In this document: positions 1 to 64,000 of the stretch, in pieces | How positions within the stretch are numbered: the first letter of the stretch is position 1 | Layout of the letters: each line of letters begins with the position of its first letter | Assembly: GCF_003334305.1 (NCBI RefSeq) | Contig: NZ_QOWS01000013.1 | Strand: one strand, 5' to 3' | Length of the DNA stretch: 64,000 nucleotides | Source: Escherichia coli | GTDB lineage: Bacteria > Pseudomonadota > Gammaproteobacteria > Enterobacterales > Enterobacteriaceae | The notes under the pieces: generated by a model | What the model saw: the letters and a program-made list of their open reading frames with translations, nothing else | Database searches by the model: none | What the model was told of the DNA's origin: nothing | Program-made: the position numbers and the translations under genes

Positions 1-920
<920 letters not shown>

Positions 921-971
921 TAATTTCATTATTTTCAGAAGGATAATTAATCTTTCTACGTGCACGAACGG

Positions 972-1005
972 TCCCCTCGCTCCTCTGGGGTTAGGGTGAG
1001 GGGAA
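972..1005. repeat. Conserved hairpin element TCCCCTCGCTC-N-GGGTGAGGGGAA, copy 1 (between convergent tldD and aaeR)
   Basis: Arms TCCCCTC (972-978) and GAGGGGA (998-1004) are reverse complements; a near-identical element recurs at 18820-18851. Confidence 0.5.
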
Positions 1006-1047
1006 CCCGTTGGCACAGGTTTGTAGAACGTAACAGTACAATATGAA

Positions 1048-1977
1048 TTACTTCTCTTTCCCGCGCCCGTGCATCTCCTGAAACAATTTACCGACCTCAA
1101 CAAAATAATCCGTCAGCGAGTTGATCACGACCTGTACCTTCAGCGGCAGCTTATCTTTTTCGGTATATAACGCATAAACCGGGCGTGGATCTGACTGGTA
1201 ACGTGGTAGCAGGATCTCCAGCTCCCCGCGATTGATCTCGTTGATCACCCACATCAGCGGCACGTAGGCGATCCCAGCGCCTGCAGTCAGCCAGCGCACC
1301 AGCGTCATCGGATCATTAGTCACAAATCTCCCCTGCGGGATCAGGCGAGTCGAGATCCCTTCCGGTGCGATCAGTTCAAATTCATTGTCGGGCCGCACGC
1401 TGTATTCAAGCCATGAATGGCTACTTAAATCGGCGGGTTTTTCCGGTATGCCGTATTGTGTGAGATAGCTTTTTGCGGCGCACACCACCATTGGCATCGC
1501 GCCCAGACGGCGGGAAAACAGGCTGGAATCCTGCAACGCGCCGACGCGGATCACCACATCCAGACCGTCGGCAATCAGGTCGGGGGCAGGAATTCCGGTA
1601 ACCAGATTGACGCTCAAACCTGGGTATTCTTTCAGCATTTTTGCTGTCAGCCCGGCGAGAACATTTTGTGCCATAGTTGAAGAACAGCCAATGCGCAGCG
1701 TCCCGATGGGGGTGTTATTGAAGGCATACAGTTGCTCATGAACATCCTGCACTTCATGAAGCATACGACGGCAGCCCTGGTAGTAAATTCTACCGGCTTC
1801 GGTCAGGCCAATGCTGCGTGTGCTACGGTTTAACAGCTTTACCTGCAACTCATCTTCCAGTTTTGACACCGTCTGACTGATGGACGAAACGCTCATCTGT
1901 AGCTGTCTGGCGGCGGCGGTAAAAGAGCCAAATTCAACTACTTTGGCAAACACCGACATGCGTTTTAGTCGTTCCAT
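1048..1977 (-). CDS. aaeR: LysR-family transcriptional regulator AaeR
   Basis: 309-aa ORF with N-terminal HTH (LysR type); sequence and position (divergent from aaeXAB) match E. coli AaeR. Confidence 0.92.
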   Translation of the reverse strand: MERLKRMSVFAKVVEFGSFTAAARQLQMSVSSISQTVSKLEDELQVKLLNRSTRSIGLTEAGRIYYQGCRRMLHEVQDVHEQLYAFNNTPIGTLRIGCSSTMAQNVLAGLTAKMLKEYPGLSVNLVTGIPAPDLIADGLDVVIRVGALQDSSLFSRRLGAMPMVVCAAKSYLTQYGIPEKPADLSSHSWLEYSVRPDNEFELIAPEGISTRLIPQGRFVTNDPMTLVRWLTAGAGIAYVPLMWVINEINRGELEILLPRYQSDPRPVYALYTEKDKLPLKVQVVINSLTDYFVEVGKLFQEMHGRGKEK

Positions 1978-2159
1978 TATTCACTCTGACTTAAAAGTGA
2001 TTTAGATCACATAATATAGATAACAGCATAACAGTTACGCTAATATATTAAATATCAATCTACAGCAATGTTGCTCTCGCCCGGCTTTCCATGCCCTTCT
2101 CTGCGGCGACAGATGCTGAAAATAATAACGCCTGCTCTCTCTTTACAACCAAGGTCAAC

Positions 2160-2363
2160 ATGAGTCTGTTTCCCGTTATCGTGGTGTTTGGGCTGTCCTT
2201 CCCACCGATATTTTTTGAATTGCTTTTATCACTGGCGATTTTCTGGCTGGTGCGCCGGGTACTTGTGCCAACAGGTATCTACGACTTTGTCTGGCATCCG
2301 GCGTTGTTCAACACCGCGCTCTATTGCTGCTTGTTTTATTTGATATCGCGACTGTTCGTTTGA
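2160..2363 (+). CDS. aaeX: Small membrane protein AaeX
   Basis: ORF-track ORF 2091..2363 trimmed to internal ATG 2160 ([11 protein letters not shown]...), 67 aa, preceded by AAGG; matches AaeX. Confidence 0.85.
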
Positions 2364-2370
2364 GGTTGAA

Positions 2371-3303
2371 GTGAAAACACTAATAAGAAAATTCTCCCGT
2401 ACGGCCATCACGGTCGTATTAGTCATTCTGGCCTTCATCGCAATTTTTAATGCCTGGGTCTATTACACCGAATCCCCCTGGACGCGTGACGCGCGCTTTA
2501 GCGCTGACGTCGTTGCGATCGCGCCGGACGTTTCTGGACTCATTACCCAGGTGAATGTTCATGATAACCAGCTGGTGAAAAAAGGACAGATACTGTTCAC
2601 CATCGACCAGCCGCGCTATCAAAAGGCGCTTGAGGAAGCGCAAGCCGATGTTGCTTATTATCAGGTACTGGCACAGGAGAAACGCCAGGAGGCCGGACGT
2701 CGTAACCGTCTCGGTGTGCAGGCGATGTCTCGCGAAGAGATCGACCAGGCTAACAACGTACTACAAACGGTTCTGCATCAGTTAGCGAAAGCGCAGGCGA
2801 CCCGCGATCTGGCAAAACTGGATCTTGAACGCACGGTGATCCGCGCGCCAGCAGATGGCTGGGTGACCAACCTCAACGTCTATACCGGTGAGTTTATTAC
2901 TCGAGGATCAACGGCGGTTGCGCTGGTGAAACAGAACTCCTTCTATGTACTGGCCTATATGGAAGAAACTAAGCTGGAAGGGGTGCGTCCGGGGTATCGT
3001 GCAGAGATCACGCCGCTTGGCAGTAACAAAGTGCTGAAAGGGACTGTTGATAGTGTTGCCGCAGGGGTCACCAACGCCAGCAGCACGCGTGACGACAAAG
3101 GGATGGCGACTATAGACTCTAACCTTGAATGGGTGCGTCTTGCGCAACGTGTTCCGGTTCGTATTCGTCTCGACAACCAGCAAGAGAACATCTGGCCTGC
3201 GGGCACCACTGCTACAGTGGTGGTCACTGGCAAACAAGATCGCGACGAAAGCCAGGATTCGTTCTTCCGTAAAATGGCCCATCGCCTGCGTGAGTTTGGT
3301 TAA
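2371..3303 (+). CDS. aaeA: p-Hydroxybenzoate efflux pump, membrane-fusion subunit AaeA
   Basis: 310-aa ORF with GTG start at 2371; HlyD-like membrane fusion protein, matches AaeA. Confidence 0.92.
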
Positions 3304-3308
3304 TCACG

Positions 3309-5276
3309 ATGGGTATTTTCTCCATTGCTAACCAACATATTCGCTTTGCGGTAAAACTGGCGACCGCCATTGTACTGGCGCTGTTTGTTGGCTTTCACTT
3401 CCAGCTGGAAACGCCACGCTGGGCGGTACTGACAGCGGCGATTGTTGCCGCCGGTCCGGCCTTTGCTGCGGGAGGTGAACCGTATTCTGGCGCTATTCGT
3501 TATCGTGGCTTTTTGCGCATCATCGGCACATTTATTGGCTGTATTGCCGGACTGGTGATCATCATTGCGATGATCCGCGCACCATTATTGATGATTCTGG
3601 TGTGCTGTATCTGGGCCGGTTTTTGTACCTGGATATCCTCGCTGGTACGAATAGAAAACTCGTACGCGTGGGGGCTGGCCGGTTATACCGCGCTGATCAT
3701 TGTGATCACCATTCAGCCGGAACCATTGCTTACGCCGCAGTTTGCCGTCGAACGTTGTAGCGAGATCGTTATCGGTATTGTGTGTGCGATTATGGCGGAT
3801 TTGCTCTTTTCTCCGCGATCGATCAAACAAGAAGTGGATCGAGAGCTGGAAAGTTTGCTGGTCGCGCAATATCAATTAATGCAACTCTGTATCAAGCATG
3901 GCGATGGTGAAGTTGTCGATAAAGCCTGGGGCGACCTGGTGCGACGCACCACGGCGCTACAAGGCATGCGCAGCAACCTGAATATGGAATCTTCCCGCTG
4001 GGCGCGGGCCAATCGACGTTTAAAAGCGATCAATACGCTATCGCTGACGCTGATTACCCAATCCTGCGAAACTTATCTTATTCAGAATACGCGCCCGGAA
4101 TTGATCACTGATACTTTCCGCGAATTTTTTGACACGCCGGTAGAAACCGCGCAGGACGTCCACAAGCAGCTCAAACGCCTGCGGAGAGTTATCGCCTGGA
4201 CCGGGAAACGGGAAACGCCTGTCACCATTTATAGCTGGGTCGCGGCGGCAACGCGTTATCAGCTTCTCAAGCGCGGCGTTATCAGTAACACAAAAATCAA
4301 CGCCACCGAAGAAGAGATCCTGCAAGGCGAACCGGAAGTCAAAGTAGAGTCAGCCGAACGTCATCATGCGATGGTTAACTTCTGGCGAACCACACTTTCC
4401 TGCATTCTGGGCACGCTTTTCTGGCTGTGGACGGGCTGGACTTCCGGCAGTGGTGCAATGGTGATGATTGCGGTAGTGACGTCACTGGCAATGCGTTTGC
4501 CGAATCCACGCATGGTGGCGATCGACTTTATCTACGGGACGCTGGCCGCGCTGCCGTTAGGGCTGCTCTACTTTTTGGTGATTATCCCTAATACCCAACA
4601 GAGCATGTTGCTGCTGTGTATTAGCCTGGCAGTGCTGGGATTCTTCCTCGGAATAGAAGTACAGAAACGGCGACTGGGCTCGATGGGGGCGCTGGCCAGC
4701 ACCATAAATATTATCGTGCTGGATAACCCGATGACTTTCCATTTCAGTCAGTTTCTCGACAGCGCATTAGGGCAAATCGTCGGCTGTGTGCTCGCGTTCA
4801 CCGTTATTTTGCTGGTGCGGGATAAATCGCGCGACAGGACTGGACGTGTACTGCTTAATCAGTTTGTTTCTGCCGCTGTTTCCGCGATGACTACCAATGT
4901 GGCACGTCGTAAAGAGAACCACCTCCCGGCACTTTATCAGCAGCTGTTTTTGCTGATGAATAAGTTCCCAGGGGATTTGCCGAAATTTCGCCTGGCGCTG
5001 ACGATGATTATCGCGCACCAGCGCCTGCGTGATGCGCCGATCCCGGTTAACGAGGATTTATCGGCGTTTCACCGACAAATGCGCCGCACAGCAGACCATG
5101 TGATATCTGCCCGTAGCGATGATAAACGTCGTCGGTACTTTGGTCAGTTGCTGGAAGAACTGGAAATCTACCAGGAAAAGCTACGCATCTGGCAAGCGCC
5201 ACCGCAGGTGACGGAACCGGTTCATCGGCTGGCGGGGATGCTCCATAAGTATCAACATGCGTTGACCGATAGTTAA
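3309..5276 (+). CDS. aaeB: p-Hydroxybenzoate efflux pump subunit AaeB
   Basis: 655-aa polytopic membrane ORF immediately after aaeA; matches AaeB. Confidence 0.93.
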
Positions 5277-5280
5277 GTCA

Positions 5281-5309
5281 AAACCGACGCCAAAAGCGTC
5301 GGTTTTTTC
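5281..5309 (+). terminator. Rho-independent terminator after aaeB
   Basis: CCGACGC-caaaa-GCGTCGG hairpin followed by TTTTTT. Confidence 0.7.
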
Positions 5310-5367
5310 ATGGCTATACTTAGCGATGAACGGCAGAACTCGCCGCGAAACGTGACGGTGGCAACAG

Positions 5368-5640
5368 ATGAATATTTATACCTTTGATTTTGATGAGATT
5401 GAGAGTCAGGAGGATTTTTATCGCGACTTCAGCCAAGCCTTTGGTCTGGCGAAAGATAAGGTACGCGATCTCGACTCACTATGGGATGTGTTAATGAACG
5501 ATGTCCTGCCGCTACCACTTGAGATTGAATTTGTTCATCTGGGAGAGAAAACGCGTCGCCGTTTTGGCGCGTTAATATTGCTGTTTGATGAGGCAGAGGA
5601 AGAGCTGGAAGGGCATTTGCGTTTTAATGTTCGTCATTAG
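5368..5640 (+). CDS. yhcO: Barstar-like ribonuclease inhibitor YhcO
   Basis: 90-aa acidic ORF; matches E. coli YhcO. Confidence 0.85.
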
Positions 5641-5643
5641 CGC

Positions 5644-5669
5644 AAAAAAAAGCCCCCGAACCGGGGGCA
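5644..5669 (-). terminator. Rho-independent terminator after yhcN
   Basis: GCCCCCG-aac-CGGGGGC hairpin; on the minus strand followed by an 8-T run. Confidence 0.7.
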
Positions 5670-5695
5670 ATATCGTCGGACAAGACGATGAGGGT

Positions 5696-5959
5696 TTATT
5701 TGTACAGTTCAGCCGTAGCGTGCCAGGTGTCACCGCTACGAGCTTCAGTAATCTGGTAGGCCGTTGCGCCTTTCTCTTCCGCTTTTTTGTTCAGCATTTC
5801 ACGTATATCCATTGGCGAAGACGCCACACCACTTACGGATACGGTCCCGATTGCTTCACGGTTTTGTGCTTGTGCAGCATCAATGGAGTCGGCAGCGAAT
5901 GCACCGAAAGAGAGAACAGAAAGTACGCTTAATGCAGCAACAGTGGTTTTGATTTTCAT
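5696..5959 (-). CDS. yhcN: Stress-induced periplasmic protein YhcN (DUF1471/BhsA family)
   Basis: 87-aa ORF with signal peptide (MKIKTTVAALSVLSVLSFGAFA); matches YhcN. Confidence 0.9.
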   Translation of the reverse strand: MKIKTTVAALSVLSVLSFGAFAADSIDAAQAQNREAIGTVSVSGVASSPMDIREMLNKKAEEKGATAYQITEARSGDTWHATAELYK

Positions 5960-6323
5960 GATTTTTACCTCGACATAATCTTTTTGCTGGGTCTTTGTTT
6001 CGTGACCCTTATCACAAAATCAAGTATACACTAATTATTGAACTAATTAATACCACGCTAACTGTTTCTGTTGATACTAAGTGTTAAAAATGTGAATGTT
6101 AATAACAAAAAAGAATTAAAAATACGGTTATTTATCGTTAATTCTAGTGTTTTCAATTAGATAATGAATTTTGCATAATGTGCTTTTTTTACCTTATGTA
6201 TTCATTGTGTGAATGACATGTCGCAGTAAAACGCACTATTCGTTAAATGTATCGCAGGAGAAAGCAGGGGGTTGAGAGGGATAAGCAACATTTTCCCCGC
6301 CGCCAGAAGCGACGGGGCAGAGA

Positions 6324-6797
<474 letters not shown>

Positions 6798-6838
6798 TCA
6801 CCCGATATGGTGGTTGATACAACATTATTGTGCATACA

Positions 6839-6856
6839 GATGAATTTTTATGCAAA
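6839..6856 (-). promoter_or_regulatory. ARG-box-like operator in the argR promoter region
   Basis: Minus-strand TTTGCATAAAAATTCATC fits the ARG box consensus WNTGAATWWWWATTCANW at 16 of 18 positions, 45-62 bp upstream of the argR start. Confidence 0.4.
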
Positions 6857-7153
6857 CAGTCAGCCCTGAAGAAGGCTGAAATAATGTTATGAAAGAGCGG
6901 GATTTTATCAAATTTCGTTATTGAGAAACATGCCTGCGTCACGGCATGCAAATTCTGCTTAAAAGTAAATTAATTGTTATCAAATTGATGTTGTTTTGGC
7001 TGAACGGTAGGGTATATTGTCACCACCTGTTGGAATGTTGCGCTAATGCATAAGCGACTGTTAATTACGTAAGTTAGGTTCCTGATTACGGCAATTAAAT
7101 GCATAAACGCTAAACTTGCGTGACTACACATTCTTGAGATGTGGTCATTGTAA

Positions 7154-8167
<1,014 letters not shown>

Positions 8168-8183
8168 TTGATTAGCGAATAAT

Positions 8184-8216
8184 AAAAAACCGGAGCACAG
8201 ACTCCGGTTTTTGTTT
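8184..8216. terminator. Bidirectional terminator between mdh and degS
   Basis: AAAAAACCGGAG-cacaga-CTCCGGTTTTTGTTTT: GC stem flanked by an A-run and a T-run. Confidence 0.75.
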
Positions 8217-8228
8217 TGAGCACTCGAC

Positions 8229-9296
8229 TTAATTGGTTGCCGGATATTCCTGAATGGTGACCTGCAGCGTTAACTGCTTATCATCACGCATCACTACAAC
8301 CGGGATCACCGAACCAGGGCGAATTTCCGCCACCTGATCCATCGTCTCCAGAGCAGAGATGGCCGGTTTGTTATCCACCGAAATAATCAGATCGTTGACC
8401 TGAATACCCGCATTCGCCGCTGGGCCGTCTGGTGACACTTCATTAACCACGATCCCTTGCAGTTGATCTATACCACCGCTCTGCGCGTGCAGTGGTGCGA
8501 TCTCGCGTCCGCCGATACCAATGTAGCCGCGGATCACGCGACCATCGCGGATCAGCTTATCCATAATTTTGGTTGCTAACTGGAAAGGAATCGCAAAGCC
8601 GATACCTTCCGGCGTTTCGCCATCGTTACTCTTATCAAACGACAGCGTGTTAATGCCCATCAGTTCTCCCAGCGAGTTCACCAGCGCGCCGCCAGAGTTA
8701 CCGTGGTTAATGGAAGCATCGGTTTGTAGGAAGTTTTGCCGCCCGGTCGGGTTCAGACCGATTCGACCCGTGGCACTAATAATCCCCTGGGTAATGGTCT
8801 GCCCGAGGTTGTACGGGTTACCGATCGCCAGTACTACGTCGCCAATGTGCGGTACGCGACGTGCATTAATTGGAATGGTAGGTAAACCGCCAGTGGCATT
8901 AATTTTAAGTACCGCCAGATCGGTTAGAGAGTCAGATCCCACCAGCAATGCTTCAAATACACGACCATCCTGTAAGGCGACGATGATCTGATCGGCGTCG
9001 TTGATGACGTGTTTATTGGTGATGATATAACCGCGTTGATCCATGATTACACCGGATCCCAAGGTGCGGATCTCAAGCTGGTTGTGAGAGTTGGTGTTCA
9101 AACCACGGTTGTAAACGTTAACCACCGCTGGCGCGGCGCGGCGAACCGCCAGATTATAGCTGGCAGGCGTCTCATCGGTACTGTCAAATTGCGGAGTGGA
9201 AAGCGGGTTAAGGCTGCGCAGCGAAGGCATGGCAACCAGCAGAATAGCGCCGACAATTAATCCAATCGCAACGGAACGTAAGAGCTTCACAAACAT
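8229..9296 (-). CDS. degS: Periplasmic serine endoprotease DegS
   Basis: 355-aa ORF with N-terminal membrane anchor, trypsin-like domain (GNSGGAL) and one PDZ; matches DegS. Confidence 0.95.
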   Translation of the reverse strand: MFVKLLRSVAIGLIVGAILLVAMPSLRSLNPLSTPQFDSTDETPASYNLAVRRAAPAVVNVYNRGLNTNSHNQLEIRTLGSGVIMDQRGYIITNKHVINDADQIIVALQDGRVFEALLVGSDSLTDLAVLKINATGGLPTIPINARRVPHIGDVVLAIGNPYNLGQTITQGIISATGRIGLNPTGRQNFLQTDASINHGNSGGALVNSLGELMGINTLSFDKSNDGETPEGIGFAIPFQLATKIMDKLIRDGRVIRGYIGIGGREIAPLHAQSGGIDQLQGIVVNEVSPDGPAANAGIQVNDLIISVDNKPAISALETMDQVAEIRPGSVIPVVVMRDDKQLTLQVTIQEYPATN

Positions 9297-9385
9297 GATG
9301 GAGGCGTCATTAAAAAAGGGAACGGCAGCAGCATACCACGAGTTAACCGGACATCACACGTAAGCCTGATGCCCGGTTTACGACA

Positions 9386-10753
9386 TTAACGCATCAGCAG
9401 ATAGATGCTTTCATTGCCGCGTACAATTTGCAGGGCGATGATGGCCGGTTTTGCCGCCAGCACTTTACGCATTTCAGCAATCGAGTTCACCCGATCGCGG
9501 TTGACGCCAATGATCACATCGTCTTTTTGCAAGCCAGCCTGAGCAGCTGGGCTTCCTTTGACAACTTCATCGATCTTAATACCTTTGCCGCCATCTTTTA
9601 GCTGACCATCGCTCAACGTTGCACCTTCCAGCGCTGGCGTGATCATTTCAGCGCTGGCCGACGAAGAGGTGCTGGTATCGAGCGTCACTTCTACTTCCAG
9701 TGGCTTGCCGTTACGCAGCAGGCCAAGCTTCACTTTCGTGCCCGGCTCGGTGGTCGCGATACGAGAGCGCAACTCAGCAAAGCTATTCAGCGGTTTGCCG
9801 TTGAGGCTGGTAATAATATCGCCCGCTTTGACGCCCGCTTTCGCTGAGCCAGAACCTGGCAACACTTCGCTGACAAACGCGCCACGCTGCACGTCAAGGT
9901 TGAAGGCTTTGGCGATATCGGCACTCATCTCGGTGCCTTTGATGCCTAACAAACCGCGTTTGATTTCACCAAAGTCGATAAGCTGCTGCGCCAGTGTTCG
10001 CGCCATATTACTGGGGATGGCAAATCCAATCCCGACGCTCCCGCCGCCAGGCGCAAGGATTGCAGTGTTGATGCCAATTAACTCACCGTTAAGGTTTAAC
10101 AGTGCACCGCCGGAGTTACCGCGGTTAATGGAAGCATCTGTCTGGATAAAGTTTTCCAGACCTTCAAGATTCAACCCGCTGCGTCCTAATGCGGAAACAA
10201 TGCCAGAGGTGGCGGTTTGCCCAAGGCCAAATGGGTTACCGACCGCTACGGCAAAATCACCGACGCGCAATTTATCGGAGTCGGCAATAGCGATTTGCGT
10301 TAATTTGCTCGGGTTTTGAATTTGTAACAGGGCGATATCGCTCTGGTCATCGCTACCAATCAGTTTTGCATCAAACTCGCGCCCATCATTGAGCTGAATA
10401 CTGATTTTCTGTGCCTGATTAATCACATGGTTGTTGGTCAGCACATAGCCTTTACTGGCGTTGATGATGACACCGGAACCTAAACCTTCGAAGGGTTGTG
10501 CAGGTTGATCCGGTAAATCATCACCAAAAAACTTTTTGAATTCTTCCGGGATTTTCTGTCCCTGACTGGCCGTTCCTTCCACCCGTACGCTCACCACTGC
10601 CGGAAGCACTTTTTCCAGCATTGGAGCCAGACTGGGGAGAGGGGCCTGATCGGCAACCTGGCCTGGAATCGACGCGACGGCCTGAAATGACGCCGAGAGA
10701 GTTAACCCGACACTTAACGCTAATGCACTCAACAGCTGGGTTTGTTTTTTCAT
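9386..10753 (-). CDS. degQ: Periplasmic serine endoprotease DegQ
   Basis: ORF-track ORF 9386..10795 trimmed to ATG 10753 (MKKQTQLL...), 455 aa; HtrA family with two PDZ domains; matches DegQ. Confidence 0.94.
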   Translation of the reverse strand: MKKQTQLLSALALSVGLTLSASFQAVASIPGQVADQAPLPSLAPMLEKVLPAVVSVRVEGTASQGQKIPEEFKKFFGDDLPDQPAQPFEGLGSGVIINASKGYVLTNNHVINQAQKISIQLNDGREFDAKLIGSDDQSDIALLQIQNPSKLTQIAIADSDKLRVGDFAVAVGNPFGLGQTATSGIVSALGRSGLNLEGLENFIQTDASINRGNSGGALLNLNGELIGINTAILAPGGGSVGIGFAIPSNMARTLAQQLIDFGEIKRGLLGIKGTEMSADIAKAFNLDVQRGAFVSEVLPGSGSAKAGVKAGDIITSLNGKPLNSFAELRSRIATTEPGTKVKLGLLRNGKPLEVEVTLDTSTSSSASAEMITPALEGATLSDGQLKDGGKGIKIDEVVKGSPAAQAGLQKDDVIIGVNRDRVNSIAEMRKVLAAKPAIIALQIVRGNESIYLLMR

Positions 10754-10906
10754 TATTCCTGCTCTCGTACCTGAATGATAAGAAAAGAGATTCAAAACAG
10801 TTTGATGTTATTGAATTTTCAGACGGCTAACAATGAGACACCAGATTAAATGATAGTCGGGGAGGGAGAGAAGAGGAGGGCGCAATGGCTGCGCCCGAAA
10901 AATAAA

Positions 10907-11305
10907 TTAGTCGCGCTTCGCGCCAGTACGCAGCAGGCCGGATGCGCCTTCAGAATAGTCGCGAGGCATCTGCACCGGTGCCTGATCGTTGCTGGCTTCA
11001 GACTCTGCCAGACGATTACGGAACGGGTTTGCTTCAGCAGACAGTTCCGGCAGCAGGCTGCTGGAGCTTTTCGCCATGTGCTGATACAGCTGGCGATAGT
11101 CGTGCGCCATGGTATCCAGTAATTCCGCGCTGCGGGCAAAGTGGCTAACCAGCTCTTCGCGATACTCGTCCAGTTCAGCTTTATTCTTTTCCAGTTCGTA
11201 CTGCAACGCCTGTTGCTGGCGTAGTTTACGATTACCAAAACGCATGGCCACAGCACCAATAATGATGCCGACGACTAACCCAATTAGCGCATATTCCCAG
11301 GTCAT
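10907..11305 (-). CDS. zapG: Cell-division protein ZapG (YhcB)
   Basis: ORF-track ORF trimmed to ATG 11305 (MTWEYALIGLVVG...), 132 aa; matches YhcB. Confidence 0.9.
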   Translation of the reverse strand: MTWEYALIGLVVGIIIGAVAMRFGNRKLRQQQALQYELEKNKAELDEYREELVSHFARSAELLDTMAHDYRQLYQHMAKSSSSLLPELSAEANPFRNRLAESEASNDQAPVQMPRDYSEGASGLLRTGAKRD

Positions 11306-11498
11306 GAACATCTCCCGTTGTCTTTTGTTTCCGTAGGGTGTTGGCTTCAGGCTCCATGCCTGCGGCTGATTATGCCACTATAACCGTTAATTCCACAGAA
11401 GTGGAATCCCGACTGCATATCGCGTAGTGTAGAACGGCCTTTTTTTCGTCAACCGTGAACAACGGCGCACCGATTATTCAAGGAATAACAATAAGATC

Positions 11499-12626
11499 AT
11501 GCAAAGCGTTACCCCAACATCGCAATACCTGAAGGCGCTCAATGAAGGCAGCCATCAACCCGACGACGTTCAAAAAGAGGCCGTCAGCCGCCTGGAAATT
11601 ATTTATCAGGAACTCATCAATAGCACGCCACCAGCCCCCAGGACGAGTGGGCTAATGGCGCGGGTCGGTAAGCTGTGGGGTAAACGCGAAGACACAAAGC
11701 ATACGCCAGTGCGTGGCTTATATATGTGGGGCGGTGTAGGACGCGGGAAAACCTGGCTGATGGACCTTTTCTATCAAAGCCTGCCGGGAGAGCGGAAACA
11801 GCGCCTGCACTTTCACCGTTTTATGATGCGGGTGCATGAAGAGCTAACTGCCTTACAGGGGCAGACCGATCCGCTGGAAATTATTGCCGATCGCTTTAAA
11901 GCCGAAACTGACGTGCTCTGTTTTGACGAATTTTTTGTTTCTGATATTACCGACGCCATGCTACTTGGCGGTCTGATGAAAGCCCTGTTCACCCGCGGTA
12001 TTACCCTGGTAGCGACGTCAAATATTCCGCCGGACGAACTTTATCGAAATGGCCTGCAACGTGCGCGTTTTCTGCCTGCAATCGATGCCATTAAACAGCA
12101 TTGTGATGTAATGAACGTGGACGCTGGTGTTGATTATCGACTGCGTACACTCACTCAGGCGCATCTGTGGCTTTCGCCACTCAACGATGAAACCCGGGCG
12201 CAGATGGATAAACTATGGTTGGCGCTGGCGGGGGCGAAACGAGAAAATTCACCGACGTTAGAAATCAACCATCGGCCATTGGCGACAATGGGCGTCGAGA
12301 ACCAGACGCTGGCGGTCTCTTTTACTACGCTGTGCGTCGACGCCCGCAGTCAGCATGACTATATTGCGCTCTCACGTCTCTTTCATACGGTCATGTTGTT
12401 TGATGTACCAGTTATGACGCGGTTGATGGAGAGCGAAGCGCGGCGCTTTATTGCGCTGGTGGATGAGTTTTACGAGCGCCATGTCAAATTAGTGGTGAGT
12501 GCAGAAGTGCCGCTGTATGAAATTTATCAGGGCGATCGGCTGAAGTTTGAGTTCCAGCGTTGCCTGTCACGTCTGCAAGAGATGCAAAGCGAAGAGTATC
12601 TGAAGCGCGAGCATTTGGCGGGTTAA
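11499..12626 (+). CDS. zapE: AFG1-like ATPase ZapE (YhcM)
   Basis: 375-aa ORF with Walker A (GGVGRGKT); matches ZapE. Confidence 0.93.
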   Translation: MQSVTPTSQYLKALNEGSHQPDDVQKEAVSRLEIIYQELINSTPPAPRTSGLMARVGKLWGKREDTKHTPVRGLYMWGGVGRGKTWLMDLFYQSLPGERKQRLHFHRFMMRVHEELTALQGQTDPLEIIADRFKAETDVLCFDEFFVSDITDAMLLGGLMKALFTRGITLVATSNIPPDELYRNGLQRARFLPAIDAIKQHCDVMNVDAGVDYRLRTLTQAHLWLSPLNDETRAQMDKLWLALAGAKRENSPTLEINHRPLATMGVENQTLAVSFTTLCVDARSQHDYIALSRLFHTVMLFDVPVMTRLMESEARRFIALVDEFYERHVKLVVSAEVPLYEIYQGDRLKFEFQRCLSRLQEMQSEEYLKREHLAG

Positions 12627-12757
12627 AACCTGTCACAAATCACAAAAAGGGGTCGATCTTTGACCCCGACTTCTCTATAATCCTGCGACCCCACGTTACA
12701 AGAAAGTTTTTTTCCCAAAACTTTTTGTGTGCTGGCATAGGCTATTCGAAGGGGTAG

Positions 12758-13273
<516 letters not shown>

Positions 13274-13285
13274 TCGGGATTATAG

Positions 13286-13681
<396 letters not shown>

Positions 13682-13714
13682 TTGGCTTCTGCTCCGGCAG
13701 AAAACAATTTGCGA

Positions 13715-13741
13715 AAAAACCCGCTTCGGCGGGTTTTTTTA
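13715..13741 (+). terminator. Rho-independent terminator after rpsI
   Basis: AAAAAACCCGC-ttcg-GCGGGTTTTTTT. Confidence 0.8.
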
Positions 13742-14075
13742 TGGTTAAATTCTGAATCAGCGTAAAAATTGGAAAGTTGCTTTTTGCTACCGTCTGACAG
13801 ACAGGCAAAACAAAAACCACATCGCCAATAAGGGACTAAGTCAACTATTTCAGACTAAAGCGCATCTCTTTTTCCCCATTTCCGGCATCGACTCACCACA
13901 AAGGTCGCAAAATCTGGTAAACTATCATCCAATTTTCTGCCCAAATGTCGGGTATTGCTCATTTTTTGTTTGATTTTCGAACAAAGAGAGTCGTTCCTTA
14001 CTGGGTAACACAACTTCTGACTGGCCACCTGGTGGCTGGTAGCAGTAAAAATTCTGACTATACCTGGAGGTTTTC

Positions 14076-24973: not shown

Positions 24974-27900
24974 TTACTGCGCCTGCACGCGCAACTCTGC
25001 TGCGCTACGACTACGATGACCCAGCAGTGCTTTTACATCACTGGACTTCGGTTTAACCAGCGCAAATTTAGTGGCGAAGGTTGACCAGTTCGCCAGAATC
25101 TCTTCACCGCGCTGAGAGCCAGTATGCTGAACATGCTCGGTGATAAGACCGCGCAGATGCTCTTCATGGATCGCCAGATCGTCAACGCTTAAGACCTCGA
25201 CCAGTTCCGGGTTAACGCGTTTGCGGAAATCACCGCTTTCATCGAGAACGTAAGCGAAGCCGCCGGTCATGCCCGCACCGAAGTTAACGCCGGTTTTACC
25301 CAGAATACAGACAATACCGCCCGTCATATATTCACAGCCGTTGTCGCCAATGCCTTCTACCACGGTGATAGCACCGGAGTTCCGCACGCCGAAACGTTCA
25401 CCCGCGCGGCCTGCGGCATACAGACGACCACCGGTCGCGCCATACAGGCAGGTGTTGCCGATAATACTTGCTTCATGGCTGCGGAAGGCGGAACCAACCG
25501 GAGGACGAATGGCGATTAAGCCGCCCGCCATGCCTTTACCGACATAGTCGTTGGCATCCCCGGTCAGGTACAGTTCCACGCCGCCCGCGTTCCACACACC
25601 GAAACTCTGGCCTGCGGTGCCGTTGAAGTACGCTTTGATAGGATCGGCTGCCAGCCCCTGATCGCCGTGCGTCTGGGCGATATAGCCTGAAAGCGACGCG
25701 CCGACAGAACGGTCGGTGTTGCGAATATCGAACCAGAAGGTTTTGCTCTGGCGTTCATCGACAAACGGTTTCGCCTGTTGCAGCAACTGCGCGTTCAGCA
25801 GGCCGTTATCAAACGGTGGGTTGTTTTCGGTGCAGTAGAGTGCCTTACCTGGATGCGGTTCGGCGGTCTCCAGCAGCTTCGACAGCGCCAGTTTTTGCTG
25901 TTTGGCGGTGAAACCGTCCAGTTCTTTCAGCAGGTCGGTGCGACCAATCAGATCCACCAGACGCGTTACGCCCAGCTGTGCCATCAGCTCGCGGGTTTCA
26001 CGGGCAATAAATTCAAAGTAATTGGTAACCTTGAACGGCAGGCCGTGATAGTGGTTCTTACGCAGTTTGTCATCCTGAGTTGCTACACCCGTTGCGCAGT
26101 TGTTCAGATGGCAAATACGTAGATATTTACAGCCGAGCGCCACCATCGGGCCAGTGCCGAAGCCGAAGCTTTCTGCGCCGAGAATCGCCGCTTTGATGAT
26201 ATCAACACCGGTTTTCAGGCCGCCATCGACCTGCAAACGGATCTTATGACGCAGACCATTGGCAACCAGCGCCTGCTGGGTTTCAACAAGCCCCAGCTCC
26301 CACGGGCAACCTGCGTATTTCACTGACGACAGCGGGCTTGCGCCGGTGCCACCGTCATAGCCTGCGATGGTGATTAAATCGGCATAAGCTTTTGCCACGC
26401 CAGTCGCGATGGTGCCTACGCCCGGTTCGGAAACCAGCTTCACGGAGATCATCGCTTTCGGGTTAACCTGCTTGAGGTCGAAAATGAGCTGCGCTAAGTC
26501 CTCGATAGAGTAGATATCGTGGTGCGGCGGCGGGGAGATCAGCGTCACTCCGGGCACCGAATAGCGCAGTTTGGCGATGTAAGGAGTGACTTTGTCGCCC
26601 GGCAACTGACCGCCTTCGCCCGGCTTCGCGCCCTGGGCGACTTTAATCTGAATGACGTCGGCATTGACCAGATACGCCGGAGTAACGCCGAAGCGACCAG
26701 AAGCCACCTGCTTGATGCGCGACACTTTGTTAGTGCCATAGCGCGCCGGGTCTTCGCCGCCTTCACCGGAGTTCGAGTTACCGCCGATGCTATTCATCGC
26801 TTCCGCCAGCGCCTCGTGGGCTTCCGGGCTTAACGCGCCGATAGACATCGCGGCGGTATCAAAGCGTTTAAACAGTTCGCTTGCCGGTTCAACATCAGCA
26901 ATGTTGACCGCGTTTTCACCCGGCGTAATTGCCAGCAGATCGCGCAGCGTGGTTGCCGGACGCTCATTAACCAGCTTCGCGTATTCCTGATAGTCGCTGT
27001 ACTCGCCGCTTTGTACCGCCTGTTGCAGCGTGCGCACCACGTCCGGGTTGTAAGCGTGGTATTCGCCGCCGTGGACGTATTTCAGCAGGCCGCCCTGGCT
27101 GATGGGCTTACGCGCCAGCCAGGCACGTTTCGACAGGTTCAGCAGATCCTGCTGGAAGTCTTCAAAGCTCGCCCCACCAATGCGGCTGACCGCCCCCTGG
27201 AAGCACAGGCCCACTACATCATCGTGCAGACCGACCGCTTCAAACAGTTTCGAGCAGCGGTAAGAGGCGATGGTGGAGATGCCCATTTTGGACATGATTT
27301 TGTACAAGCCTTTGTTGATGCCGTTACGGTAGTTGAGCATCACGGTACGATAATCTTTGGCAATCGCATGGGTGTCTACCAGGCGGCCCAGCGTTTCATA
27401 GGCAAGGTATGGATAAATAGCCGTCGCGCCGAAGCCCAGCAACACGGCGAAGTGGTGCGGATCGCGGGCGCTGGCGGTTTCGACGATGATGTTGGCATCG
27501 CAACGCAGGCTTTGATCGACCAGACGGGTCTGGATCGCGCCAACCGCCATCGGGGCTGGAACCGGCAGGCGATCTTTAGCGATATTCCGGTCGGAGAGCA
27601 CCAGCAGCACGGTGCCGCTACGTACCATTTTTTCGGCTTTGTCGCACAGCTCTTTGACTGTCGCTTCGAGCGTGGTTTTAGTGACGTCAAAGGTGATATC
27701 CAGCGTATCTGCGCGGTAGTGCTCCTCTTTCATCGTCGTGAGCTGTTTGAAATCGGAGTAGAGCAGAATCGGCGATTTAAAGCTTAAACGGTGCGCCTGG
27801 CCTTCTGCTTCGCAGAAGACGTTCATTTCACGACCAATGCTGGTGGCGAGCGACATAACATGCGCTTCACGCAGCGGGTCGATTGGCGGGTTAGTCACCT

Positions 27901-29434
27901 GGGCAAACTGCTGGCGGAAGTAGTCGTAAATAATGCGCGGCTGACTGGAGAGCACGGCGAATGGGGTGTCGTCGCCCATCGAACCGACCGCTTCCTGACC
28001 GTTTTCGCCCAGTACGCGAATTACGGAGTCCAGCTCTTCCGCGCTGTAGTTAAACTGTTTCTGGTAGCTGGCAAGCGTGTCGTCGTCCAGTTCGCGGCTA
28101 CCCACTTCTTCATCGGGCAGATCTTCAAACGGTACCAGTCGGCGGACGTTTTTCTCCATCCACTCTTTATATGGATGGCGGCTTTTCAGATCGTCATCGG
28201 TTTCTGCCGAGTGCAGAATACGCCCACTGCGGGTGTCGATCACCATCAGTTCGCCTGGCCCGACGCGGCCTTTTTCGACCACTTCGTCAGGCTGATAATC
28301 CCAGATACCGACTTCAGAGGCGCAGGTGATGAGCTTGTCTTTGGTAATGACGTAGCGTGCCGGACGCAGACCGTTACGGTCGAGGTTACAGGCAGCGAAG
28401 CGACCATCGGACATCACGATGCCCGCCGGGCCATCCCACGGCTCCATATGCATGGAGTTAAAGTCAAAGAAGGCACGCAGTTCCGGGTCCATATCCGGGT
28501 TGTTCTGCCAGGCGGGTGGCACTAACAGACGCATGGCGCGGATGATATCCATTCCGCCTGCCAGCAGCAGTTCCAGCATGTTATCCATCGAACTGGAGTC
28601 AGAGCCGGTTTCATTGACGAACGGTGCGGCGTCGTGCAGATCAGGGATAAGCGGCGTCTGGAATTTATAGGTACGCGCACGCGCCCATTGGCGGTTACCG
28701 GTGATGGTGTTGATTTCACCGTTATGCGCCAGGTAGCGGAACGGCTGCGCCAGCGGCCAGCGCGGTACGGTGTTAGTGGAGAAGCGCTGGTGGAACAGGC
28801 AGATGGCCGATTCCAGACGCAGGTCCGCAAGATCCAGATAAAAGCGCGGCAGATCCGCCGGCATACACAGACCTTTATAGATGTTCACCAGATTCGACAG
28901 GCTACAGACGTAGAAGTCTTTGTCGGCTTCGAGACGCTTTTCAATGCGGCGGCGGGCGATAAACAGACGGCGCTCCATATCGCGCGGACGCCAGCCTGCC
29001 GGGGCGTTCACAAAAATTTGCTCAATGCGTGGCAGAGAGGAGAGGGCGATTTCACCCAGCACGCCTTCGTTAGTGGGGACATCACGCCAGCCCACAATCG
29101 ACAAGGTTTCGCGTTGCAGTTCTTCTTCAACGATGCGGCGTGCGGCAGCGGCGAGTTCAGGATCTTTATTCAGGAATAGCATCCCGACGGCGTAGTTTTT
29201 TGCTAAACGCCAGCCGCGCTCCTGCGCAACGATGCGAAAAAAGCGATCCGGTTTTTGTAACAGCAAGCCGCAACCGTCGCCGGTTTTACCATCGGCGAGA
29301 ATCGCGCCACGGTGCTGCATGCGGGCCAGTGCGTGTATTGCAGTACGCACTACCTTGTGGCTAGGTTCGCCTTCTATGTGGGCGATCAGGCCGAAACCAC
29401 AGTTATCCCTCTCAAGGGATTTATCGTACAACAT
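24974..29434 (-). CDS. gltB: Glutamate synthase large subunit
   Basis: ORF-track ORF 24974..29542 trimmed to ATG 29434 ([16 protein letters not shown]...) preceded by GGAGG; 1486 aa; matches GltB. Confidence 0.95.
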
Positions 29435-29612
29435 ATCGTGAACCTCCCCCAGGCTCTGCGGGAACCCCACTTCCGAACCGCTGCGCACGGGCACAGAAAG
29501 AGCGTGGCGACGGGGTTTGCGTGTCATACGCGCGCCTCGCATTCGCCCCCTTGTTGTCCTTTTCGCATCGGTTAATACGGTGAAGAGGGGATCTCAATTA
29601 CTGCATAAATAT

Positions 29613-29631
29613 GATGAGCAGGCTGCTCATC
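29613..29631. repeat. Perfect 19-bp palindrome GATGAGCAG-G-CTGCTCATC in the gltB upstream/leader region
   Basis: 9-bp arms are exact reverse complements; ~180 bp upstream of the gltB ATG at 29434. Confidence 0.6.
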
Positions 29632-30108
29632 CAGAAAGCTTCCAGCGGATTTCCAACTTATCGGGAAAGCTGATACAGGTCAAATGGCAAGCTTATTGGT
29701 ACAGAAATGTGCTTTAGCGCAAAATTCTTTATTAAATGACTGAAATTAAAATAGATTTTATCTTTAAGGCTAAAAGGGAAGTCGTTAGAGAAACAGTCAA
29801 TTCCTGACTGTCATAAAGGCGTGTTAACCCTTATCCTGCCTTGAACTGACGAGAAAACCAGCATTTTATACTGCCTTAATTGGTAATGACGTTTCATGCT
29901 ACTGTTTTTGCCTAAAATCCATAAGGAGATAAAAAAATCTGACACAAGATAAGCAAAAGTGATTTATGTGATTATGCATGAAATTTCGGTAATTTTGATT
30001 GATTATGCAGTTGATAAAAGCAGGCCGGGACGATTGATCCAGGTCATCGCAGAATTGAGCTAAAAATGGCAGGCTTTGGCCTCTTTTCAAGGCGCGGTCT
30101 ATCAGATT

Positions 30109-31038
30109 ATGCAGTTACAGAAATTAGTCAATATGTTTGGTGGTGATCTCACCCGTCGTTATGGGCAAAAGGTGCATAAGCTGACGCTGCACGGCGGTTT
30201 TAGCTGCCCTAACCGTGACGGTACCATCGGGCGTGGTGGCTGCACATTCTGTAATGTGGCCTCGTTTGCCGATGAAGCGCAGCAGCATCGTTCCATTGCC
30301 GAGCAACTGGCGCACCAGGCGAATTTAGTTAACCGCGCTAAACGCTATCTGGCCTACTTTCAGGCGTATACCAGCACCTTTGCGGAAGTTCAGGTGCTGC
30401 GTTCTATGTATCAGCAGGCGGTGAGCCAGGCCAATATTGTCGGTTTGTGTGTTGGTACCCGCCCGGACTGCGTGCCGGATGCGGTGCTGGATCTGCTTTG
30501 CGAATATAAGGACCAGGGTTACGAAGTGTGGCTGGAACTGGGGCTACAAACCGCCCACGACAAAACACTGCATCGCATCAACCGCGGCCATGATTTTGCC
30601 TGTTATCAGCGTACAACCCAGCTGGCACGTCAGCGCGGGCTGAAGGTGTGTTCCCACTTAATTGTCGGCCTGCCTGGCGAAGGGCAGGCTGAATGTTTGC
30701 AAACGCTGGAGCGAGTGGTTGAAACCGGCGTGGACGGCATAAAGCTGCATCCGCTGCATATTGTGAAAGGCAGCATTATGGCGAAAGCCTGGGAAGCGGG
30801 GCGTTTGAACGGTATTGAACTGGAGGATTACACGCTCACTGCCGGAGAAATGATTCGCCATACGCCACCGGAAGTGATCTACCACCGCATTTCCGCCAGC
30901 GCCCGTCGCCCGACGCTGCTTGCTCCGCTGTGGTGCGAAAATCGATGGACGGGAATGGTCGAGCTGGATCGCTATCTGAATGAACATGGCGTACAGGGAT
31001 CGGCGCTGGGACGTCCGTGGCTACCTCCAACGGAGTAG
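30109..31038 (+). CDS. yhcC: Radical SAM protein YhcC
   Basis: ORF-track ORF 30076..31038 (TTG) trimmed to ATG 30109 (MQLQKLVNMFGG...), 309 aa; Cys motif CPNRDGTIGRGGCTFC; matches YhcC. Confidence 0.9.
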   Translation: MQLQKLVNMFGGDLTRRYGQKVHKLTLHGGFSCPNRDGTIGRGGCTFCNVASFADEAQQHRSIAEQLAHQANLVNRAKRYLAYFQAYTSTFAEVQVLRSMYQQAVSQANIVGLCVGTRPDCVPDAVLDLLCEYKDQGYEVWLELGLQTAHDKTLHRINRGHDFACYQRTTQLARQRGLKVCSHLIVGLPGEGQAECLQTLERVVETGVDGIKLHPLHIVKGSIMAKAWEAGRLNGIELEDYTLTAGEMIRHTPPEVIYHRISASARRPTLLAPLWCENRWTGMVELDRYLNEHGVQGSALGRPWLPPTE

Positions 31039-31133
31039 GTCGTTGAGGGGAATTCCGCATTTCTCACACAATTTATAACGTAACTGTCAGAATTGGGTAT
31101 TATTGGGGCAGGTTGTCGTGAAGGAATTCCCTA

Positions 31134-33470
31134 ATGAAGCAAATTCGTCTGCTGGCGCAGTATTATGTTGACCTGATGATGAAGTTAGGTCTGGTGCGCT
31201 TCTCAATGTTGCTGGCGCTGGCCCTCGTCGTTCTTGCCATTGTGGTACAAATGGCGGTAACCATGGTGCTGCATGGTCAGGTCGAAAGCATTGATGTTAT
31301 TCGTTCTATCTTCTTTGGTTTGCTGATTACGCCGTGGGCGGTCTACTTTCTATCGGTGGTCGTCGAGCAACTGGAGGAGTCACGACAACGTCTGTCACGG
31401 CTGGTGCAAAAACTGGAGGAGATGCGCGAGCGCGATTTGAGCCTCAACGTTCAGTTAAAAGATAATATTGCCCAGCTAAATCAGGAAATTGCCGTTCGTG
31501 AAAAAGCGGAAGCAGAACTGCAGGAAACCTTCGGCCAACTGAAAATTGAAATCAAAGAGCGCGAAGAGACACAAATTCAGCTCGAGCAGCAATCCTCATT
31601 CTTACGTTCCTTCCTTGATGCTTCACCCGACCTGGTTTTTTATCGTAACGAAGATAAAGAGTTTTCCGGCTGTAACCGCGCGATGGAGCTGCTGACCGGA
31701 AAAAGCGAAAAACAACTGGTTCACCTGAAACCTGCTGATGTTTACTCACCGGAAGCCGCCGCAAAAGTCATTGAAACCGATGAAAAAGTGTTCCGTCATA
31801 ATGTGTCACTGACCTATGAACAGTGGCTGGATTACCCGGACGGGCGCAAAGCCTGCTTTGAAATCCGTAAAGTGCCGTACTACGACCGCGTGGGTAAACG
31901 TCACGGTTTGATGGGCTTTGGTCGCGACATTACCGAGCGTAAGCGGTATCAGGATGCGCTTGAACGGGCCAGCCGCGACAAAACGACGTTTATTTCCACC
32001 ATCAGTCACGAATTGCGTACACCGCTGAACGGTATCGTCGGCCTGAGCCGTATTCTGCTGGATACCGAACTCACCGCCGAGCAGGAAAAATATCTCAAAA
32101 CTATCCATGTTTCGGCCGTCACGCTGGGGAATATCTTCAACGATATTATCGACATGGATAAGATGGAACGGCGCAAGGTCCAGCTTGATAATCAACCGGT
32201 TGATTTCACCAGCTTCCTTGCCGATCTGGAAAATCTCTCCGCATTGCAGGCGCAACAAAAAGGATTGCGCTTTAACCTGGAGCCGACGCTGCCATTACCG
32301 CATCAGGTCATTACCGACGGGACGCGTTTACGGCAGATCCTGTGGAACCTCATCAGTAACGCCGTCAAATTCACCCAGCAAGGCCAGGTTACCGTGCGTG
32401 TGCGCTACGATGAAGGCGATATGCTGCATTTTGAAGTGGAAGACTCTGGTATCGGCATTCCGCAGGATGAGCTGGATAAAATTTTCGCCATGTATTACCA
32501 GGTGAAAGACAGTCATGGCGGTAAACCTGCCACCGGCACCGGTATTGGTCTGGCCGTTTCTCGTCGTCTGGCGAAAAATATGGGCGGCGATATTACGGTT
32601 ACCAGCGAACAGGGCAAAGGTTCAACCTTTACGTTGACGATCCACGCACCGTCGGTAGCAGAAGAGGTCGATGATGCGTTTGATGAAGACGATATGCCTT
32701 TACCGGCGCTGAATGTGCTGCTGGTGGAAGACATTGAACTGAACGTGATTGTTGCGCGTTCTGTGCTGGAAAAATTAGGTAACAGCGTTGATGTCGCCAT
32801 GACCGGCAAGGCGGCGCTGGAGATGTTTAAACCGGGCGAATACGACCTGGTGTTGCTGGATATTCAGTTGCCAGATATGACCGGGCTGGATATCTCTCGT
32901 GAACTGACGAAGCGTTATCCGCGCGAGGATTTACCGCCGCTGGTGGCCTTAACCGCTAACGTGCTGAAAGACAAACAAGAGTACCTCAATGCTGGAATGG
33001 ATGATGTGCTGAGTAAGCCGCTTTCGGTTCCGGCGCTAACCGCGATGATCAAGAAATTCTGGGATACCCAGGATGATGAGGAGAGTACGGTGACGACAGA
33101 AGAGAACAGTAAATCAGAAGCATTGCTCGATATTCCCATGCTGGAACAGTATCTCGAACTTGTAGGACCGAAGCTGATCACCGACGGGTTAGCGGTGTTT
33201 GAGAAGATGATGCCGGGCTATGTCAGCGTGCTGGAGTCGAATCTGACGGCGCAGGATAAAAAAGGCATTGTAGAGGAAGGACATAAAATTAAAGGTGCGG
33301 CGGGGTCAGTGGGGTTACGCCATCTGCAACAGCTGGGTCAGCAAATTCAGTCTCCGGACCTTCCTGCCTGGGAAGATAACGTCGGTGAATGGATTGAAGA
33401 GATGAAAGAAGAGTGGCGTCACGACGTAGAAGTGCTGAAAGCGTGGGTGGCAAAAGCCACTAAAAAATGA
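31134..33470 (+). CDS. arcB: Aerobic respiration control sensor kinase ArcB
   Basis: 778-aa ORF with two TM segments, PAS, HisKA (ISHELRTPLN), receiver and HPt domains; matches ArcB. Confidence 0.96.
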   Translation: MKQIRLLAQYYVDLMMKLGLVRFSMLLALALVVLAIVVQMAVTMVLHGQVESIDVIRSIFFGLLITPWAVYFLSVVVEQLEESRQRLSRLVQKLEEMRERDLSLNVQLKDNIAQLNQEIAVREKAEAELQETFGQLKIEIKEREETQIQLEQQSSFLRSFLDASPDLVFYRNEDKEFSGCNRAMELLTGKSEKQLVHLKPADVYSPEAAAKVIETDEKVFRHNVSLTYEQWLDYPDGRKACFEIRKVPYYDRVGKRHGLMGFGRDITERKRYQDALERASRDKTTFISTISHELRTPLNGIVGLSRILLDTELTAEQEKYLKTIHVSAVTLGNIFNDIIDMDKMERRKVQLDNQPVDFTSFLADLENLSALQAQQKGLRFNLEPTLPLPHQVITDGTRLRQILWNLISNAVKFTQQGQVTVRVRYDEGDMLHFEVEDSGIGIPQDELDKIFAMYYQVKDSHGGKPATGTGIGLAVSRRLAKNMGGDITVTSEQGKGSTFTLTIHAPSVAEEVDDAFDEDDMPLPALNVLLVEDIELNVIVARSVLEKLGNSVDVAMTGKAALEMFKPGEYDLVLLDIQLPDMTGLDISRELTKRYPREDLPPLVALTANVLKDKQEYLNAGMDDVLSKPLSVPALTAMIKKFWDTQDDEESTVTTEENSKSEALLDIPMLEQYLELVGPKLITDGLAVFEKMMPGYVSVLESNLTAQDKKGIVEEGHKIKGAAGSVGLRHLQQLGQQIQSPDLPAWEDNVGEWIEEMKEEWRHDVEVLKAWVAKATKK

Positions 33471-33582
33471 CCCCGGCTAGACCGGGGTGCGCGAATACTG
33501 CGCCAACACCAGGGAAATCTTGGCTGCGCCGTAAATTATTATGATGAGTTACAAGGGCACAGCACTGTTTTTCAGGCCGCAC
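33462..33582 (-). ncRNA. arcZ: ArcZ small RNA (RyhA/SraH)
   Basis: Minus-strand sequence GTGCGGCCTGAAAAACAGTGCTGTGCCC...GGCGCAGTATTCGCGCACCCCGGTCTAGCCGGGGTCATTTTTT matches ArcZ as I recall it, including the terminator hairpin and T-tract; its 3' end overlaps the arcB stop codon. Confidence 0.8.
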
Positions 33583-33699
33583 GCAGTTAAGATAGCAAAA
33601 CTTAAATGATTTGTTACATGAATCAGTTAAATGTGTGATGCGTACCATTTTTATTAAAAAAATTAATGTGTTTCAGTCAATTGCGAAAGGATGATCACA

Positions 33700-34353
33700 A
33701 TGAAGAAAATTGGCGTAATTCTGAGCGGATGCGGCGTCTATGACGGTTCTGAAATTCATGAAGCGGTGTTGACGTTGTTAGCTATTTCACGCAGCGGTGC
33801 GCAGGCGGTCTGCTTTGCACCGGATAAGCAGCAGGTTGATGTTATCAACCATTTAACTGGCGAAGCGATGACGGAAACGCGCAACGTGCTGATTGAAGCG
33901 GCACGAATAACGCGCGGTGAAATCCGTCCTCTGGCCCAGGCCGATGCCGCTGAACTGGATGCGTTGATTGTGCCGGGGGGGTTTGGCGCGGCGAAGAATT
34001 TAAGCAATTTTGCCACTCTTGGTAGCGAATGCACCGTTGACCGTGAATTAAAGGCGCTGGCACAAGCGATGCATCAGGCCGGAAAACCGCTTGGTTTTAT
34101 GTGTATTGCCCCGGCGATGCTGCCGAAAATTTTCGATTTCCCGCTGCGTTTGACCATCGGTACTGATATCGATACCGCAGAAGTGCTGGAAGAGATGGGC
34201 GCGGAGCATGTGCCCTGTCCTGTCGATGATATCGTGGTTGATGAAGACAATAAGATTGTCACCACCCCAGCATATATGCTGGCGCAGAACATTGCAGAAG
34301 CGGCGAGCGGCATTGATAAGCTGGTTTCCCGCGTGCTGGTTCTGGCTGAATGA
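33700..34353 (+). CDS. elbB: Glyoxalase ElbB (DJ-1/PfpI family)
   Basis: ORF-track ORF 33691..34353 trimmed to ATG 33700 ([13 protein letters not shown]...), 217 aa; matches ElbB. Confidence 0.9.
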
Positions 34354-35078
34354 GTAAAAGCCGCTTAACGGTGTTTAGTTTCGTTCGCCGTTTTCTTTTG
34401 CGGTTAATGGTTGTCCTCGCCGTTTTCTGGGGCGGGGGCATCGCGTTGTTTAGTGTTGCGCCTGTTCCCTTCTCAGCGGTAATGGTCGAGCGACAGGTCA
34501 GCGCCTGGCTGCATGGCAATTTTCGTTACGTGGCACATTCTGACTGGGTCAGTATGGATCAAATCTCGCCGTGGATGGGACTGGCGGTGATTGCCGCAGA
34601 AGATCAGAAATTTCCTGAGCACTGGGGCTTTGATGTCGCTTCCATTGAGAAAGCCCTGGCGCACAACGAGCGCAATGAAAACCGTATTCGCGGTGCTTCA
34701 ACGATTTCTCAGCAGACGGCCAAAAATCTCTTTTTATGGGATGGGCGTAGCTGGGTACGAAAAGGGCTGGAAGCTGGATTAACGCTGGGGATAGAAACAG
34801 TCTGGAGCAAAAAGCGTATCCTGACGGTTTACCTGAATATCGCCGAATTTGGCGACGGTGTGTTTGGCGTCGAAGCTGCGGCACAACGTTATTTCCACAA
34901 ACCCGCGAGCAAACTTACCCGGTCGGAAGCTGCATTACTGGCAGCTGTATTACCTAATCCACTTCGTTTCAAAGTCTCCTCGCCATCGGGCTACGTGCGT
35001 AGCCGTCAGGCGTGGATTTTACGGCAGATGTATCAGTTAGGCGGTGAGCCGTTTATGCAACAACACCAGCTGGATTAA
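34350..35078 (+). CDS. mtgA: Monofunctional peptidoglycan glycosyltransferase
   Basis: 242-aa ORF with N-terminal TM segment and transglycosylase motifs ([12 protein letters not shown]); overlaps elbB stop by 4 bp; matches MtgA. Confidence 0.94.
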
Positions 35079-35707
35079 GCTTCGCGCGAAGTGAGGGCCA
35101 GCGTTTTGCTCTCACGAGGTTGCAGATCTTTCTGCAGGGCAATAGCCAGCGCCGGTTGGGCGATAAATCGTTTCCATAACCGCTCTTGCTTACGCAGACA
35201 ACACCACTTCGACCAGGTCGCCAGTGGAATCAATGTACTTTCACCAATGTTGTCACAGACGACCGGGATAACCTCTGACTCACTGATGCGGTGACAGAGG
35301 ATATTCTGCGGCTTCAGCGACATCGTCACGATACGGTTATCCTGCAAATAACGCTTCAGCTGTTTCAGTAGCTGGCGCAGTTGTGCAATGTCTTCTTCGT
35401 AACGGCATTGTTCAGCAAATTCGGTCAGCGTAATGGAGGGTTTGCCGTCAAAATCTGCAATCACATCGTAGACATAACCGGTTCCGCAATCCGTCTCAAC
35501 GGTACCGTGATAGCGCGGTATTCCACTCCAGTCTTTTAACCGGCGACCAAGATGCGCGTAGTACTTTAACTCACGGCGGATCTCTTTATCGCCACCATCG
35601 CCACGATGGTAGACAATCTTGATACAGCGTTGGGCATCTTCCGGATGCGCATAACATTTCCGATGTCTTCCGGTGCCCAGGGGACTTTGTTCAGATAAGC
35701 GAATCAT
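35075..35707 (-). CDS. yrbL: Uncharacterized protein YrbL (PhoP-regulated)
   Basis: ORF-track ORF 35075..35764 trimmed to ATG 35707 ([24 protein letters not shown]...), 210 aa; matches YrbL. Confidence 0.88.
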
Positions 35708-35757
35708 GCCATCTCCTGGAAATATTTTCTGACGATCTCCAGTATGGTCGATTAACT

Positions 35758-35774
35758 TAAACAAAACCTAAACA
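35758..35774 (-). promoter_or_regulatory. PhoP box (direct repeat TGTTTA-N5-TGTTTA) upstream of yrbL
   Basis: Minus-strand TGTTTAGGTTTTGTTTA lies 51-67 bp upstream of the yrbL ATG; yrbL is a known PhoPQ-activated gene. Confidence 0.6.
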
Positions 35775-35920
35775 ATGCCTCTTAAGGTTTTCTTAAGGTT
35801 CTTCTGAAAGTGAAAAGCGCACAAAATGTACAAATGACGTTGATTGAGAACGATTTCAGTACGTGATTTTCTTATTGTCGGGGGGAGTTTGAAGGGAGTT
35901 GTATGTCAAAGTGATGAAGA

Positions 35921-36193
35921 TTAATCTTCATCAAAACCAGAGTTAAAGAGGGCGATAACGGCGGCCAGTGCTTCCTCTTCCTGTGGGCCGGTCGCTTCAA
36001 CTTCAATCTGCCGTCCTTTGGCAGAATCCAACATCAGCAGCGCAATAACGCTGTTGGCTTCGGCCTCGGTGCCTTCGTCATTACGTAACAGCACTTCAGC
36101 GTCAAAACCCTGCATTAATTCAAACAGCTTCATTGCAGGCCGGGCATGCATGCCCAGCTTGTTTGTGATTTCAACAGTTTGCTTGACGGTCAT
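35921..36193 (-). CDS. npr: Nitrogen-PTS phosphocarrier protein NPr
   Basis: 90-aa HPr-like ORF (…[10 protein letters not shown]…); matches NPr/PtsO. Confidence 0.94.
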
Positions 36194-37044
36194 GGTTTAC
36201 GTTTTTCCAGCGTACGATGGCGTGACTGGACGTTTTTACCGCGCGAGCGGAAGTAGTCTGCCAGTTGCTCTGCAATATACACCGAACGGTGCTTTCCGCC
36301 GGTACAACCAATGGCGACCGTCAAGTAGCTACGGTTGTTGGTTTCCAGCATAGGTAACCATAGTTCAAGATAGCTTCGCGTCTGGTAGATAAAATTGTGT
36401 ACTTCTGTGTGGCGGTCGAGGAACGCGGCGACAGGTTTATCAAGACCTGTCATTGGACGCAGTTTCGGATCCCAGTGCGGGTTCGGCAAGAAGCGCACGT
36501 CAAAGACGTAATCTGCATCGATAGGGATACCGTGTTTGAAGCCGAAAGACTCAAAGACCATGGTCAGTTCGCGTTCACGTTTACCCAGCAGACGGGTACG
36601 CAGCATTTCAGCCAGCTCGTGAACGGACATTTCTGAGGTATCGACAATCAGATCCGCTCGCGAACGCAGAGGCTCCAGCAAATCGCTTTCTTTGTCGATA
36701 GCACTTTCCAGCGACAGGTTTTTGCTGGAAAGCGGATGCAGTCGGCGCGTGTCACTGTAACGACGAATTAAGGTATTACGGTCGGCATCCAGGAACAGTA
36801 GTTGCGGTGAGAAAGCGTCAGGCAGGTTACTCATCGCCTGTTCGAATATTTCTGGTGACTCCGGCATATTACGAACATCAATGCTGACGGCGGCAGAAAT
36901 CTCGCGATCGGCCAGAGTTCGAGCCAGATCGGGTAACAACACTACGGGAAGGTTATCCACGCAGTAAAAACCCATATCTTCCAGCGCACGCAGGGCGACA
37001 GATTTACCTGAACCTGAACGTCCGCTGACGATCATCAGTACCAT
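36190..37044 (-). CDS. rapZ: RNase adaptor protein RapZ
   Basis: 284-aa ORF with Walker A (GRSGSGKS); overlaps npr start by 4 bp; matches RapZ/YhbJ. Confidence 0.95.
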
Positions 37045-37089
37045 GTACTGTTTCTCCTCACAACGTCTAAAAGAGACATTACCGAATAA

Positions 37090-37581
37090 CTACGCTTCAT
37101 CCGGAGTACCTTCGGTATCCGTAATGATTTGATACAGCTCTTCATCGCTCTGGGCTGCGCGTAAACGGCGGCAGATGGTTTTGTCCGCCAGACGTTTCGC
37201 CACCAGCGACAGAGTATGCAGGTGCGTTTTAGTTTGGTCTGCCGGCACCAGCAGGGCAAAAAGTAAGTCCACCGGTTGGTTGTCGATGGCATCGAAAGCT
37301 ATAGGCGTTTCGAGCTGAACGAAAACGCCAACGGCGCGCAGAGTATCTTCTTCCAGTTTGCCATGCGGAATGGCAATACCATTGCCGATACCGGTACTGC
37401 CCATTTTTTCCCGCGTCAGGATAGCTTCAAAAACCACCTGAGGCGGCAGGCTAAGTTGTTTCGCCGCCAGCTCGCTGATGATTTCCAGGGCGCGTTTTTT
37501 GCTCTGACAGTGGACGCGGCTTCGCGTACATTCCCTGTTAAGAACACTGCTAAGCTGTAGAGTTGTATCATTATTTGTCAT
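37090..37581 (-). CDS. ptsN: Nitrogen-PTS enzyme IIA (PtsN)
   Basis: ORF-track ORF 37090..37605 trimmed to ATG 37581 (MTNNDTTLQL...), 163 aa; matches PtsN. Confidence 0.94.
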   Translation of the reverse strand: MTNNDTTLQLSSVLNRECTRSRVHCQSKKRALEIISELAAKQLSLPPQVVFEAILTREKMGSTGIGNGIAIPHGKLEEDTLRAVGVFVQLETPIAFDAIDNQPVDLLFALLVPADQTKTHLHTLSLVAKRLADKTICRRLRAAQSDEELYQIITDTEGTPDEA

Positions 37582-37698
37582 AATTTCACCTAAGAACCTG
37601 CCCACTCAAACAGTGGAACAGGCTCGGAGCATTAACCGTACAAATGGCCCGTTGTGCCGCACAACAGGCCGCCATGCACATGCTAATTGCCCGGACAA

Positions 37699-37986
37699 TT
37701 AGTGTTGTTTCAGTTTATCTTTATGTTTGGTCAACTGGCGTGCCAGCTTATCAATTAAGCCATCAATGGCAGCGTACATGTCCTGACCTTCCGCGCTGGC
37801 ATGAATTTCACCACCGTTTACATGCAGTGTTGCATCTGAGGTGTGGGTGACTTTCTCCACTTTCAGAACAACATAGACCTGGTTGATTCGGTCAAAATAT
37901 TGCTCAAGTTTGGCAAATTTGGCTGTAACAAATTCGCGCAGTGCCTCGGTGATCTCGACGTTATTTCCGGTAATGTTGAGCTGCAT
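37699..37986 (-). CDS. hpf: Ribosome hibernation promoting factor
   Basis: ORF-track ORF 37699..38070 trimmed to ATG 37986 (MQLNITGNNVEI...), 95 aa; matches Hpf. Confidence 0.94.
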   Translation of the reverse strand: MQLNITGNNVEITEALREFVTAKFAKLEQYFDRINQVYVVLKVEKVTHTSDATLHVNGGEIHASAEGQDMYAAIDGLIDKLARQLTKHKDKLKQH

Positions 37987-38008
37987 AGTGTCTTCCTTAT
38001 CGGTTGGG

Positions 38009-39442
38009 TCAAACGAGCTGTTTACGCTGGTTTGACGGCGGAATGGATAAAGACTCTCGGTACTTCGCAACAGTGCGGCGTGCCACCATGATACCTTGTT
38101 CCGACAGCAAAGAGGTTAACTTGCTGTCGCTCAACGGTTTCGCTGGGTTTTCCGCCGCGATTAATTTCTTCACCAGCGCACGAATCGCCGTGGAGGAAGC
38201 TTCGCCGCCGCCCTCGGTATTGACGTGACTGGAAAAGAAATACTTCAGTTCAAAAATGCCTCGTGGACTATGCAGGTATTTTTGCGTGGTCACGCGAGAT
38301 ATCGTCGATTCATGCATTTCGACAGCCTGGGCGATATCGGCCAGTACCATCGGTTTCATATATTCTTCGCCTTGCTCAAAGAAGGCTTGCTGCTGTTCAA
38401 CGATACAGCGACTCACGCGCAGTAGCGTATCGTTACGGCTTTCCAGACTCTTGATCAACCATTTGGCATCCTGCAGATTGCTGCGGATAAACTGGCTGTC
38501 ACCATCATTGCGAGCGTTATTGCACATCGAGGCGTAGTGCTGGTTGATTTGCAGACGCGGAATGCTGTCACTGTTGAGTTCTACTGTCCAGTGACCGTTA
38601 TGCTTACGCACCAGCACATCTGGAATGACATACTCAGGTTCGCCAGTCTGGATCGACTGCCCGGGGCGCGGATCGAGCGACTGGATCAGATTGACGGCTT
38701 CTTTCAGCACATCTTCTTTCAGACGCGTGACGCGCATTAAAGTGCGGAAGTCGTGATTGGCTAACAGATCGAGATGATCGCTAATGATCAATCTGGCCTC
38801 TTCCAGCCACGGCGTGGTTTTATCGAATTGGGAGAGTTGGATTAGCAGGCAGTCACGCAGATCTTTTGCCGCTACACCGACCGGATCAAACCGTTGGATC
38901 CGCTTAAGGACGGCTTCAACCTCGTCGATGTCGATCTCTTCATCGCCCATACTTTCGAGAATATCTTCCAGCGGGACAGTCAGATAACCGGTGTCATCAA
39001 CGGCATCGACGATAGAGGTAGCAATAGCGCGGTCAGTGTCGGAAAACGGTGTCAGCTCGACCTGCCACATCAGGTAATCCTGCAAGGTCTGCGTCGTTTC
39101 GCCCTGATAGACCGGCAGCTCATCGTCAATGTAGTCACCGCTGGTGCCGGATGGTGTACCAGCGGTGTAAATGGTGTCCCAACTGGCATCGAGCGGCAGC
39201 TCTTCCGGCATCTCTTTTTGTTCGAGCGCGTCGGCGGTGTCCAGCGTTTCACTGTCTTGCGTTTCGCGGGTGTCGATTTCTTCATGAGTGTCGATTTGCT
39301 CAAGCAGCGGATTACTCTCCAGCGCCTGCTGTAGCTCCTGCTGAAGTTCCAGCGTCGACAACTGCAACAGACGAATTGCCTGTTGGAGCTGTGGCGTCAT
39401 CGCCAGTTGTTGGCTAAGCCTGAGTTGCAAACCTTGCTTCAT
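38009..39442 (-). CDS. rpoN: RNA polymerase sigma-54 factor
   Basis: 477-aa ORF with Gln-rich N-terminus and C-terminal RpoN box; matches RpoN. Confidence 0.96.
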
Positions 39443-39489
39443 GTTCAGAATCGTACTCTCCTGCTAAAACGTCGTAAACTTCTACCCTA

Positions 39490-40215
39490 TCAGAGTCTGA
39501 AGTCTTCCCCAAGGTATACACGCTTAACGTGTTCGTCTTGTAAGATTTCTGTAGGCGTGCCGTGGGCGATCAAATGCCCCTGACTGACGATATAAGCGCG
39601 TTCACAAACCGCCAGTGTTTCACGCACGTTGTGGTCAGTGATCAGCACGCCCAGGCCGCTGTCGCGCAGGTGCTCAATGATGCGTTTAATGTCGATAACC
39701 GAGATCGGGTCAACACCGGCAAACGGTTCGTCGAGCAGAATAAATTTCGGATTCGCAGCCAGTGCGCGGGCAATTTCTACACGGCGACGTTCACCCCCGG
39801 AGAGTGACTGCCCCATGCTGTCACGCAGGTGCTCAATGTGAAACTCTTCCATCAGCTCGTTCGCGCGGTCTTCACGTTGTTCAGCAGACAAGTCGTCACG
39901 AATTTGCAGTACCGCCATCAGGTTATCGTAAACGCTGAGGCGACGGAAAATGGAGGCTTCCTGTGGCAGATAGCCGATACCGCGGCGCGCGCGTGCATGC
40001 AGAGGCAGCAGACTGATATCGTCATCATCAATAATGATGTTGCCCGCATCGCGCGGCACAATGCCTACAACCATATAGAAAGTGGTGGTCTTACCGGCAC
40101 CGTTTGGCCCCAGCAGACCGACAATTTCCCCGGAGTTGACGGTCAGGCTGACGTCTTCTACCACGCGACGGCCTTTATAGGCTTTTGCAAGGTTCTTTGC
40201 AGTTAATGTTGCCAT
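39490..40215 (-). CDS. lptB: LPS export ABC transporter ATPase LptB
   Basis: 241-aa ABC ATPase ([18 protein letters not shown]); matches LptB. Confidence 0.96.
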
Positions 40216-40221
40216 AACGAA

Positions 40222-40779
40222 TTAATTACCCTTCTTCTGTGCCGGGGTCTGGCCTTTGTTGTTTTTATCCTGCAGCTGCGACGGCACCAGAACGGTGGTT
40301 ACGCGCTTGCCTTTGTCGCTGAAAGCCTGCATTTTCTGCTCTTTTACCAGGTAAGTGATCTTATCGCCCTTAATGTTGCTATCGACCTGCTGCAGATAAG
40401 CATTACCCGTCAGAACGACAAAATCTTTTGCCAGTTCGTAGTGCATCTGGGAAGCGTGACCTTCAACGGGTTTACCGTTGTCCTGCATCTGGTAGAACGT
40501 TGCCGGTTTACCGTAGCCGTCAATCACTTCTTTACCTTGTTCGCCGCCCGGACGGGTAACGACCACTTTGTCGGCATTAATTTTGATGGTGCCCTGGGTG
40601 ACGATGACATTACCGGTAAAGGTAACCACGTTGCCTTGCATATCAAGAGATTGCTGGTCCGATTCAATGTGGATCGGCTGATCAGTGTCTCCGGTTACGG
40701 CAAATGCCGGAATGCTGGCGGCCAGAAGTGAGCTGGCAAGCACAAGATTAAGGCTGAGTTTGTTTGTTTTGAATTTCAT
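40222..40779 (-). CDS. lptA: Periplasmic LPS transport protein LptA
   Basis: ORF-track ORF 40222..40800 trimmed to ATG 40779 (MKFKTNKLSLNL...), 185 aa; start lies inside the lptC 3' end; matches LptA. Confidence 0.93.
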   Translation of the reverse strand: MKFKTNKLSLNLVLASSLLAASIPAFAVTGDTDQPIHIESDQQSLDMQGNVVTFTGNVIVTQGTIKINADKVVVTRPGGEQGKEVIDGYGKPATFYQMQDNGKPVEGHASQMHYELAKDFVVLTGNAYLQQVDSNIKGDKITYLVKEQKMQAFSDKGKRVTTVLVPSQLQDKNNKGQTPAQKKGN

Positions 40780-41323
40780 AGGATGTTCTAACCTTTTCAA
40801 TCAGCTCGGCGTTCTTGCTGCGTAAGTTGCCGCGCATTTTCAGACCGCTGGAGTTAAATGTTGTTCCGTATAACGTGACGAGGTCTTCAGAGGTAACATC
40901 CTGAGTCACCAGATTGATCTGCGCGTTATCCGTCGTGATTCTGCGAAGTTGAGAGTCTGGCACAAGTGCGTTGACTTCAACGTGTCCATATAAATAGAGC
41001 ATCCGGTCATTGGTCAGCTTGGCTTTATCTGCTTTTACGGACCATGTCGGGATTTTATCCTTATCAAACGTGGTAAGTACCGGCTGCGTAAACCACGAAA
41101 CGGCCTGATCGGAATAATATTCAACGTGTTGAGCAATCAATCGATAGCTTAGTGCCCCTTCTGGGTTATAGACGAGCGTGTCCGTATGCTCGCTTTTATA
41201 GGTGGGATCATTGTTGTTGACGACCACCTGGGCGGTATCGTCTTTTTCGGCCATATTAATGCCGATCATCACCAGAACCGCCAGTGATAGCACAATGATA
41301 ACCCAACGTCTGGCTTTACTCAT
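40748..41323 (-). CDS. lptC: LPS transport protein LptC
   Basis: 191-aa ORF with N-terminal TM anchor; matches LptC. Confidence 0.94.
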   Translation of the reverse strand: MSKARRWVIIVLSLAVLVMIGINMAEKDDTAQVVVNNNDPTYKSEHTDTLVYNPEGALSYRLIAQHVEYYSDQAVSWFTQPVLTTFDKDKIPTWSVKADKAKLTNDRMLYLYGHVEVNALVPDSQLRRITTDNAQINLVTQDVTSEDLVTLYGTTFNSSGLKMRGNLRSKNAELIEKVRTSYEIQNKQTQP

Positions 41324-41886
41324 ATCGATTGCCCTTTGGCTTCATCCAGTTTGCCCTGCGCCAGGAGTAATAAGTCGCAAACTTCGCGCACTGCGCCACG
41401 ACCGCCAGCAATGCGCGTCACGTAATCGGCGCGCGGGATCAACAGTGGATGCGCATCGGCCACGGCGACGCTTAAACCCACTTTTTCCATTACCGGCCAG
41501 TCGATGAGATCATCGCCGACATAAGCCACATTTTCCGGGGCAATCGCCAGTTTTTCCAGCAAATCGCTAAAGGCGATCAGTTTGTTTGACTGCCCCTGAT
41601 ACAAGTGAGTGATCCCCAATGTGGCACAACGATCTTCTACCAGTTTAGCCTTTCGCCCGGTAATGATAGCGACTTCAATATCAGAGGTGAGCGCACAACG
41701 AATGCCATAACCGTCACGAACATTGAACGCTTTCAGCTCTTCGCCGTTATTGCCCATATAAATCAGGCCATCTGACAGTACGCCATCAACGTCGAGGATC
41801 AGCAGACGAATGTTCTCTGCTTTTGCCATAACGTCGGCGCTGACAGGGCCGTAACAGGTCGCAAGCGACGCACCTGCTTTGCTCAT
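41320..41886 (-). CDS. kdsC: KDO-8-phosphate phosphatase
   Basis: 188-aa HAD-family ORF (ILDVDGVL); matches KdsC. Confidence 0.95.
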   Translation of the reverse strand: MSKAGASLATCYGPVSADVMAKAENIRLLILDVDGVLSDGLIYMGNNGEELKAFNVRDGYGIRCALTSDIEVAIITGRKAKLVEDRCATLGITHLYQGQSNKLIAFSDLLEKLAIAPENVAYVGDDLIDWPVMEKVGLSVAVADAHPLLIPRADYVTRIAGGRGAVREVCDLLLLAQGKLDEAKGQSI

Positions 41887-41906
41887 TGTTGTTTATCCTT
41901 GAATCT

Positions 41907-42893
41907 TTACACTACGCCTGCACGCAGTAAATCATGCATATGTAACACACCGAGTAAATGGTCGCCATCGGCAACCATCACGGAGGTGATATGGCGGGAC
42001 TGCATTAAGTTCAGTGCCTCAACGGCCAGAATGCCAGGGCGCACACGTATTCCCCCCGGCGTCATCACATCGGCAATACTTAACTGACGAACATCCACGC
42101 CCATATCGAAGACACGGCGTAAATCACCGTCGGTAAAGATGCCTTCAATCATCATATTGTCATCGCAAATGACAGTCATACCAAGATTTTTGCGGGTAAC
42201 TTCCAGCAATGCGTCACGCAGACTGGCCGTTTTCTTAACATGCGGGATCTCATCGCCCGTATGCATAATATCGTTTACGCGCAGCAGAAGTTTACGACCC
42301 AGTGCGCCGCCTGGGTGTGAGAGCGCAAAATCTTCAGCAGTAAAGCCGCGTGCTTTTAACAGCGCGACAGCGAGGGCATCGCCCATAACCAGCGTGGCGG
42401 TGGTGCTGCTGGTCGGTGCCAGCCCTAACGGACAGGCTTCTTTCGCTACTTTAACACACAGATGCACATCTGCGGCGCGCGCCATGCTGCTCTCCGGGCG
42501 ACCGGTGATGCAGATTAACGGTACGTGAAGACGCTTAAGCACTGGAATTAAGGCCGTGATTTCGCTGGATTCACCTGAGTTAGAGATAGCAATCACCACA
42601 TCCTGTGGGGTAACCATGCCTAAATCACCATGCGCGGCTTCACCAGGATGGACGAAAAATGAAGGTGTACCGGTGCTGGCAAACGTTGCCGCCATTTTGC
42701 GCCCGATGTGCCCCGATTTCCCCATCCCCATGACGACAACTTTCCCTTTACACCAGAACATCTTTTCACAAGCAAGCGTGAAATTCTGATTGATGTATTG
42801 ATCAAGCTCCGCCAGGCATTCACGTTCAATCGCCAGGACTTCTTTACCTGCTTGCTGAAAGTCAAAACCCGGTTGTAACTCTACGTGCGACAT
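41907..42893 (-). CDS. kdsD: D-arabinose-5-phosphate isomerase
   Basis: ORF-track ORF 41907..42914 trimmed to ATG 42893 (MSHVELQPGFDFQQ...), 328 aa, SIS plus CBS domains; matches KdsD. Confidence 0.94.
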   Translation of the reverse strand: MSHVELQPGFDFQQAGKEVLAIERECLAELDQYINQNFTLACEKMFWCKGKVVVMGMGKSGHIGRKMAATFASTGTPSFFVHPGEAAHGDLGMVTPQDVVIAISNSGESSEITALIPVLKRLHVPLICITGRPESSMARAADVHLCVKVAKEACPLGLAPTSSTTATLVMGDALAVALLKARGFTAEDFALSHPGGALGRKLLLRVNDIMHTGDEIPHVKKTASLRDALLEVTRKNLGMTVICDDNMMIEGIFTDGDLRRVFDMGVDVRQLSIADVMTPGGIRVRPGILAVEALNLMQSRHITSVMVADGDHLLGVLHMHDLLRAGVV

Positions 42894-42906
42894 AATGCGT
42901 TTCCAG

Positions 42907-43884
42907 TTATTCAACGAGTATTGGCGATAACCAGTACAACATCGCCAGCCATACGATAAATCCGCCAGTTAATAATACCCCTACACCACGGCCCGGTTGC
43001 GGGGAGCGCCGCCAGCACAGCAACGCAAAAATAATGCTCACCAGCAACATCACGCTGTAGTCACGACTGTACGCCAGTGGATCAATCTCTCCTGGCGTTA
43101 TCAGCGCGGGTAAACCCAACACGATGACAATATTAAAAATGTTTGCGCCAATGATATTTCCGACAGCAATGTCGTTTTCACCTTTGCGAACCCCCGCTAT
43201 TGCGGTTGCCAGTTCCGGCAGGCTGGTTCCGATAGCAATTGCCGTCAGACCCATCGTCAACTCGCTGATGGCAAAGTAATTCGCCAGCACCGTGGCGTTA
43301 TCAACCACCATCCGCGTGGCCACTGGCATGATGATAAGCGCAATGCCGAGCCATAAAAACGCGACGGGCAATCCGCCGTCACGCGGCAGCTCTGCAAGCT
43401 GCTCTCTGGTCAGGCTGTCAGTCCCCTGACGTTCAGCCTGACGTGCAAGTTTAACAATGAACAGCAGCCATAGCACAGCCAGAAAGAGGAGAAAGATACC
43501 ATCGCTTCGACTAAGTTGTCCGTCATAGAGTACGGAACCGGCCACCACGCTGACCAACAACATTAAGGGTAATTCACGGCGTAGAACATCAGAATGGACG
43601 GTAAAAGGACGAACCAGCGCAGCCAGACCGAGGATCAGCAATATATTGATAATGTTTGAGCCGAGGGCTGTACCAACGGCTAAATCGCGTTGTTCGTGCA
43701 GAGACGCGGCAAGCGAGACGATGATTTCTGGTAACGATGTACCAATACTGACCACCGTCATGCCGATGATCAGCGGCGGGATGCCAAAGGTTCGGCAAAG
43801 AATAGACGCGGCAAAAACCAGGCGGTCGGCACTGTAAACGACCAAAAGTAAACCAACAATTAACAGTGCCGTAGCTAAAAGCAT
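42907..43884 (-). CDS. yrbG: Ca2+/Na+ antiporter-family inner membrane protein YrbG
   Basis: 325-aa polytopic membrane ORF; matches YrbG. Confidence 0.93.
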   Translation of the reverse strand: MLLATALLIVGLLLVVYSADRLVFAASILCRTFGIPPLIIGMTVVSIGTSLPEIIVSLAASLHEQRDLAVGTALGSNIINILLILGLAALVRPFTVHSDVLRRELPLMLLVSVVAGSVLYDGQLSRSDGIFLLFLAVLWLLFIVKLARQAERQGTDSLTREQLAELPRDGGLPVAFLWLGIALIIMPVATRMVVDNATVLANYFAISELTMGLTAIAIGTSLPELATAIAGVRKGENDIAVGNIIGANIFNIVIVLGLPALITPGEIDPLAYSRDYSVMLLVSIIFALLCWRRSPQPGRGVGVLLTGGFIVWLAMLYWLSPILVE

Positions 43885-44093
43885 CTAACGTCCTTTCTTC
43901 AGGTATACTCGCCGGTCCGCTGAAGATTTTCAGAAAGCCGTAACGGATTCTTAATTTTGACTTTATGCGGCTAAAAAGTAAAACAAATGCCAGCTTTCGC
44001 TAACCACGGCGGGTAATATTCTGTAAATATGTTGGGTTCAAGGTTAAATTGAGCGCCATGCTTAGAAAATCAACGCAAGACGAAGGGTGAATT

Positions 44094-45693
<1,600 letters not shown>

Positions 45694-45697
45694 GTTC

Positions 45698-46249
45698 ATG
45701 CAAACGAAAAAAAATGAAATTTGGGTGGGTATCTTTTTATTAGCAGCACTGCTGGCGGCGCTGTTTGTTTGCCTGAAGGCGGCGAACGTGACGTCCATAC
45801 GTACTGAACCGACCTACACGCTTTATGCGACGTTCGATAACATTGGCGGCCTGAAAGCGCGCTCTCCGGTCAGTATTGGTGGCGTTGTTGTGGGTCGGGT
45901 GGCGGATATTACGCTGGACCCGAAAACCTATCTGCCGCGCGTAACGCTGGAAATTGAACAACGTTATAACCACATTCCAGATACCAGTTCGCTGAGCATT
46001 CGTACTTCCGGCCTGCTGGGGGAACAATATCTGGCATTAAACGTCGGTTTTGAAGACCCGGAACTGGGGACTGCTATCCTGAAGGATGGCGATACAATTC
46101 AGGACACTAAGTCTGCGATGGTGCTGGAAGATCTCATTGGTCAGTTCCTTTACGGTAGTAAAGGCGATGACAATAAGAATAGTGGCGATGCGCCAGCTGC
46201 TGCGCCAGGTAATAATGAAACCACTGAACCTGTGGGTACAACGAAATAA
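45698..46249 (+). CDS. mlaD: MCE-domain phospholipid-binding protein MlaD
   Basis: ORF-track ORF 45683..46249 trimmed to ATG 45698 (MQTKKNEIWVG...), 183 aa; matches MlaD. Confidence 0.94.
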   Translation: MQTKKNEIWVGIFLLAALLAALFVCLKAANVTSIRTEPTYTLYATFDNIGGLKARSPVSIGGVVVGRVADITLDPKTYLPRVTLEIEQRYNHIPDTSSLSIRTSGLLGEQYLALNVGFEDPELGTAILKDGDTIQDTKSAMVLEDLIGQFLYGSKGDDNKNSGDAPAAAPGNNETTEPVGTTK

Positions 46250-46902
<653 letters not shown>

Positions 46903-46903
<1 letters not shown>

Positions 46904-47196
46904 TGAGCGAGTCACTGAGCTGGATGCAGACGGGTGACACGCTGGCGTTATCCGGAGAGCTGGATCAGGACGTTCTGCTACCGCTTTGGGAAATGCGTGA
47001 GGAAGCGGTGAAGGGGATTACCTGCATCGATCTTAGCCGTGTGTCCCGCGTGGATACGGGTGGACTGGCACTGCTGCTCCATCTTATCGATCTGGCGAAA
47101 AAGCAGGGCAACAACGTGACGCTTCAGGGGGTAAACGACAAAGTGTATACCCTCGCGAAATTGTATAATTTGCCTGCTGATGTTCTGCCTCGTTAA
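46903..47196 (+). CDS. mlaB: STAS-domain protein MlaB
   Basis: ORF-track ORF 46807..47196 trimmed to ATG 46903 (MSESLSWMQTGD...), 97 aa; start overlaps mlaC stop (TAATG); matches MlaB. Confidence 0.92.
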
Positions 47197-47355
47197 ATTT
47201 TTTCAGGCCGGATATGGCGTTAACCGCCTGTCCGGCAAACCTGCCTGCAAGTCGAGCCTTGTCTGATTTATCAGCGAGGCTTTTTGCTTATTTATGCCAG
47301 CGCAACTTTGCTCTAAGATGTTTCGCTGGTTTATTAACTGATGATTGAAGATCCC

Positions 47356-47610
47356 ATGGAAAATAATGAAATTCAGAGCGTGTTGATGAACGCTCTCTCC
47401 CTCCAGGAAGTCCACGTTTCCGGCGATGGCAGCCACTTTCAGGTTATTGCCGTGGGTGAGTTGTTTGACGGCATGAGTCGGGTTAAAAAACAGCAGACGG
47501 TCTATGGCCCGCTGATGGAATATATTGCGGATAACCGCATTCATGCTGTGTCGATCAAAGCGTATACCCCTGCGGAGTGGGCGCGCGATCGCAAACTGAA
47601 CGGCTTTTGA
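47356..47610 (+). CDS. ibaG: BolA-family acid stress protein IbaG
   Basis: ORF-track ORF 47341..47610 trimmed to ATG 47356 ([13 protein letters not shown]...), 84 aa; matches IbaG/YrbA. Confidence 0.9.
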
Positions 47611-47664
47611 GCTATGGGCGATTCGCCGGTAGCGGATATGAATTGTTAACTGAGAACAAACTAA

Positions 47665-48924
<1,260 letters not shown>

Positions 48925-48971
48925 TCGTCTGAGAGCTGGCAGCCCCGTTCGCGGGGCTACCGCCAGACCAC

Positions 48972-49250
48972 TCATTTTTTCGGTTTAGTGTAGCTACGCA
49001 TCAACTGCGTTCTGTCGATAAACTCATGGGTCTGCGGATCATGGTAGCGTGATGGCCAGATAACCCAGGGGTCAGTTCCCAGGGCTTTCGCAATAATCAT
49101 CTCTCCTTTCGGCCATGGGCGCGATAATGCGTTTGCCAGCGTTGAGGAACTCAAACCATTTCTGCGAGACTCCGCCGCCATTGACGTTCCCTTCTTGCGC
49201 AAACCCGCAATGATGTCAGCGGGATGCCAGTCAATGAAATTACTTTCCAT
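48972..49250 (-). CDS. sfsB: Ner-like DNA-binding protein SfsB (Nlp)
   Basis: 92-aa ORF; matches SfsB. Confidence 0.93.
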   Translation of the reverse strand: MESNFIDWHPADIIAGLRKKGTSMAAESRRNGLSSSTLANALSRPWPKGEMIIAKALGTDPWVIWPSRYHDPQTHEFIDRTQLMRSYTKPKK

Positions 49251-49477
49251 CTTTCCTCACTCCTTAAGTTAGTCGCTTTCATTCAGAACACTTCTTCTGT
49301 CGGGCATCACTATACTCCTGATGGCCTATTGATCTAAAAAGTTCCTGTAAAGAGTGTGAATATTCAGAATATATAAAGATTCATCGCCCTTTTTTTCAGG
49401 TGTTATAGCGCTGAATTAGTGTTTTTATGGAATTTACTGGAATCATCCCGCGCACTGCGCGGGATGAAGGGAGGGGA

Positions 49478-50449
49478 TTAACGATCGCGTTGAACAGCGA
49501 TGTGCGCGAGGCCGATGAGTGCTTCTCGCCAAGGGGTGTCCGGGAGCACCTGTAATGCTGCGATGGCTTTGTCTGCTTCTTCCTCGGCACGCTGACGCGT
49601 CCATTCAAGAGATCCACAAGCGTTCATTGCTTCCAGAACCGGTTCCAGAAGATGGCGACCGTTACCCTGTTCGATGGCGGTACGGATCATCTGTGCCTGT
49701 TCTGGTGTGCCATGATGCATCGCATGCAGCAGCGGCAGCGTCGGTTTACCTTCGTTCAGATCGTCGCCGACATTTTTACCTAACTGTTCGCCATCGGCAT
49801 TGTAATCGAGTAAATCGTCGATCAACTGGAAAGCAGTGCCGAGATAGCGCCCATAATCCTGCAGGCCTTTCTCCTCTTCCGGCGTACAGCCAGCCAGAAT
49901 CCCGGAACACTGCGCGGCAGCCTCAAACAGACGCGCGGTTTTGCTATAGATAACGCGCATGTAGTTTTCTTCAATGATGTCCGGATCGTTAACGTTCATC
50001 AGTTGCAGAACTTCACCTTCTGCGATGACGTTTACGGCTTCTGACATGACTTCCAGCACTTTGAGCGAACCGAGGCTGGTCATCATCTGGAACGCGCGGG
50101 TATAAATAAAATCGCCTACCAGCACGCTGGCGGCATTGCCAAATGCAGCGTTGGCGGTAGCTTTACCCCTGCGCATATCTGATTCATCCACAACGTCGTC
50201 GTGCAGCAGAGTCGCCGTGTGGATAAACTCGATCAGGGCAGCAATGGTGACATGCGCATTTCCCTCATAGCCAACAGCTCGTGCAGCCAGTACAGCAATC
50301 ATCGGACGAATACGTTTACCGCCGCCGCTGACGATGTAATAGCCTAACTGATTGATCAGCTGGACGTCGGAATTAAGCTGCTCAAGGATTGCCGCATTAA
50401 CACCCGCCATATCTTGCGCGGTTAACTCATTGATTTTTTCTAAATTCAT
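49478..50449 (-). CDS. ispB: Octaprenyl diphosphate synthase
   Basis: 323-aa ORF with polyprenyl synthase DDxxD motifs (LLHDDVVDESD, QLIDDLLDY); matches IspB. Confidence 0.95.
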   Translation of the reverse strand: MNLEKINELTAQDMAGVNAAILEQLNSDVQLINQLGYYIVSGGGKRIRPMIAVLAARAVGYEGNAHVTIAALIEFIHTATLLHDDVVDESDMRRGKATANAAFGNAASVLVGDFIYTRAFQMMTSLGSLKVLEVMSEAVNVIAEGEVLQLMNVNDPDIIEENYMRVIYSKTARLFEAAAQCSGILAGCTPEEEKGLQDYGRYLGTAFQLIDDLLDYNADGEQLGKNVGDDLNEGKPTLPLLHAMHHGTPEQAQMIRTAIEQGNGRHLLEPVLEAMNACGSLEWTRQRAEEEADKAIAALQVLPDTPWREALIGLAHIAVQRDR

Positions 50450-50606
50450 CGCAAAAGCCGGGCTTTTCGCCCCGATTACCTTACTGTGAACAAAGGCAAC
50501 TTAGGGTTTATGGTTAGGAATATAGAGTGATTGTACTGAAAAAATGGCACAGATAAACGTTACCGTACAAGTTGTGTTTTTTTTCTTCGTGTATTGACTG
50601 TAGCAC

Positions 50607-50635
50607 TTGTCAAAGGCGTGCGTTTTGCGTAATAT
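50607..50635 (+). promoter_or_regulatory. Candidate sigma-70 promoter of rplU-rpmA
   Basis: TTGTCA (50607-50612), 17-nt spacer, TAATAT (50630-50635), ~70 nt upstream of the rplU ATG; hexamer match only. Confidence 0.35.
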
Positions 50636-50671
50636 TCGCGCCCTATTGTGAATATTTATAGCGCACTCTGA

Positions 50672-51297
<626 letters not shown>

Positions 51298-51323
51298 GTT
51301 TTTCGCGTCCCGGTAACGGATGA

Positions 51324-51352
51324 AAGCCCCGCAACACGTTGCGGGGCTTTTT
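51324..51352 (+). terminator. Rho-independent terminator after rpmA
   Basis: AGCCCCGCAA-cacg-TTGCGGGGCT followed by TTTT. Confidence 0.8.
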
Positions 51353-51423
51353 ACATTCGATAACCGGTAAAAATGCGCATGGTGCGACGTTAATCCGCAA
51401 ATGCGCTTTGCAGGGAATACGGT

Positions 51424-52389
51424 ATGAAGCAGCAGGCAGGCATTGGCATTCTTTTGGCGCTCACCACAGCAATTTGCTGGGGGGCGTTGCCAATCGCAAT
51501 GAAGCAGGTGCTGGAGGTGATGGAACCTCCGACAATCGTGTTTTACCGTTTCTTGATGGCGAGTATTGGCCTTGGTGCCATTCTTGCGGTGAAGAAGAGG
51601 TTGCCGCCATTACGCGTGTTTCGTAAGCCACGCTGGTTGATTTTGTTGGCAGTGGCGACCGCCGGGCTGTTTGGGAACTTCATCCTGTTCAGCTCATCCT
51701 TGCAATACCTGAGTCCGACCGCTTCGCAGGTGATTGGGCAACTCTCGCCAGTTGGCATGATGGTTGCCAGCGTATTTATCCTGAAAGAGAAAATGCGCAG
51801 CACTCAGGTTGTAGGGGCATTGATGCTCCTGAGCGGCCTGGTGATGTTTTTTAACACCAGTCTGGTCGAGATATTTACAAAGCTCACCGATTACACCTGG
51901 GGAGTTATCTTTGGGGTCGGTGCGGCGACGGTTTGGGTGAGTTATGGCGTGGCGCAAAAGGTTTTATTGCGTCGGCTGGCCTCACCGCAGATCCTGTTTT
52001 TACTGTACACTTTATGTACAATTGCGCTCTTCCCTCTGGCAAAGCCTGGAGTGATAGCGCAGCTTAGCCACTGGCAGCTCGCATGTTTAATTTTTTGCGG
52101 ACTGAATACATTGGTAGGATATGGCGCCCTGGCGGAAGCGATGGCTCGCTGGCAGGCAGCGCAGGTGAGCGCGATCATCACGCTCACCCCACTGTTTACG
52201 CTGTTTTTTTCAGATCTTTTATCACTGGCCTGGCCCGATTTCTTCGCCAGACCGATGTTAAACCTTTTAGGTTATCTCGGTGCGTTTGTCGTGGTTGCGG
52301 GCGCGATGTATTCCGCCATTGGTCATCGTATTTGGGGCGGATTACGTAAGCATACAACGGTGGTATCGCAACCCCGCGCAGGCGAATGA
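51424..52389 (+). CDS. yhbE: EamA-family inner membrane transporter YhbE
   Basis: 321-aa polytopic membrane ORF; matches YhbE. Confidence 0.92.
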   Translation: MKQQAGIGILLALTTAICWGALPIAMKQVLEVMEPPTIVFYRFLMASIGLGAILAVKKRLPPLRVFRKPRWLILLAVATAGLFGNFILFSSSLQYLSPTASQVIGQLSPVGMMVASVFILKEKMRSTQVVGALMLLSGLVMFFNTSLVEIFTKLTDYTWGVIFGVGAATVWVSYGVAQKVLLRRLASPQILFLLYTLCTIALFPLAKPGVIAQLSHWQLACLIFCGLNTLVGYGALAEAMARWQAAQVSAIITLTPLFTLFFSDLLSLAWPDFFARPMLNLLGYLGAFVVVAGAMYSAIGHRIWGGLRKHTTVVSQPRAGE

Positions 52390-53577
<1,188 letters not shown>

Positions 53578-53582
53578 TCAGC

Positions 53583-53615
53583 AAAACCCCGGCCATGTGC
53601 CGGGGTTTCTTTTTG
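53583..53615. terminator. Bidirectional terminator between obgE and dacB
   Basis: AAAACCCCGGC-catgt-GCCGGGGTTTCTTTTT. Confidence 0.8.
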
Positions 53616-53616
53616 A

Positions 53617-55050
53617 CTAATTGTTCTGATAAATATCTTTATACAAACGGCTTTCAAAACGCACTAACGGAATACGGCGATTACGCTGATCCGCCGGTTC
53701 TACTGCATAGCCAGAAAGATATTGTACAAACGCCATTCGTTGCCCGCTCGCTGTGGTAATGAATCCCGCCAGGTTATATACCCCCTGCAACGAACCGGTT
53801 TTCGCTGAGACTTTTCCATCCACGCCCGCCTGATGCAGACCTGCACGGTACTGCAAAGAGCCGTCATAGCCCGCAAGCGGCAGCATGGAGATAAAGTTAA
53901 GTTCATTGTCGTGTTGGGCAATGTATTGCAGCACCTGCATCATGGTGGCGGGGGCAATCAGGTTATGCCGCGAAAGCCCTGAACCATCGGCAATAATGGT
54001 GTTTCCAATATCGACACCGGCTTGCTGGCGCAGGATCTGACGCACGGCGTCCGACCCGGCCCGCCATGTTCCAGGCACATTGAAGCGCGCATGGCCTATC
54101 ATGCGGAAAACCGTATCGGCGATCATGTTGTCCGACTTTTTCAGCATAATCTTAAGCAGATCGTGCAACGGGGCCGACTGTTTACTGGCAACTACCGTTC
54201 CAGGTTCGTTAACCTGAGTCTGGCGCAGCAGTGTTCCGCTCCAGGTGATACCTGCCTGTTTTAACTCATCTTTCAGAATTGCCCCGGCATAGCTGGCTCC
54301 ATCCTGCACGGCAAAAGCCAACGGGAGCGGCTCAGAACGTTGTGGCAGGCATCCCGTCAGCGTAAAGCGGTTCAGGTCGCCTGGTACGACATCCAGTTCG
54401 CAGTATTGCGCTTCGGCAGAACCTCGGGGGAGGGTGCGTACCTGGCTGAACATCGTAACGGGGTAATAAGATGCCACGCGTATAAAAGCCATATCACCAG
54501 GTTTTGGGGCACTGTAGAGCGAGACGGAGAAACAGTTGCGGTCAACTATGGCAGCGGCAGGCGGAGCGCTAAAGCATTGTGTCATGTCATTCCATGGCCA
54601 GCCGGGGGCTTTATCGTGGCTGGCGAAAATGGAGGTATCTATCAACACATTGCCATCGATTTGGTTGACGCCAGATTTTTTCAAAGTCGCGACCATATTG
54701 CGAATATCCTGACGTTTTAACGTCGGATCGGCACCAAATCGCGCCACTAAGTCACCCTTAAGTACGCCGTTTTCCACATTGCCTTTGGTTTCAAGCGTCG
54801 TGGTGAAACGAAAATCGGGGCCGAGTTGAATCAACGCCGCCAGCGCAGTAATCACTTTCTGCGTACTGGCGGGCAGCGCCATCTGCTGACTGTGGTAATC
54901 AATAGCGGGGGCCGACGCGCCGACTTTTTGCACCATCAGGGCAAGGTTGGCACCAGCGGGGAGTTGAGTAACGTACTCATCAACATTCGCGGCCTGAACA
55001 CTGAACGCTATACAGCTGGTCAATCCGATGATAAATCTGGAAAATCGCAT
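53617..55050 (-). CDS. dacB: D-alanyl-D-alanine carboxypeptidase/endopeptidase PBP4
   Basis: 477-aa ORF with signal peptide and SxxK motif (STQKVITA); matches DacB. Confidence 0.95.
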   Translation of the reverse strand: MRFSRFIIGLTSCIAFSVQAANVDEYVTQLPAGANLALMVQKVGASAPAIDYHSQQMALPASTQKVITALAALIQLGPDFRFTTTLETKGNVENGVLKGDLVARFGADPTLKRQDIRNMVATLKKSGVNQIDGNVLIDTSIFASHDKAPGWPWNDMTQCFSAPPAAAIVDRNCFSVSLYSAPKPGDMAFIRVASYYPVTMFSQVRTLPRGSAEAQYCELDVVPGDLNRFTLTGCLPQRSEPLPLAFAVQDGASYAGAILKDELKQAGITWSGTLLRQTQVNEPGTVVASKQSAPLHDLLKIMLKKSDNMIADTVFRMIGHARFNVPGTWRAGSDAVRQILRQQAGVDIGNTIIADGSGLSRHNLIAPATMMQVLQYIAQHDNELNFISMLPLAGYDGSLQYRAGLHQAGVDGKVSAKTGSLQGVYNLAGFITTASGQRMAFVQYLSGYAVEPADQRNRRIPLVRFESRLYKDIYQNN

Positions 55051-55169
55051 AATCTCGCGCTAACAACCTGGAATCGAGCCGTCATACTACGGCGCAACGC
55101 CCTATAAAGTAAACGATGACCCTTCGGGAACTTCAGGGTAAAATGACTATCAAAATGTGAATTGTAGCT

Positions 55170-55203
55170 GACCTGGGACTTGTACCCGGGTCGGTATTTT
55201 TTT
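55170..55203 (+). terminator. Intrinsic terminator in the greA leader (3' end of the GraL leader RNA)
   Basis: GACCTGGG-acttgta-CCCGGGTC hairpin followed by GGTATTTTTTT, ~95 nt upstream of the greA ATG. Confidence 0.55.
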
Positions 55204-55297
55204 GCTTCTGGTCCCGGTGAGGAGTTATGCCGGGCAGGCCGAACAGCCGGGGTGGGTGAAGACTTGCCCCATCAGGAATATTCAAGAGGTATAACAA

Positions 55298-55774
<477 letters not shown>

Positions 55775-55814
55775 GAATTACCCAATACTCAAGATGTTGA
55801 TGTATTGTAAAGAA

Positions 55815-55845
55815 AGGAAAAAGGCCGCTATGCGGCCTTTTATCA
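55815..55845. terminator. Bidirectional terminator between greA and yhbY
   Basis: AAGGCCGC-tat-GCGGCCTT flanked by A-rich and T-rich runs. Confidence 0.65.
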
Positions 55846-55929
55846 ACGAACAGAGCGTGGCATTTTGCTCTCCTGCCTGCGGAAAACCCCTCGTTTTACA
55901 CAGCAAATGTGTGTAACTTTAGGATAATC

Positions 55930-56223
55930 TTAGCGTGGCAGCGAGATTTTACGTTCTTTAGTTGGGCGATAAAGCACCAGCGTTTTACCGATGACCTGTA
56001 CATTACAGGCGCCGGTTTCGCGCACGATAGCTTCCACGATCAAGGTTTTAGTTTCGCGATCTTCGGTGGCGATTTTCACCTTGATGAGTTCATGGTGCTC
56101 TAACGCTTGTTCAATCTCGGCCAGCACCCCTTCGGTCAAACCATTACTGCCAAGCAGAACAACTGGCTTGAGCGGATGTGCCAGACCTTTCAGGTGCTGT
56201 TTTTGTTTAGTACTCAGATTCAT
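55930..56223 (-). CDS. yhbY: RNA-binding protein YhbY (CRS1/YhbY domain)
   Basis: 97-aa ORF; matches YhbY. Confidence 0.94.
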   Translation of the reverse strand: MNLSTKQKQHLKGLAHPLKPVVLLGSNGLTEGVLAEIEQALEHHELIKVKIATEDRETKTLIVEAIVRETGACNVQVIGKTLVLYRPTKERKISLPR

Positions 56224-56348
56224 CGTATTTTTTGCTTACGTTGGGATTGAAAACGGGTCATTCTACCGCCATCTCCCATATATCACCAAATAGGCGCGTA
56301 AAAATTTACGCAATTGGTTACGATGAGTTATCCCCATGGGAAAGTTAA

Positions 56349-56978
56349 ATGACAGGTAAGAAGCGTTCTGCCAGCTCCAGCCGCTGGCTTCAGGAACACT
56401 TTAGCGATAAATATGTTCAACAGGCACAGAAAAAGGGGTTACGTTCCCGTGCCTGGTTTAAACTTGATGAAATACAGCAAAGTGACAAACTCTTTAAACC
56501 GGGAATGACGGTTGTCGACCTTGGTGCTGCTCCGGGTGGTTGGTCACAATATGTGGTCACCCAAATTGGCGGCAAAGGCCGCATCATCGCTTGCGATCTT
56601 TTACCTATGGATCCTATCGTTGGTGTGGACTTTCTTCAGGGCGATTTTCGTGATGAACTGGTGATGAAAGCACTGCTGGAGCGCGTTGGCGACAGCAAAG
56701 TCCAGGTTGTCATGTCCGATATGGCACCAAACATGAGCGGAACACCGGCGGTGGATATCCCCCGTGCCATGTATCTGGTGGAACTGGCGTTAGAAATGTG
56801 TCGTGATGTATTAGCGCCAGGTGGCAGTTTTGTAGTGAAGGTGTTCCAGGGCGAAGGTTTCGATGAGTATCTAAGGGAAATTCGCTCCCTGTTTACGAAG
56901 GTCAAAGTTCGTAAGCCGGACTCTTCTCGTGCACGTTCGCGGGAAGTGTATATTGTAGCGACCGGGCGTAAACCCTAA
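56349..56978 (+). CDS. rlmE: 23S rRNA 2'-O-ribose U2552 methyltransferase RlmE (FtsJ)
   Basis: 209-aa ORF with SAM-binding motif ([11 protein letters not shown]); matches RlmE. Confidence 0.96.
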
Positions 56979-57077
56979 CCGGGAGATTTCAGACGAAAGT
57001 TTGAAAGATGCTGGATATAGAGTATCCTGACGCTGTTTTTAACACAGTTGTAATAAGAGGTTAATCCCTTGAGTGAC

Positions 57078-59012
57078 ATGGCGAAAAACCTAATACTCTG
57101 GCTGGTCATTGCCGTTGTGCTGATGTCAGTATTCCAGAGCTTTGGGCCCAGCGAGTCTAATGGCCGTAAGGTGGATTACTCTACCTTCCTACAAGAGGTC
57201 AATAACGACCAGGTTCGTGAAGCGCGTATCAACGGACGTGAAATCAACGTTACCAAGAAAGATAGTAACCGTTATACCACTTACATTCCGGTTCAGGATC
57301 CGAAATTACTGGATAACCTGTTGACCAAGAACGTCAAGGTTGTCGGTGAACCGCCTGAAGAACCAAGCCTGCTGGCTTCTATCTTCATCTCCTGGTTCCC
57401 GATGCTGTTGCTGATTGGTGTCTGGATCTTCTTCATGCGTCAAATGCAGGGCGGCGGTGGCAAAGGTGCCATGTCGTTTGGTAAGAGCAAAGCGCGCATG
57501 CTGACGGAAGATCAGATCAAAACGACCTTTGCTGACGTTGCGGGCTGCGACGAAGCAAAAGAAGAAGTTGCTGAACTGGTAGAGTATCTGCGCGAGCCGA
57601 GCCGCTTCCAGAAACTCGGCGGTAAGATCCCGAAAGGCGTCCTGATGGTCGGTCCTCCGGGTACCGGTAAAACGTTGCTGGCGAAAGCGATTGCAGGCGA
57701 AGCGAAAGTTCCGTTCTTTACTATCTCCGGTTCTGACTTCGTAGAAATGTTCGTCGGTGTGGGTGCATCCCGTGTTCGTGACATGTTCGAACAGGCGAAG
57801 AAAGCGGCACCGTGCATCATCTTTATCGATGAAATCGACGCCGTAGGCCGCCAGCGTGGCGCTGGTCTGGGCGGTGGTCACGATGAACGTGAACAGACTC
57901 TGAACCAGATGCTGGTTGAGATGGATGGCTTCGAAGGTAACGAAGGTATCATCGTTATCGCCGCGACTAACCGTCCGGACGTTCTCGACCCGGCCCTGCT
58001 GCGTCCTGGCCGTTTCGACCGTCAGGTTGTGGTCGGCTTGCCAGATGTTCGCGGTCGTGAGCAGATCCTGAAAGTTCACATGCGTCGCGTACCATTGGCC
58101 CCCGATATCGACGCGGCAATCATTGCCCGTGGTACTCCTGGTTTCTCCGGTGCTGACCTGGCGAACCTGGTGAACGAAGCGGCACTGTTCGCTGCTCGTG
58201 GCAACAAACGCGTTGTGTCGATGGTTGAGTTCGAGAAAGCGAAAGACAAAATCATGATGGGTGCGGAACGTCGCTCCATGGTGATGACGGAAGCGCAGAA
58301 AGAATCAACGGCTTACCACGAAGCGGGTCATGCGATTATCGGTCGCCTGGTGCCGGAACACGATCCGGTGCACAAAGTGACGATTATCCCACGCGGTCGT
58401 GCGCTGGGTGTGACTTTCTTCTTGCCTGAGGGCGACGCAATCAGCGCCAGCCGTCAGAAACTGGAAAGCCAGATTTCTACGCTGTACGGTGGTCGTCTGG
58501 CAGAAGAGATCATCTATGGGCCGGAACATGTTTCTACCGGTGCGTCCAACGATATTAAAGTTGCGACCAATCTGGCACGTAACATGGTGACCCAGTGGGG
58601 CTTCTCTGAGAAATTGGGTCCACTGCTGTACGCGGAAGAAGAAGGTGAAGTATTCCTCGGCCGTAGCGTAGCGAAAGCGAAACATATGTCCGATGAAACT
58701 GCACGTATCATCGACCAGGAAGTGAAAGCACTGATTGAGCGTAACTATAATCGTGCGCGTCAGCTTCTGACCGACAATATGGATATTCTGCATGCGATGA
58801 AAGATGCTCTCATGAAATATGAGACTATCGACGCACCGCAGATTGATGACCTGATGGCACGTCGCGATGTACGTCCGCCAGCGGGCTGGGAAGAACCAGG
58901 CGCTTCTAACAATTCTGGCGACAATGGTAGTCCAAAGGCTCCTCGTCCGGTTGATGAACCGCGTACGCCGAACCCGGGTAACACCATGTCAGAGCAGTTA
59001 GGCGACAAGTAA
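57078..59012 (+). CDS. ftsH: ATP-dependent zinc metalloprotease FtsH
   Basis: ORF-track ORF 57069..59012 (TTG) trimmed to ATG 57078 (MAKNLILW...), 644 aa; AAA+ Walker A (GPPGTGKT) and HEAGH zinc motif; matches FtsH. Confidence 0.95.
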
Positions 59013-59043
59013 GTTCCCGCATCAGATGACTGTATTTGTACCG

Positions 59044-59073
59044 AAAACCCCGGGGCGTGCTCCGGGGTTTTTT
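59044..59073 (+). terminator. Rho-independent terminator after ftsH
   Basis: AAAACCCCGG-ggcgtgct-CCGGGGTTTTTT. Confidence 0.75.
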
Positions 59074-59101
59074 CTTATCAATTCATACCAGGGATAACAT
59101 C

Positions 59102-59950
59102 ATGAAACTCTTTGCCCAGGGTACTTCACTGGACCTTAGCCATCCTCACGTAATGGGGATCCTCAACGTCACGCCTGATTCCTTTTCGGATGGTGGCACG
59201 CATAACTCGCTGATAGATGCGGTGAAACATGCGAATCTGATGATCAATGCTGGCGCGACGATCATTGACGTTGGTGGCGAGTCCACGCGCCCAGGGGCGG
59301 CGGAAGTTAGCGTTGAAGAAGAGTTGCAACGTGTTATTCCTGTGGTTGAGGCAATTGCTCAACGCTTCGAAGTCTGGATCTCGGTCGATACATCCAAACC
59401 AGAAGTCATCCGTGAGTCAGCGAAAGTTGGCGCTCACATTATTAATGATATCCGCTCCCTTTCCGAACCTGGCGCTCTGGAGGCGGCTGCAGAAACCGGT
59501 TTACCGGTTTGTCTGATGCATATGCAGGGAAATCCAAAAACCATGCAGGAAGCTCCGAAGTATGACGATGTCTTTGCAGAAGTGAATCGCTACTTTATTG
59601 AGCAAATAGCACGTTGCGAGCAGGCGGGTATCGCAAAAGAGAAATTGTTGCTCGACCCCGGATTCGGTTTCGGTAAAAATCTCTCCCATAACTATTCATT
59701 ACTGGCGCGCCTGGCTGAATTTCACCATTTCAACCTGCCGCTGTTGGTGGGTATGTCACGAAAATCGATGATTGGGCAGCTGCTGAACGTGGGGCCGTCC
59801 GAGCGCCTGAGCGGTAGTCTGGCCTGTGCGGTCATTGCCGCAATGCAAGGCGCGCACATCATTCGTGTTCATGACGTCAAAGAAACCGTAGAAGCGATGC
59901 GGGTGGTGGAAGCCACTCTGTCTGCAAAGGAAAACAAACGCTATGAGTAA
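59102..59950 (+). CDS. folP: Dihydropteroate synthase
   Basis: ORF-track ORF 59036..59950 trimmed to ATG 59102 ([12 protein letters not shown]...), 282 aa; matches FolP. Confidence 0.95.
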
Positions 59951-61280
59951 TCGTAAATATTTCGGTACCGATGGGATTCGTGGTCGTGTAGGGGATGCGC
60001 CGATCACACCTGATTTTGTGCTTAAGCTGGGTTGGGCCGCGGGTAAAGTGCTGGCGCGCCACGGCTCCCGTAAGATTATTATTGGTAAAGACACGCGTAT
60101 TTCTGGCTATATGCTGGAGTCAGCACTGGAAGCGGGTCTGGCGGCAGCGGGCCTTTCCGCACTCTTCACTGGCCCGATGCCAACACCGGCCGTGGCTTAT
60201 CTGACGCGTACCTTCCGCGCAGAGGCCGGAATTGTGATATCTGCATCGCATAACCCGTTCTACGATAATGGCATTAAATTCTTCTCTATCGACGGCACCA
60301 AACTGCCGGATGCGGTAGAAGAGGCCATCGAAGCGGAAATGGAAAAGGAGATCAGCTGCGTTGATTCGGCAGAACTGGGTAAAGCCAGCCGTATCGTTGA
60401 TGCCGCGGGTCGCTATATCGAGTTTTGCAAAGCCACGTTCCCGAACGAACTTAGCCTCAGTGAACTGAAGATTGTGGTGGATTGTGCAAACGGTGCGACT
60501 TATCACATCGCGCCGAACGTGCTGCGCGAACTGGGGGCGAACGTTATCGCTATCGGTTGTGAGCCAAACGGTGTAAACATCAATGCCGAAGTGGGGGCTA
60601 CCGACGTTCGCGCGCTCCAGGCTCGTGTGCTGGCTGAAAAAGCGGATCTCGGTATTGCCTTCGACGGCGATGGCGATCGCGTGATTATGGTTGACCATGA
60701 AGGCAATAAAGTCGATGGCGATCAGATCATGTATATCATCGCGCGTGAAGGTCTTCGTCAGGGCCAGCTGCGTGGTGGCGCTGTGGGTACATTGATGAGC
60801 AACATGGGGCTTGAACTGGCGCTGAAACAGTTAGGAATTCCATTTGCGCGCGCGAAAGTGGGTGACCGCTACGTACTGGAAAAAATGCAGGAGAAAGGCT
60901 GGCGTATCGGTGCAGAGAATTCCGGTCATGTGATCCTGCTGGATAAAACTACTACCGGTGACGGCATCGTTGCTGGCTTGCAGGTGCTGGCGGCGATGGC
61001 ACGTAACCATATGAGCCTGCACGACCTTTGCAGCGGCATGAAAATGTTCCCGCAGATTCTGGTTAACGTACGTTACACCGCAGGTAGCGGCGATCCACTT
61101 GAGCATGAGTCAGTTAAAGCCGTGACCGCAGAGGTTGAAGCTGCGCTGGGCAACCGTGGACGCGTGTTGCTGCGTAAATCCGGCACCGAACCGTTAATTC
61201 GCGTGATGGTGGAAGGCGAAGACGAAGCGCAGGTGACTGAATTTGCACACCGCATCGCCGATGCAGTAAAAGCCGTTTAA
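59943..61280 (+). CDS. glmM: Phosphoglucosamine mutase
   Basis: 445-aa ORF with active-site Ser motif (SASHNP); overlaps folP stop by 8 bp; matches GlmM. Confidence 0.96.
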
Positions 61281-61299
61281 AGCGTTAGATAACTGGCTA

Positions 61300-61328
61300 A
61301 AAAGGCGGCGATTGTCGCCTTTTTTCTC
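61300..61328 (+). terminator. Possible terminator after glmM
   Basis: Short GGCGA-ttg-TCGCC hairpin followed by TTTTTT. Confidence 0.45.
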
Positions 61329-61507
61329 AGCGAACACATCGGTTTTGCTGTTTTTTTCCGCAGTTGATACAATGCGATAAAATTGCCCTTGCGAAGGTCA
61401 TTCGCTTTGGTTAGTATTCACACCCGCTTCAGTGGGAAAGATTAAAAACTCCCGCTTTATTGGTTGAAGCATTGGTACGCGGCAACTCCGCAAGGAACAG
61501 GTTGATT

Positions 61508-61840
61508 ATGTACGAAGCTCTTTTAGTAGTTTTCCTTATTGTGGCAATTGGCCTTGTTGGTCTGATCATGCTGCAGCAAGGTAAAGGCGCTGATATGGGA
61601 GCCTCCTTCGGAGCAGGCGCTTCCGCTACGCTGTTTGGTTCAAGTGGTTCTGGTAACTTCATGACCCGCATGACGGCGCTGCTGGCAACGTTATTCTTCA
61701 TCATCAGTCTGGTGCTGGGTAACATCAATAGCAACAAAACCAATAAAGGTAGCGAATGGGAAAATCTGAGTGCACCGGTGAAAACCGAACAAACCCAACC
61801 AGCTGCTCCGGCTAAGCCGACCAGCGATATCCCGAACTAA
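61508..61840 (+). CDS. secG: Protein translocase subunit SecG
   Basis: ORF-track ORF 61460..61840 trimmed to ATG 61508 (MYEALLVVFLIVAIG...), 110 aa; matches SecG. Confidence 0.94.
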   Translation: MYEALLVVFLIVAIGLVGLIMLQQGKGADMGASFGAGASATLFGSSGSGNFMTRMTALLATLFFIISLVLGNINSNKTNKGSEWENLSAPVKTEQTQPAAPAKPTSDIPN

Positions 61841-61854
61841 AAAGTAGTATCCGT

Positions 61855-61941
61855 GCCGAGGTGGTGGAATTGGTAGACACGCTACCTTGAGGTGGTAGTG
61901 CCCAATAGGGCTTACGGGTTCAAGTCCCGTCCTCGGTACCA
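61855..61941 (+). tRNA. leuU: tRNA-Leu (anticodon GAG), leuU
   Basis: 87-nt sequence GCCGAGGTGGTGGAATTGGTAGACACGCTACCTTGAGGTGGTAGTGCCCAATAGGGCTTACGGGTTCAAGTCCCGTCCTCGGTACCA: acceptor stem pairs with the 3' end, long variable arm typical of tRNA-Leu, encoded CCA; directly downstream of secG as in the reference. Confidence 0.9.
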
Positions 61942-61954
61942 AATTCCAGAAAAG

Positions 61955-61980
61955 AGACGCTGAAAAGCGTCTTTTTTCGT
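61955..61980 (+). terminator. Rho-independent terminator after leuU
   Basis: AGACGCT-gaaa-AGCGTCT followed by TTTTTTCGTTTT. Confidence 0.8.
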
Positions 61981-62397
61981 TTTGGTCCTGGTCTGAGGAA
62001 TGGTTGTCAGGTATCTGTATCTCGTCCAGTTGCTTTACTCGTAGCTGGTACCTTGAAACGATGGTGCCGGTACGCCTTAGTTATAAACTTTTCCCTTCTG
62101 CTGACATAATTGGCACTTTATTGTGTCAACTCCAGTTCCGGTACGAATACGGATATGTTTACTTCTCGATAAACCATCCTGCTCCTGTCAGTATAACTAC
62201 TGATGGCTACGTTCTGCGTAATGTTTAGAGACGCATTGATAATGTTATTTAATTACTGAGAACAATGGCCGCATCATTTAAAAAGAAAAAACTAACAGTG
62301 TTTCGGTCTGATATGGATCAGAGTTGAAAAACATGTCTGATATAAAATTGAACATTGTTGATAATTGTTTATATTGGTTGTGAACTTGGATTTCTGG

Positions 62398-64000: not shown

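Follow-up and report, generated by a model that had tools for sequence, protein, structure and literature searches.

BoxC is a small dispersed repeat of Escherichia coli that has been known since the 1990s. Earlier descriptions, under this name or as PIT (potential intrastrand triplex) elements, reportedly include those of Bergler in 1992, the surveys of Bachellier in the 1990s, and the work of Hoyne and Maher in 2000-2002. To our knowledge, no function has been established for the intact element, and we know of neither an associated RAYT transposase nor a candidate protein that binds it. REP/BIME repeats can act as mRNA 3' stabilisers. Holder et al. (2015) list 23 TM-ECO elements in MG1655, TM-ECO being the motif earlier named BoxC and PIT, with CCCTCGCCCCTCTGGGGAGAGGGTTAGGGTGAGGGG as the commonest form (PMC4666352, Table 1); Petrillo et al. 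include BoxC among the known E. coli stem-loop families, having found 22 copies against 32 known (PMC2267715). The intact element comprises three blocks, namely CCCTCGCCCC, a loop, GGGGAGAGGG, TTA or CCG, and GGGTGAGGGG, with ..GGTC on the left and GAAC.. on the right. Holder et al. also report raised local variability and no link to gene class, orientation, or operon position (PMC4666352).

Here we describe two similar hairpins in a 64-kb window (the whole stretch of E. coli chromosomal DNA that was analysed), one in the spacer between tldD and aaeR (copy 1) and one in the spacer between nanA and nanT (copy 2). It is quite probable that both are decayed copies of BoxC (PIT / TM-ECO), a dispersed intergenic E. 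coli repeat, and most likely neutral relics. The resemblance of the two sites is real, and the element itself is already known, not new.

The two sites share with BoxC the blocks CCCTCGCCCC and GGGTGAGGGG, the flanks GGTC and GAAC and, in copy 1, the type-A loop TTA. Their intergenic position is also that of BoxC, which often lies between convergent genes or in operons (pstA-pstB), and copy 1 occupies the locus of K-12 element no. 14. Degeneration of the motif from strain to strain and the collapse of inverted pairs to plain stem-loops are likewise features of the family (Holder et al., PMC4666352). The differences are that neither window copy has an intact middle purine block, and that copy 2 is outside the 23-element list and carries an extra CTCG in its left arm. 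REP/BIME repeats are also small GC-rich imperfect palindromes of intergenic regions and 3' UTRs, and they occupy the nanA-nanT spacer in Citrobacter and Yokenella, but they have another consensus; no GCCGGATGCGGCG-type sequence is present at either window site, and the REP consensus GCC(G/T)GATGCG(G/A)CG, with up to two mismatches, had no match at 950-1020 or 18810-18860. Like intrinsic terminators, the hairpins are GC-rich stem-loops just after a stop codon, but they have no U-tract, no K-12 3' end is mapped there, and termination downstream is Rho-dependent.

Two sites, probably of one repeat family

The pattern TCCCCTCGCTC-N-GGGTGAGGGGAA occurs on the + strand at 972-1005 and 18820-18851, without any other match in the 64-kb window, and in a window search that tolerated one mismatch each of its halves was confined to the same two sites. 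It had no match in 100 dinucleotide-preserving shuffles versus two in the window; the recurrence reported in the preliminary description is thus exact at both coordinates and not expected by chance. Both copies are intergenic, and copy 1 lies, as had been stated, between convergent genes, the 3' end of tldD facing aaeR (Table 1). Folded as + strand RNA, copy 1 gives a hairpin of -28.5 kcal/mol (z -3.05) and copy 2 one of -29.1 kcal/mol (z -5.8), and on the - strand both folds are weaker, an effect of the G.U pairs in the stems. At the gathering threshold, the Rfam hits in the window were three only, the greA leader, ArcZ, and a tRNA, with none at copy 1 or copy 2. Elsewhere, the window has a single further GGG[AT]GAGGG nonamer, GGGAGAGGG at 10635-10643, which lies inside a long - strand open reading frame with no partner blocks, and we attribute it to chance.

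Table 1. Coordinates of the two hairpins, their blocks, and the neighbouring genes in the window
Feature	Position	Strand	Remarks
tldD, 3' part	21..920	+	stop at 918-920
Copy 1, whole BoxC-derived element with family flanks (..GCAC..CGGTC, core, GAAC..GCAC)	958..1016	+	profile match and orthology to TM-ECO no. 14
Copy 1 block 1, pyrimidine, CCCCTCGCTCC	973..983	+	T at 981 is a lineage-specific C>T (8-allele alignment)
Copy 1 block 2 remnant, GGGG	987..990	+	6 nt (AGAGGG or TGAGGG) deleted relative to full element; GGG direct repeats bound the deletion
Copy 1 block 3, GGGTGAGGGG	994..1003	+	preceded by type-A loop TTA at 991-993; pairs with block 1 in this allele
aaeR	1048..1977	-	convergent with tldD
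nanA	17920..18813	+	
Copy 2, two-block probable BoxC remnant, 17-bp RNA hairpin	18815..18855	+	arms 18815-18831 and 18839-18855, loop 18832-18838
Copy 2 block 3, GGGTGAGGGG	18840..18849	+	preceded by CC(G), resembling type-B loop CCG
nanT	18922..20412	+	ATG at 18922; same operon and strand as nanA

The identity of the element was settled by comparison with the catalogued E. coli repeat families, a check that had been suggested, in which the match was BoxC = PIT = TM-ECO (PMC4666352, Table 1). We fetched 11 other MG1655 loci, which together hold 14 elements, and all the K-12 copies fetched lie between genes. In the same orientation, the type-A copies of MG1655 read ..GCAC..(C/A)GGTC-CCCTCGCCCC...GGGTGAGGG-GAAC/A.., and 15 K-12 copies agree well in their arms and immediate flanks. 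Part of the flanking identity noted earlier between the two sites is explained in this way: the T before CCCC, the GGGT, and the AA after GGGG are found at both because the type-A BoxC consensus carries them as parts of the element, and only the CGCTC on the left is coincidental. An nhmmer profile was built from 11 MG1655 type-A copies with the tldD locus left out. Against the window, it matched copy 1 at 958-1016 with E = 2e-12 and a 6-nt gap in block 2, while copy 2 was the second-best match, a marginal one with E = 0.029 (18840-18864) and E = 1.7 on the reverse strand.

Searched with 48 nt around copy 1, the 5,426 complete E. coli genomes had a median of 13 places each and up to 24; with a 61-nt query taken from a full-length allele, the median was 17 and the range 2-33. 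The proposal of a small dispersed element in place of two independent hairpins is borne out by these medians of 13-17 places per genome. The spread from 2 to 33 BoxC-like places also means that the size of the family differs greatly between E. coli strains, and few of these places are plasmid-borne (18 and 52 in the 48-nt and 61-nt searches, respectively). The preliminary description had further considered a shared protein or RNA recognition site, and no evidence points to one; the two sites are alike through descent from one repeat family and not through any recognition function in common.

A contig scan with CCCCTCGC-N(5-16)-GGGTGAGGGG returned at least 120 stretches, with one enteric name among the matches listed, and gives no count of E. 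coli remnants. Among the matches listed, the three-block motif CCCTCTCCCCTCGCGGGAGAGGG-NNN-GGGTGAGGGG recurs near-unchanged and often in multiple copies in unrelated phyla, its carriers including a Nitrospirales MAG (at least nine copies), Asaia bogorensis, Hydrogenophilus, Planctomycetia, and Deinococcus frigens (loci L017, L027-L035, L039-L041, L060-L062, L067, L087-L093, and L102-L130). Some of these groups of copies have their own conserved right flank, such as GCGnTTCAGGATnnG (Hansschlegelia, L017; L102; L125-L130). A wide distribution of the triplex motif was also described by Holder et al. (PMC4666352).

Length alleles and decay at tldD/aaeR

The MG1655 orthologue of copy 1 is TM-ECO no. 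14, an element of 36 nt at 3,390,494-3,390,529 in the same tldD/aaeR spacer. In the alignment, MG1655 reads CCCCTCGCCCCTTTGGGGTGAGGGTTAGGGTGAGGGG and the window CCCCTCGCTCCTCTGGGG------TTAGGGTGAGGGG, so that the window differs by the 6-nt gap and two substitutions within the element, with two more in the surrounding spacer. Copy 1 is the window's allele at this catalogued BoxC locus, minus 6 nt of the middle block and plus one C>T. Across eight E. coli strains, the element is 36 nt long in MG1655, O157:H7, and PK8277; 30 nt in the window, AR_0067, 98232, and N39; and 24 nt in AVS0051. In this series, GGG repeats flank the first 6-nt loss and AGGG repeats the second, and all three lengths still fold, with energies of -28 to -31 kcal/mol. 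A 48-mer identical to that of the window is present in 1,436 E. coli genomes and an allele 80-90% identical in about 2,700; in a 181-nt comparison, 187-nt full-length alleles made up most of the hits sampled from the lowest identity band (90-95%, 2,768 genomes).

Among the eight aligned alleles, CGCTCC is found only in the window and every other allele reads CGCCCC, including the other alleles shortened by 6 nt, so the left-flank identity CGCTC claimed earlier is not conserved. Since the T in copy 1 arose by a lineage-specific C>T, the CGCTC common to both copies is a coincidence; that of copy 2 came from a rearrangement and not from the point change seen in copy 1.

Neither copy retains the arrangement of one pyrimidine and two purine blocks of 9-10 nt with short loops, block 2 of copy 1 being reduced to GGGG and copy 2 having two blocks. 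With the middle block gone, neither can therefore form the three-strand fold proposed for BoxC, and only a Watson-Crick/G.U hairpin is left. Judged by their sequences, both are remnants of the motif that fall outside the PIT / TM-ECO structural class, the intrastrand triplex having been shown by Holder et al. for the intact motif only (PMC4666352). The deletions in both copies are likely to be products of slipped-strand mispairing within a structure-prone repeat, as their boundaries at G-rich direct repeats of 3-4 nt (GGG...GGG, AGGG...AGGG) suggest. The same type of degenerated TM-ECO was found in other strains by Holder et al., who also describe a 'palindrome effect', in which inner loss at inverted-pair sites leaves a stem-loop (PMC4666352).

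The nanA-nanT spacer

The left arm of copy 2 reads CCCCTCGCTCGCCCC, compared with CCCTCGCCCC in the consensus. A BLAST search with its 48-mer found about one place per E. coli genome; copy 2 is too diverged or too short to be linked to the family by BLAST, and the profile and synteny were therefore used. For the synteny sample, nanA-nanT loci were fetched via NanA homologues of other genera. At its two ends, marked by the nanA stop and by TTCATACCAAAGCG...GGGAGACTCA-ATG (the nanT start codon), the spacer is conserved, and the middle is variable. In Pseudocitrobacter faecalis, the middle of the homologous spacer contains two complete BoxC elements that form an inverted pair of type A and type B. 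Kluyvera cryocrescens has CCTCTCCCTGAAGGGAGAGGAGAAGGGGAAAT, a partly decayed BoxC that ends in the same GGGGAAAT junction as in E. coli. The Salmonella spacer is short, with no BoxC or other such repeat, whereas Citrobacter enshiensis and Yokenella contain REP-like sequence and Superficieibacter an unrelated GC-rich sequence. Metagenome variants of NanA at 94-95% identity (L135, L136) have the same E. coli-type spacer and give no outgroup information.

On the synteny above all, which says more than the weak sequence match, copy 2 is probably a BoxC remnant, and it would be an older one than copy 1, in which the two outer blocks, pyrimidine and purine, are all that is left. Otherwise, a hairpin may have arisen or an element been inserted independently, the spacer being prone to repeats; Pseudocitrobacter and Kluyvera could likewise have acquired their BoxC elements independently, at a site where REP-like repeats also settle in Citrobacter and Yokenella. 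No K-12 element is catalogued at nanA-nanT among the 23 of Holder et al. (PMC4666352, Table 1), and a literature search found no described nanA-nanT stem-loop. The hairpin is identical in four of the four E. coli-type sequences aligned, which says little either way because the entire spacer is at least 95% conserved (5,410 genomes).

Several other features of this region were observed. The middle of the spacer (18814-18880 in the window; L131-L134, L137, and L138) is a hot spot where several genera carry small repeats, and the ~55 nt upstream of nanT are conserved throughout. A second hairpin, GTGGGC-ATC-GCCCAC at 18892-18906, lies just upstream of the nanT Shine-Dalgarno sequence GGGAG and is kept in E. 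coli, Pseudocitrobacter, Kluyvera, and Superficieibacter. The Salmonella counterpart, ATGGGC-ACA-GCCCAT, shows a compensatory G:C to A:T change at the base of the stem, and the conservation of this hairpin may reflect a part in the translation or regulation of nanT. In E. coli strain 01G17CRGN001 (L009, NZ_CM148329.1, 549000-552043, corresponding to about 18780-19080 of the window), a deletion that removes the spacer with its hairpin fuses a truncated nanA to a truncated nanT, and both genes are annotated as pseudogenes.

Transcript ends, function, and meaning

The absence of a T-tract at copy 1, noted in the preliminary description, holds for both sites, and a scan for T-tracts and terminators found no terminator-like site at either hairpin, the tails being AACCCGTTGG and AAATAAACGC. 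Mapping of 3' ends, another suggested check, could be read from published K-12 data: the Term-seq table of Adams et al. (2021) contains no 3' end at either site, and Rho-dependent termination is located downstream of both (PMC7815308). One Rho-dependent region, 3,390,148(-), is ~435 nt past the tldD stop and antisense within aaeR (score 6.0, p = 5.5e-18); the other, 3,372,577(-), lies ~70 nt downstream of the hairpin, 3 nt short of the nanT start (score 2.1, p = 6e-5), and the mapping is coarse, with 800-nt windows that cannot be tied to a hairpin (PMC7815308). In window coordinates, these regions are at about 1349 and about 18919, the - strand of MG1655 corresponding to the + strand of the window. 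Across the nanA-nanT junction, K-12 coverage falls from 164 to 58, and with bicyclomycin from 205 to 152; without the drug, nanT coverage is ~1/3 of that of nanA (PMC7815308, supplementary file 2). The hairpins are not the terminators.

The default reading is that both copies are most likely neutral relics. If they had any role, the most plausible would be that of stable stem-loops in the tldD 3' UTR and the nanA-nanT spacer that bar trimming by 3'-exonucleases after Rho-dependent termination downstream. It is unlikely, in our estimate, that the stem-loops have been domesticated in this sense, being kept in mRNA as a 3'-exonuclease barrier or processing stop that stabilises tldD mRNA, and nanA relative to nanT in nanATEK with Rho-dependent attenuation just downstream. 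Such a role would agree with the stronger fold on the + strand, which is the sense of tldD and nanA/nanT and is due to the G.U pairs, with the folding of every tldD length allele, with the invariance of the nan hairpin in the sequences aligned, and with the coverage drop and its recovery by bicyclomycin around the Rho region at 3,372,577. However, no stable 3' end is recorded at either hairpin in the Term-seq table, and the Rho mapping, with its 800-nt windows, is too coarse to be linked to the hairpin. In K-12, BoxC copies are found pointing either way with respect to the adjacent genes, the one in pstA-pstB being antisense to its operon, which argues against a general RNA role. PIT elements had neither promoter nor terminator activity in the work of Maher's group, as far as Holder et al. 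summarise it, and within that account neither Holder nor Maher found an effect on expression (PMC4666352). Retention of a hairpin needs no selection, because three redundant G/C blocks leave a hairpin after almost any internal deletion. A bolder form of the idea is that two-block remnants are repeatedly retained because the collapse drops a harmful, instability-prone triplex and leaves a useful mRNA stem-loop, the apparently fixed nan hairpin and the Rho drop downstream together setting the NanA:NanT ratio; we regard this as distinctly unlikely.

That two unrelated GC-rich hairpins, or independent terminators, share their arms by chance is very improbable. Copy 2 taken by itself could suggest it, given its marginal profile match, its essentially single-copy 48-mer, and the coincidental CGCTC, but the joint pattern never arose in the shuffles, neither site has the T-tract of a terminator, and full BoxC elements occupy the nan site in a related genus, Pseudocitrobacter. 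For copy 1, the reading is already refuted by its profile match and its orthology to a catalogued BoxC element. A shared binding site for a protein, or a target for cleavage or recombination by a transposase analogous to REP and RAYT, is extremely improbable. The conserved arms and flanks of the K-12 copies and the near-identical three-block motifs in many phyla would fit a recognised sequence; however, Holder et al. found no association with mobile elements (PMC4666352), a third of the element is missing from the window copies, and the length of copy 1 varies between strains, unlike that of a constrained site.

The discovery value of these results is small, as the repeat family, its degenerate alleles, and its instability from strain to strain are all published. 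The resemblance of the two hairpins is now explained by common BoxC descent, and the nanA-nanT hairpin is a likely BoxC remnant to be added beyond the K-12 list of 23 elements. In annotation, such hairpins should be labelled BoxC remnants and not terminators. The series of 36, 30, and 24 nt at one locus, with each 6-nt loss at a G-rich microhomology, provides a compact natural illustration of how the element decays.

What the first reader, a model, noticed from the sequence alone, without database searches (positions are those of the whole stretch)
6839..6856. ARG-box-like site in the argR promoter (autoregulation)
A 16/18 match to the ARG box consensus lies upstream of argR on its coding strand; a second adjacent box is not convincingly present in my reading.
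Basis: partly seen in the sequence, partly recalled or inferred. Interest (0 to 1): 0.25.

Follow-up and report, generated by a model that had tools for sequence, protein, structure and literature searches.

The report
Known self-repression operator of E. coli argR
The flagged 18-bp site is the stronger half of the well-known operator through which the E. coli arginine repressor shuts off its own gene; it is real and conserved but already described.

Summary
Window 6839-6856 reads GATGAATTTTTATGCAAA, or TTTGCATAAAAATTCATC on the argR strand. It matches the ARG-box consensus at 16 of 18 positions on both strands and is the only site with two or fewer mismatches in the 64 kb. A matrix built from ten other E. 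coli arginine-regulon promoters, with argR left out, ranks it first of 63,983 positions at 17.3 bits.

It lies at 6819-6836 (TATGCACAATAATGTTGT, 7.6 bits), on the argR-proximal side, after a 2-bp spacer rather than the usual 3 bp. In 23 Enterobacterales orthologues a second box appears only in that register (16 of 23; none at six other spacings). A held paper states that the argR operator is the one E. coli operator with 2-bp spacing.

A published start site 27 nt upstream of the ATG (promoter argRp1) places the box pair at -35 to +3, covering both promoter hexamers. Published reporter work finds ArgR affinity about ten-fold weaker at argR than at the enzyme promoters, which fits the weak second box.

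Verdict: this is the known argR autoregulatory operator.

The parts
6839..6856 (-). ARG box 1 (promoter-distal, strong): TTTGCATAAAAATTCATC on the argR strand. It lies at -35 to -18 relative to the TSS at 6821.
   Evidence: 16/18 to the consensus. 17.3 bits, rank 1 of 63,983 positions. The core TTGCATAAAAATTCA is invariant or nearly so in 24 Enterobacterales sequences.
6837..6838 (-). 2-bp spacer (TG on the argR strand) between the two boxes; the canonical spacer is 3 bp.
   Evidence: Only the 2-bp register yields a second box, both in the window and in orthologues (16/23 at spacer 2; 0/23 at spacers 0, 1, 3-6). The literature states that the argR operator has 2-bp separation (PMC3293853).
6819..6836 (-). 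ARG box 2 (promoter-proximal, degenerate): TATGCACAATAATGTTGT. It lies at -15 to +3 relative to the TSS at 6821.
   Evidence: 7.6 bits, in the top 0.06% of window positions. 13/18 to the IUPAC consensus, with mismatches at positions 5, 7, 14, 15 and 16. The left half, ATGCATAAT, is conserved across Enterobacterales. Other Enterobacteriaceae carry T at position 7 and score 13-15 bits.
6850..6855 (-). -35 hexamer TTGCAT of promoter argRp1, inside box 1.
   Evidence: Mendoza-Vargas 2009 Table S1 places the -35 element in ctgaCTGTTTGCAtaaa for the argR TSS. Coordinates were checked. These columns are invariant in alignment A1.
6827..6832 (-). Inferred -10 hexamer CACAAT (CATAAT in most other Enterobacterales), inside box 2, 17 bp from the -35.
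   Evidence: Inferred from its position relative to the published TSS and from the 17-bp spacing. Conserved in A1. No experiment was run here to map it.
6820..6822 (-). Transcription start of argRp1: 27 nt upstream of the ATG, and within 1 nt of the RegulonDB promoter.
   Evidence: PMC2760140 supplementary Table S1: argR, TSS/start-gene distance -27, 'Known sigma 70', argRp1, promoter distance -1.
6884..6911 (-). Candidate upstream promoter (TTGATA, 16 bp, TAACAT), lying 5' of the operator.
   Evidence: It is the only sigma-70-like hit in 6700-7300 (the scan itself finds no more hits than shuffles do). It is conserved in Escherichia, Citrobacter, Enterobacter cloacae and Superficieibacter. My recollection that Lim et al. 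1987 described two argR promoters could not be checked, because that paper is not held.
6324..6794 (-). argR coding sequence (156 aa), the regulated gene and the source of the repressor.
   Evidence: ORF list. RefSeq annotation 'transcriptional regulator ArgR'.

Best explanation
Window 6819-6856 is the operator of the Escherichia coli argR gene.

The pair covers -35 to +3 of the sigma-70 promoter argRp1. The -35 hexamer lies in box 1, and the -10 hexamer and the start site lie in box 2.

The inferred mechanism is the established ARG-box model. One arginine-loaded ArgR hexamer binds both boxes on one face of the helix and excludes RNA polymerase, so that ArgR represses its own synthesis (negative autoregulation).

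The degenerate second box and the non-canonical spacing give a lower affinity than at the biosynthetic operators. Repression of argR is therefore partial, and a basal level of repressor is maintained.
For: Sequence and statistics:
- The site matches the consensus at 16/18 and is the only site with <=2 mismatches in 64 kb.
- A PWM built from 20 boxes recovered upstream of carA, argF, argA, argECBH, argG, argD, argI, artJ, artP and hisJ, with argR excluded, ranks it first in the window at 17.3 bits.
- The box pair 6819-6856 scores 24.9 bits, the second-best pair in the window. The best pair (29973-30011) falls in the gltB-yhcC intergenic region. ArgR binding there is reported by footprinting upstream of -270 of gltB (PMC1784095) and by ChIP-exo at yhcC (PMC4381063). 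The matrix therefore picks out two regions of reported ArgR binding.

Conservation:
- Box 1 is invariant and lies 43-48 nt from the ATG in nearly all Enterobacterales examined.
- A second box appears only at the 2-bp register: 16/23 at spacer 2 and 0/23 at each of six other registers.
- A box of >=15 bits lies within 150 nt upstream of argR in 44 of 79 gammaproteobacterial loci, against 4 of 1,334 control windows.
- The 66-bp operator stretch is identical in 5,369 of 5,426 complete E. coli genomes.

Literature:
- The argR operator is the exception with 2-bp box separation (PMC3293853). A spacer of 2 or 3 bp is given in PMC4381063.
- The TSS lies 27 nt upstream of the ATG, at known promoter argRp1, with the -35 in CTGTTTGCA (PMC2760140 Table S1).
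- argR is a core member of the ArgR regulon in gammaproteobacteria (PMC5343134).
- Steric exclusion of RNA polymerase is shown at carP2 and is the general model (PMC6245113; PMC6640053).
Against: - Nothing here measures binding. Occupancy and repression at this site rest on the literature, not on these tools.
- The primary papers on the argR operator (Lim et al. 1987; Tian et al. 1992; Charlier et al. 1992; Maas 1994) are not held. The exact footprint boundaries could therefore not be compared base by base.
- Box 2 alone is weak. At intergenic composition, about 0.4% of positions reach 7.6 bits. Its reality therefore depends on register and conservation.
- The conserved left half of box 2 (ATGCATAAT) also contains the -10 hexamer, so part of that conservation may reflect promoter function rather than ArgR contacts.
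- The TSS evidence is a single 454 read, although it coincides with a previously known promoter.
Confidence: 0.95

Rival explanations
1. The site is a lone ARG box with no partner. It would bind ArgR weakly as a single box, like the single box in ColE1 cer.
For: In the canonical 3-bp register neither neighbour resembles a box (-11.1 and -14.2 bits). Box 2 scores below the weakest training box (7.6 against 8.6 bits).
Against: At the 2-bp register a box of 7.6 bits is present, in the top 0.06% of positions. In orthologues that register, and no other, carries a box of up to 15.3 bits. The literature describes the argR operator as two boxes 2 bp apart.
Confidence: 0.03
2. The match is incidental. 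The conserved block would be only the -35/-10 promoter of argR in AT-rich intergenic DNA, not a repressor site.
For: TTGCAT and CA(T/C)AAT inside the boxes are the promoter hexamers. The region is 62% A+T. One site with <=2 mismatches per 64 kb is within chance expectation.
Against: - Conservation extends over the whole TTGCATAAAAATTCA, including the spacer-region bases between the promoter hexamers, which a promoter alone does not constrain.
- At the composition of this intergenic region, P(score >= 17.3) is 1.75e-5 per position.
- Strong boxes recur upstream of argR in distant genera (Shewanella, Pseudoalteromonas, Haemophilus, Endozoicomonas) at different distances and with different flanks.
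- Reporter data show ArgR-dependent repression of the argR promoter.
Confidence: 0.01
3. The site chiefly controls the divergent mdh gene rather than argR.
For: argR and mdh share the 435-bp intergenic region. ArgR can act from a distance at gltBDF.
Against: The boxes lie 374-411 bp from the mdh ATG (7230). They overlap the argR promoter and TSS exactly. No held paper reports ArgR control of mdh. This was not tested further.
Confidence: 0.01

Closest known systems
E. coli K-12 argR operator / promoter argRp1 (Lim et al. 1987; Tian et al. 1992; Charlier et al. 1992; RegulonDB)
   Same: It is the same locus. The 601-bp argR-mdh stretch is >=99% identical in all 5,426 complete E. coli genomes, and K-12 has the same gene arrangement. 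The features match the published description: two 18-bp boxes, a 2-bp spacer, overlap with the promoter, and a TSS 27 nt from the ATG.
   Different: No difference was detected. The original footprint coordinates could not be read because those papers are not held, so box boundaries are from my PWM and not from the footprints.
Canonical ARG operators of the biosynthetic genes (argF, argI, carAB P2, argECBH, argA, argD, argG)
   Same: Each has 18-bp imperfect palindromes in tandem that overlap the -35 and/or -10 hexamers and are bound by one arginine-loaded ArgR hexamer.
   Different: Those operators have a 3-bp spacer, and both boxes usually score 14-22 bits. At argR the spacer is 2 bp and the second box scores only 7.6 bits. 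Published affinity is about ten-fold lower.
gltBDF/yhcC ArgR site in the same window (29973-30011)
   Same: It is an ARG-box pair found by the same matrix (25.3 bits, 3-bp spacer). It lies in a region of reported ArgR binding.
   Different: It lies far upstream of the gltB promoter and does not occlude polymerase. The argR operator sits on its own promoter.

Membership tests
ArgR operator (tandem ARG boxes) of Enterobacteriaceae | An 18-bp imperfect palindrome matching TNTGAATWWWWATTCANW | tested here: met
   Box 1 matches at 16/18, scores 17.3 bits and ranks 1 of 63,983 positions.
ArgR operator (tandem ARG boxes) of Enterobacteriaceae | A second box adjacent to the first, separated by 2-3 bp | tested here: met
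   Box 2 at 6819-6836 follows a 2-bp spacer, scores 7.6 bits and matches at 13/18. The register is conserved in 16/23 orthologues and in no other register. The literature gives 2 bp for argR. The box is weak when judged alone.
ArgR operator (tandem ARG boxes) of Enterobacteriaceae | Boxes overlap the -35 and/or -10 elements of the regulated promoter | tested here: met
   The published TSS at -27 from the ATG (argRp1) places the boxes at -35 to +3.
ArgR operator (tandem ARG boxes) of Enterobacteriaceae | Physical binding by arginine-loaded hexameric ArgR (footprint, EMSA or ChIP) | not testable with these tools
   Known only through the literature. PMC3293853 cites Charlier 1992 and Tian 1992 for the argR operator. 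PMC4381063 says ChIP-exo covered all 15 previously characterised ArgR regions, but its site table is not held.
ArgR operator (tandem ARG boxes) of Enterobacteriaceae | [quoted passage not shown] | not testable with these tools
   Literature: argR promoter reporter data fitted with an ArgR affinity ten-fold weaker than at the enzyme promoters (PMC3658269).
Conserved core of the gammaproteobacterial ArgR regulon (autoregulated argR) | An ARG box upstream of argR orthologues across taxa | tested here: met
   44 of 79 loci have a box of >=15 bits within 150 nt upstream of argR, against 4 of 1,334 control windows. This agrees with PMC5343134.

The most novel reading that the evidence does not exclude
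The Escherichia/Citrobacter lineage carries a T-to-C change at position 7 of box 2 (CATAAT to CACAAT). This single base lowers the box from 13.0 to 7.6 bits and also weakens the -10 hexamer. It may be a lineage-specific retuning of ArgR autoregulation, giving looser self-repression from a weaker promoter than in Enterobacter, Kluyvera or Yersinia. If so, it would help explain the ten-fold lower operator affinity measured in E. coli.
Probability: 0.3. Interest if true: 0.15.

Novelty: already known. Interest (0 to 1): 0.08.

Why it matters
The finding matters little beyond annotation. Negative autoregulation through a deliberately weak operator keeps a basal supply of repressor. That is the accepted explanation for the behaviour of the arginine regulon. 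The analysis also shows that a matrix trained on other arg promoters recovers both regions of reported ArgR binding in the window. This is useful as a calibration for judging other ARG-box calls from the first stage.

Tried and rejected
- I looked for the primary descriptions of the argR operator (Lim 1987 as PMC299150 and PubMed 3116542; Maas 1994 as PMC372985; Makarova 2001 as PMC31482; Cho 2011 as PMC3777760; Thomason 2015 as PMC4288677). None is held.
- A full-text search for the operator sequence found only a decoy-design paper. Its 'consensus' ArgR site and primer flanks nearly reproduce the argR box 1 region. A search for the box 2 sequence found nothing.
- The site tables of the ChIP-exo paper are not held.
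- The supplements of Kim 2012 (TSS profiling) do not mention argR or its coordinates. The Conway 2014 supplements are not held.
- A paper on an 'ARG box' mutation under ciprofloxacin selection concerns argI, not argR.
- The 3-bp register for a second box was tested on both sides and rejected (-11.1 and -14.2 bits).
- A second box on the distal side was rejected at every spacing tried.
- An Rfam scan of 6700-7300 found no RNA family.
- A weak box at 7088-7105 (8.6 bits) in the mdh-proximal part of the intergenic region is within chance expectation for this composition, about 1.7 positions >=7.6 bits per 435 nt. I dismissed it.

Full report
**What is in the window.** The window is Escherichia coli chromosome. 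The 601-bp stretch 6700-7300 is >=99% identical in all 5,426 complete E. coli genomes. It is annotated there as argR and mdh, and K-12 has the same gene arrangement. argR is on the - strand at 6324-6794, and mdh diverges on the + strand from 7230.

**The observation.** Window 6839-6856 reads GATGAATTTTTATGCAAA. On the argR strand it reads TTTGCATAAAAATTCATC. Both strands match TNTGAATWWWWATTCANW at 16 of 18 positions. It is the only site with two or fewer mismatches in the 64 kb. Shuffles give a mean of 0.89 strand-hits, so one such site somewhere in the window is unremarkable. Its position, 45-62 nt upstream of the argR start codon, is what carries information.

**An independent matrix.**
- I fetched ten other arginine-regulon control regions from K-12: carA, argF, argA, argECBH, argG, argD, argI, artJ, artP and hisJ.
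- A consensus-seeded, iterated search picked the best tandem pair in each. Nine of the ten pairs came out with a 3-bp spacer. From memory, several (argF, argI, carAB) match the published boxes; I could not check this against a held source.
- The resulting symmetrised matrix does not include argR.
- It ranks 6839-6856 first of 63,983 window positions at 17.3 bits, within the training range of 8.6-22.0 bits.
- Only 4.5% of 200 Markov-1 randomised windows reach that score anywhere.
- At the composition of the AT-rich argR-mdh intergenic region, the per-position probability of 17.3 bits is 1.75e-5.

**The second box.**
- In the canonical 3-bp register both neighbours fail (-11.1 and -14.2 bits).
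- At a 2-bp spacing on the argR-proximal side, 6819-6836 reads TATGCACAATAATGTTGT. It scores 7.6 bits, in the top 0.06% of window positions, and matches the IUPAC consensus at 13/18.
- The pair 6819-6856 scores 24.9 bits, the second-best pair in the window.
- The best pair (29973-30011, 25.3 bits) lies between gltB and yhcC. ArgR binding there has been shown by footprinting and by ChIP-exo. This serves as a positive control for the matrix.

**Conservation.**
- A scan of one genome per species returned 79 argR loci across Gammaproteobacteria.
- In nearly all Enterobacterales examined, box 1 lies 43-48 nt from the ATG.
- Its core, TTGCATAAAAATTCA, is invariant or nearly so in a 24-sequence alignment whose flanks are otherwise poorly conserved (mean column identity 49%).
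- I scored the position downstream of the best box at spacers 0 to 6. A second box of at least 7 bits appears in 16 of 23 genomes at spacer 2 and in none at any other spacer.
- Enterobacter, Kluyvera, Pseudocitrobacter and Yersinia carry TATGCATAATAAT..., scoring 13-15 bits.
- E. coli, E. albertii and Citrobacter carry C instead of T at position 7. That one base accounts for the drop from 13.0 to 7.6 bits.
- More widely, a box of at least 15 bits lies within 150 nt upstream of argR in 44 of 79 loci, against 4 of 1,334 control windows from the same loci.
- Within E. coli, the 66-bp stretch around the operator is identical in 5,369 of 5,426 genomes.

**Relation to the promoter.**
- Supplementary Table S1 of Mendoza-Vargas et al. 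2009 lists an argR start site 27 nt upstream of the start codon.
- It classes this as the known sigma-70 promoter argRp1 (1 nt off), with the -35 element in ctgaCTGTTTGCAtaaa.
- In window coordinates the start is 6820-6822, and the -35 TTGCAT is 6850-6855, inside box 1.
- The inferred -10 CACAAT is 6827-6832, inside box 2 and 17 bp from the -35. The operator therefore spans -35 to +3.
- A further promoter-like site (TTGATA, 16 bp, TAACAT; 6884-6911) lies upstream of the boxes and is conserved among close relatives.
- I recall that Lim et al. 1987 described two argR promoters, one overlapping the boxes, but that paper is not held and I could not check it.

**What held papers say.**
- PMC4381063: gives a spacer of 2 or 3 bp.
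- PMC3658269: repressor affinity is ten-fold weaker for the argR promoter than for seven enzyme promoters, which ensures basal repressor expression.
- PMC5343134: lists argR itself in the conserved core of the gammaproteobacterial ArgR regulon.
- PMC6640053 and PMC6245113: describe one hexamer binding two boxes on one face of the helix and excluding RNA polymerase.

**Mechanism: what is shown and what is inferred.**
- Shown here: the sequence match, its statistical standing, the second box and its register, the conservation, and the overlap with the published start site.
- Taken from the literature: ArgR binding at this operator, arginine dependence, and the lower affinity.
- Inferred: repression at argRp1 works by steric exclusion, and the weak box 2 together with the 2-bp spacer is the cause of the lower affinity.

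**Rivals.**
- A lone box with no partner is contradicted by the register test and the literature.
- A purely promoter-driven conservation does not explain the invariant bases between the hexamers. Nor does it explain the recurrence of strong boxes upstream of argR in distant genera with different flanks.
- A role mainly at mdh is unlikely, because the boxes lie 374-411 bp from the mdh start codon.

**Verdict.** This is the known argR autoregulatory operator. The only correction is that a partner box exists at a 2-bp spacing. Novelty: already known. Interest: low.

Noticed in passing
window 29973-30011: This is the best-scoring tandem ARG-box pair in the window (25.3 bits, 3-bp spacer): TATGCATGAAATTTCGGT aat TTTGATTGATTATGCAGT. 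It lies in the gltB-yhcC intergenic region, where ArgR binding has been reported (gltBDF upstream of -270; yhcC by ChIP-exo).
   Followed up: partly
window 22883-22900: A strong single ARG-box match, TTTGCATGAATATACAAA (16.3 bits), has no partner box. It lies in a stretch next to gltD that only 721 of 5,426 E. coli genomes carry in full. In matching genomes that stretch is annotated as a DUF1016 protein and transposase or IS1 elements. It may be a chance match.
   Followed up: partly
window 24314-24331: An ARG-box-like palindrome, ATTGAGTTTGAATTCAAT (14.4 bits), lies inside the 472-aa ORF at 23543-24961 (- strand), probably gltD. It has no partner box.
   Followed up: no
window 6829-6830 (box 2 position 7) and loci L001, L003, L005, L010: E. 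coli, E. albertii and Citrobacter have CACAAT where other Enterobacteriaceae have CATAAT. This single base weakens both the second ARG box (13.0 to 7.6 bits) and the inferred -10 hexamer.
   Followed up: partly
window 6857-6880 (- strand): A short inverted repeat, TCAGCC-TTCTTCAG-GGCTGA, lies between the upstream promoter-like site and box 1. The 3' arm is not conserved in E. albertii or Citrobacter (GGCAGA), so it is probably not functional.
   Followed up: partly
window 6969-6994 (- strand): The sequence ACAACATCAATTTGATAACAATTAAT is listed as a predicted ArcA site for this intergenic region in a supplementary table of PMC2760140. If real, it would more plausibly concern the divergent mdh gene.
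   Followed up: no
PMC7826281 against window 6830-6870: A published synthetic 'consensus ArgR decoy' (TTATTTGCATAAAAATTCATT) and the flanks in its cloning primers (TGTATGCACA and CAGTCAGCCCC) nearly reproduce the native argR box 1 and its neighbours. Box 1 is therefore almost the strict consensus of the RegulonDB ArgR sites.
   Followed up: no
loci L039, L041, L044-L051, L050, L075, L076: Shewanella, Pseudoalteromonas, Haemophilus and Endozoicomonas each have an ARG box of 18-22 bits upstream of argR. The distances from the ATG differ (38-132 nt), and partner boxes are mostly at a 3-bp spacing or absent. The 2-bp spacing therefore looks specific to Enterobacterales.
   Followed up: partly

Follow-up and report, generated by a model that had tools for sequence, protein, structure and literature searches.

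GltB, the large subunit of glutamate synthase, is an Fe-S enzyme. The solved glutamate synthases, Azospirillum brasilense GltB (1ea0, 2vdc and 6s6s), Synechocystis Fd-GOGAT (1llw) and Bacillus subtilis GltA (7mfm), carry an Ntn-type amidotransferase domain, as does the protein described here. In all of them the catalytic cysteine has to head the mature chain as residue 1, and the propeptide ahead of it is removed, as it would be in GltB of E. coli. The propeptides differ in length: that of E. coli has 11 residues, that of Azospirillum about 36 (from the full-length chain 6s6s) and, by alignment register, that of B. subtilis about 21. Glutamine PRPP amidotransferase (PurF) is a different enzyme; it shares with GltB the class-II amidotransferase fold and a short propeptide that is removed to bare Cys1. 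In Bacillus subtilis PurF, this propeptide consists of 11 residues ahead of the catalytic Cys.

The gltB gene of E. coli K-12 (b3212) has been modelled with 1517 and with 1486 aa. The former is presumably the older K-12 model (the.1 protein version). The locus and the ambiguity between the two starts (29527 and 29434 in our numbering) are the same in K-12 and in the window, the 64,000-nt stretch of E. coli DNA analysed here, without any difference. The ambiguity at gltB is real in practice, yet already known and settled in current curated annotation. In itself it is a textbook case in a well-studied gene, of very little consequence, and the length of 1486 aa agrees with every test made. Possible novelty is confined to the gltB leader.

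Open reading frame and candidate start codons

The gltB gene is located on the minus strand of the window, and the open reading frame list gives it as 24974..29542, with an ATG start and 1522 aa. Three in-frame ATG codons can be considered as starts: 29434, 29527 and 29542, with products of 1486, 1517 and 1522 aa, respectively. The features of this region are as follows.

24974..29434, minus strand: gltB coding sequence, 1486 aa plus stop (open reading frame list, RefSeq placement in three records, start conserved in about 60 genomes)
29432..29434, minus strand: supported initiation codon ATG, aligned in all Enterobacterales and Orbales loci
29399..29431, minus strand: codons 2-11 of the short propeptide, then the catalytic Cys12 codon TGT at 29401-29399 (Pfam and mature-chain alignment)
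29443..29447, minus strand: Shine-Dalgarno GGAGG within the run GGGGGAGG, 8 nt before the ATG, with the best anti-SD duplex of all candidates
29435..29542, minus strand: non-coding stretch of 108 nt sharing the gltB frame, which makes up the 3' half of the 5' leader (no codon-position bias, non-triplet indels, TAG in 15 genera)
29525..29527, minus strand: in-frame ATG of the 1517-aa version (older annotation), in the apical loop GCGU-AUGAC-ACGC of the P3/P4 stem-loop
29540..29542, minus strand: in-frame ATG of the 1522-aa version, within the conserved RNA block GGGCGAAUGCGAGG, found in all three frames among other genera
29594..29596, minus strand: in-frame TGA closing the gltB frame upstream (translation)

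The initial annotation had reported 108 nt, or 36 codons, open upstream of the MLYDK start. The open reading frame list and the translation bear this out (29542 minus 29434 gives 108), and the frame stays open for 159 nt in total upstream of ATG 29434, back to the TGA at 29596-29594. The length of the open frame is not above chance, as at least 108 nt were open in 34% of 5000 dinucleotide-preserving shuffles of the 216-nt leader; 14% of the same 5000 shuffled leaders in addition had an in-frame ATG 93 nt or more upstream. It is very probable that the 108 nt upstream of ATG 29434 belong to a non-coding, untranslated leader of gltBDF, and that translation from this ATG gives a precursor of 1486 residues. 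The open frame with its two in-frame ATGs would then be a chance-level accident of the E. coli and Citrobacter lineage, one that led to the longer gene models of 1517 and 1522 aa, which still circulate.

Annotation of gltB in public genomes

A 1001-nt query round the site found a match in 5417 of 5426 complete E. coli genomes, among which strain A7 is 100% identical, and K-12 is identical to the window over all 361 nt compared round the leader and start (29660-29300). The comparison with curated gltB starts that the initial annotation had proposed agreed with its choice: the RefSeq/PGAP start corresponds to 29434, K-12 b3212 included. This was the case in strain A7, in AREA_497 (the most divergent strain sampled) and in K-12 NC_000913.3, where the gltB record (b3212, 3354725..3359185, NP_417679.2) is 1486 aa long and position 3354725 equals 29434 of the window. 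The 216-nt leader is free of overlapping annotated features, coding sequences included, in all 40 E. coli genomes drawn at even steps from the identity ranking.

That the older model is right, with the true start at ATG 29527 (1517 aa) or ATG 29542 (1522 aa), is extremely unlikely. It follows a longest-ORF logic, and the longer proteins have been deposited often: an exact-sequence look-up of public collections returned all three versions, with 1486 aa in at least 1000 contigs, 1517 aa in at least 1000 and 1522 aa in 155. The current RefSeq and K-12 records stand against it with their start at 29434, as do the homology, which runs from MLYD, and the stops, frameshifts and non-coding substitutions of the upstream region. 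The 1517-aa start was still used in a transcriptome study of 2021 (PMC7815308). The coexistence of the 1486-, 1517- and 1522-aa versions in public databases gives the ambiguity its practical weight, and the older start still alters the reading of data: the 2021 Term-seq end that was filed as ORF-internal falls in the 5' UTR under the current start.

Propeptide and catalytic cysteine

Pfam analysis placed the GATase_2 domain (PF00310, E=3.9e-179) at residues 48-461 of the 1522-aa ORF, corresponding to model positions 1-420. Model position 1 falls on Cys48 of this ORF, which is Cys12 of the 1486-aa product. In the mature chains 1ea0_A, 2vdc_A and 1llw_A residue 1 is a Cys aligned with the same query residue 48. 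The initial annotation had the mature enzyme beginning at the Cys in RDNCGFG, in agreement with the solved homologues, in which the aligned Cys opens the mature chain. The first 11 residues of the 1486-aa precursor are therefore probably removed, exposing the N-terminal Cys of the class-II (Ntn) amidotransferase domain. Within the first 150 residues of the 1522-aa ORF, similarity to solved glutamate synthases was found only from L38 (L2 of MLYDK). The 36-codon extension has no similarity to any of the solved enzymes named above, and searches against solved chains and Pfam gave no resemblance of the extension to known proteins.

Promoter of gltBDF

The Crp site of gltBDF has been described at -76..-55, 21 bp from the -35 hexamer (Paul et al. 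2007, PMC1784095). The sequence of this site, AATTTTGCGCTAAAGCACATTT, maps to 29726-29705 in the window, and the promoter and the leader were placed as follows.

29655..29683, minus strand: gltBDF promoter, with -35 TTGACC at 29683-29678, a 17-bp spacer and -10 TAAGTT at 29660-29655 (sequence matched to the spacing in PMC1784095)
29435..29650, minus strand: 5' untranslated leader of the gltBDF mRNA, about 216 nt, with +1 at about 29650 (±3) placed from PMC1784095 (also nucleotide conservation)

A consensus promoter scan did not pick up PgltB because its -10 hexamer TAAGTT is weak, and published data were used instead to place the transcription start. At about 29650 it lies upstream of both upstream ATGs, so the transcript contains both of them and the transcription start does not decide between the translation starts.

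Ribosome-binding sites

The Shine-Dalgarno sequence of ATG 29434 was placed 6-10 nt upstream by the initial annotation; the GGAGG is actually found at 29447-29443, that is at -13 to -9, with a spacer of 8 nt. The anti-SD duplex at this start (-12.0 kcal/mol, spacer of about 8 nt) is the strongest and best spaced. At 29542 the duplex reaches -10.5 kcal/mol, but the SD-like GGGGG is only 2-3 nt from the codon; at 29527 it amounts to -5.9 kcal/mol, with a weak GAGG 7 nt upstream, and for in-frame GTGs it is negligible. The block with the Shine-Dalgarno sequence, GAGCCTGGGGAGGTTCAC, is nearly invariant in 40 genomes. Translation of the large subunit would begin at ATG 29434 from a strong, well-spaced GGAGG.

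The supplements of TetRP and TRAINSPOTTER hold no entry on gltB initiation, and a full-text search for initiation profiling gave no direct evidence for this gene. Dual initiation in E. coli, mostly at 29434 with a minority at 29527 (or 29542), would lead through a propeptide of 42 or 47 residues to the same mature enzyme. This is unlikely, although the transcript includes both upstream ATGs and minor initiation at 29527 is physically plausible on the folding model: the codon lies in the apical loop with a predicted unpaired probability of about 1.0 and has the GAGG 7 nt upstream. Long propeptides are also tolerated, as in Azospirillum, where residue 28 of 6s6s aligns to E. coli residue 3 and about 36 residues precede the Cys. 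Against it weighs the weakness of the Shine-Dalgarno duplex at 29527 (-5.9 kcal/mol), and since the propeptide is removed, no distinct isoform function is to be expected. Low-level initiation at 29527, if true, would have no obvious consequence for the same reason: the longer propeptide is cut off anyway, and upstream initiation would therefore be without phenotype.

Comparison of the upstream region among related genomes

The comparative scan took one genome per species and yielded 80 loci. They range from those of Kluyvera and Citrobacter, with 97-98% identity in the first 200 residues, to the distant ones of Vibrio and Pseudoalteromonas. Every locus of Enterobacterales and Orbales (about 60 genomes) has an aligned ATG followed by MLY(D/N/K), with the block GAGCCTGGGGAGGTTCAC before it. 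In Vibrionaceae and Aeromonas the gltB start lies only 2 codons earlier, giving M-x-LYDP.

The region upstream of this ATG was compared in the same way. In 15 close genera, with 93-98% protein identity, an in-frame TAG is present 21 nt upstream of the start (-24..-22), because these genera carry T where E. coli has C at 29458. The difference in extension length from E. coli is not a multiple of 3 in 20 of 27 genera. Differences from E. coli at the first, second and third codon positions of the extension number 298, 265 and 287 (32, 28 and 28 variable columns), whereas the first 108 nt of the gltB coding sequence show 1, 12 and 105 (1, 1 and 22 variable columns). Coding-type evolution of the extension, with third-position bias and triplet indels, was thus not found across the 27 genera compared. 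A conserved in-frame upstream start with an open frame was not found either: apart from E. coli, two Citrobacter genomes alone have the ATG at -108 in a frame that is open into gltB.

The two Citrobacter genomes, which keep the frame open from the same ATG, speak against a non-coding extension. Outside them and E. coli the frame, the start and the peptide are unconserved, which weighs against dual initiation. A further point against it comes from E. coli isolate NZ_OZ197100.1, in which a 1-nt deletion lies within the extension and gltB is annotated intact from the MLYDK ATG. This natural frameshift is weak but consistent evidence, as it comes from a single assembly, where an error of sequencing may account for it.

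The counterpart of ATG 29542 shows fair conservation of its own and is found in the block GGGCGAATGCGAGG in E. coli and 19 related loci. It would thus be conceivable that ATG 29542 opens a regulatory upstream ORF, a leader peptide translationally coupled to gltB, which in E. coli is fused in frame by chance. In six of these loci (L004, L013, L016, L018 and L023 among them) the ORF ends at a TGA stopping 1 nt before the gltB ATG. The frame, length, stop position and peptide are all variable, however. The frame of the ORF from the GGGCGAATGCGAGG ATG (0, 1 or 2) differs between genera, the peptides are unrelated beyond MRG, and the end falls at -82, -33, -4, +11 or +46, or the ORF runs into gltB. 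The ATG is missing from many genera (ACACGCG, ACAGATG), and in E. coli its SD-like run is only 2-3 nt away. A conserved upstream ORF was rejected on the variation of frame, stop and peptide among related loci, and the regulatory ORF is very improbable. A better explanation of the block is that it forms one strand of a conserved helix, and the equivalent of ATG 29542 is kept because it lies inside this block.

The choice of ATG 29434 made by the initial annotation is therefore supported by annotation, start conservation, stops and frameshifts, substitutions, the Shine-Dalgarno sequence and homology. It had also cautioned that an upstream start could not be excluded from sequence alone. The caution applies only to initiation at a low level in E. 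coli itself; that an upstream codon serves as a conserved functional start is excluded by the comparison of sequences. We infer that the upstream ATGs are without meaningful ribosome use in E. coli.

Conservation and secondary structure of the leader RNA

The leader is conserved at the nucleotide level in Enterobacteriaceae, Erwiniaceae and Yersiniaceae and is alignable as far as Yersinia and Erwinia. In 5413 of 5417 E. coli genomes the identity of the leader is at least 99%, a level that the surrounding 1 kb attains in only 3096. The nucleotides of the leader would be kept for RNA-level reasons and not as codons, in stem-loops maintained by compensatory substitutions. The following structures come from a consensus fold that was scored on the alignment.

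29613..29631, minus strand: P1 hairpin GAUGAGC-AGCCU-GCUCAUC, then AUAUUUAU (5 of 7 pairs compensatory, 96% of cells paired)
29493..29554, minus strand: P3/P4 stem-loop domain AAGGG-GGCGA ... apical hairpin ... UCGCC ... CUCUU (covariance model R1, covariation)
29440..29456, minus strand: hairpin GAGCCU-GGGG(G)-AGGUUC sequestering the Shine-Dalgarno sequence (RNAalifold consensus)

P3/P4 is a long irregular stem-loop with AAGGG/CUCUU and GGCGA/UCGCC pairs, inner helices and a variable apical hairpin. Both upstream ATGs are located within it, 29542 at a helix junction and 29527 in the apical loop. Covariance model R1 of P3/P4 gave a single match in the 64-kb window and a match at the corresponding position in 35 other loci. 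In a structural alignment fitted to the model, 10 of 19 pairs are compensatory, a count reached by 3 of 500 shuffles. The covariation score from the same fitted alignment is 0.196 as against 0.155 for shuffles (none of 500 reached it) and 0.08-0.12 for slid controls. P1 and P3/P4 thus combine the two features of a structured leader, nucleotide conservation of the 5' UTR and helices with compensatory changes. The Shine-Dalgarno hairpin, 98% paired, is essentially invariant, so covariation neither supports nor refutes it; on a first, gappy alignment of 40 sequences RNAalifold returned this invariant hairpin alone.

In single-sequence folding the E. coli leader was globally no more stable than shuffles (z=0.13). 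Two further RNAalifold pairings are not claimed: a long-range GAUUCCC/GGGAAUC helix (80% paired, one compensatory pair) and a pairing of block B with the start codon, which is invariant. When 28900-30300 was scanned with Rfam 15 (E<=1), nothing came up beyond a chance-level match to an unrelated Clostridioides sRNA, with 16.9 bits against a gathering threshold of 128, and the gltB leader belongs to no RNA family described in Rfam 15. The literature searched describes no leader element, riboswitch or sRNA site for gltB and reports no function for its leader.

RNA 3' end and RyhB complementarity

Two further features of the leader are relevant to its possible role.

29502, minus strand: Term-seq RNA 3' end, converted from K-12 3354657, a few nt past the 3' strand of the GGCGA/UCGCC helix
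29638..29645, minus strand: invariant CUGGAAGC at +6..+13 of the mRNA, a perfect 8-nt complement of RyhB GCUUCCAG (invariant in 41 sequences)

The Term-seq 3' end at K-12 3354657 (+) was reported by Adams et al. 2021 in supplementary files 1 and 3 (PMC7815308). It was classified there as "internal", 25 nt into gltB (PMC7815308), from which it follows that the annotation used the 1517-aa start, 3354632, equal to 29527 of the window. With the current gltB start, the end at 29502 belongs to the 5' UTR and precedes the gene by 68 nt. P1 appears terminator-like in a pattern scan; the sole published 3' end of the leader is this one at 29502, which follows the P3 helix and has a poor U tract.

The extended duplex of the leader with RyhB nt 32-62, to which a further block, within the 5' arm of P1, contributes, has a predicted energy of -26.4 kcal/mol. 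Against the background of the 64-kb window, 8 of 15,994 32-nt windows are as good, placing the site in the top 0.05%. A full-length RNAduplex of the leader against RyhB was meaningless, with giant loops and a result worse than shuffles, and was replaced by the windowed scan. Wang et al. 2015 listed gltB among novel RyhB-repressed genes, as a candidate with a Ribo-seq fold-change entry of 1.06 and P=0.014, and found gltB RNA unchanged (0.23, P=0.52) (PMC4666370). As a lead, the gltB leader can be said to carry a putative RyhB site, judged by its complementarity to the single-stranded core of RyhB and its conservation in relatives.

It is possible, and is put forward tentatively, that the extension forms half of an undescribed structured 5'-leader RNA of gltBDF across Enterobacterales, which would set glutamate synthase output post-transcriptionally and would unite three elements: (i) an invariant RyhB pairing site at the 5' end of the mRNA, overlapping the covarying P1 hairpin; (ii) a covarying stem-loop that may define a stable 3' end or an attenuation point at 29502; (iii) an invariant hairpin that may hide the Shine-Dalgarno sequence in the fashion of a CsrA site. 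The in-frame ATGs would be by-products of the conserved helix sequences. The gltB leader could matter more than the choice of start, as a strongly conserved 5' UTR with covarying helices ahead of an enzyme central to nitrogen assimilation.

Comparison with known control of glutamate synthase

The Term-seq, RyhB and CsrA traces are leads and not demonstrations. Iron-sparing sRNA control of glutamate synthase is represented by RyhB in E. coli, by Ribo-seq, and by IsrR in Staphylococcus aureus. The likeness of the present locus lies in the conserved RyhB complement of the leader; the difference is that the predicted site is located about 200 nt upstream of the start codon and not at the ribosome-binding site.

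Strong repression of GltBD by CsrA, which binds the 5' region of gltB, has been described in Vibrio alginolyticus (PMC12298160). The leader hairpins of Vibrio and Enterobacterales are unrelated in sequence and not alignable. They are alike in arrangement: in Vibrio gltB the Shine-Dalgarno GGA is found in or next to the loop of the hairpin GCAA-AGGGAGA-UUGC just before the AUG, and Enterobacterales have GAGCCU-GGGG-AGGUUC in the same manner.

Conservation and structure of the gltBDF leader

The 5' leader of the gltBDF mRNA contains the following elements, all located on the minus strand of the window:

29435-29650 (-), the entire leader
29613-29631 (-), hairpin P1
29598-29606 (-), Met-Gln-stop mini-ORF
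about 29572-29583 (-), position of a hairpin present in other genera
29493-29554 (-), stem-loop domain P3/P4
29440-29456 (-), hairpin holding the gltB Shine-Dalgarno sequence

The leader is conserved at the nucleotide level from Escherichia through Yersinia and Erwinia, and covariation has been identified in the helices of P1 and P3/P4. At least 99% identity is retained by 5413 of 5417 E. coli genomes in the leader, and by 3096 in the surrounding 1 kb. No Rfam family matches the leader.

Two small elements were also observed. The mini-ORF AUG-CAG-UAA lies right after P1, within the near-invariant block CAUAUUUAUGCAGUAAUUGAG; no Shine-Dalgarno sequence is evident for it, and its counterparts in other genera read MQF*, MQL* or a little longer. 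Between a conserved block upstream of the P3 domain and the domain itself, all other aligned genera (loci L004-L056) possess the hairpin GCAAGU-(loop)-ACUUGU, which E. coli lacks, having TTCACCGTATTA at that position.

Start sites of gltB and yhcC

The extension (29435-29542), an open frame of 108 nt upstream of the gltB start at 29434, is disrupted in the E. coli isolate 23S01245-7 (NZ_OZ197100.1), with a 1-nt deletion and an adjoining substitution at the equivalent of window 29472-29474. Owing to this deletion the upstream ATGs of the isolate are out of frame with gltB, the annotation of which is still intact.

A like discrepancy exists for the neighbouring gene yhcC at window 30076-30109 (+): the mechanical ORF from TTG 30076 encodes 320 residues, and the RefSeq start lies 33 nt downstream, giving a 930-nt CDS.

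Predicted pairing with RyhB

The RyhB core, GCUUCCAG, is perfectly complementary to the invariant CUGGAAGC at the 5' end of the gltB mRNA (minus strand). The predicted duplex between window 29616-29647 (-) and RyhB nt 32-62 has an energy of -26.4 kcal/mol, in the top 0.05% of windows; its formation would unpair P1 along the 5' arm. In a published Ribo-seq list gltB appears among the RyhB-repressed genes, as an unvalidated entry (PMC4666370).

RNA 3' ends and sRNA candidates

Term-seq placed an RNA 3' end at K-12 3354657, equal to window 29502 (-), a few nt past the P3 helix (PMC7815308). It was filed as ORF-internal because that study took the 1517-aa gltB start; by the current start it is a 3' end within the 5' UTR, about 149 nt downstream of +1. 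A second 3' end, at K-12 3354141 (+), lies within the unnamed EcoCyc gene G0-10702 (PMC7815308). This position corresponds to window about 30018 (-), which lies between yhcC and gltB, before the gltB promoter; the RefSeq records compared carry no annotation at this position. 'yhcC-gltB' is cited in another paper as an Hfq-dependent sRNA candidate of E. coli. Deep sequencing yielded ECS0018, a 90-nt cis-antisense sRNA candidate opposite the gltBDF operon, reported with no position and not detected by Northern blot (PMC3175480).

Comparison of the Shine-Dalgarno hairpin with Vibrionaceae

The small hairpin holding the gltB Shine-Dalgarno sequence is invariant, with GGGG(A) in its loop. Vibrionaceae (loci L064, L073 and L076) carry a hairpin at the corresponding position just upstream of the ATG, GCAA-AGGGAGA-UUGC, which is unrelated to it; the gltB 5' region of Vibrio alginolyticus is bound by CsrA (PMC12298160).

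Follow-up and report, generated by a model that had tools for sequence, protein, structure and literature searches.

The palindrome considered here is located in the spacer between gltB and yhcC (yhcC/mnmL) of Escherichia coli. In the window, which is the whole analysed stretch of 64,000 nucleotides, gltB lies on the minus strand with its RefSeq ATG at 29434, and yhcC/mnmL starts at 30109 on the plus strand, with a spacer of 674 bp between them. The spacer harbors the sequence GATGAGCAGGCTGCTCATC, an exact palindrome with 9-bp arms around one central base (Table 1). Its symmetry ends at the tenth position, and it starts 179 nt upstream of the gltB ATG. The coordinates, the distance of about 180 bp and the gene context agree with the preliminary description of the site, which had also called a perfect palindrome of this length improbable by chance. 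The counts support this view: the window contains four perfect inverted repeats whose arms reach 9 bp or more and whose spacer is 0-1, compared with 0.45 ± 0.59 in 40 dinucleotide-preserving shuffles. The motif itself occurs once in the window at up to three mismatches (0.03 expected). Among 5426 complete E. coli genomes, an 801-bp probe over the site has matches in 5417, with gltB and yhcC/mnmL as the features, and a 65-nt stretch is at least 99% identical and single-copy in 5380 of these 5417 genomes. The single copy rules out a repetitive extragenic palindrome (REP/BIME).

Further perfect inverted repeats, with arms of 10 bp or longer, are found elsewhere in the window, at 35912-35933 (TGATGAAGATTAATCTTCATCA, an inverted repeat without a loop), 22954-22978, 23032-23056 and 49443-49467. 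The repeats at 22954-22978 and 23032-23056 are probably terminators, matching a published 3′ end after gltD.

The transcription start of gltB can be derived from the published promoter analysis. The Crp site was placed at -76 to -55 with its centre at -65.5, and it is mutated by the primer gltcrp1 (Paul et al. 2007, PMC1784095). The 22-mer of this site corresponds to positions 29726 to 29705 of the window, which puts the gltB +1 at about 29650 on the minus strand. If the -325 to +8 fragment came from the primers gltP1 and gltP2, +1 would be 29652, so that the uncertainty amounts to 2 nt. With the start at about 29650, the palindrome is part of the transcript and takes up positions +20 to +38 of a leader of 216 nt. 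The remaining regulator sites are reported at -361 to -318 for ArgR, more than 150 bp upstream of the start for Lrp, and upstream of the Crp site for IHF (PMC1784095). Set against the mapped start and the footprints, the palindrome therefore falls inside the transcript, downstream of the promoter and beyond every footprinted Lrp, IHF, Crp and ArgR site. It can be assigned to none of the known gltBDF regulators, a point on which the preliminary description was right.

The length of the leader depends on the start codon of gltB. The older ATG at 29527 (MTRKPRR...) is not conserved, and the indels nearby are not multiples of three. The frame-breaking indels in this unconserved region support the start at 29434 and a genuine untranslated leader, and the shorter gltB annotation is favoured over the older one. 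Across Enterobacterales the untranslated leader measures 203-249 nt and ends in a conserved module of Shine-Dalgarno (SD) sequence and start codon.

Table 1. Features of the gltB promoter and leader, with positions in the window and, where given, in the transcript or in MG1655.
Feature	Window	Strand	Other position	Sequence or description
gltB sigma-70 promoter	29655..29683	-		hexamers conserved across Enterobacterales and beyond
Promoter -35 hexamer	29678-29683	-		TTGACC; 17-bp spacer to the -10 hexamer
Promoter -10 hexamer	29655-29660	-		TAAGTT
P1 5′ flank	29632..29650	-	+1..+19	AUCCGCUGGAAGCUUUCUG; nearly invariant, predicted mostly single-stranded
Palindrome	29613-29631		MG1655 3354528-3354546
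Stem-loop P1	29613..29631	-	+20..+38	sequence, fold, covariation
P1 5′ arm	29624-29631	-		GAUGAGCA
P1 loop	29621-29623	-		GCC
P1 3′ arm	29613-29620	-		UGCUCAUC
P1 3′ flank	29597..29612	-	+39..+54	AUAUUUAUGCAGUAAU; A/U-rich, nearly invariant
Mini-ORF	29598-29606	-	AUG at +45 (MG1655 3354553)	AUG-CAG-UAA (Met-Gln-stop)
Remaining leader	29435..29596	-		alignments, RNAalifold
C-rich segment	29583-29591	-		UCCCCUCUU
G-rich partner	about 29543-29551	-		AGGGGGCGA
SD	29443-29447	-		GGAGG, inside a conserved local hairpin
gltB ATG	29432-29434	-		follows the SD

Fold and covariation of stem-loop P1

When the palindrome is folded as a single strand, eight of the nine arm pairs can form around a 3-nt loop, and the same eight pairs are kept in relatives. 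The resulting stem-loop is termed P1. For the comparison, 80 loci from species-representative genomes were retrieved via the GltB protein, which leaves their leaders unbiased; 16 of these loci are from Enterobacterales. A further 120 loci with 87 distinct leaders came from scanning metagenomes with a pattern in which only parts of the flanks were fixed. Covariation was evaluated on 44 distinct module sequences from Enterobacterales.

All 16 Enterobacterales leaders carry a hairpin at the same place, and their stems differ. Examples are GATGAACA/TGTTCATC, GATGGGCC/GGTCCATC and GATGGGTG/CACTCATC, as well as CTAGACG/CGTCTAG in Yersinia and TCAGAT/ATCTGA in Photorhabdus. In the 44 module sequences, 86.6% of the helix cells are paired, compared with 22-55% when the partner strand is slid by one to three columns. 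Compensatory double changes are present in seven of the eight P1 pairs. Double-change cells number 45 against 16.6 in shuffles, and the observed covariation was reached by none of the 500 shuffles. The ninth E. coli pair is not conserved; it is part of a loop whose sequence differs between leaders and whose length ranges from 3 to 7 nt. RNAalifold independently finds the P1 helix both in the 44 module sequences and in 21 full-length leaders, in which P1 is the only helix with all pairs kept, and across 86 full-length leaders the median probability of its pairing is 0.98. In thermodynamic terms the E. coli sequence is not unusually stable, with z = -0.21 for the 60-nt module and z = +0.22 for the 226-nt leader. 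Since the whole-leader fold has no excess stability, the case for P1 rests on the comparative data. Poor conservation in close relatives, which the preliminary description had named as an argument against the palindrome, is found for its letters, which drift, but not for its pairing structure, which is retained across Enterobacterales.

The mismatches inside the stem are asymmetric between the strands. Read on the gltB-sense strand, 30 of them are G-U or U-G and only 5 are A-C or C-A, the latter being those that the opposite strand would read as G-U (20 versus 2 without the innermost pair); the mismatch cells are not phylogenetically independent, but the direction of the G-U excess is clear. 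Such an excess on the sense strand argues that a folded sense-strand RNA has been selected and not a site in duplex DNA. Together with the position at +20 to +38 and the compensatory substitutions, it speaks for an RNA hairpin in a long 5′ UTR, which was one of the two readings first offered for the palindrome, and the comparative data make it very probable that P1 represents an RNA hairpin and not a site in DNA.

The other reading was that of a site for a dimeric regulator. Here, an operator for a homodimeric DNA-binding protein at +20 to +38 would block elongation. The perfect 9+1+9 palindrome within a regulatory region fits this idea, and the 19-bp dyad symmetry seen in E. coli is shared with the palindromic operators of dimeric repressors. 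Symmetric co-evolution of half-sites could in principle also imitate base-pair covariation. The half-site sequence, however, is unconserved, with at least 40 distinct stem haplotypes that include unrelated stems such as GCGGA/UCCGC and the UCAGAU/AUCUGA of Photorhabdus, and the innermost palindrome pair is not retained in relatives. The 30:5 bias of G-U over A-C is strand-specific, which differs from such operators. No second copy of the motif occurs in the window at up to three mismatches, and the 65-nt module is present at one place per E. coli genome. DNase I footprints of ArgR and Crp on fragments extending to +161 and protein capture on a -406 to +246 fragment revealed only upstream sites (PMC1784095), so that the gltB element also differs from dimeric-repressor operators by having no reported footprint. 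An operator is thus extremely improbable, and this part of the preliminary description is not supported. An ArgR half-box was also considered for the leader sequence TTATGCAGT, and it was rejected. Its left half is a poor match, and the published ArgR footprint on the -462 to +161 fragment covers only -361 to -318.

As judged from the aligned leaders, P1 is a single-strand structure that has been selected on the gltB-sense strand within the transcribed leader.

Flanking strands, distribution of the module and the remaining leader

P1 is framed by the strands CCGCUGGAAGCUUUCUG and CAUAUUUAUGCAGU, both of which are nearly invariant. In the protein-retrieved genomes, the 5′ flank follows the consensus (A/G)UCCGCUGGAAGCUUUCUG at +1 to +19 and holds a conserved GGA and CUGGAAGC, and the 3′ flank follows the consensus CAUAUUUAUGCAGUAAU at +38 to +54. 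The ATGCAGT of the 3′ flank is kept in 15 of the 16 protein-retrieved Enterobacterales genomes. This invariance rests on the 16 protein-retrieved genomes only, as the metagenomic pattern had fixed parts of the flanks. The junctions between flanks and hairpin are free of indels except for a one-nucleotide insertion in Rosenbergiella. A closing helix P0 is predicted that encloses P1 by pairing GCUG at +5 to +8 (29643-29646) with CAGU at +48 to +51. The P0 columns are invariant save for G-to-A changes that keep the pairing, and because the flanks are invariant, their pairing partners are not open to a covariation test.

When Photorhabdus was left out of the covariance model of the 57-nt module, the model still detected the module at its usual place ahead of gltB in both genomes of this genus (E about 0.003), and its match in Rosenbergiella is marginal. 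Photorhabdus retains the 5′ module and the SD module, and its mid-leader is unrelated. With the same model, the module is absent from the gltB loci of Vibrio, Aeromonas, Shewanella, Pseudoalteromonas, Acinetobacter and Pseudomonas, and there is no further copy in the window and none outside the gltB leaders of Enterobacterales. By these covariance-model searches, the module is confined to Enterobacterales. A scan of positions 29300-30200 against Rfam 15 at E ≤ 10 yielded no relevant family. The best matches are an unrelated Clostridioides difficile sRNA with 16.9 bits (gathering 128) and the hairpin ribozyme with 14.9 bits (gathering 65). The gltB element resembles the cis-regulatory families of Rfam in being conserved, covarying and located in a 5′ UTR. 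On these comparative grounds, P1 is a conserved cis-acting 5′ UTR structure without an Rfam family and with a putative role. No description of the hairpin was found in the literature searched, and an earlier mention of a dyad in older work on the gltB untranslated region is conceivable.

The 9-mer TTATGCAGT has three copies in the 64-kb window (0.59 expected), and all of them are in the gltB/yhcC spacer. The copy at 29600-29608 on the minus strand is the one in the conserved 3′ flank of P1. The copy at 30003-30011 on the plus strand lies at the edge of the published ArgR footprint and opens a 10-codon ORF, and the copy at 30107-30115, also on the plus strand, spans the yhcC start codon (ATG CAG T..). 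Both plus-strand copies have GATTATGCAGTT in common.

Downstream of the module, the C-rich segment UUCCCUCU (UCCCCUCU in E. coli) covaries with the G-rich segment AGAGGGCGA, whose E. coli form is listed in Table 1. Compared with other Enterobacteriaceae, E. coli-type leaders carry UCCCCUCU for UUCCCUCU and AGGGGG for AGAGGG in the mid-leader, and their SD is GGGGGAGG where the others have GGGGAGG. These changes are coordinated, which suggests competing pairings of one C-rich strand. An internal GCAAGU...ACUUGU hairpin is missing in the E. coli leader.

A pairing between the 3′ flank of P1 and the start codon region was proposed by RNAalifold with ribosum scoring, and it was rejected. Its columns are invariant, and variants in the start region are uncompensated. 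The ensemble support amounts to about 2.4 expected pairs, and in E. coli, whose start region has CACGAUAUG in place of CACUGAUAUG, the long-range pairing is weak.

Candidate functions of P1 and its flanks

Structured enterobacterial leaders such as those of ompA, rpoS and glgC serve as platforms for Hfq, sRNAs or CsrA. The gltB leader resembles them in its length, its stable hairpin and its conserved single-strand flanks, one of which is A/U-rich, and for it, too, the literature holds hints of contact with sRNA, Hfq or CsrA. It differs from them in that the P1 loop lacks a GGA and that P1 is placed away from both the 5′ terminus and the ribosome-binding site. P1 can tentatively be proposed as a scaffold for post-transcriptional control. 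It lies at the centre of a 57-nt 5′ module that heads the leader and would act as a constitutive structural clamp that fixes the geometry and accessibility of the strands flanking it, CUGGAAGC... 5′ of P1 and AUAUUUAUGCAGU 3′ of it. These strands might be bound by Hfq-dependent sRNAs (RyhB, GcvB) or by CsrA, or they might pair with the distant start region, and either route would tune gltB translation and mRNA decay. Taken as a whole, the view that the palindrome is the DNA image of P1 (8 bp, 3-nt loop) in the gltBDF mRNA and that P1 has a post-transcriptional scaffold role appears rather probable. This grading blends two parts, namely the identity as a hairpin, which is held with high confidence, and the role as a scaffold, for which the confidence stays below even.

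The published hints concern several regulators. In Hfq-CLASH data, chimeras join GcvB with the gltB leader fragment GAUGCGAAAAGGACAACAAGGGGGCGAAUG at +82 to +111 (29540-29569, minus strand). This site is 45 nt downstream of P1 and overlaps the G-rich partner of the C-rich segment. Ribosome profiling with RyhB indicated that gltB is repressed translationally while its mRNA level is unchanged, an unvalidated observation. The strand CUGGAAGC (+6 to +13) is perfectly complementary to nucleotides 53-60 of RyhB, a match that is not significant, as 20% of shuffled leaders also give such an 8-mer. Duplex predictions of RyhB and GcvB against the leader were discarded, as they returned long, loop-ridden and meaningless duplexes. 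In the case of CsrA, gltB copurified with the protein, and its half-life was 7.9 min in the wild type and 4.7 min in a csrA mutant. An E. coli CsrA CLIP-seq study reported no gltB peak, and in Vibrio alginolyticus CsrA binds gltB RNA strongly. CsrA sites present a GGA in a hairpin loop and usually number two, one of them at the SD; in the gltB leader, the P1 loop contains no GGA and the GGA at the base of P1 is lost in several lineages; the GGA at +8 to +10 and the one in the SD are conserved.

Several other functions have to be weighed against the scaffold. P1 and the following AUAUUUAU could form a weak intrinsic terminator or a hairpin-dependent pause at about +44 to +50, which would reduce transcription into gltB or set its timing and might release a 5′ RNA of about 45 nt, potentially active in trans through its conserved single-stranded 5′ end. 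With intrinsic terminators and leader attenuators P1 shares a covarying stem and a tail that contains U, placed on the sense strand in the leader of an operon for biosynthesis. A consensus scan flags the hairpin and tail as terminator-like on the gltB-sense strand (with a criterion of only 5 T in 8), the tail is A/U-rich in all relatives, and the order of conserved 5′ single strand, covarying hairpin and U-rich tail approximates a minimal sRNA layout. Premature 3′ ends also occur in the gltB leader, at +149. However, the tail differs from that of terminators, as it opens with A-U-A-U and its U-tract is interrupted, with 5 U in 8. A discriminant of the d'Aubenton-Carafa type gives -43.5, far under the terminator threshold, with a T-score of 1.33. 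No anti-terminator pairing competes for the 5′ arm, and the exact invariance of the tail exceeds what a U-tract requires. Term-seq lists the end at +149 as the only one in the leader and none near +45, though RNAs this short may escape library preparation. Attenuation at P1 is therefore considered unlikely. A role of P1 in mRNA decay is quite unlikely. P1 together with the adjacent AUAUUU would here provide a site of the RN|WUU type at which RNase E enters or cleaves, or an Hfq site as in the ompA leader, and would set the half-life of gltBDF. The A/U-rich single strand directly 3′ of a stable hairpin, the altered gltB half-life in the csrA mutant and the Hfq-bound fragments from the gltB leader are in line with it, but the 19 nt that precede P1 mean that there is no 5′-terminal protective hairpin. 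A decay determinant also overlaps the scaffold explanation and does not exclude it. A 5′-terminal stabilising stem-loop of the ompA type is excluded by the same 19 unpaired nucleotides.

The mini-ORF in the 3′ flank offers a translational alternative, in which translation of this ORF, perhaps in response to glutamine-charged tRNA, would rearrange the leader or protect it from Rho, and P1 would position the ribosome. AUG-CAG is found in 15 of the 16 protein-retrieved genomes and also in Aeromonas and one Vibrio leader, its third codon is TAA, TGA or TAG depending on the lineage, and glutamine is the substrate of the encoded enzyme. The mini-ORF is nonetheless not preceded by a Shine-Dalgarno sequence, and 6 nt separate its AUG from a stable hairpin. 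At least four lineages have lost the stop and carry TTA or TAT at codon 3, the frame is unconserved, and in Rosenbergiella the AUG is lost while CAGU and its GCUG/ACUG partner persist. The mini-ORF is missing from the ribosome-profiling catalogue of novel translated ORFs that was searched, and a single regulatory codon would make a poor sensor. A regulatory mini-ORF is thus very unlikely.

A more elaborate form of the scaffold would make P1, the closing helix GCUG/CAGU and the two invariant loop strands an order-wide sensor module, that is, a riboregulator in the gltBDF leader. Its signals could be iron (RyhB binding to CUGGAAGC), amino-acid status (GcvB or CsrA) or glutamine (the AUG-CAG-stop mini-ORF). 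It would free or sequester UAUGCAGU, a strand with complementarity to ACUGAUAUG in the gltB start region, which lies about 170 nt further downstream, and would thereby switch translation. In a variant, the first 45 nt or so would be released as a small RNA or as an sRNA sponge. Such a riboregulator is considered unlikely.

E. coli assimilates ammonia by two routes, one of which is GOGAT (GltBD). Work on the control of GOGAT has dealt almost wholly with the promoter and its regulators Lrp, IHF, Crp and ArgR. An Enterobacterales-wide leader with a covarying hairpin between near-invariant strands indicates an added layer of control at the RNA level. The P1 module is a place to seek the translational effect of RyhB and the Hfq-bound chimeras of GcvB and gltB. 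The palindrome alone is an ordinary hairpin, and if P1 were merely a passive structural element, the result would be an ordinary one. The module around it is unusually conserved and belongs to a central operon of nitrogen assimilation.

Other RNA ends and binding sites have been reported around the leader. A Term-seq 3′ end at MG1655 3354657 corresponds to position 29502 on the minus strand of the window, which is +149 of the leader (PMC7815308). UCUUUCUGUG follows it closely, and the conserved CCCCGUCGCC precedes it. The surrounding sequence, CGCUCUUU, is similar to a boxA element and is only partly conserved. The end is labelled as ORF-internal in the source because the older gltB start was used there. 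Another Term-seq 3′ end, at about 30018 on the minus strand (MG1655 3354141), falls within the annotated small RNA feature G0-10702. This feature belongs to the gltB-sense strand, precedes the gltB start by about 370 nt and is antisense to the 5′ region of yhcC. G0-10702 is probably the Hfq-dependent 'yhcC-gltB' sRNA of the literature. The idea that the hairpin is this sRNA was dropped because the feature, which includes MG1655 3354141, is too far from it, some 370 nt ahead of the start. The candidate sRNA ECS018, described as 'antisense to gltBDF', is located in the gltD-gltF spacer and is irrelevant to the leader. In Salmonella, the literature reports a MarA ChIP-seq peak with the marbox GCAAACGCTGAAAAA in the yhcC/gltB intergenic region, which is unrelated to the palindrome.

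Follow-up and report, generated by a model that had tools for sequence, protein, structure and literature searches.

The small RNA gene arcZ, convergent with and overlapping the end of arcB, in an Escherichia coli contig

GadY is a small RNA (sRNA) whose 3′ end overlaps the convergent gadX mRNA, and ArcZ resembles it in having a 3′ end that overlaps a convergent mRNA, that of the oxygen-sensor gene arcB. In contrast to cis-overlapping sRNA/mRNA pairs of the GadY/gadX type, the main documented action of ArcZ is exerted in trans, on unlinked mRNAs, whereas its cis overlap with the arcB coding sequence amounts to just 9 nt, which may or may not be what mediates arcB repression. The overlap with arcB and the Rho-independent terminator of ArcZ were described in a 2024 review (PMC11331407), and, in a work in which GadY is also mentioned, a −10 promoter mutant was chosen over a deletion during strain construction, so that "the overlapped arcB gene" was left untouched (PMC3937726).

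Hfq binds the 121-nt ArcZ, and RNase E cleaves it between AG and AUUU, which leaves an invariant 3′ fragment of ~56 nt (PMC11331407). Under the RNase E rule, cleavage takes place after RN and before WUU, with CCCUGGUGUUGGCGCA coming next, and the active form has 56 nt (PMC11331407). In this respect ArcZ is like other sRNAs whose active 3′ fragment is released by RNase E, such as MicL and RprA. The ArcZ fragment bears the seed, the terminator and the Hfq-binding U-tail (PMC11331407). The seed CCCUGGUGUUGGCGCA pairs with target mRNAs, activating the translation of rpoS and repressing flhDC, mutS and others (PMC11331407). Phosphorylated ArcA represses the arcZ promoter under low oxygen, the levels of ArcZ are higher in aerobic and in stationary-phase cells, and ArcZ lowers arcB mRNA, closing a feedback loop (PMC11331407). 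It was further speculated that the arcB mRNA acts as an antisense RNA on ArcZ (PMC3937726; PMC11331407).

Here, we describe this locus in a stretch of 64,000 nucleotides of E. coli DNA (NCBI RefSeq assembly GCF_003334305.1, contig NZ_QOWS01000013.1), hereafter the window, to which all coordinates refer.

Identity of the arcZ locus and its putative promoter

The gene and its two closest neighbors are the following:

31134..33470, plus strand: arcB, coding for the hybrid sensor kinase ArcB (778 aa) and ending AAA AAA TGA (ORF list, NF008302 and RefSeq annotation of identical DNA).
33462..33582, minus strand: arcZ primary transcript, 121 nt, with +1 at 33582 and the 3′ end in the U-tract at ~33462 (RF00081 and K-12 identity).
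33700..34353, plus strand: elbB, divergent from arcZ, with the annotated ATG at 33700 and a mechanical ORF from 33691 (NF008747 and K-12 coordinates).

The whole window was compared with Rfam 15 at gathering thresholds (cmscan), and ArcZ was one of the three matches obtained. The RF00081 match lies on the minus strand at 33475-33582, spans model positions 1-106 of 106 and scores 120.8 bits, against a gathering threshold of 66 (E = 4e-27). The end of the Rfam model falls inside the terminator. Over the full 121 nt, the arcZ of E. coli K-12 MG1655 (b4450, NC_000913.3 3350577-3350697) is identical to 33462-33582 at 121/121 positions. A chance match is excluded by the Rfam E-value together with the exact identity to a characterised gene, and we regard it as practically certain that this stretch is the arcZ gene, encoding the Hfq-dependent sRNA ArcZ (also known as SraH or RyhA). 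A sequence-only reading of this DNA had placed ArcZ on the minus strand at 33462-33582 and had named an alignment to the Rfam family as a check; the alignment, run here, and the K-12 comparison both bear out that placement. Every feature of ArcZ membership that can be tested in silico was found at the locus.

The flanking genes present the canonical arcB-arcZ-elbB synteny. ArcB matches the NCBIfam equivalog NF008302 with 1483.1 bits (cut-off 838), its residues 1-778 aligning with profile positions 1-779, and ElbB matches the equivalog NF008747 with 357.5 bits, residues 4-219 aligning with profile positions 1-217; yhcC is located upstream, and elbB and mtgA are located downstream on the plus strand. 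The locus is like that of K-12 (b4450, RF00081) in sequence, 9-nt overlap, synteny, terminator, RNase E motif, seed and promoter region. The 16 differences from K-12 observed in the surrounding 3 kb all fall within the coding sequences of arcB, elbB and mtgA, none being present within arcZ or its promoter. The DNA is therefore from E. coli, near to K-12 but distinct from it. A 451-nt stretch of the locus (arcB end, arcZ and elbB start) is 100% identical to that of many bovine and human isolates, and among 5426 complete E. coli genomes 5417 carry arcZ, with at least 99% identity in 5396 of these.

In the E. coli genomes searched, the NCBI automatic annotation has arcB and elbB alone at this locus and omits arcZ. 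Users of that annotation would meet a conserved hairpin without an explanation, in a spacer of 230 bp that seems "empty".

Upstream of the annotated +1 we infer a promoter, from the position of its hexamers relative to that +1 and from conservation:

33589..33617, minus strand: putative arcZ promoter, with a −35 element GTAACA (33612-33617), a 17-nt spacer, TG at −15/−14 and a −10 element TATCTT (33589-33594).

The block TCACACATTT...GTAACA...TTTGCTATCTTA hardly varies among the 27 relatives whose 5′ ends align with E. coli, whereas the transcribed 5′ half diverges. A scan of 33300-33800 for the sigma-70 consensus, at a threshold of 9/12, retrieved 0 sites; the putative arcZ promoter was not flagged because its hexamers match at 8/12, and it seems to rely on the TG of an extended −10 element. 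The best match to the ArcA-box consensus (GTTAATTAAATGTTA) near the promoter has 5 mismatches, which is the chance level (102 such matches in the window), and so no ArcA site was assigned at the arcZ promoter.

It could be thought that the match corresponds to a copy that is decayed or silent in this strain. We consider this exceedingly improbable, given the complete identity to the functional K-12 arcZ and the zero differences from K-12 over 33366-33884, a segment that takes in arcZ, its promoter and all of the DNA between arcZ and elbB. The promoter is also free of IS elements, unlike that of the C600-type genomes described below.

The arcZ promoter is interrupted by IS1 in ~55 other E. coli genomes, as a result of two independent insertions, and most of these genomes belong to K-12 laboratory lineages. 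The insertions were spotted through 54 E. coli genomes in which arcZ was intact but the 451-nt query (arcB end, arcZ and elbB start) was broken. Strain HSP60 carries a 768-bp IS1A in the arcZ promoter, with a 9-bp target duplication, AGATAGCAA, that corresponds to 33590-33598 of the window (arcZ −8 to −16). In ~54 genomes IS1A is inserted 5 bp further upstream than in HSP60, in the same orientation; nearly all of these are K-12 laboratory lineages (C600/EC600, TG1, RV308, GM4792, NEB Turbo, CV601 and derivatives), and C600, the one genome of this set that was examined, has an 8-bp duplication, CAAAACTT, corresponding to 33596-33603. In both events the TGCTATCTT −10 element is kept beside arcZ, and the −35 hexamer is moved 768 bp away together with the conserved block upstream. 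The reported lack of the whole arcZ gene in ER2796 is a different event from the IS1 insertion. A limited literature search retrieved no published report of this IS1 polymorphism in the arcZ promoter.

Geometry of the arcZ/arcB overlap and the terminator

Two features define the junction between the two genes:

33462..33470, both strands: arcZ/arcB overlap of 9 nt, AAAAAATGA on the plus strand and UCAUUUUUU on the minus strand (sequence and K-12 annotation).
33470..33488, minus strand: ArcZ intrinsic terminator hairpin, ACCCCGG UCU AGCCGGGGU, followed by U6 at 33462-33467 (terminator scan and predicted fold).

The genes are convergent, tail-to-tail, and the 9 nt that they have in common are two lysine codons and the stop codon of arcB. 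ArcB terminates with ...KATKK, encoded by GCC ACT AAA AAA and followed by TGA at 33468-33470, and the minus strand reads U CA UUUUUU from 33470 to 33462. The U6 tract of ArcZ is thus the complement of the last two lysine codons of ArcB, and the UCA that precedes it is the stop codon TGA read on the opposite strand: the TG of the stop codon pairs with a CA linker, and its last A (33470) is the complement of the 3′-most base of the terminator stem. The K-12 annotation has the identical 9-nt overlap (arcZ end at 3350697, arcB begin at 3350689).

That ArcZ converges on arcB and that its terminator T-tract covers the last arcB codons and the stop codon had been proposed from the sequence. Both points stand, with the ArcB equivalog at 31134-33470 on the plus strand and the overlap at 33462-33470, the latter with one refinement: the base of the hairpin and the UCA linker, and not the T-tract alone, also lie in the overlap. 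The arrangement had also been called known rather than novel, in agreement with the explicit statements of the overlap in the literature (PMC3937726; PMC11331407) and with the same 9 nt in the K-12 annotation. The ArcZ/arcB arrangement at this locus is already known, this being the reference locus, and no departure from it is observed within the window.

Since these 9 nt are shared, edits to the C-terminus or the stop codon of arcB, such as tags or deletions, change the terminator and the Hfq-binding tail of ArcZ, and vice versa.

The hairpin at 33470-33488 has 8 base pairs, 6 of which are G-C, and a 3-nt loop, and is followed by CATTTTTT on the minus strand. Terminators are frequently common to convergent gene pairs, and it could be argued that this hairpin terminates arcB in the first place, or arcB as well as arcZ, acting bidirectionally. 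On the plus strand its first base is the final A of the arcB stop codon, and its palindrome is near-perfect, so that it forms in both transcripts. However, past the same palindrome the plus strand reads UGCGCGAAUACUG / TGCGCGAATACTG, without a T-run, and thus without a U-run in the RNA. In addition, the terminator scan retrieved a single terminator-like site in 33300-33800, which belongs to the minus strand (ACCCCGGTCTAGCCGGGGT, then CATTTTTTAG), and none was found on the plus strand of that segment. We consider a bidirectional terminator unlikely. As the T-run is present on the minus strand only, we take the hairpin to be the intrinsic terminator of ArcZ and not a canonical arcB terminator, which upholds the explanation of the hairpin after arcB given by the sequence-only reading.

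Structure, conservation and predicted processing of ArcZ

Within the transcript the following elements were identified, all on the minus strand:

33523..33563, minus strand: stem-loop 1 (5′) of the full-length ArcZ, nt 20-27 paired with nt 53-60 (Rfam consensus structure).
33486..33510, minus strand: stem-loop 2, nt 73-97, with an inner stem GCGC/GCGC and a loop AGUAUUC (Rfam consensus structure).
33462..33518, minus strand: predicted processed, active ArcZ, corresponding to the 3′ part (~56-57 nt), with the RNase E site between AG and AUUU and the cut between 33519 and 33518 (RNase E rule, RN before and WUU after the cut; PMC11331407).
33499..33514, minus strand: seed, or target-pairing region, CCCUGGUGUUGGCGCA (role from PMC11331407).

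The RNase E motif and the conserved block AGAUUUCCCUGGUGUUGGCGCA, in which AG precedes the cut and AUUUCCCUGGUGUUGGCGCA follows it, occupy nt 63-84 (33499-33520), and the seed sits immediately after the AG/AUUU site that conforms to the published rule (PMC11331407). Stem-loop 2 lies directly upstream of the terminator and is partly in competition with it. The fold calculated from the single sequence has a minimum free energy of −42.3 kcal/mol (z = −2.7) and contains the terminator hairpin.

A plain-DNA scan with the 22-nt seed, in one genome per bacterial species, retrieved at least 120 loci, and all those among the matches listed belong to Enterobacterales or to unclassified MAGs, including Photorhabdus, Xenorhabdus, Yersinia, Proteus, Providencia, Morganella, Erwinia, Pantoea, Rahnella, Citrobacter, Enterobacter and Salmonella. 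The ArcZ seed adjoins an arcB-like ORF in Photorhabdus, Yersinia, Proteus, Providencia, Erwinia, Pantoea and others, and in Dickeya arcZ was described in the same genomic context as here (PMC10168573). The overlap was surveyed in the 110 other Enterobacterales species among the matches listed that had enough flanking DNA, by locating the long ORF that converges on arcZ and the point at which the ArcZ T-run stops. An overlap of 9-11 nt was observed at 93 of the 110 loci (9 nt in 13, 10 nt in 35 and 11 nt in 45), and at all 93 ArcB ends with Lys-Lys-stop, the stop codon being TGA or TAA. Departures from this pattern, found for the most part in Pantoea, Mixta, Pluralibacter and Morganella morganii, have an overlap of 0-2 nt or a gap of 4-10 nt: in these the arcB stop codon lies 0-2 nt into the U-tract or 4-10 nt beyond it, and the overlap is minimal or absent, as it likewise is in Pectobacterium carotovorum (PMC11331407). 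Two outliers among the 110 loci, with values of −76 and −196, look like disrupted arcB frames or cases in which the ORF picker chose the wrong ORF.

The ArcZ of other Enterobacterales (Salmonella, Yersinia, Photorhabdus/Xenorhabdus, Erwinia, Dickeya and Proteus) is like the one described here in the invariant 3′ processed part, in the hairpin followed by U6-U9 and in its convergence on arcB, usually with a 9-11 nt overlap with the Lys-Lys-stop of ArcB, while the 5′ halves diverge freely in sequence and length. In the group of Photorhabdus, Proteus and Providencia the terminator stem has AA/UU where that of E. coli has GG/CC. An alignment of 116 sequences presents the same division, with a variable, indel-rich 5′ half and a 3′ part that shows no variation between the RNase E site and the base of the terminator. 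The seed CCCUGGUGUUGGCGCA is invariant in 116/116 sequences, an invariance that is partly imposed by the pattern used in the seed search.

The structure is supported by the pattern of substitutions. Over the named structure 90.2% of the cells are paired, compared with 81.2% in shuffles, and 0/500 shuffles reach the observed value; double-sided changes number 230, against ~100 in shuffles. In stem 1 changes on both sides were observed across Enterobacterales for 8/8 pairs, and 77.7% of the cells are paired, compared with 25-48% in slid controls, in which the 3′ partners of the whole 18-pair structure were shifted by 1-3 columns. In the terminator stem, the two distal pairs switch between GC, AU and GU across 115 sequences, and 99.9% of the terminator cells are paired. 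Of stem-loop 2, the count covered the inner stem (nt 80-83 with nt 91-94), which does not vary in any of the sequences, and covariation is therefore uninformative on that stem.

A 62-codon ORF is mechanically present on the minus strand at 33460-33648, and we considered whether this stretch encodes a small protein, the RNA features being secondary. We rejected the ORF as coding and assign this explanation almost no probability. The ATG is located upstream of the annotated arcZ +1, the ORF is unannotated in K-12 and in RefSeq genomes, and the part of it that covers the 5′ half of ArcZ is full of indels of variable length and of low identity in relatives. The stems, the seed and the terminator, in turn, covary or stay invariant at the nucleotide level.

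Possible role of the overlap

With the elements described above, ArcZ would be transcribed from the minus strand, starting at 33582, with its 3′ end in the U-tract within the end of arcB. Owing to this convergent 3′ end, the ArcZ U-tract and the UCA that precedes it are the reverse complement of the codons for Lys-Lys-stop of ArcB.

The observation of no plus-strand terminator after arcB is compatible with the speculation that the arcB mRNA acts as an antisense RNA on ArcZ, without proving it. We put forward, tentatively and as the less probable case, that the tail-to-tail overlap of 9-11 nt is a functional, selected cis-antisense module and not an accident of gene packing. If so, the Lys-Lys-stop of ArcB (93/110 species) would be kept as the mirror of the Hfq-binding U-tail of ArcZ, and arcB transcripts, without a plus-strand terminator, would continue across arcZ, possibly as far as a weak stem plus U5 at ~33522-33575, and pair with ArcZ over its full length. 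ArcZ and the arcB mRNA would then destabilise each other, and the lineages that lost the overlap (Pantoea, Mixta and Pluralibacter) would have an altered feedback. Such a module was already raised as a speculation in the literature and, if true, would extend the known biology of ArcZ and arcB.

Variation and insertions in the arcZ promoter

At window position 33601 (+), which is position -19 of arcZ, the promoter spacer reads AAGTTTTGC in the window and in K-12, and AAGATTTGC in all 26 aligned relatives, among them three further loci (L051, L059 and L115) whose records carry the label E. coli. The two forms differ by one base, in a block that is otherwise near-invariant.

In other genomes, we also observed two independent events in which the promoter is interrupted between the -10 and -35 elements by a 768-bp IS1A, at sites that together correspond to window positions 33590-33603, the arcZ gene being intact in each case:

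IS1A insertions in the arcZ promoter of other E. coli genomes
L122, 3800-4567: IS1A of event 1, in the clinical strain HSP60, with a 9-bp duplication, AGATAGCAA
L123, 1551-2318: IS1A of event 2, in C600, with an 8-bp duplication, CAAAACTT

The event-2 insertion is found in approximately 54 genomes, nearly all of them K-12 laboratory lineages (C600/EC600, TG1, RV308, GM4792, NEB Turbo and CV601), and no IS1A is present at this promoter in K-12 MG1655 or in the window.

The arcB end and the region shared with arcZ

On the arcB strand, window positions 33522-33575 (+) hold the complement of ArcZ stem 1 (GCUGCGCC...GGCACAGC) followed by CACUGUUUUUCAGG, that is, a long-loop stem with a run of five U residues, located approximately 100 nt downstream of the arcB stop codon. 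This element is the only candidate that we noticed for the arcB 3' end, should arcB transcription read through the ArcZ terminator; it went unflagged in the terminator scan, which accepts loops of at most 8 nt, as its own loop is longer.

In two other loci, L027 (Candidatus Pantoea persica) and L077 (Kluyvera genomosp. 3), the longest convergent ORF downstream of the ArcZ seed stops 196 and 76 nt past the ArcZ U-tract, respectively, and has a C-terminus that is not ArcB-like. Possible reasons are a frameshift in arcB or its decay, an error in the sequencing, or selection of the wrong ORF.

A mechanical ORF of 62 codons (window 33460-33648, -) covers arcZ and its promoter. It is annotated nowhere and its reading frame is not kept in relatives; it is therefore almost certainly spurious, and was rejected as a gene.

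Other RNA features and the annotation of arcZ

Two further RNA families were matched in the window:

RNA family matches in the window
55081-55202, +: enterobacterial greA leader (Rfam RF01769, 127.5 bits, full length)
61855-61938, +: tRNA with a long variable arm (Rfam RF00005, 52.8 bits)

The first match, which ends in a terminator-like hairpin and U-run, is the known GraL/greA leader, whose presence at this E. coli locus is expected. The second would fit a tRNA-Leu, and leuU is the gene that one expects here in E. coli.

The arcZ gene is annotated in the curated K-12 MG1655 record. The automatic RefSeq annotation of the matched E. coli genomes carries no arcZ feature, only arcB (and elbB), so that most E. 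coli genomes, as annotated, do not show this sRNA.

Follow-up and report, generated by a model that had tools for sequence, protein, structure and literature searches.

The window, by which we mean the whole 64-kb stretch of DNA that was analyzed, is a piece of the Escherichia coli chromosome in which arcB–elbB–mtgA lie on the plus strand, followed by yrbL–npr–rapZ–ptsN–hpf–rpoN on the minus strand. The feature studied here is a short direct repeat in the npr–yrbL intergenic region. Approximately 1.3 kb around it is 100% identical to many complete E. coli genomes, and the stretch is present in all 5426 of them. The npr–yrbL spacer is identical to that of K-12 MG1655, whereas the window as a whole comes from a different strain.

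The product of yrbL is named "PhoP regulatory network protein YrbL" in RefSeq. It matches PF10707 in Pfam and the NCBIfam equivalog NF007671 (399 bits), which covers residues 1–210 exactly, as in RefSeq. YrbL has no solved structure, and its similarity to protein kinases is weak. The genes mtgA (plus strand) and yrbL (minus strand) are convergent, and their stop codons overlap by 4 nt (35075–35078). The small RNA ArcZ was located between arcB and elbB (33475–33582, minus strand; Rfam RF00081, 120.8 bits). In E. coli, the stretch from the npr stop (35921) to the yrbL promoter contains no intrinsic-terminator-like hairpin (35800–35920, minus strand), and transcripts of the rpoN operon may read through into yrbL. 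A clear hairpin followed by a T-run is present between npr and yrbL in Citrobacter amalonaticus, Siccibacter, and Pluralibacter. The features of the yrbL control region are as follows.

35075..35707, minus strand: yrbL coding sequence (annotation; 210 aa, PF10707, kinase-like)
35707, minus strand: first base of the yrbL ATG (annotation)
35713–35717, minus strand: Shine–Dalgarno sequence AGGAG, 5 nt before the ATG at 35707 (CAGGAG-N5-ATG is conserved in the 12-locus alignment described below)
35708..35739, minus strand: 5′ leader of ~32 nt, from the predicted +1 to the ATG
35739, minus strand: predicted +1 (G), carried over from S1 mapping in Salmonella (PMC3335776) and the conserved geometry
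35741–35746, minus strand: −10 hexamer CATACT, invariant in 12 of 12 loci (the same hexamer and spacing are assigned in Salmonella, PMC3335776)
35747–35757, minus strand: spacer of 11 nt between the PhoP box and the −10 hexamer (sequence)
35758–35763, minus strand: PhoP half-site 2, TGTTTA (sequence)
35769–35774, minus strand: PhoP half-site 1, TGTTTA (sequence)
35781–35797, no strand assigned: PmrA/BasR box CTTAAG-GTTTT-CTTAAG, 6 bp upstream of the PhoP box (~ −42 to −58)
35814–35835, minus strand: 22-bp block ATTTGTACATTTTGTGCGCTTT, upstream of the PmrA box (~ −75 to −96), conserved among the 12 loci

The direct repeat and the geometry of the yrbL promoter

The repeat TGTTTA-GGTTT-TGTTTA (TGTTTAGGTTTTGTTTA) occupies 35758–35774 on the minus strand and is the reverse complement of the plus-strand letters at 35758..35774 (TAAACAAAACCTAAACA). 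An earlier note on this DNA had described a direct repeat on the coding strand ~50–65 bp upstream of yrbL. It was indeed found there, 51–67 nt upstream of the ATG at 35707 and on the minus strand, from which yrbL is read; counted from the A of the start codon (+1), it extends from −67 to −51. The exact pattern TGTTTA-N5-TGTTTA occurs once in the 64 kb on both strands, whereas 0.01 matches were expected from 100 dinucleotide shuffles. Searching KGTTTA-N5-KGTTTA with one mismatch gave a single extra match in the window, within the yrbG coding sequence.

A PhoP position weight matrix was built from the 37 footprinted Salmonella boxes other than that of yrbL in Table 1 of PMC3335776; yrbL was omitted because its inclusion would have been circular. 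With this matrix, the yrbL box scored 21.70 bits, where the maximum possible is 22.38. In the scan that the earlier note had proposed as a check, the yrbL box was thus the top site of the window, six bits above the runner-up (15.7 bits). The maximum scores of 300 dinucleotide shuffles averaged 14.7 bits, the largest being 19.3 bits, and none of the 300 reached the score of the yrbL box, which is the single site exceeding 8 bits in the yrbL upstream region. The runner-up, CTGTTAATTGTTGGTTTAC (43848–43866, minus strand), is located in the 5′ end of the yrbG coding sequence. Because of this position and its score within the shuffled range, it was treated as a chance match and rejected as a second PhoP site.

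On the minus strand, the control region reads CTTAAG-AAAAC-CTTAAG aggcat TGTTTA-GGTTT-TGTTTA agttaatcgac CATACT GG agatcgtcagaaaatatttcc AGGAG atggc ATG. The −35 position of the yrbL promoter reads TAGGTT, has four mismatches, and falls inside the PhoP box. No sigma-70-like −35/−10 pair was found in 35500–36300, and the yrbL promoter therefore looks activator-dependent. The promoter has the layout of architecture I, defined in PMC3335776 by one box in direct orientation at 11–12 nt, i.e., one helical turn, from the −10 hexamer. A single box in direct orientation lies 11 nt above the −10, over the −35 position, and on the yrbL strand.

Transfer of the Salmonella geometry would place the E. coli +1 at the G at 35739, and the PhoP box would then extend from approximately −35 to −19. 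On the MG1655 chromosome, where a coordinate equals 3384159 minus the window position, the box corresponds to 3348385–3348401, the ATG to 3348452, and the block at 35814–35835 to 3348324–3348345, and +1 would be expected near 3348420. The published distance of 2 nt between the −10 hexamer and +1 is unusually short, so an error of a few nucleotides is possible in either the assignment of the hexamer or the mapping of the start. The true yrbL start could thus be located a few bases further downstream of 35739, which leaves the conclusion on the PhoP box unaffected. The yrbL leader of E. coli contains a GATC (Dam) site at 35734–35737, approximately +3 to +6, which is not conserved in other Escherichia species.

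Several known promoters can be compared with that of yrbL. The Salmonella enterica yrbL promoter drives the orthologous gene in the same npr–yrbL–mtgA context and, as described by Zwir et al. in 2012 (PMC3335776), shares the single direct box, the 11-nt spacer, and the −10 hexamer CATACT. As here, TAGGTT is at the −35 position with an 18-nt spacer, the leader is short, and a PmrA box is located next to the PhoP box. The two differ in half-site 1 (CGTTTA in Salmonella yrbL, TGTTTA here) and in the leader sequence, and half-site 2 reads TATTTA in some Salmonella genomes. The prototype boxes of mgtA and phoP in E. coli and Salmonella share the form (T/G)GTTTA-N5-(T/G)GTTTA, the direct orientation, the position over −35, and a class II-type activation. 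However, their distance to the −10 hexamer is 12 nt, compared with 11 nt in yrbL, and yrbL has a PmrA box in addition. The leader of mgtA is regulatory and 264 nt long, in contrast with the ~32 nt of yrbL. Salmonella pmrD shares with yrbL the "bi-fan" logic, in which a PhoP box is accompanied by a nearby PmrA box for repression. The two boxes are ~38 bp apart in pmrD and ~23–24 bp apart in yrbL, and the PhoP box of pmrD is a degenerate submotif (S2), unlike that of yrbL.

Conservation and allelic variation

The upstream regions of 12 yrbL loci (Escherichia species, Citrobacter, and Salmonella arizonae) were aligned, and identity to the window was calculated for each element, as listed below.

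−10 hexamer: 1.00
PmrA box: 0.95
Block 35814–35835: 0.94
PhoP half-sites: 0.89–0.90, with the flanks of the box at 0.47–0.62
Spacer between the PhoP half-sites: 0.87
Spacer between the PhoP box and the −10 hexamer: 0.62
Other flanks: 0.46–0.50

The 11-nt length of the spacer between the box and the −10 hexamer is invariant in all 12 Escherichia, Citrobacter, and Salmonella loci. Further syntenic orthologues were collected by a protein search followed by contig look-ups. The same layout of box, 11 nt, and a CATACT-like hexamer was found in S. enterica, Siccibacter, Superficieibacter, an Erwinia sp., and Cedecea, as well as at an Enterobacter hormaechei locus for which the neighboring genes are not listed. 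Altogether, the half-sites, the spacing, and the −10 hexamer are kept in at least eight enterobacterial genera. In Pluralibacter, the PhoP box is degenerate, and in the Erwinia sp. and Cedecea (L023 and L025), the PmrA box is inverted and displaced.

Within E. coli, the first base of half-site 2 (35763) is polymorphic, being T or C, as exemplified by loci L015–L018. Among the 5426 complete E. coli genomes, the 32-mer allele of the window, with TGTTTA-N5-TGTTTA, was found in 3234. Two alleles with CGTTTA in half-site 2, TGTTTAGGTTTCGTTTA and TGTTTAGATTTCGTTTA, were found in 845 and 1195 genomes, respectively, so that at least 38% of the complete genomes have CGTTTA at this half-site. The GTTTA cores are intact in all three alleles, which together account for 5274 of the 5426 genomes, and (C/T/G)GTTTA was already permitted as a PhoP half-site by Zwir et al. 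(PMC3335776). The perfect repeat is one allele among several, and the "canonical" repeat is therefore strain-dependent. The earlier note's description of the box as canonical is right for the strain of the window but does not extend to E. coli in general.

In E. coli Ecol_AZ161 (L014, NZ_CP019012.1), an insertion element of the IS66 family interrupts the −10 hexamer of yrbL (CATAC|), at ~2440–2500 of the locus, corresponding to ~35742 of the window. The insertion parts the PhoP and PmrA boxes from yrbL.

Control of yrbL by PhoP and PmrA

Minagawa et al. are said to have been the first, in 2003, to report yrbL as one of the Mg2+-stimulon promoters of E. coli in which a PhoP box is situated near −35. 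The yrbL PhoP box is already published and is an ordinary member of the PhoP regulon of E. coli and Salmonella. Shigella lies phylogenetically within E. coli, and the 19-mer tTGTTTAggtttTGTTTAa of the window is identical to the yrbL site of Shigella flexneri 2a 301, with no site-level difference. A yrbL promoter fragment of this strain that contains the 19-mer is shifted by phosphorylated PhoP (PhoP-P) in an EMSA (PMC5775216). yrbL is one of 11 Shigella operons confirmed by EMSA and β-galactosidase assays, and deletion of phoPQ lowered its mRNA to 0.02-fold, i.e., ~50-fold (PMC5775216).

In Salmonella, the yrbL site TCGTTTAGGTTTTGTTTAA belongs to the footprinted set of PhoP boxes (PMC3335776), as was sought in the comparison with published footprints that the earlier note had suggested. 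A single yrbL start was mapped there by S1 analysis, 27 nt downstream of the box center and with a 32-nt leader. Its signal appears in wild-type cells at 10 μM Mg2+ but not in cells mutated in phoP (PMC3335776). The earlier note had held that a start lying upstream of the repeat would speak against its proposal, and in Salmonella, the closest mapped orthologue, the start is downstream of the box. Salmonella yrbL is the earliest-transcribed PhoP target, yet its mRNA level is the lowest of 20 targets (PMC3335776, PMC4196223). An E. coli yrbL reporter goes up upon PhoP induction with low sensitivity and noisy transmission, and its response to PhoP is weak and noisy compared with other regulon members (PMC13215669). 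The matrix score (21.7 of 22.4 bits), the conserved layout, and the published Shigella and Salmonella data all bear out the proposal that yrbL is a PhoPQ target.

The second box at 35781–35797 consists of tandem half-sites of the form CTTAAG-N5-xTTAA(T/G), in accordance with the PmrA half-site definition (PMC3973317). CTTAAG-N5-CTTAAG has its sole match in the window here, where 0.06 were expected. Both in E. coli and in Salmonella, yrbL is reported to be bound and repressed by PmrA (PMC2681069, PMC3335776, PMC4196223, all citing Zwir 2005). From its position at ~ −42 to −58, PmrA would probably repress by steric or α-CTD interference.

Here, we propose that the repeat serves as the PhoP box for yrbL transcription in E. 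coli and that it mediates class II activation with damping by PmrA, a reading to which we assign a probability of approximately 95%. The sequence, uniqueness, geometry, and conservation of the box are results of this analysis; PhoP binding and dependence, the Salmonella start, and repression by PmrA are taken from the literature. PhoQ senses low Mg2+ (and also antimicrobial peptides or acid pH) and phosphorylates PhoP, and a PhoP-P dimer would bind the two TGTTTA half-sites head to tail. PhoP at the box would stand in for the absent −35 contact and recruit the sigma-70 RNA polymerase, an activation of the class II type that corresponds to "architecture I" of Zwir et al. 2012. The class II contact of PhoP has been demonstrated for mgtA only; for yrbL and the other architecture I promoters, it is a prediction (PMC3335776). 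We infer this contact at yrbL, as well as the exact E. coli +1. Since the box lies over the −35 position and no usable −35 hexamer is present, PhoP is expected to recruit the polymerase by class II contacts. Transcription would begin just 3′ of the weak −10 hexamer CATACT and give the ~32-nt leader before the ATG at 35707. PmrA-P bound at the box 6 bp upstream would damp the activation by PhoP, completing a PhoP/PmrA "bi-fan."

Another regulator of the OmpR/PhoB family might be the main user of the box, with the dependence on PhoP being indirect. A second member of this family, PmrA, does bind the yrbL control region, and the conserved block at 35814–35835 bears a loose resemblance to OmpR/RstA half-sites. 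However, the match to the PhoP matrix is near-maximal, PhoP-P shifts the Shigella fragment with the identical 19-mer, the orthologous site of Salmonella is one of the footprinted boxes, and PmrA has a separate box of its own, all of which make an indirect effect very improbable. The view that the repeat arose by chance in A+T-rich intergenic DNA and plays no part in regulation is scarcely credible: short hexamer repeats do arise by chance and a one-mismatch relative lies within the yrbG coding sequence, but 0.01 copies are expected per window, 0 of 300 shuffles reach the matrix score, the half-sites, spacing, and −10 hexamer are retained in different genera amid diverged flanks, and binding and regulation data have been published for yrbL.

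The repeat could also be read as the coding sequence of a longer YrbL, since the longest open reading frame (35075..35764, 229 aa) starts at TTG 35764, within half-site 2. This extension is not conserved. In-frame stops occur 5–16 codons upstream of the ATG in Escherichia albertii, C. amalonaticus, and Salmonella, and the upstream alignment contains 1-nt indels. Furthermore, AGGAG is located 5 nt before the ATG at 35707, RefSeq and the NCBIfam equivalog cover exactly residues 1–210, and the +1 (mapped in Salmonella, predicted at 35739 here) is downstream of the TTG. A start at TTG 35764 was rejected on these grounds, and we regard a coding function of the repeat as virtually out of the question.

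With the repeat taken as the PhoP box, the earlier note's view that it confirms both the strand and the start of yrbL is borne out by the box only in part. The strand call follows from the direct orientation of the box together with the conserved −10 hexamer. The start at 35707 is the right one, but it is established by the in-frame stops, the indels, the position of +1, and the AGGAG sequence, and not from the box alone. For annotation, the box fixes the strand, promoter, and start codon of yrbL. It is also usable as a positive control, or as a near-consensus PhoP box for matrix calibration, and the split into alleles and the conserved upstream block may help those who model the regulon. Beyond annotation, its significance is slight, and RefSeq already names the gene after PhoP.

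The conserved block upstream of the PmrA box

Nothing about the PhoP box is new, and the upstream block at 35814–35835 is the sole opening for novelty at this promoter. Its consensus in Escherichia, Citrobacter, and Salmonella is ATTTGTACATTTnGTGCkCTTT, and its conservation is stricter than that of the PhoP box, although the sequences flanking it in the 12 loci do not align. The block can also be recognized as TGTACA-N5-GTGC-kCTTT in Siccibacter, Superficieibacter, Pluralibacter, and Enterobacter hormaechei. Both the window and E. coli genomes contain it only once, which rules out a repeated element. Nor is it the npr terminator, because the hairpin of that terminator, seen in C. amalonaticus, Siccibacter, and Pluralibacter, is located upstream of the block.

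No Rfam match was found between npr and yrbL at E ≤ 1, the only hit being ArcZ, further away, and folding of the npr–yrbL spacer gave no signal of RNA structure (z = −0.09). A GUAC/GUGC hairpin of 4 bp is conceivable in the block, but it was dismissed as too weak and without compensatory changes. A sigma-70 promoter was rejected on the basis that no sigma-70-like site was found in 35500–36300, and a sigma-54 promoter on the basis of a spacing that does not fit by eye. Comparison with the consensus sequences of OmpR, RstA, MlrA, AtoC, CRP, MarA/SoxS, TyrR, and ArcA gave partial half-site likeness only and did not yield a regulator for the block.

The conservation of the block makes it a candidate binding site of a third yrbL regulator, an assignment that we offer tentatively and consider rather doubtful. 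If it is correct, the yrbL promoter would be a three-input integrator, and the block would provide a handle on the function of the kinase-like YrbL.

Distant homologues of the YrbL family with ~50% identity are encoded on three metagenome contigs (L026, L027, and L028) in lipopolysaccharide-type neighborhoods, and two paralogues are located on one of these contigs. The neighboring genes include a Kdo-kinase-like PF06293 gene, GT4 and GT2 glycosyltransferases, and Wzy_C. Such surroundings hint at the cell envelope as the target of the kinase-like YrbL family. A YrbL fragment that is 99% identical to E. coli was also found on a 420-bp contig labeled Tannerella forsythia ATCC 43037 (L013, NZ_JUET01000135.1), which most likely represents E. 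coli contamination of the Tannerella assembly.

Follow-up and report, generated by a model that had tools for sequence, protein, structure and literature searches.

The window analysed here is a stretch of 64,000 nucleotides from Escherichia coli (contig NZ_QOWS01000013.1 of assembly GCF_003334305.1). Gene coordinates are those of the RefSeq annotation of the E. coli chromosome NZ_CP028747.1, transferred by exact end matches and checked for intact reading frames; this chromosome aligns to window positions 16101..64000 with 99.98% identity. The segment of interest contains the following features.

41320..41886, minus strand, kdsC (RefSeq transfer)
40748..41323, minus strand, lptC coding sequence, 191 aa, ATG start, TAA stop at 40748..40750
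40222..40779, minus strand, lptA coding sequence, 185 aa, ATG start at 40777..40779
39490..40215, minus strand, lptB (RefSeq transfer)
40748..40779, minus strand, lptC/lptA dual-coding overlap, 32 nt, out of frame

Across 40748..40779 the lptA frame is one off from the lptC frame, so that the shared nucleotides encode Tyr182 (last two bases) to Pro191 and the stop codon in LptC, and Met1 to Leu10 together with two bases of Asn11 in LptA. The NCBIfam equivalog NF008143 covers LptA residues 1–185 (368 bits) and NF008142 covers LptC residues 1–191 (364 bits), while the general LptC model TIGR04409 matches residues 6–182 and ends at a point that coincides with the lptA ATG. A 10-kb query around the junction produced matches in 5426/5426 complete E. 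coli genomes, many of them at 100%, and the 76-nt junction itself is identical in 5423 of the 5426. The window LptC differs by one residue from that of locus L002. The end-to-end matches to both NCBIfam models, the retention of the lptA ATG in 80/80 species loci (see below) and the identity of the junction within E. coli confirm that this is a genuine dual-coding co-directional overlap with two full-length products and not a chance open-reading-frame artefact. An earlier sequence-only reading of the window had placed the lptA start inside the 3′ end of lptC with 32 nt shared, and this is borne out at the RefSeq coordinates; comparison with the curated annotation, which had been proposed as a check, gives agreement for this overlap and for all of the others listed in that reading. 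In both searches of the 5426 genomes one extra copy of the region (window positions 36000–46000 and 40735–40810) was found on a plasmid-classed record.

The overlap is ordinary and already known. Its length of 32 nt is stated in PMC4986956, and the supplement of Huber 2023 (PMC10666635) lists the E. coli lptC/lptA distance as -32 and flags the products as subunits of one complex ('CMPLX yes'). The two genes belong to a six-cistron operon, yrbG-kdsD-kdsC-lptC-lptA-lptB, with a strong promoter, yrbGp (PMC4986956). The locus in the window is that of E. coli K-12 lptC (yrbK, b3199) and lptA (yhbN, b3200) described by the Polissi/Deho group, with the same 32 nt and the same operon; the window comes from a different E. 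coli strain and nothing of substance differs.

Conservation of the arrangement was surveyed with one genome per species (80 Enterobacteriaceae-type loci). The lptA ATG is kept in all 80. The two genes share 32 nt in 75 loci, 20 nt in three and 17 nt in two; in the shorter forms the lptC frame reaches its stop codon earlier. A natural change of lptC K187 to a stop codon is silent in lptA. The protein homologue search returned Enterobacteriaceae only, and more distant relatives were added from representative proteins and their contigs. In these relatives, which include Vibrionaceae and Aeromonas, the lptA ATG lies within the same LptC Tyr/Asn-Glu codons as in E. coli and LptC stops sooner, giving overlaps of 8–26 nt: 8 nt in Ca. 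Providencia siddallii, 14 nt in Aeromonas (RefSeq 175-aa form) and in relative locus L090, 17 nt in relative locus L089 (with the start at the Tyr-Glu ATG), 20 nt in Grimontia and 26 nt in Pantoea sp. Aalb. Since TIGR04409 ends at residue 182, where the lptA ATG sits, the overlap reads as a variable LptC C-terminal tail laid over a fixed lptA start. For the LptC@LptA pair of orthologous groups, Huber 2023 gives a median distance of -14 (q1 -23, q3 +1; n = 364 genomes), the 11th most negative in the table (PMC10666635 supplement). The pair LeuS@COG5468, in which COG5468 is a predicted lipoprotein with a role in LPS assembly, has the same median of -14 nt in Supplementary Table S4 of PMC10666635 and is therefore a second Lpt-related pair among the most consistently long overlaps.

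Several relatives depart from this arrangement. On two ~650-kb contigs in which LptA is named as that of Serratia symbiotica (L091:1-2004 and L092:1-2004), the order is lptC, lptB, a gap of ~190 nt and lptA, and the overlap has been lost by rearrangement. In an AT-rich relative (L083:1000-1503) LptC is called at only 159 aa, its end lying 21 nt 5′ of the lptA ATG, and the sequence 5′ of that ATG (gagttaattcaaaaggttaaaacttcat) is still clearly homologous to the invariant block of E. coli described below, which suggests that the 3′ end of lptC is frame-disrupted and that the upstream signals of lptA are retained. On a metagenome scaffold (L093:1501-2547) with the gene order kdsD-kdsC-[gene]-lptB-rpoN, a single 348-aa open reading frame contains both the LptC and the LptA (LptD_N) Pfam domains, with a signal-peptide-like stretch between the two parts; a second member of its cluster, of 351 aa, lies on another contig. 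This open reading frame could be a naturally occurring fusion of LptC to LptA; alternatively, it could result from a frame error where the two parts meet. In E. coli a programmed LptC-LptA frameshift finds no support, inspection of the overlap by eye having given no recognisable slippery site.

A normalised synonymous-codon entropy was calculated for both lptC and lptA from codon alignments covering 79 species. Two segments of the lptC 3′ end stand out.

40781..40873, minus strand, lptC codons 151–181, suppressed synonymous variation (entropy)
40787..40807, minus strand, near-invariant 21-nt block GAGCTGATTGAAAAGGTTAGA, lptC codons 173–179 (GAG CTG ATT GAA AAG GTT AGA)

The synonymous entropy of lptC is 0.76 over codons 11–150, falling to 0.41 over codons 151–181 and to 0.32 over codons 163–181; among the 236 other 31-codon blocks of the two genes, none falls below 0.58. 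Within the 21-nt block, five of the seven positions show no codon variation among the species with the major residue, and L174 and V178 use one codon in 97% and 92%, respectively. The third positions of the spacer codons T180 and S181, which precede the lptA ATG, vary freely. In the overlap itself, the frequent substitutions (F3S, K4R, T5I and L10R in LptA) are without exception synonymous in lptC and non-synonymous in lptA; lptA-synonymous changes are confined to those introducing an earlier stop into lptC. Thus, evolution of the overlap follows the lptC frame, with the n-region of the LptA signal peptide absorbing the changes, either through selection on the LptC tail or through selection on the A-rich initiation region. 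The invariant block probably corresponds to the lptA initiation region. The synonymous constraint extends for ~95 nt 5′ of the ATG, which is more than a ribosome-binding site would need and fits an embedded leader and promoter, so that the segment 40781..40873 probably carries the lptA 5′ leader and one or more internal promoters. Together, the synonymous suppression at the end of lptC and the lptC-frame substitutions in the overlap agree with the published internal promoters. Relative to the literature, the collapse of synonymous variation over the last ~40 lptC codons is a modest addition.

The candidate expression signals of lptA that lie in this region are as follows.

40792..40795, minus strand, weak Shine–Dalgarno-like AAGG, 11–12 nt 5′ of the lptA ATG (position -13)
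40840..40867, minus strand, candidate sigma-E type promoter GGAACAA-N16-TCTGA (motif match)

The AAGG is the only Shine–Dalgarno-like element and lies inside the 21-nt block; its bases are invariant in the 79 species, and its duplex with the anti-Shine–Dalgarno sequence (-3.4 kcal/mol) ranks 36th of 45 window genes. Folding of 111 nt surrounding the lptA start gave -22.4 kcal/mol versus -19.7 ± 3.1 for shuffled sequences (z = -0.89), and no stable structure masking the lptA ribosome-binding site was found in this comparison. Two promoters inside lptC and 5′ of lptA have been reported: lptAp1, which is sigma-E dependent, and lptAp2 (PMC4986956, PMC8727689, PMC4072712). According to the same papers, lptAB are expressed from the lptC-internal promoter or promoters when lptC is untranscribed, and in araBp-lptC depletion strains without arabinose their expression is below the level given by the operon promoter; lptAp1-p2 alone give lower and sometimes insufficient expression (PMC4986956). 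This lower expression could result from weaker transcription, from loss of coupling or from both. A sigma-E promoter is expected to combine a GGAACTT-like -35 element with a TCTGA- or TCAAA-like -10 element at a spacing of about 16 nt. The motif GGAAC-N18-TCTGA has one exact match in the 64 kb, with 0.05 expected, and this match is a candidate for lptAp1. Its key bases fall at lptC third positions, the exact motif is found in 5/79 species loci and it is not kept outside Escherichia. Two other sigma-E placements, GCAACTT (-51..-45) followed by GCTGA 18 nt on and TCAAA at +8..+12, were rejected by eye for wrong spacing. A simple sigma-70 scan found no promoter on the minus strand near lptA, and Rfam gave no family in the lpt region of the window.

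These observations are very probably explained by a genuine, conserved and published overlap in which the expression signals of lptA are embedded in the end of lptC and lptA initiation is independent of lptC translation. The lptA ATG is built into the Tyr182-Glu183 codons of LptC, at the end of the broadly conserved LptC domain, and LptC continues for nine more codons to its stop. In this mechanism the last ~100 nt of lptC would hold the lptA signals, namely the AAGG in the invariant block, an A-rich unstructured initiation region, and lptAp1 and lptAp2. LptA could then be made by two routes, from the long operon mRNA as an internal cistron or from shorter transcripts that begin within lptC as their first cistron, with its initiation independent of ribosomes translating lptC. 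Ribosomes that end lptC 30 nt 3′ of the lptA ATG may add reinitiation or local unfolding. De novo initiation probably dominates at lptA.

The sequence-only reading had taken the overlaps in the window as an indication of translational coupling within the respective operons. It named seven overlaps in addition to lptC/lptA, all of which are present at the RefSeq coordinates.

41320..41323, minus strand, kdsC/lptC, 4-nt ATGA overlap
36190..36193, minus strand, rapZ/npr, 4-nt ATGA overlap
21146..21149, plus strand, nanE/nanK, 4-nt ATGA overlap
22018..22021, plus strand, nanK/nanQ (yhcH), 4-nt ATGA overlap
34350..34353, plus strand, elbB/mtgA, 4-nt ATGA overlap
46903..46903, plus strand, mlaC/mlaB, 1-nt TAATG overlap
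59943..59950, plus strand, folP/glmM, 8-nt overlap (ATGAGTAA)

The list is complete for co-directional pairs. Overlaps are found in 8/36 (22%) of the co-directional neighbour pairs tallied between 16.1 and 64 kb, and no co-directional overlap is annotated in the region collinear with the first 16 kb of the window. Genome-wide, 24% of unidirectional pairs in E. coli lie within -8..+6 (PMC10666635). Because the 22% seen here resembles this figure, the chain of short overlaps is ordinary, and the description of the arrangement as 'expected' holds at the usual E. coli rate. The Shine–Dalgarno energies of the downstream genes of overlapping pairs (n = 8) did not differ significantly from those of other window genes (median -3.9 versus -5.7 kcal/mol; Mann–Whitney p = 0.13).

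Other features were noted in the window. The convergent genes mtgA (plus strand) and yrbL (minus strand) overlap by 4 nt at 35075..35078, with TTAA common to both stops; this overlap is absent from the earlier list. Both mtgA (34350–35078) and dacB (53617–55050) are intact open reading frames in the window and are annotated as frameshifted pseudogenes in the reference strain A28, and these frameshifts account for the 3-nt difference in length between the window and this near-identical strain. Between nanQ and gltD are, as in the annotation of the reference strain, a small transposase open reading frame (22558–22863, minus strand) and a truncated DUF1016 pseudogene (~22950–23360), which look like the remnant of a mobile element. 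Gathering-level Rfam matches were obtained for the ArcZ sRNA (33475–33582, minus strand), which adjoins arcB, for the greA leader (55081–55202, plus strand) and for a tRNA following secG (61855–61938, plus strand), which is annotated as tRNA-Leu in the reference record.

In E. coli reporters, overlapping start/stop geometry supports termination-reinitiation, according to PMC6728339 and PMC10666635. Reinitiation is steeply distance-dependent, with +38 nt removing 80–100% of it, and a stop-start range of -8..+10 is treated as predictive of coupling (PMC10666635). The seven other pairs in the window (-4, -4, -4, -4, -4, -1 and -8) lie inside this range and lptC/lptA (-32) lies outside it. The geometry of the seven is exactly that of the canonical overlaps (ATGA, TAATG/TGATG and NTGNNTGA), so that the claim of coupling is reasonable for them, as judged from a geometry that couples in reporters, and weak for lptC/lptA, which sits at -32 and has promoters of its own. 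The lptC/lptA pair shares with the canonical overlaps its place among co-directional operon neighbours, often subunits of one complex, and is unlike them in that the start lies 30 nt 5′ of the stop and the downstream gene has its own promoters. A likeness is also found in the coat/lysis overlap of the RNA phage fr (34 nt), where the downstream start also lies a few tens of nucleotides 5′ of the stop in another frame and on which the scanning model of reinitiation is based (PMC10666635, PMC12548453). The phage lysis gene is cited as a case of termination-dependent restart; lptAB, by contrast, are expressed without lptC transcription.

It is unlikely that lptA is mainly coupled, with ribosomes ending at the lptC UAA backing up ~30 nt and restarting at the lptA AUG and so fixing the LptC:LptA ratio. 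Such coupling would suit two genes that are co-transcribed from yrbGp and whose products are interacting partners in one complex (PMC4986956; PMC10666635 supplement), the conservation of their overlap and the weak, distant Shine–Dalgarno element of lptA, a feature often seen in coupled downstream genes, and the phage fr overlap provides a precedent for a restart 5′ of the stop (PMC10666635). However, the distance of -32 lies outside the range treated as predictive, reinitiation in reporters falls steeply with distance, and the lptC-internal promoters drive lptAB without lptC transcription. Since lptAB are expressed when lptC is untranscribed, lptA initiation does not need lptC translation. The overlap also varies from 8 to 32 nt by lineage, and in the Serratia symbiotica loci lptA no longer adjoins lptC, which argues against a fixed stop-start geometry. 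Ribosomes terminating at lptC may contribute to lptA expression on the long operon mRNA. None of the open papers searched links lptA, lptC and translational coupling.

The 21-nt block and the frozen overlap might instead form a dedicated control element, in the form of a site for an sRNA or protein or of a device by which ribosomes terminating at lptC set LptA:LptC under LPS-transport stress. We regard this as slightly more doubtful than dominant coupling. If true, part of the conservation of the LptC tail codons would reflect selection at the nucleotide level rather than at the protein level.

A role for interference appears improbable. Elongating lptC ribosomes would cover the lptA ribosome-binding site and limit de novo initiation, and the internal promoters would provide lptC-free transcripts under envelope stress. 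The entire lptA initiation region (-28 to +32) does lie within translated lptC and a stress-responsive sigma-E promoter inside lptC has been reported (PMC4986956), but arabinose-induced lptCAB raises LptC, LptA and LptB together (PMC8727689), which does not suggest strong occlusion.

The last alternative concerns the lptA start itself. As judged from the sequence and its homologs, lptA starts at the ATG at 40779..40777. The LptA signal peptide comprises residues 1–27 (40699..40779, minus strand). In solved structures the mature protein starts at residue 27/28, so that all 27 residues of the signal peptide must be translated. The upstream TTG at 40798..40800 (minus strand), 21 nt 5′ of the ATG, would make the overlap 53 nt. 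It is directly preceded by an in-frame TGA, has no Shine–Dalgarno element (-2.2 kcal/mol), and its seven extra codons show radical changes (His/Pro/Leu/Arg) exactly where lptC changes synonymously. The downstream GTG at 40741..40743 (minus strand; LptA Val13), 4 nt past the lptC stop, also has no Shine–Dalgarno element (+1.2 kcal/mol), and initiation there would leave the signal peptide without its Lys-rich n-region. At this codon different species have GTG, ATG, GCC, ATT, CTG, GTT and others, many of which are not start codons; ATG stands here in the two Salmonella loci and a few further species. It is scarcely credible that the true start is this GTG, which would leave no overlap, or the TTG, even though the latter is used by some LptA database entries, given that the ATG is universal in the survey, that the basic n-region lost from the GTG has to exist and that alignment to the curated full-length LptA model begins at residue 1. 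The TRAINSPOTTER N-terminomics and INRI-seq supplements were also searched for the lptA initiation site, and lptA is absent from both. The overlap does affect start-codon choice, as the sequence-only reading anticipated: some database entries begin at the TTG (P0007, LKRLEPH-MKSK...; P0109), and Aeromonas LptA entries are divided between two ATGs. In one E. coli LptA variant of 197 aa (P0001), 12 residues of the mature protein are duplicated in tandem (KPATFYQMQDNG repeated).

For annotation, the lptA start should stay at the ATG inside lptC, and the TTG-extended database entries would be wrong. Coupling is not to be assumed for lptC/lptA, since -32 is not the geometry of demonstrated coupling. 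The locus is well studied and essential, and its overlap, of a textbook type for operons, matters little beyond annotation hygiene. As groups working on the locus already note, deleting or recoding the 3′ end of lptC affects the start, the ribosome-binding region and the internal promoters of lptA as well.

Follow-up and report, generated by a model that had tools for sequence, protein, structure and literature searches.

The 456-bp spacer between the tRNA gene leuU and yhbX, in the window analyzed here (a stretch of 64,000 nucleotides of Escherichia coli DNA), is probably the conserved terminator of secG-leuU followed by the H-NS-silenced upstream region of an acquired yhbX gene, and on this explanation it is an ordinary feature. 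The spacer occupies 61942-62397, exactly as a preliminary description of the sequence had it, with leuU ending at 61941 and the ATG of yhbX beginning at 62398. The AT-richness remarked on in that description is real: the spacer has a GC content of 0.386, as compared with 0.514 over the window as a whole, and only 2.2% of the 456-nt segments within the 64 kb are equally AT-rich. The spacer is made of two parts, 61942-61983 (42 bp, the terminator) and 61984-62397 (414 bp, cassette DNA). The suggestion that the stretch was probably just the yhbX promoter region can be kept for the promoter-proximal part, but not for the first 42 bp, which are the leuU terminator, nor for the 414 bp as a whole, which together with yhbX form a low-GC, H-NS-bound acquired cassette. 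All the components of the spacer are of known kinds, and the key functional data on them have already been published. The features referred to below are as follows.

61855-61941, plus strand: leuU, tRNA-Leu(GAG), the last gene of the secG-leuU operon (ARAGORN; Rfam tRNA, 52.8 bits).
61949-61983, plus strand: Rho-independent terminator of secG-leuU (terminator scan; hairpin at 61952-61976 and U-tract).
61984-62280, no strand: distal spacer, GC 0.424, the left end of the cassette; E. coli-specific, no recognisable element.
62004-62228, plus strand: 74-codon open reading frame with a TTG start, most likely not a gene (ORF list).
62051-62080, plus strand: sigma-32-like motif, CTTGAAA, 14 nt, CGCCTTAGT, a weak candidate read from the sequence.
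About 62262-62275, minus strand: antisense transcript end, Rho termination region (U00096.3 position 3321743, plus strand, which is about 62268).
62278-62439, minus strand: 53-codon antisense open reading frame over the yhbX start, not conserved (ORF list).
62281-62397, plus strand: yhbX promoter-proximal region, GC 0.299, which aligns with the upstream region of allele c.
62307-62322, no strand: palindrome TCTGATATGGATCAGA of the CRP/FNR-family type, core TGAT-N4-ATCA, centre 62314.5 (pattern searches).
62337-62365 and 62348-62375, plus strand: sigma-70-like matches (promoter scan).
62343-62348, plus strand: predicted -10 hexamer TAAAAT (sequence and conservation in allele c).
62398-64000, plus strand, running off the window end: yhbX, phosphoethanolamine-transferase family, GC 0.431 (annotation of identical RefSeq loci).

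Judged from its sequence, the leuU terminator is ancestral and common to the Enterobacteriaceae. A GC-rich hairpin of 13 pairs stands directly before a U-tract, the sequence following the hairpin being TTTTTTCGTTTT, and its predicted fold of -19.5 kcal/mol is well beyond that of shuffled sequence (z = -5.05). Across 29 Enterobacterales sequences, compensatory double changes were found at 5 of 10 pairs, with 2 broken cells, as expected of a Rho-independent terminator. All 5426 complete E. coli genomes have kept the element, a distinction that no other part of the spacer shares, and it is likewise the only part that aligns with other genera, with an identity over about 35 nt of 97% in Salmonella (35 nt), 91% in Raoultella and 89% in Citrobacter. 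It resembles the Rho-independent terminators of other tRNA operons, with the hairpin and U-tract 7-10 nt past the CCA end and with covariation, and there is nothing unusual about it. In K-12, Term-seq places the mature 3' end of leuU at U00096.3 position 3322072, the sole sense-strand 3' end in the spacer. The segment 61942-61983 serves to end the highly expressed secG-leuU transcript. When the region was searched with the Rfam 15 covariance models, tRNA alone passed; all other matches had E values of at least 0.5 and scored far below the gathering scores.

Beyond the terminator, the leuU-argG slot of E. coli holds one of three cassettes. The one in the window, allele a, consists of 61984-62397 and yhbX, about 2 kb of low-GC DNA bounded on one side by the leuU terminator and on the other by the stop codon of argG, a convergent gene. 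Allele a is found in the slot in 5179 of the 5426 complete E. coli genomes, with a spacer 95-100% identical, and is in one piece in 5168 of them. Allele b (237 of 5426) carries an unrelated gene on the opposite strand, encoding a helix-turn-helix (HTH) protein of 317 residues in which an N-terminal XRE-type HTH is the sole recognisable domain. Allele c (9 of 5426) encodes a divergent phosphoethanolamine transferase of 531 residues, with about 70% DNA identity to yhbX, behind an upstream region of 231 bp. The three alleles are homologous up to 61983/61984 and again from the argG stop codon onward, and all three cassettes have a GC content of 0.37-0.42 between flanks of 0.52-0.53. Allele b is represented by locus L001 (6043-7210) and allele c by L002 (6043-7912), both intervals corresponding in position to the window from 61984 onward. 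Allele c was also met in 406 blocks of a wider collection index, and the 24 contigs examined all had it in the leuU-argG context.

An identical spacer in all close relatives, one of two findings that for the preliminary description would together dispel its suspicion of an island, was not what we found: the spacer differs, and the yhbX cassette is missing from 247 of the 5426 E. coli genomes and from all 120 loci of other Enterobacterales. The comparison shows that the slot holds a replaceable cassette, exchanged without a tRNA att site. Alternative cassettes with both flanks in common are as expected for allelic replacement by homologous recombination; the three would be swapped through recombination in the conserved flanks and not by a tRNA-targeting integrase. 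Horizontal acquisition of the cassette in the Escherichia lineage, as one of three alternatives at the slot, is part of the explanation that we consider probable as a whole. The sample comprised the 5426 complete E. coli genomes and the 120 other Enterobacterales loci. Apart from E. coli chromosomal DNA, no copies of the spacer were found in plasmids or phages. At the other end of the slot, the argG terminator hairpin (CCCTG..CAGGG) lies within the last codons of yhbX in allele a (L003, 5050-5100, past the window end) and in the intergenic gap in allele c, while allele b retains an argG terminator of the Salmonella type, AAAAAAAGGCCGC...GCGGCCTTT.

The other Enterobacterales were surveyed by searching species-representative genomes with the 34-mer at the leuU 3' end, which gave the 120 loci (L007-L126). 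Wherever that flank was present, secG was linked to leuU, and in none of the 120 did a YhbX homolog follow leuU. Three arrangements were seen instead. In Salmonella, Citrobacter amalonaticus, Kosakonia and Enterobacter, 150-350 bp with REP-like sequence and the argG terminator lead to convergent argG; in Atlantibacter, Dryocola, Siccibacter, Pantoea, Erwinia, Photorhabdus and others, leuU runs straight into the metY promoter; and in Raoultella, Pluralibacter and Shimwellia, a lipoprotein-like gene sits in the slot. Across the Enterobacterales the first 46 nt past leuU are either the conserved terminator or directly the metY promoter, and argG itself therefore appears to occupy an insertion slot between leuU and metY.

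YhbX, which begins at 62398-62400 and reads MTVFNKF..., has a phosphoethanolamine-transferase domain by NCBIfam (8.6e-46) and scores below the cut-offs for EptA, EptB and CptA. Its 50%-identity cluster consisted of Escherichia sequences alone among those examined, and the nearest relatives outside it are 41-48% identical. The upstream regions of four distant relatives (P0121, P0122, P0124 and P0125) have no similarity to the spacer. In some strains the gene is inactivated: codon 265 is a stop in L135, the frame of L156 shifts near codon 10, and L144 (strain Z1323CEC0017) carries IS26 copies both in the spacer, near window position 62306, and in yhbX. A GalR site given for yhbX (PMC5110547) was considered as a spacer element and set aside, as it falls within the coding region.

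Like H-NS-silenced DNA in general, the cassette is AT-rich relative to the genome and restricted in its phylogenetic distribution. The occupancy and derepression values are those of Myers 2013 (PMC3688515; Tables S3, S7 and S11), taken as published, and the K-12 coordinates of the literature were converted to the window using metY and leuU as anchors. In the ChIP-chip data of that study, H-NS regions at 3318000-3320779 (aerobic) and 3318628-3320878 (anaerobic) extend over secG and leuU as well as over yhbX and the entire spacer. Only in cells deprived of hns and stpA does an FNR ChIP-chip peak at 'yhbX' become significant (0.42 to 0.70), and only there does yhbX have a +O2/-O2 ratio of 0.46, i.e. 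a 2.2-fold anaerobic induction. A sigma-70 ChIP-seq peak from anaerobic culture, for which anaerobic specificity was not claimed, lies at U00096.2 position 3319596, about 62437 in the window (PMC3688515); it could also belong to a promoter antisense to yhbX. With the whole cassette coated by H-NS in K-12, yhbX would be kept nearly silent. We also looked for the high-affinity H-NS motif TCGATAAATT and found a single 8/10 match in the spacer, at 62166, which is uninformative because there are 85 such matches across the window.

The core promoter of yhbX would occupy the last 100 bp or so of the spacer. Only over its last ~120 bp does the spacer align with the DNA upstream of the allele c gene, and the blocks best kept between alleles a and c are TGATAT(G/A)GATCAG and TATAAAAT, 22 nt apart in both. 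The first of these blocks belongs to the palindrome cTGATatggATCAg, which matches 8 of 10 positions of either the FNR (TTGAT-N4-ATCAA) or the CRP (TGTGA-N6-TCACA) consensus and has a C, where T or G would be diagnostic, at the position that discriminates FNR from CRP. If TAAAAT is taken as the -10 hexamer, transcription is predicted to start at about 62355/62356, and this predicted geometry puts the centre of the palindrome at about -41, the class II layout; such a CRP/FNR-type site together with the TAAAAT hexamer would give an activator-dependent promoter. The layout fits the FNR binding and the anaerobic induction of yhbX that are seen only without H-NS and StpA. According to Myers 2013, many of the FNR promoters unmasked by H-NS removal carry a site near -41.5 (PMC3688515). 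As in class II FNR/CRP promoters, a TGAT-N4-ATCA repeat stands 22 nt upstream of TAAAAT and takes the place of a -35 element, whereas the partial consensus match, the C at the discriminating position, the start being a predicted one and the mutation of the site in some E. coli lineages (C to T at 62319, giving ATTA for ATCA, which weakens it) set the yhbX promoter apart from them.

The cassette may also be compared with the H-NS-silenced xenogeneic genes that make up the Category 7 FNR targets of Myers 2013, such as hlyE and ttdR. It shares with them the low GC content, the narrow taxonomy, the extended H-NS region over gene and upstream DNA, and the FNR binding and anaerobic induction confined to cells without H-NS and StpA. 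It differs in that yhbX is not known to have a counter-silencer or to be induced under any natural condition, and in that its FNR-type site is off consensus and has a predicted position relative to the start. The palindrome is absent from the predicted FNR sites of the same study (Table S6, PMC3688515), and the supplements of the ROSE, SMRT-Cappable-seq and Cappable-seq studies have no entry for a transcription start in the region. The window shows no enrichment of its core, TGAT-N4-ATCA, which occurs 3 times where 1.14 occurrences are expected. While counting FNR-like sites we came across a near-consensus CRP-type palindrome, GTGATTTAGATCAC, at window positions 1997-2010.

The most serious alternative is that the 414 bp past the terminator are functionless filler, and that palindrome, FNR peak and anaerobic effect alike are non-specific consequences of H-NS removal. 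There is something to be said for it: the loss of hns and stpA brought out 196 new FNR peaks, of which many were at weak sites (PMC3688515), the palindrome is non-consensus and mutated in some lineages, and yhbX is a pseudogene in some assemblies or is cut by insertion sequences in some strains. The palindrome and TAAAAT blocks are, moreover, short enough that by our own estimate they may have survived by chance at the background identity of ~58% between alleles a and c. Against this, yhbX needs a promoter, its reading frame is kept intact with a clear third-position bias, the blocks and their spacing are common to allele c, and a sigma-70 peak sits at the yhbX start. Polymorphism in the spacer points the same way, with values per site of 0.067 (distal part) and 0.077 (proximal part) next to 0.146 at the third codon positions of yhbX, roughly half over the entire length, so that the distal part too may be under some constraint. 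We therefore regard filler as unlikely, and retain the H-NS-silenced upstream region as the reading of the 414 bp. Such a level of polymorphism is usual for E. coli intergenic DNA. Four indel polymorphisms occur in the spacer among E. coli lineages: 3 bp at 61952-61954 in the lower terminator stem, 6 bp at 62142-62147 between TACG repeats, a CG dinucleotide at 62262/62263, and one T in an A-run at 62291.

As for the distal spacer, it lies inside the published H-NS ChIP-chip regions (PMC3688515 coordinates) and probably acts only as an AT-rich platform for H-NS and as a buffer where antisense transcripts are terminated by Rho short of leuU. The buffer role is suggested by a Rho termination region listed in supplementary file 2 of Adams 2021 at U00096.3 position 3321743. 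Without BCM, 199 reads lay upstream of it and 22 downstream, as against 240 and 76 in the presence of BCM, and the Rho score was 2.86; the position, about 62268 in the window, implies that antisense transcription leaving yhbX ends inside the spacer. The spacer also tolerates disruption, by a cat insertion in K-12 and by IS26 in one strain; the cat cassette, at 62089|62090, has been used in K-12 as a neutral marker linked to ftsH.

A different role for this DNA would follow if yhbX were transcribed from the sigma-32-like motif at 62051-62080, which would make the spacer a leader of ~310 nt with regulatory RNA structure. The motif has a perfect -35 (CTTGAAA), an in vitro SELEX peak of the RpoH holoenzyme has been mapped to the yhbX<-leuU spacer at 3319952, which is about 62083 in the window if the coordinates are those of U00096.2, and the sense strand of the spacer folds slightly better than shuffled sequence (z = -2.26), while the minus strand does not. 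However, the peak was obtained only in vitro and its intensity of 3.2 is barely over the cut-off of 3.0, the -10 has 5 matches in 8 positions, and strains differ within the motif at 62051, 62052, 62073 and 62079. Nor does the putative leader match any Rfam family or contain 3' ends by Term-seq; allele c has no counterpart of the region, and the cat insertion just 3' of the motif has no reported phenotype. A long sigma-32 leader is accordingly very unlikely. More generally, a function of the distal 300 bp of their own (61984-62280), whether as a sigma-32 promoter with a long yhbX leader or as the source of a young 74-residue protein made by terminator read-through, strikes us as highly improbable; if true, it would explain why polymorphism is about half that of third codon positions in 95% of strains.

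The second of these options concerns the 74-codon frame, which the preliminary description had noted and which does exist as an open frame at 62004-62228. To call it Cys-rich was generous, as it has 3 Cys only, and it does not strictly lack a ribosome-binding site, because GAGGA stands at 61995-61999, 4-5 nt before the TTG. As a real small protein, translated from terminator read-through or from a promoter of its own, it could point to this GAGGA, to a frame that is open in 22 of 23 distinct alleles with a 6-bp deletion that stays in frame, and to codon position 2 holding only 1 of 17 variable sites. Yet the variable sites are distributed 9/1/7 over the codon positions in the 23 distinct alleles, with position 1 as variable as position 3, unlike the 22/16/78 of yhbX, and among the first 13 alleles there were 8 nonsynonymous and 6 synonymous changes. 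The product is an orphan, with no NCBIfam match and only E. coli self-matches among 5.8 billion proteins; the frame has neither the substitution pattern nor the homologs of a small-protein gene. Strain L148 has a nonsense codon at 62127, the neutral cat marker cuts the frame, and Term-seq gave no sense-strand 3' end or separate transcript for it. The frame is thus most likely not a gene and appears to evolve almost neutrally; the chance that it encodes a protein is very slight.

A few other candidates were discarded along the way. The 53-codon antisense frame, which ends just before the antisense 3' region, was rejected as a gene, with a 1-bp insertion that shifts the frame of its C-terminus in L004 and L006 (B2-type alleles) and no family match. 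P0157, from locus L145, was rejected as a divergent relative: it comes from a bisulfite-converted assembly and differs by C to T changes alone. L145 (Logan SRR3359616) is K-12-like DNA whose differences from the window are all C to T outside CpG, and this contig is probably the source of spurious 'divergent' proteins, certainly of P0157 and possibly of other fragments. P0273 matches the 74-codon frame and then diverges abruptly, and is probably a junction artefact.

This leaves the question of whether the DNA past leuU is a tRNA-associated island. The preliminary description raised that suspicion while seeing neither an integrase nor a direct repeat of the 3' end of the tRNA, and both absences were borne out here. 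No integrase lies between leuU and argG in alleles a, b or c, and the ORF list of the window shows nothing else; a 24-mer and a 16-mer of the leuU 3' end, allowing up to 3 mismatches, match leuU alone in the window and up to argG, so that the duplicated 3' end proposed as a mark of an att site was not found up to there. A local alignment of leuU with the spacer does no better than chance, its score being equalled or exceeded by 201 of 1000 shuffles, and the same result disposes of a tRNA-like remnant at 62045-62146 that by eye had resembled the leuU anticodon and T arms. Instead of breaking inside the tRNA, homology runs 42 bp past leuU, through the terminator, both among the alleles and among genera. 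With no integrase, no tRNA 3' repeat and a junction past the terminator, the cassette is not a classical tRNA island. It does resemble the tRNA-associated islands at pheV, selC and leuX in lying directly 3' of a tRNA gene, in its atypical composition (GC 0.37-0.42 against 0.52 in the flanks) and in its variable presence among strains; it differs from them in those three respects and in amounting to one gene in ~2 kb. The island suspicion thus fails as to mechanism, there being no tRNA att route, but holds insofar as the DNA is foreign and strain-variable. That the spacer is the scar of an integrase insertion into the leuU 3' end, with integrase and att repeats since decayed, would account for DNA that is low in GC, strain-variable and missing from other genera, but with the right boundary at the argG stop codon, the break in homology beyond the terminator, argG, metY or a lipoprotein-like gene in the outgroup loci examined, and neither integrase nor repeat in evidence, this is already close to refuted.

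The finding carries little weight for biology in general. On the reading that we favor, a conserved terminator and the H-NS-silenced control region of an acquired envelope-modification gene account for the AT-rich gap. The suspected island site is cleared, in that E. coli does not use leuU as an integration target. The distal spacer, already used in practice for engineered insertions, is confirmed as a safe site for them. The analysis also provides a promoter model open to testing for YhbX, an uncharacterised phosphoethanolamine transferase, with a predicted FNR/CRP-type site near -41, and it makes of the leuU-argG slot a three-allele replacement locus that is usable as a lineage marker.
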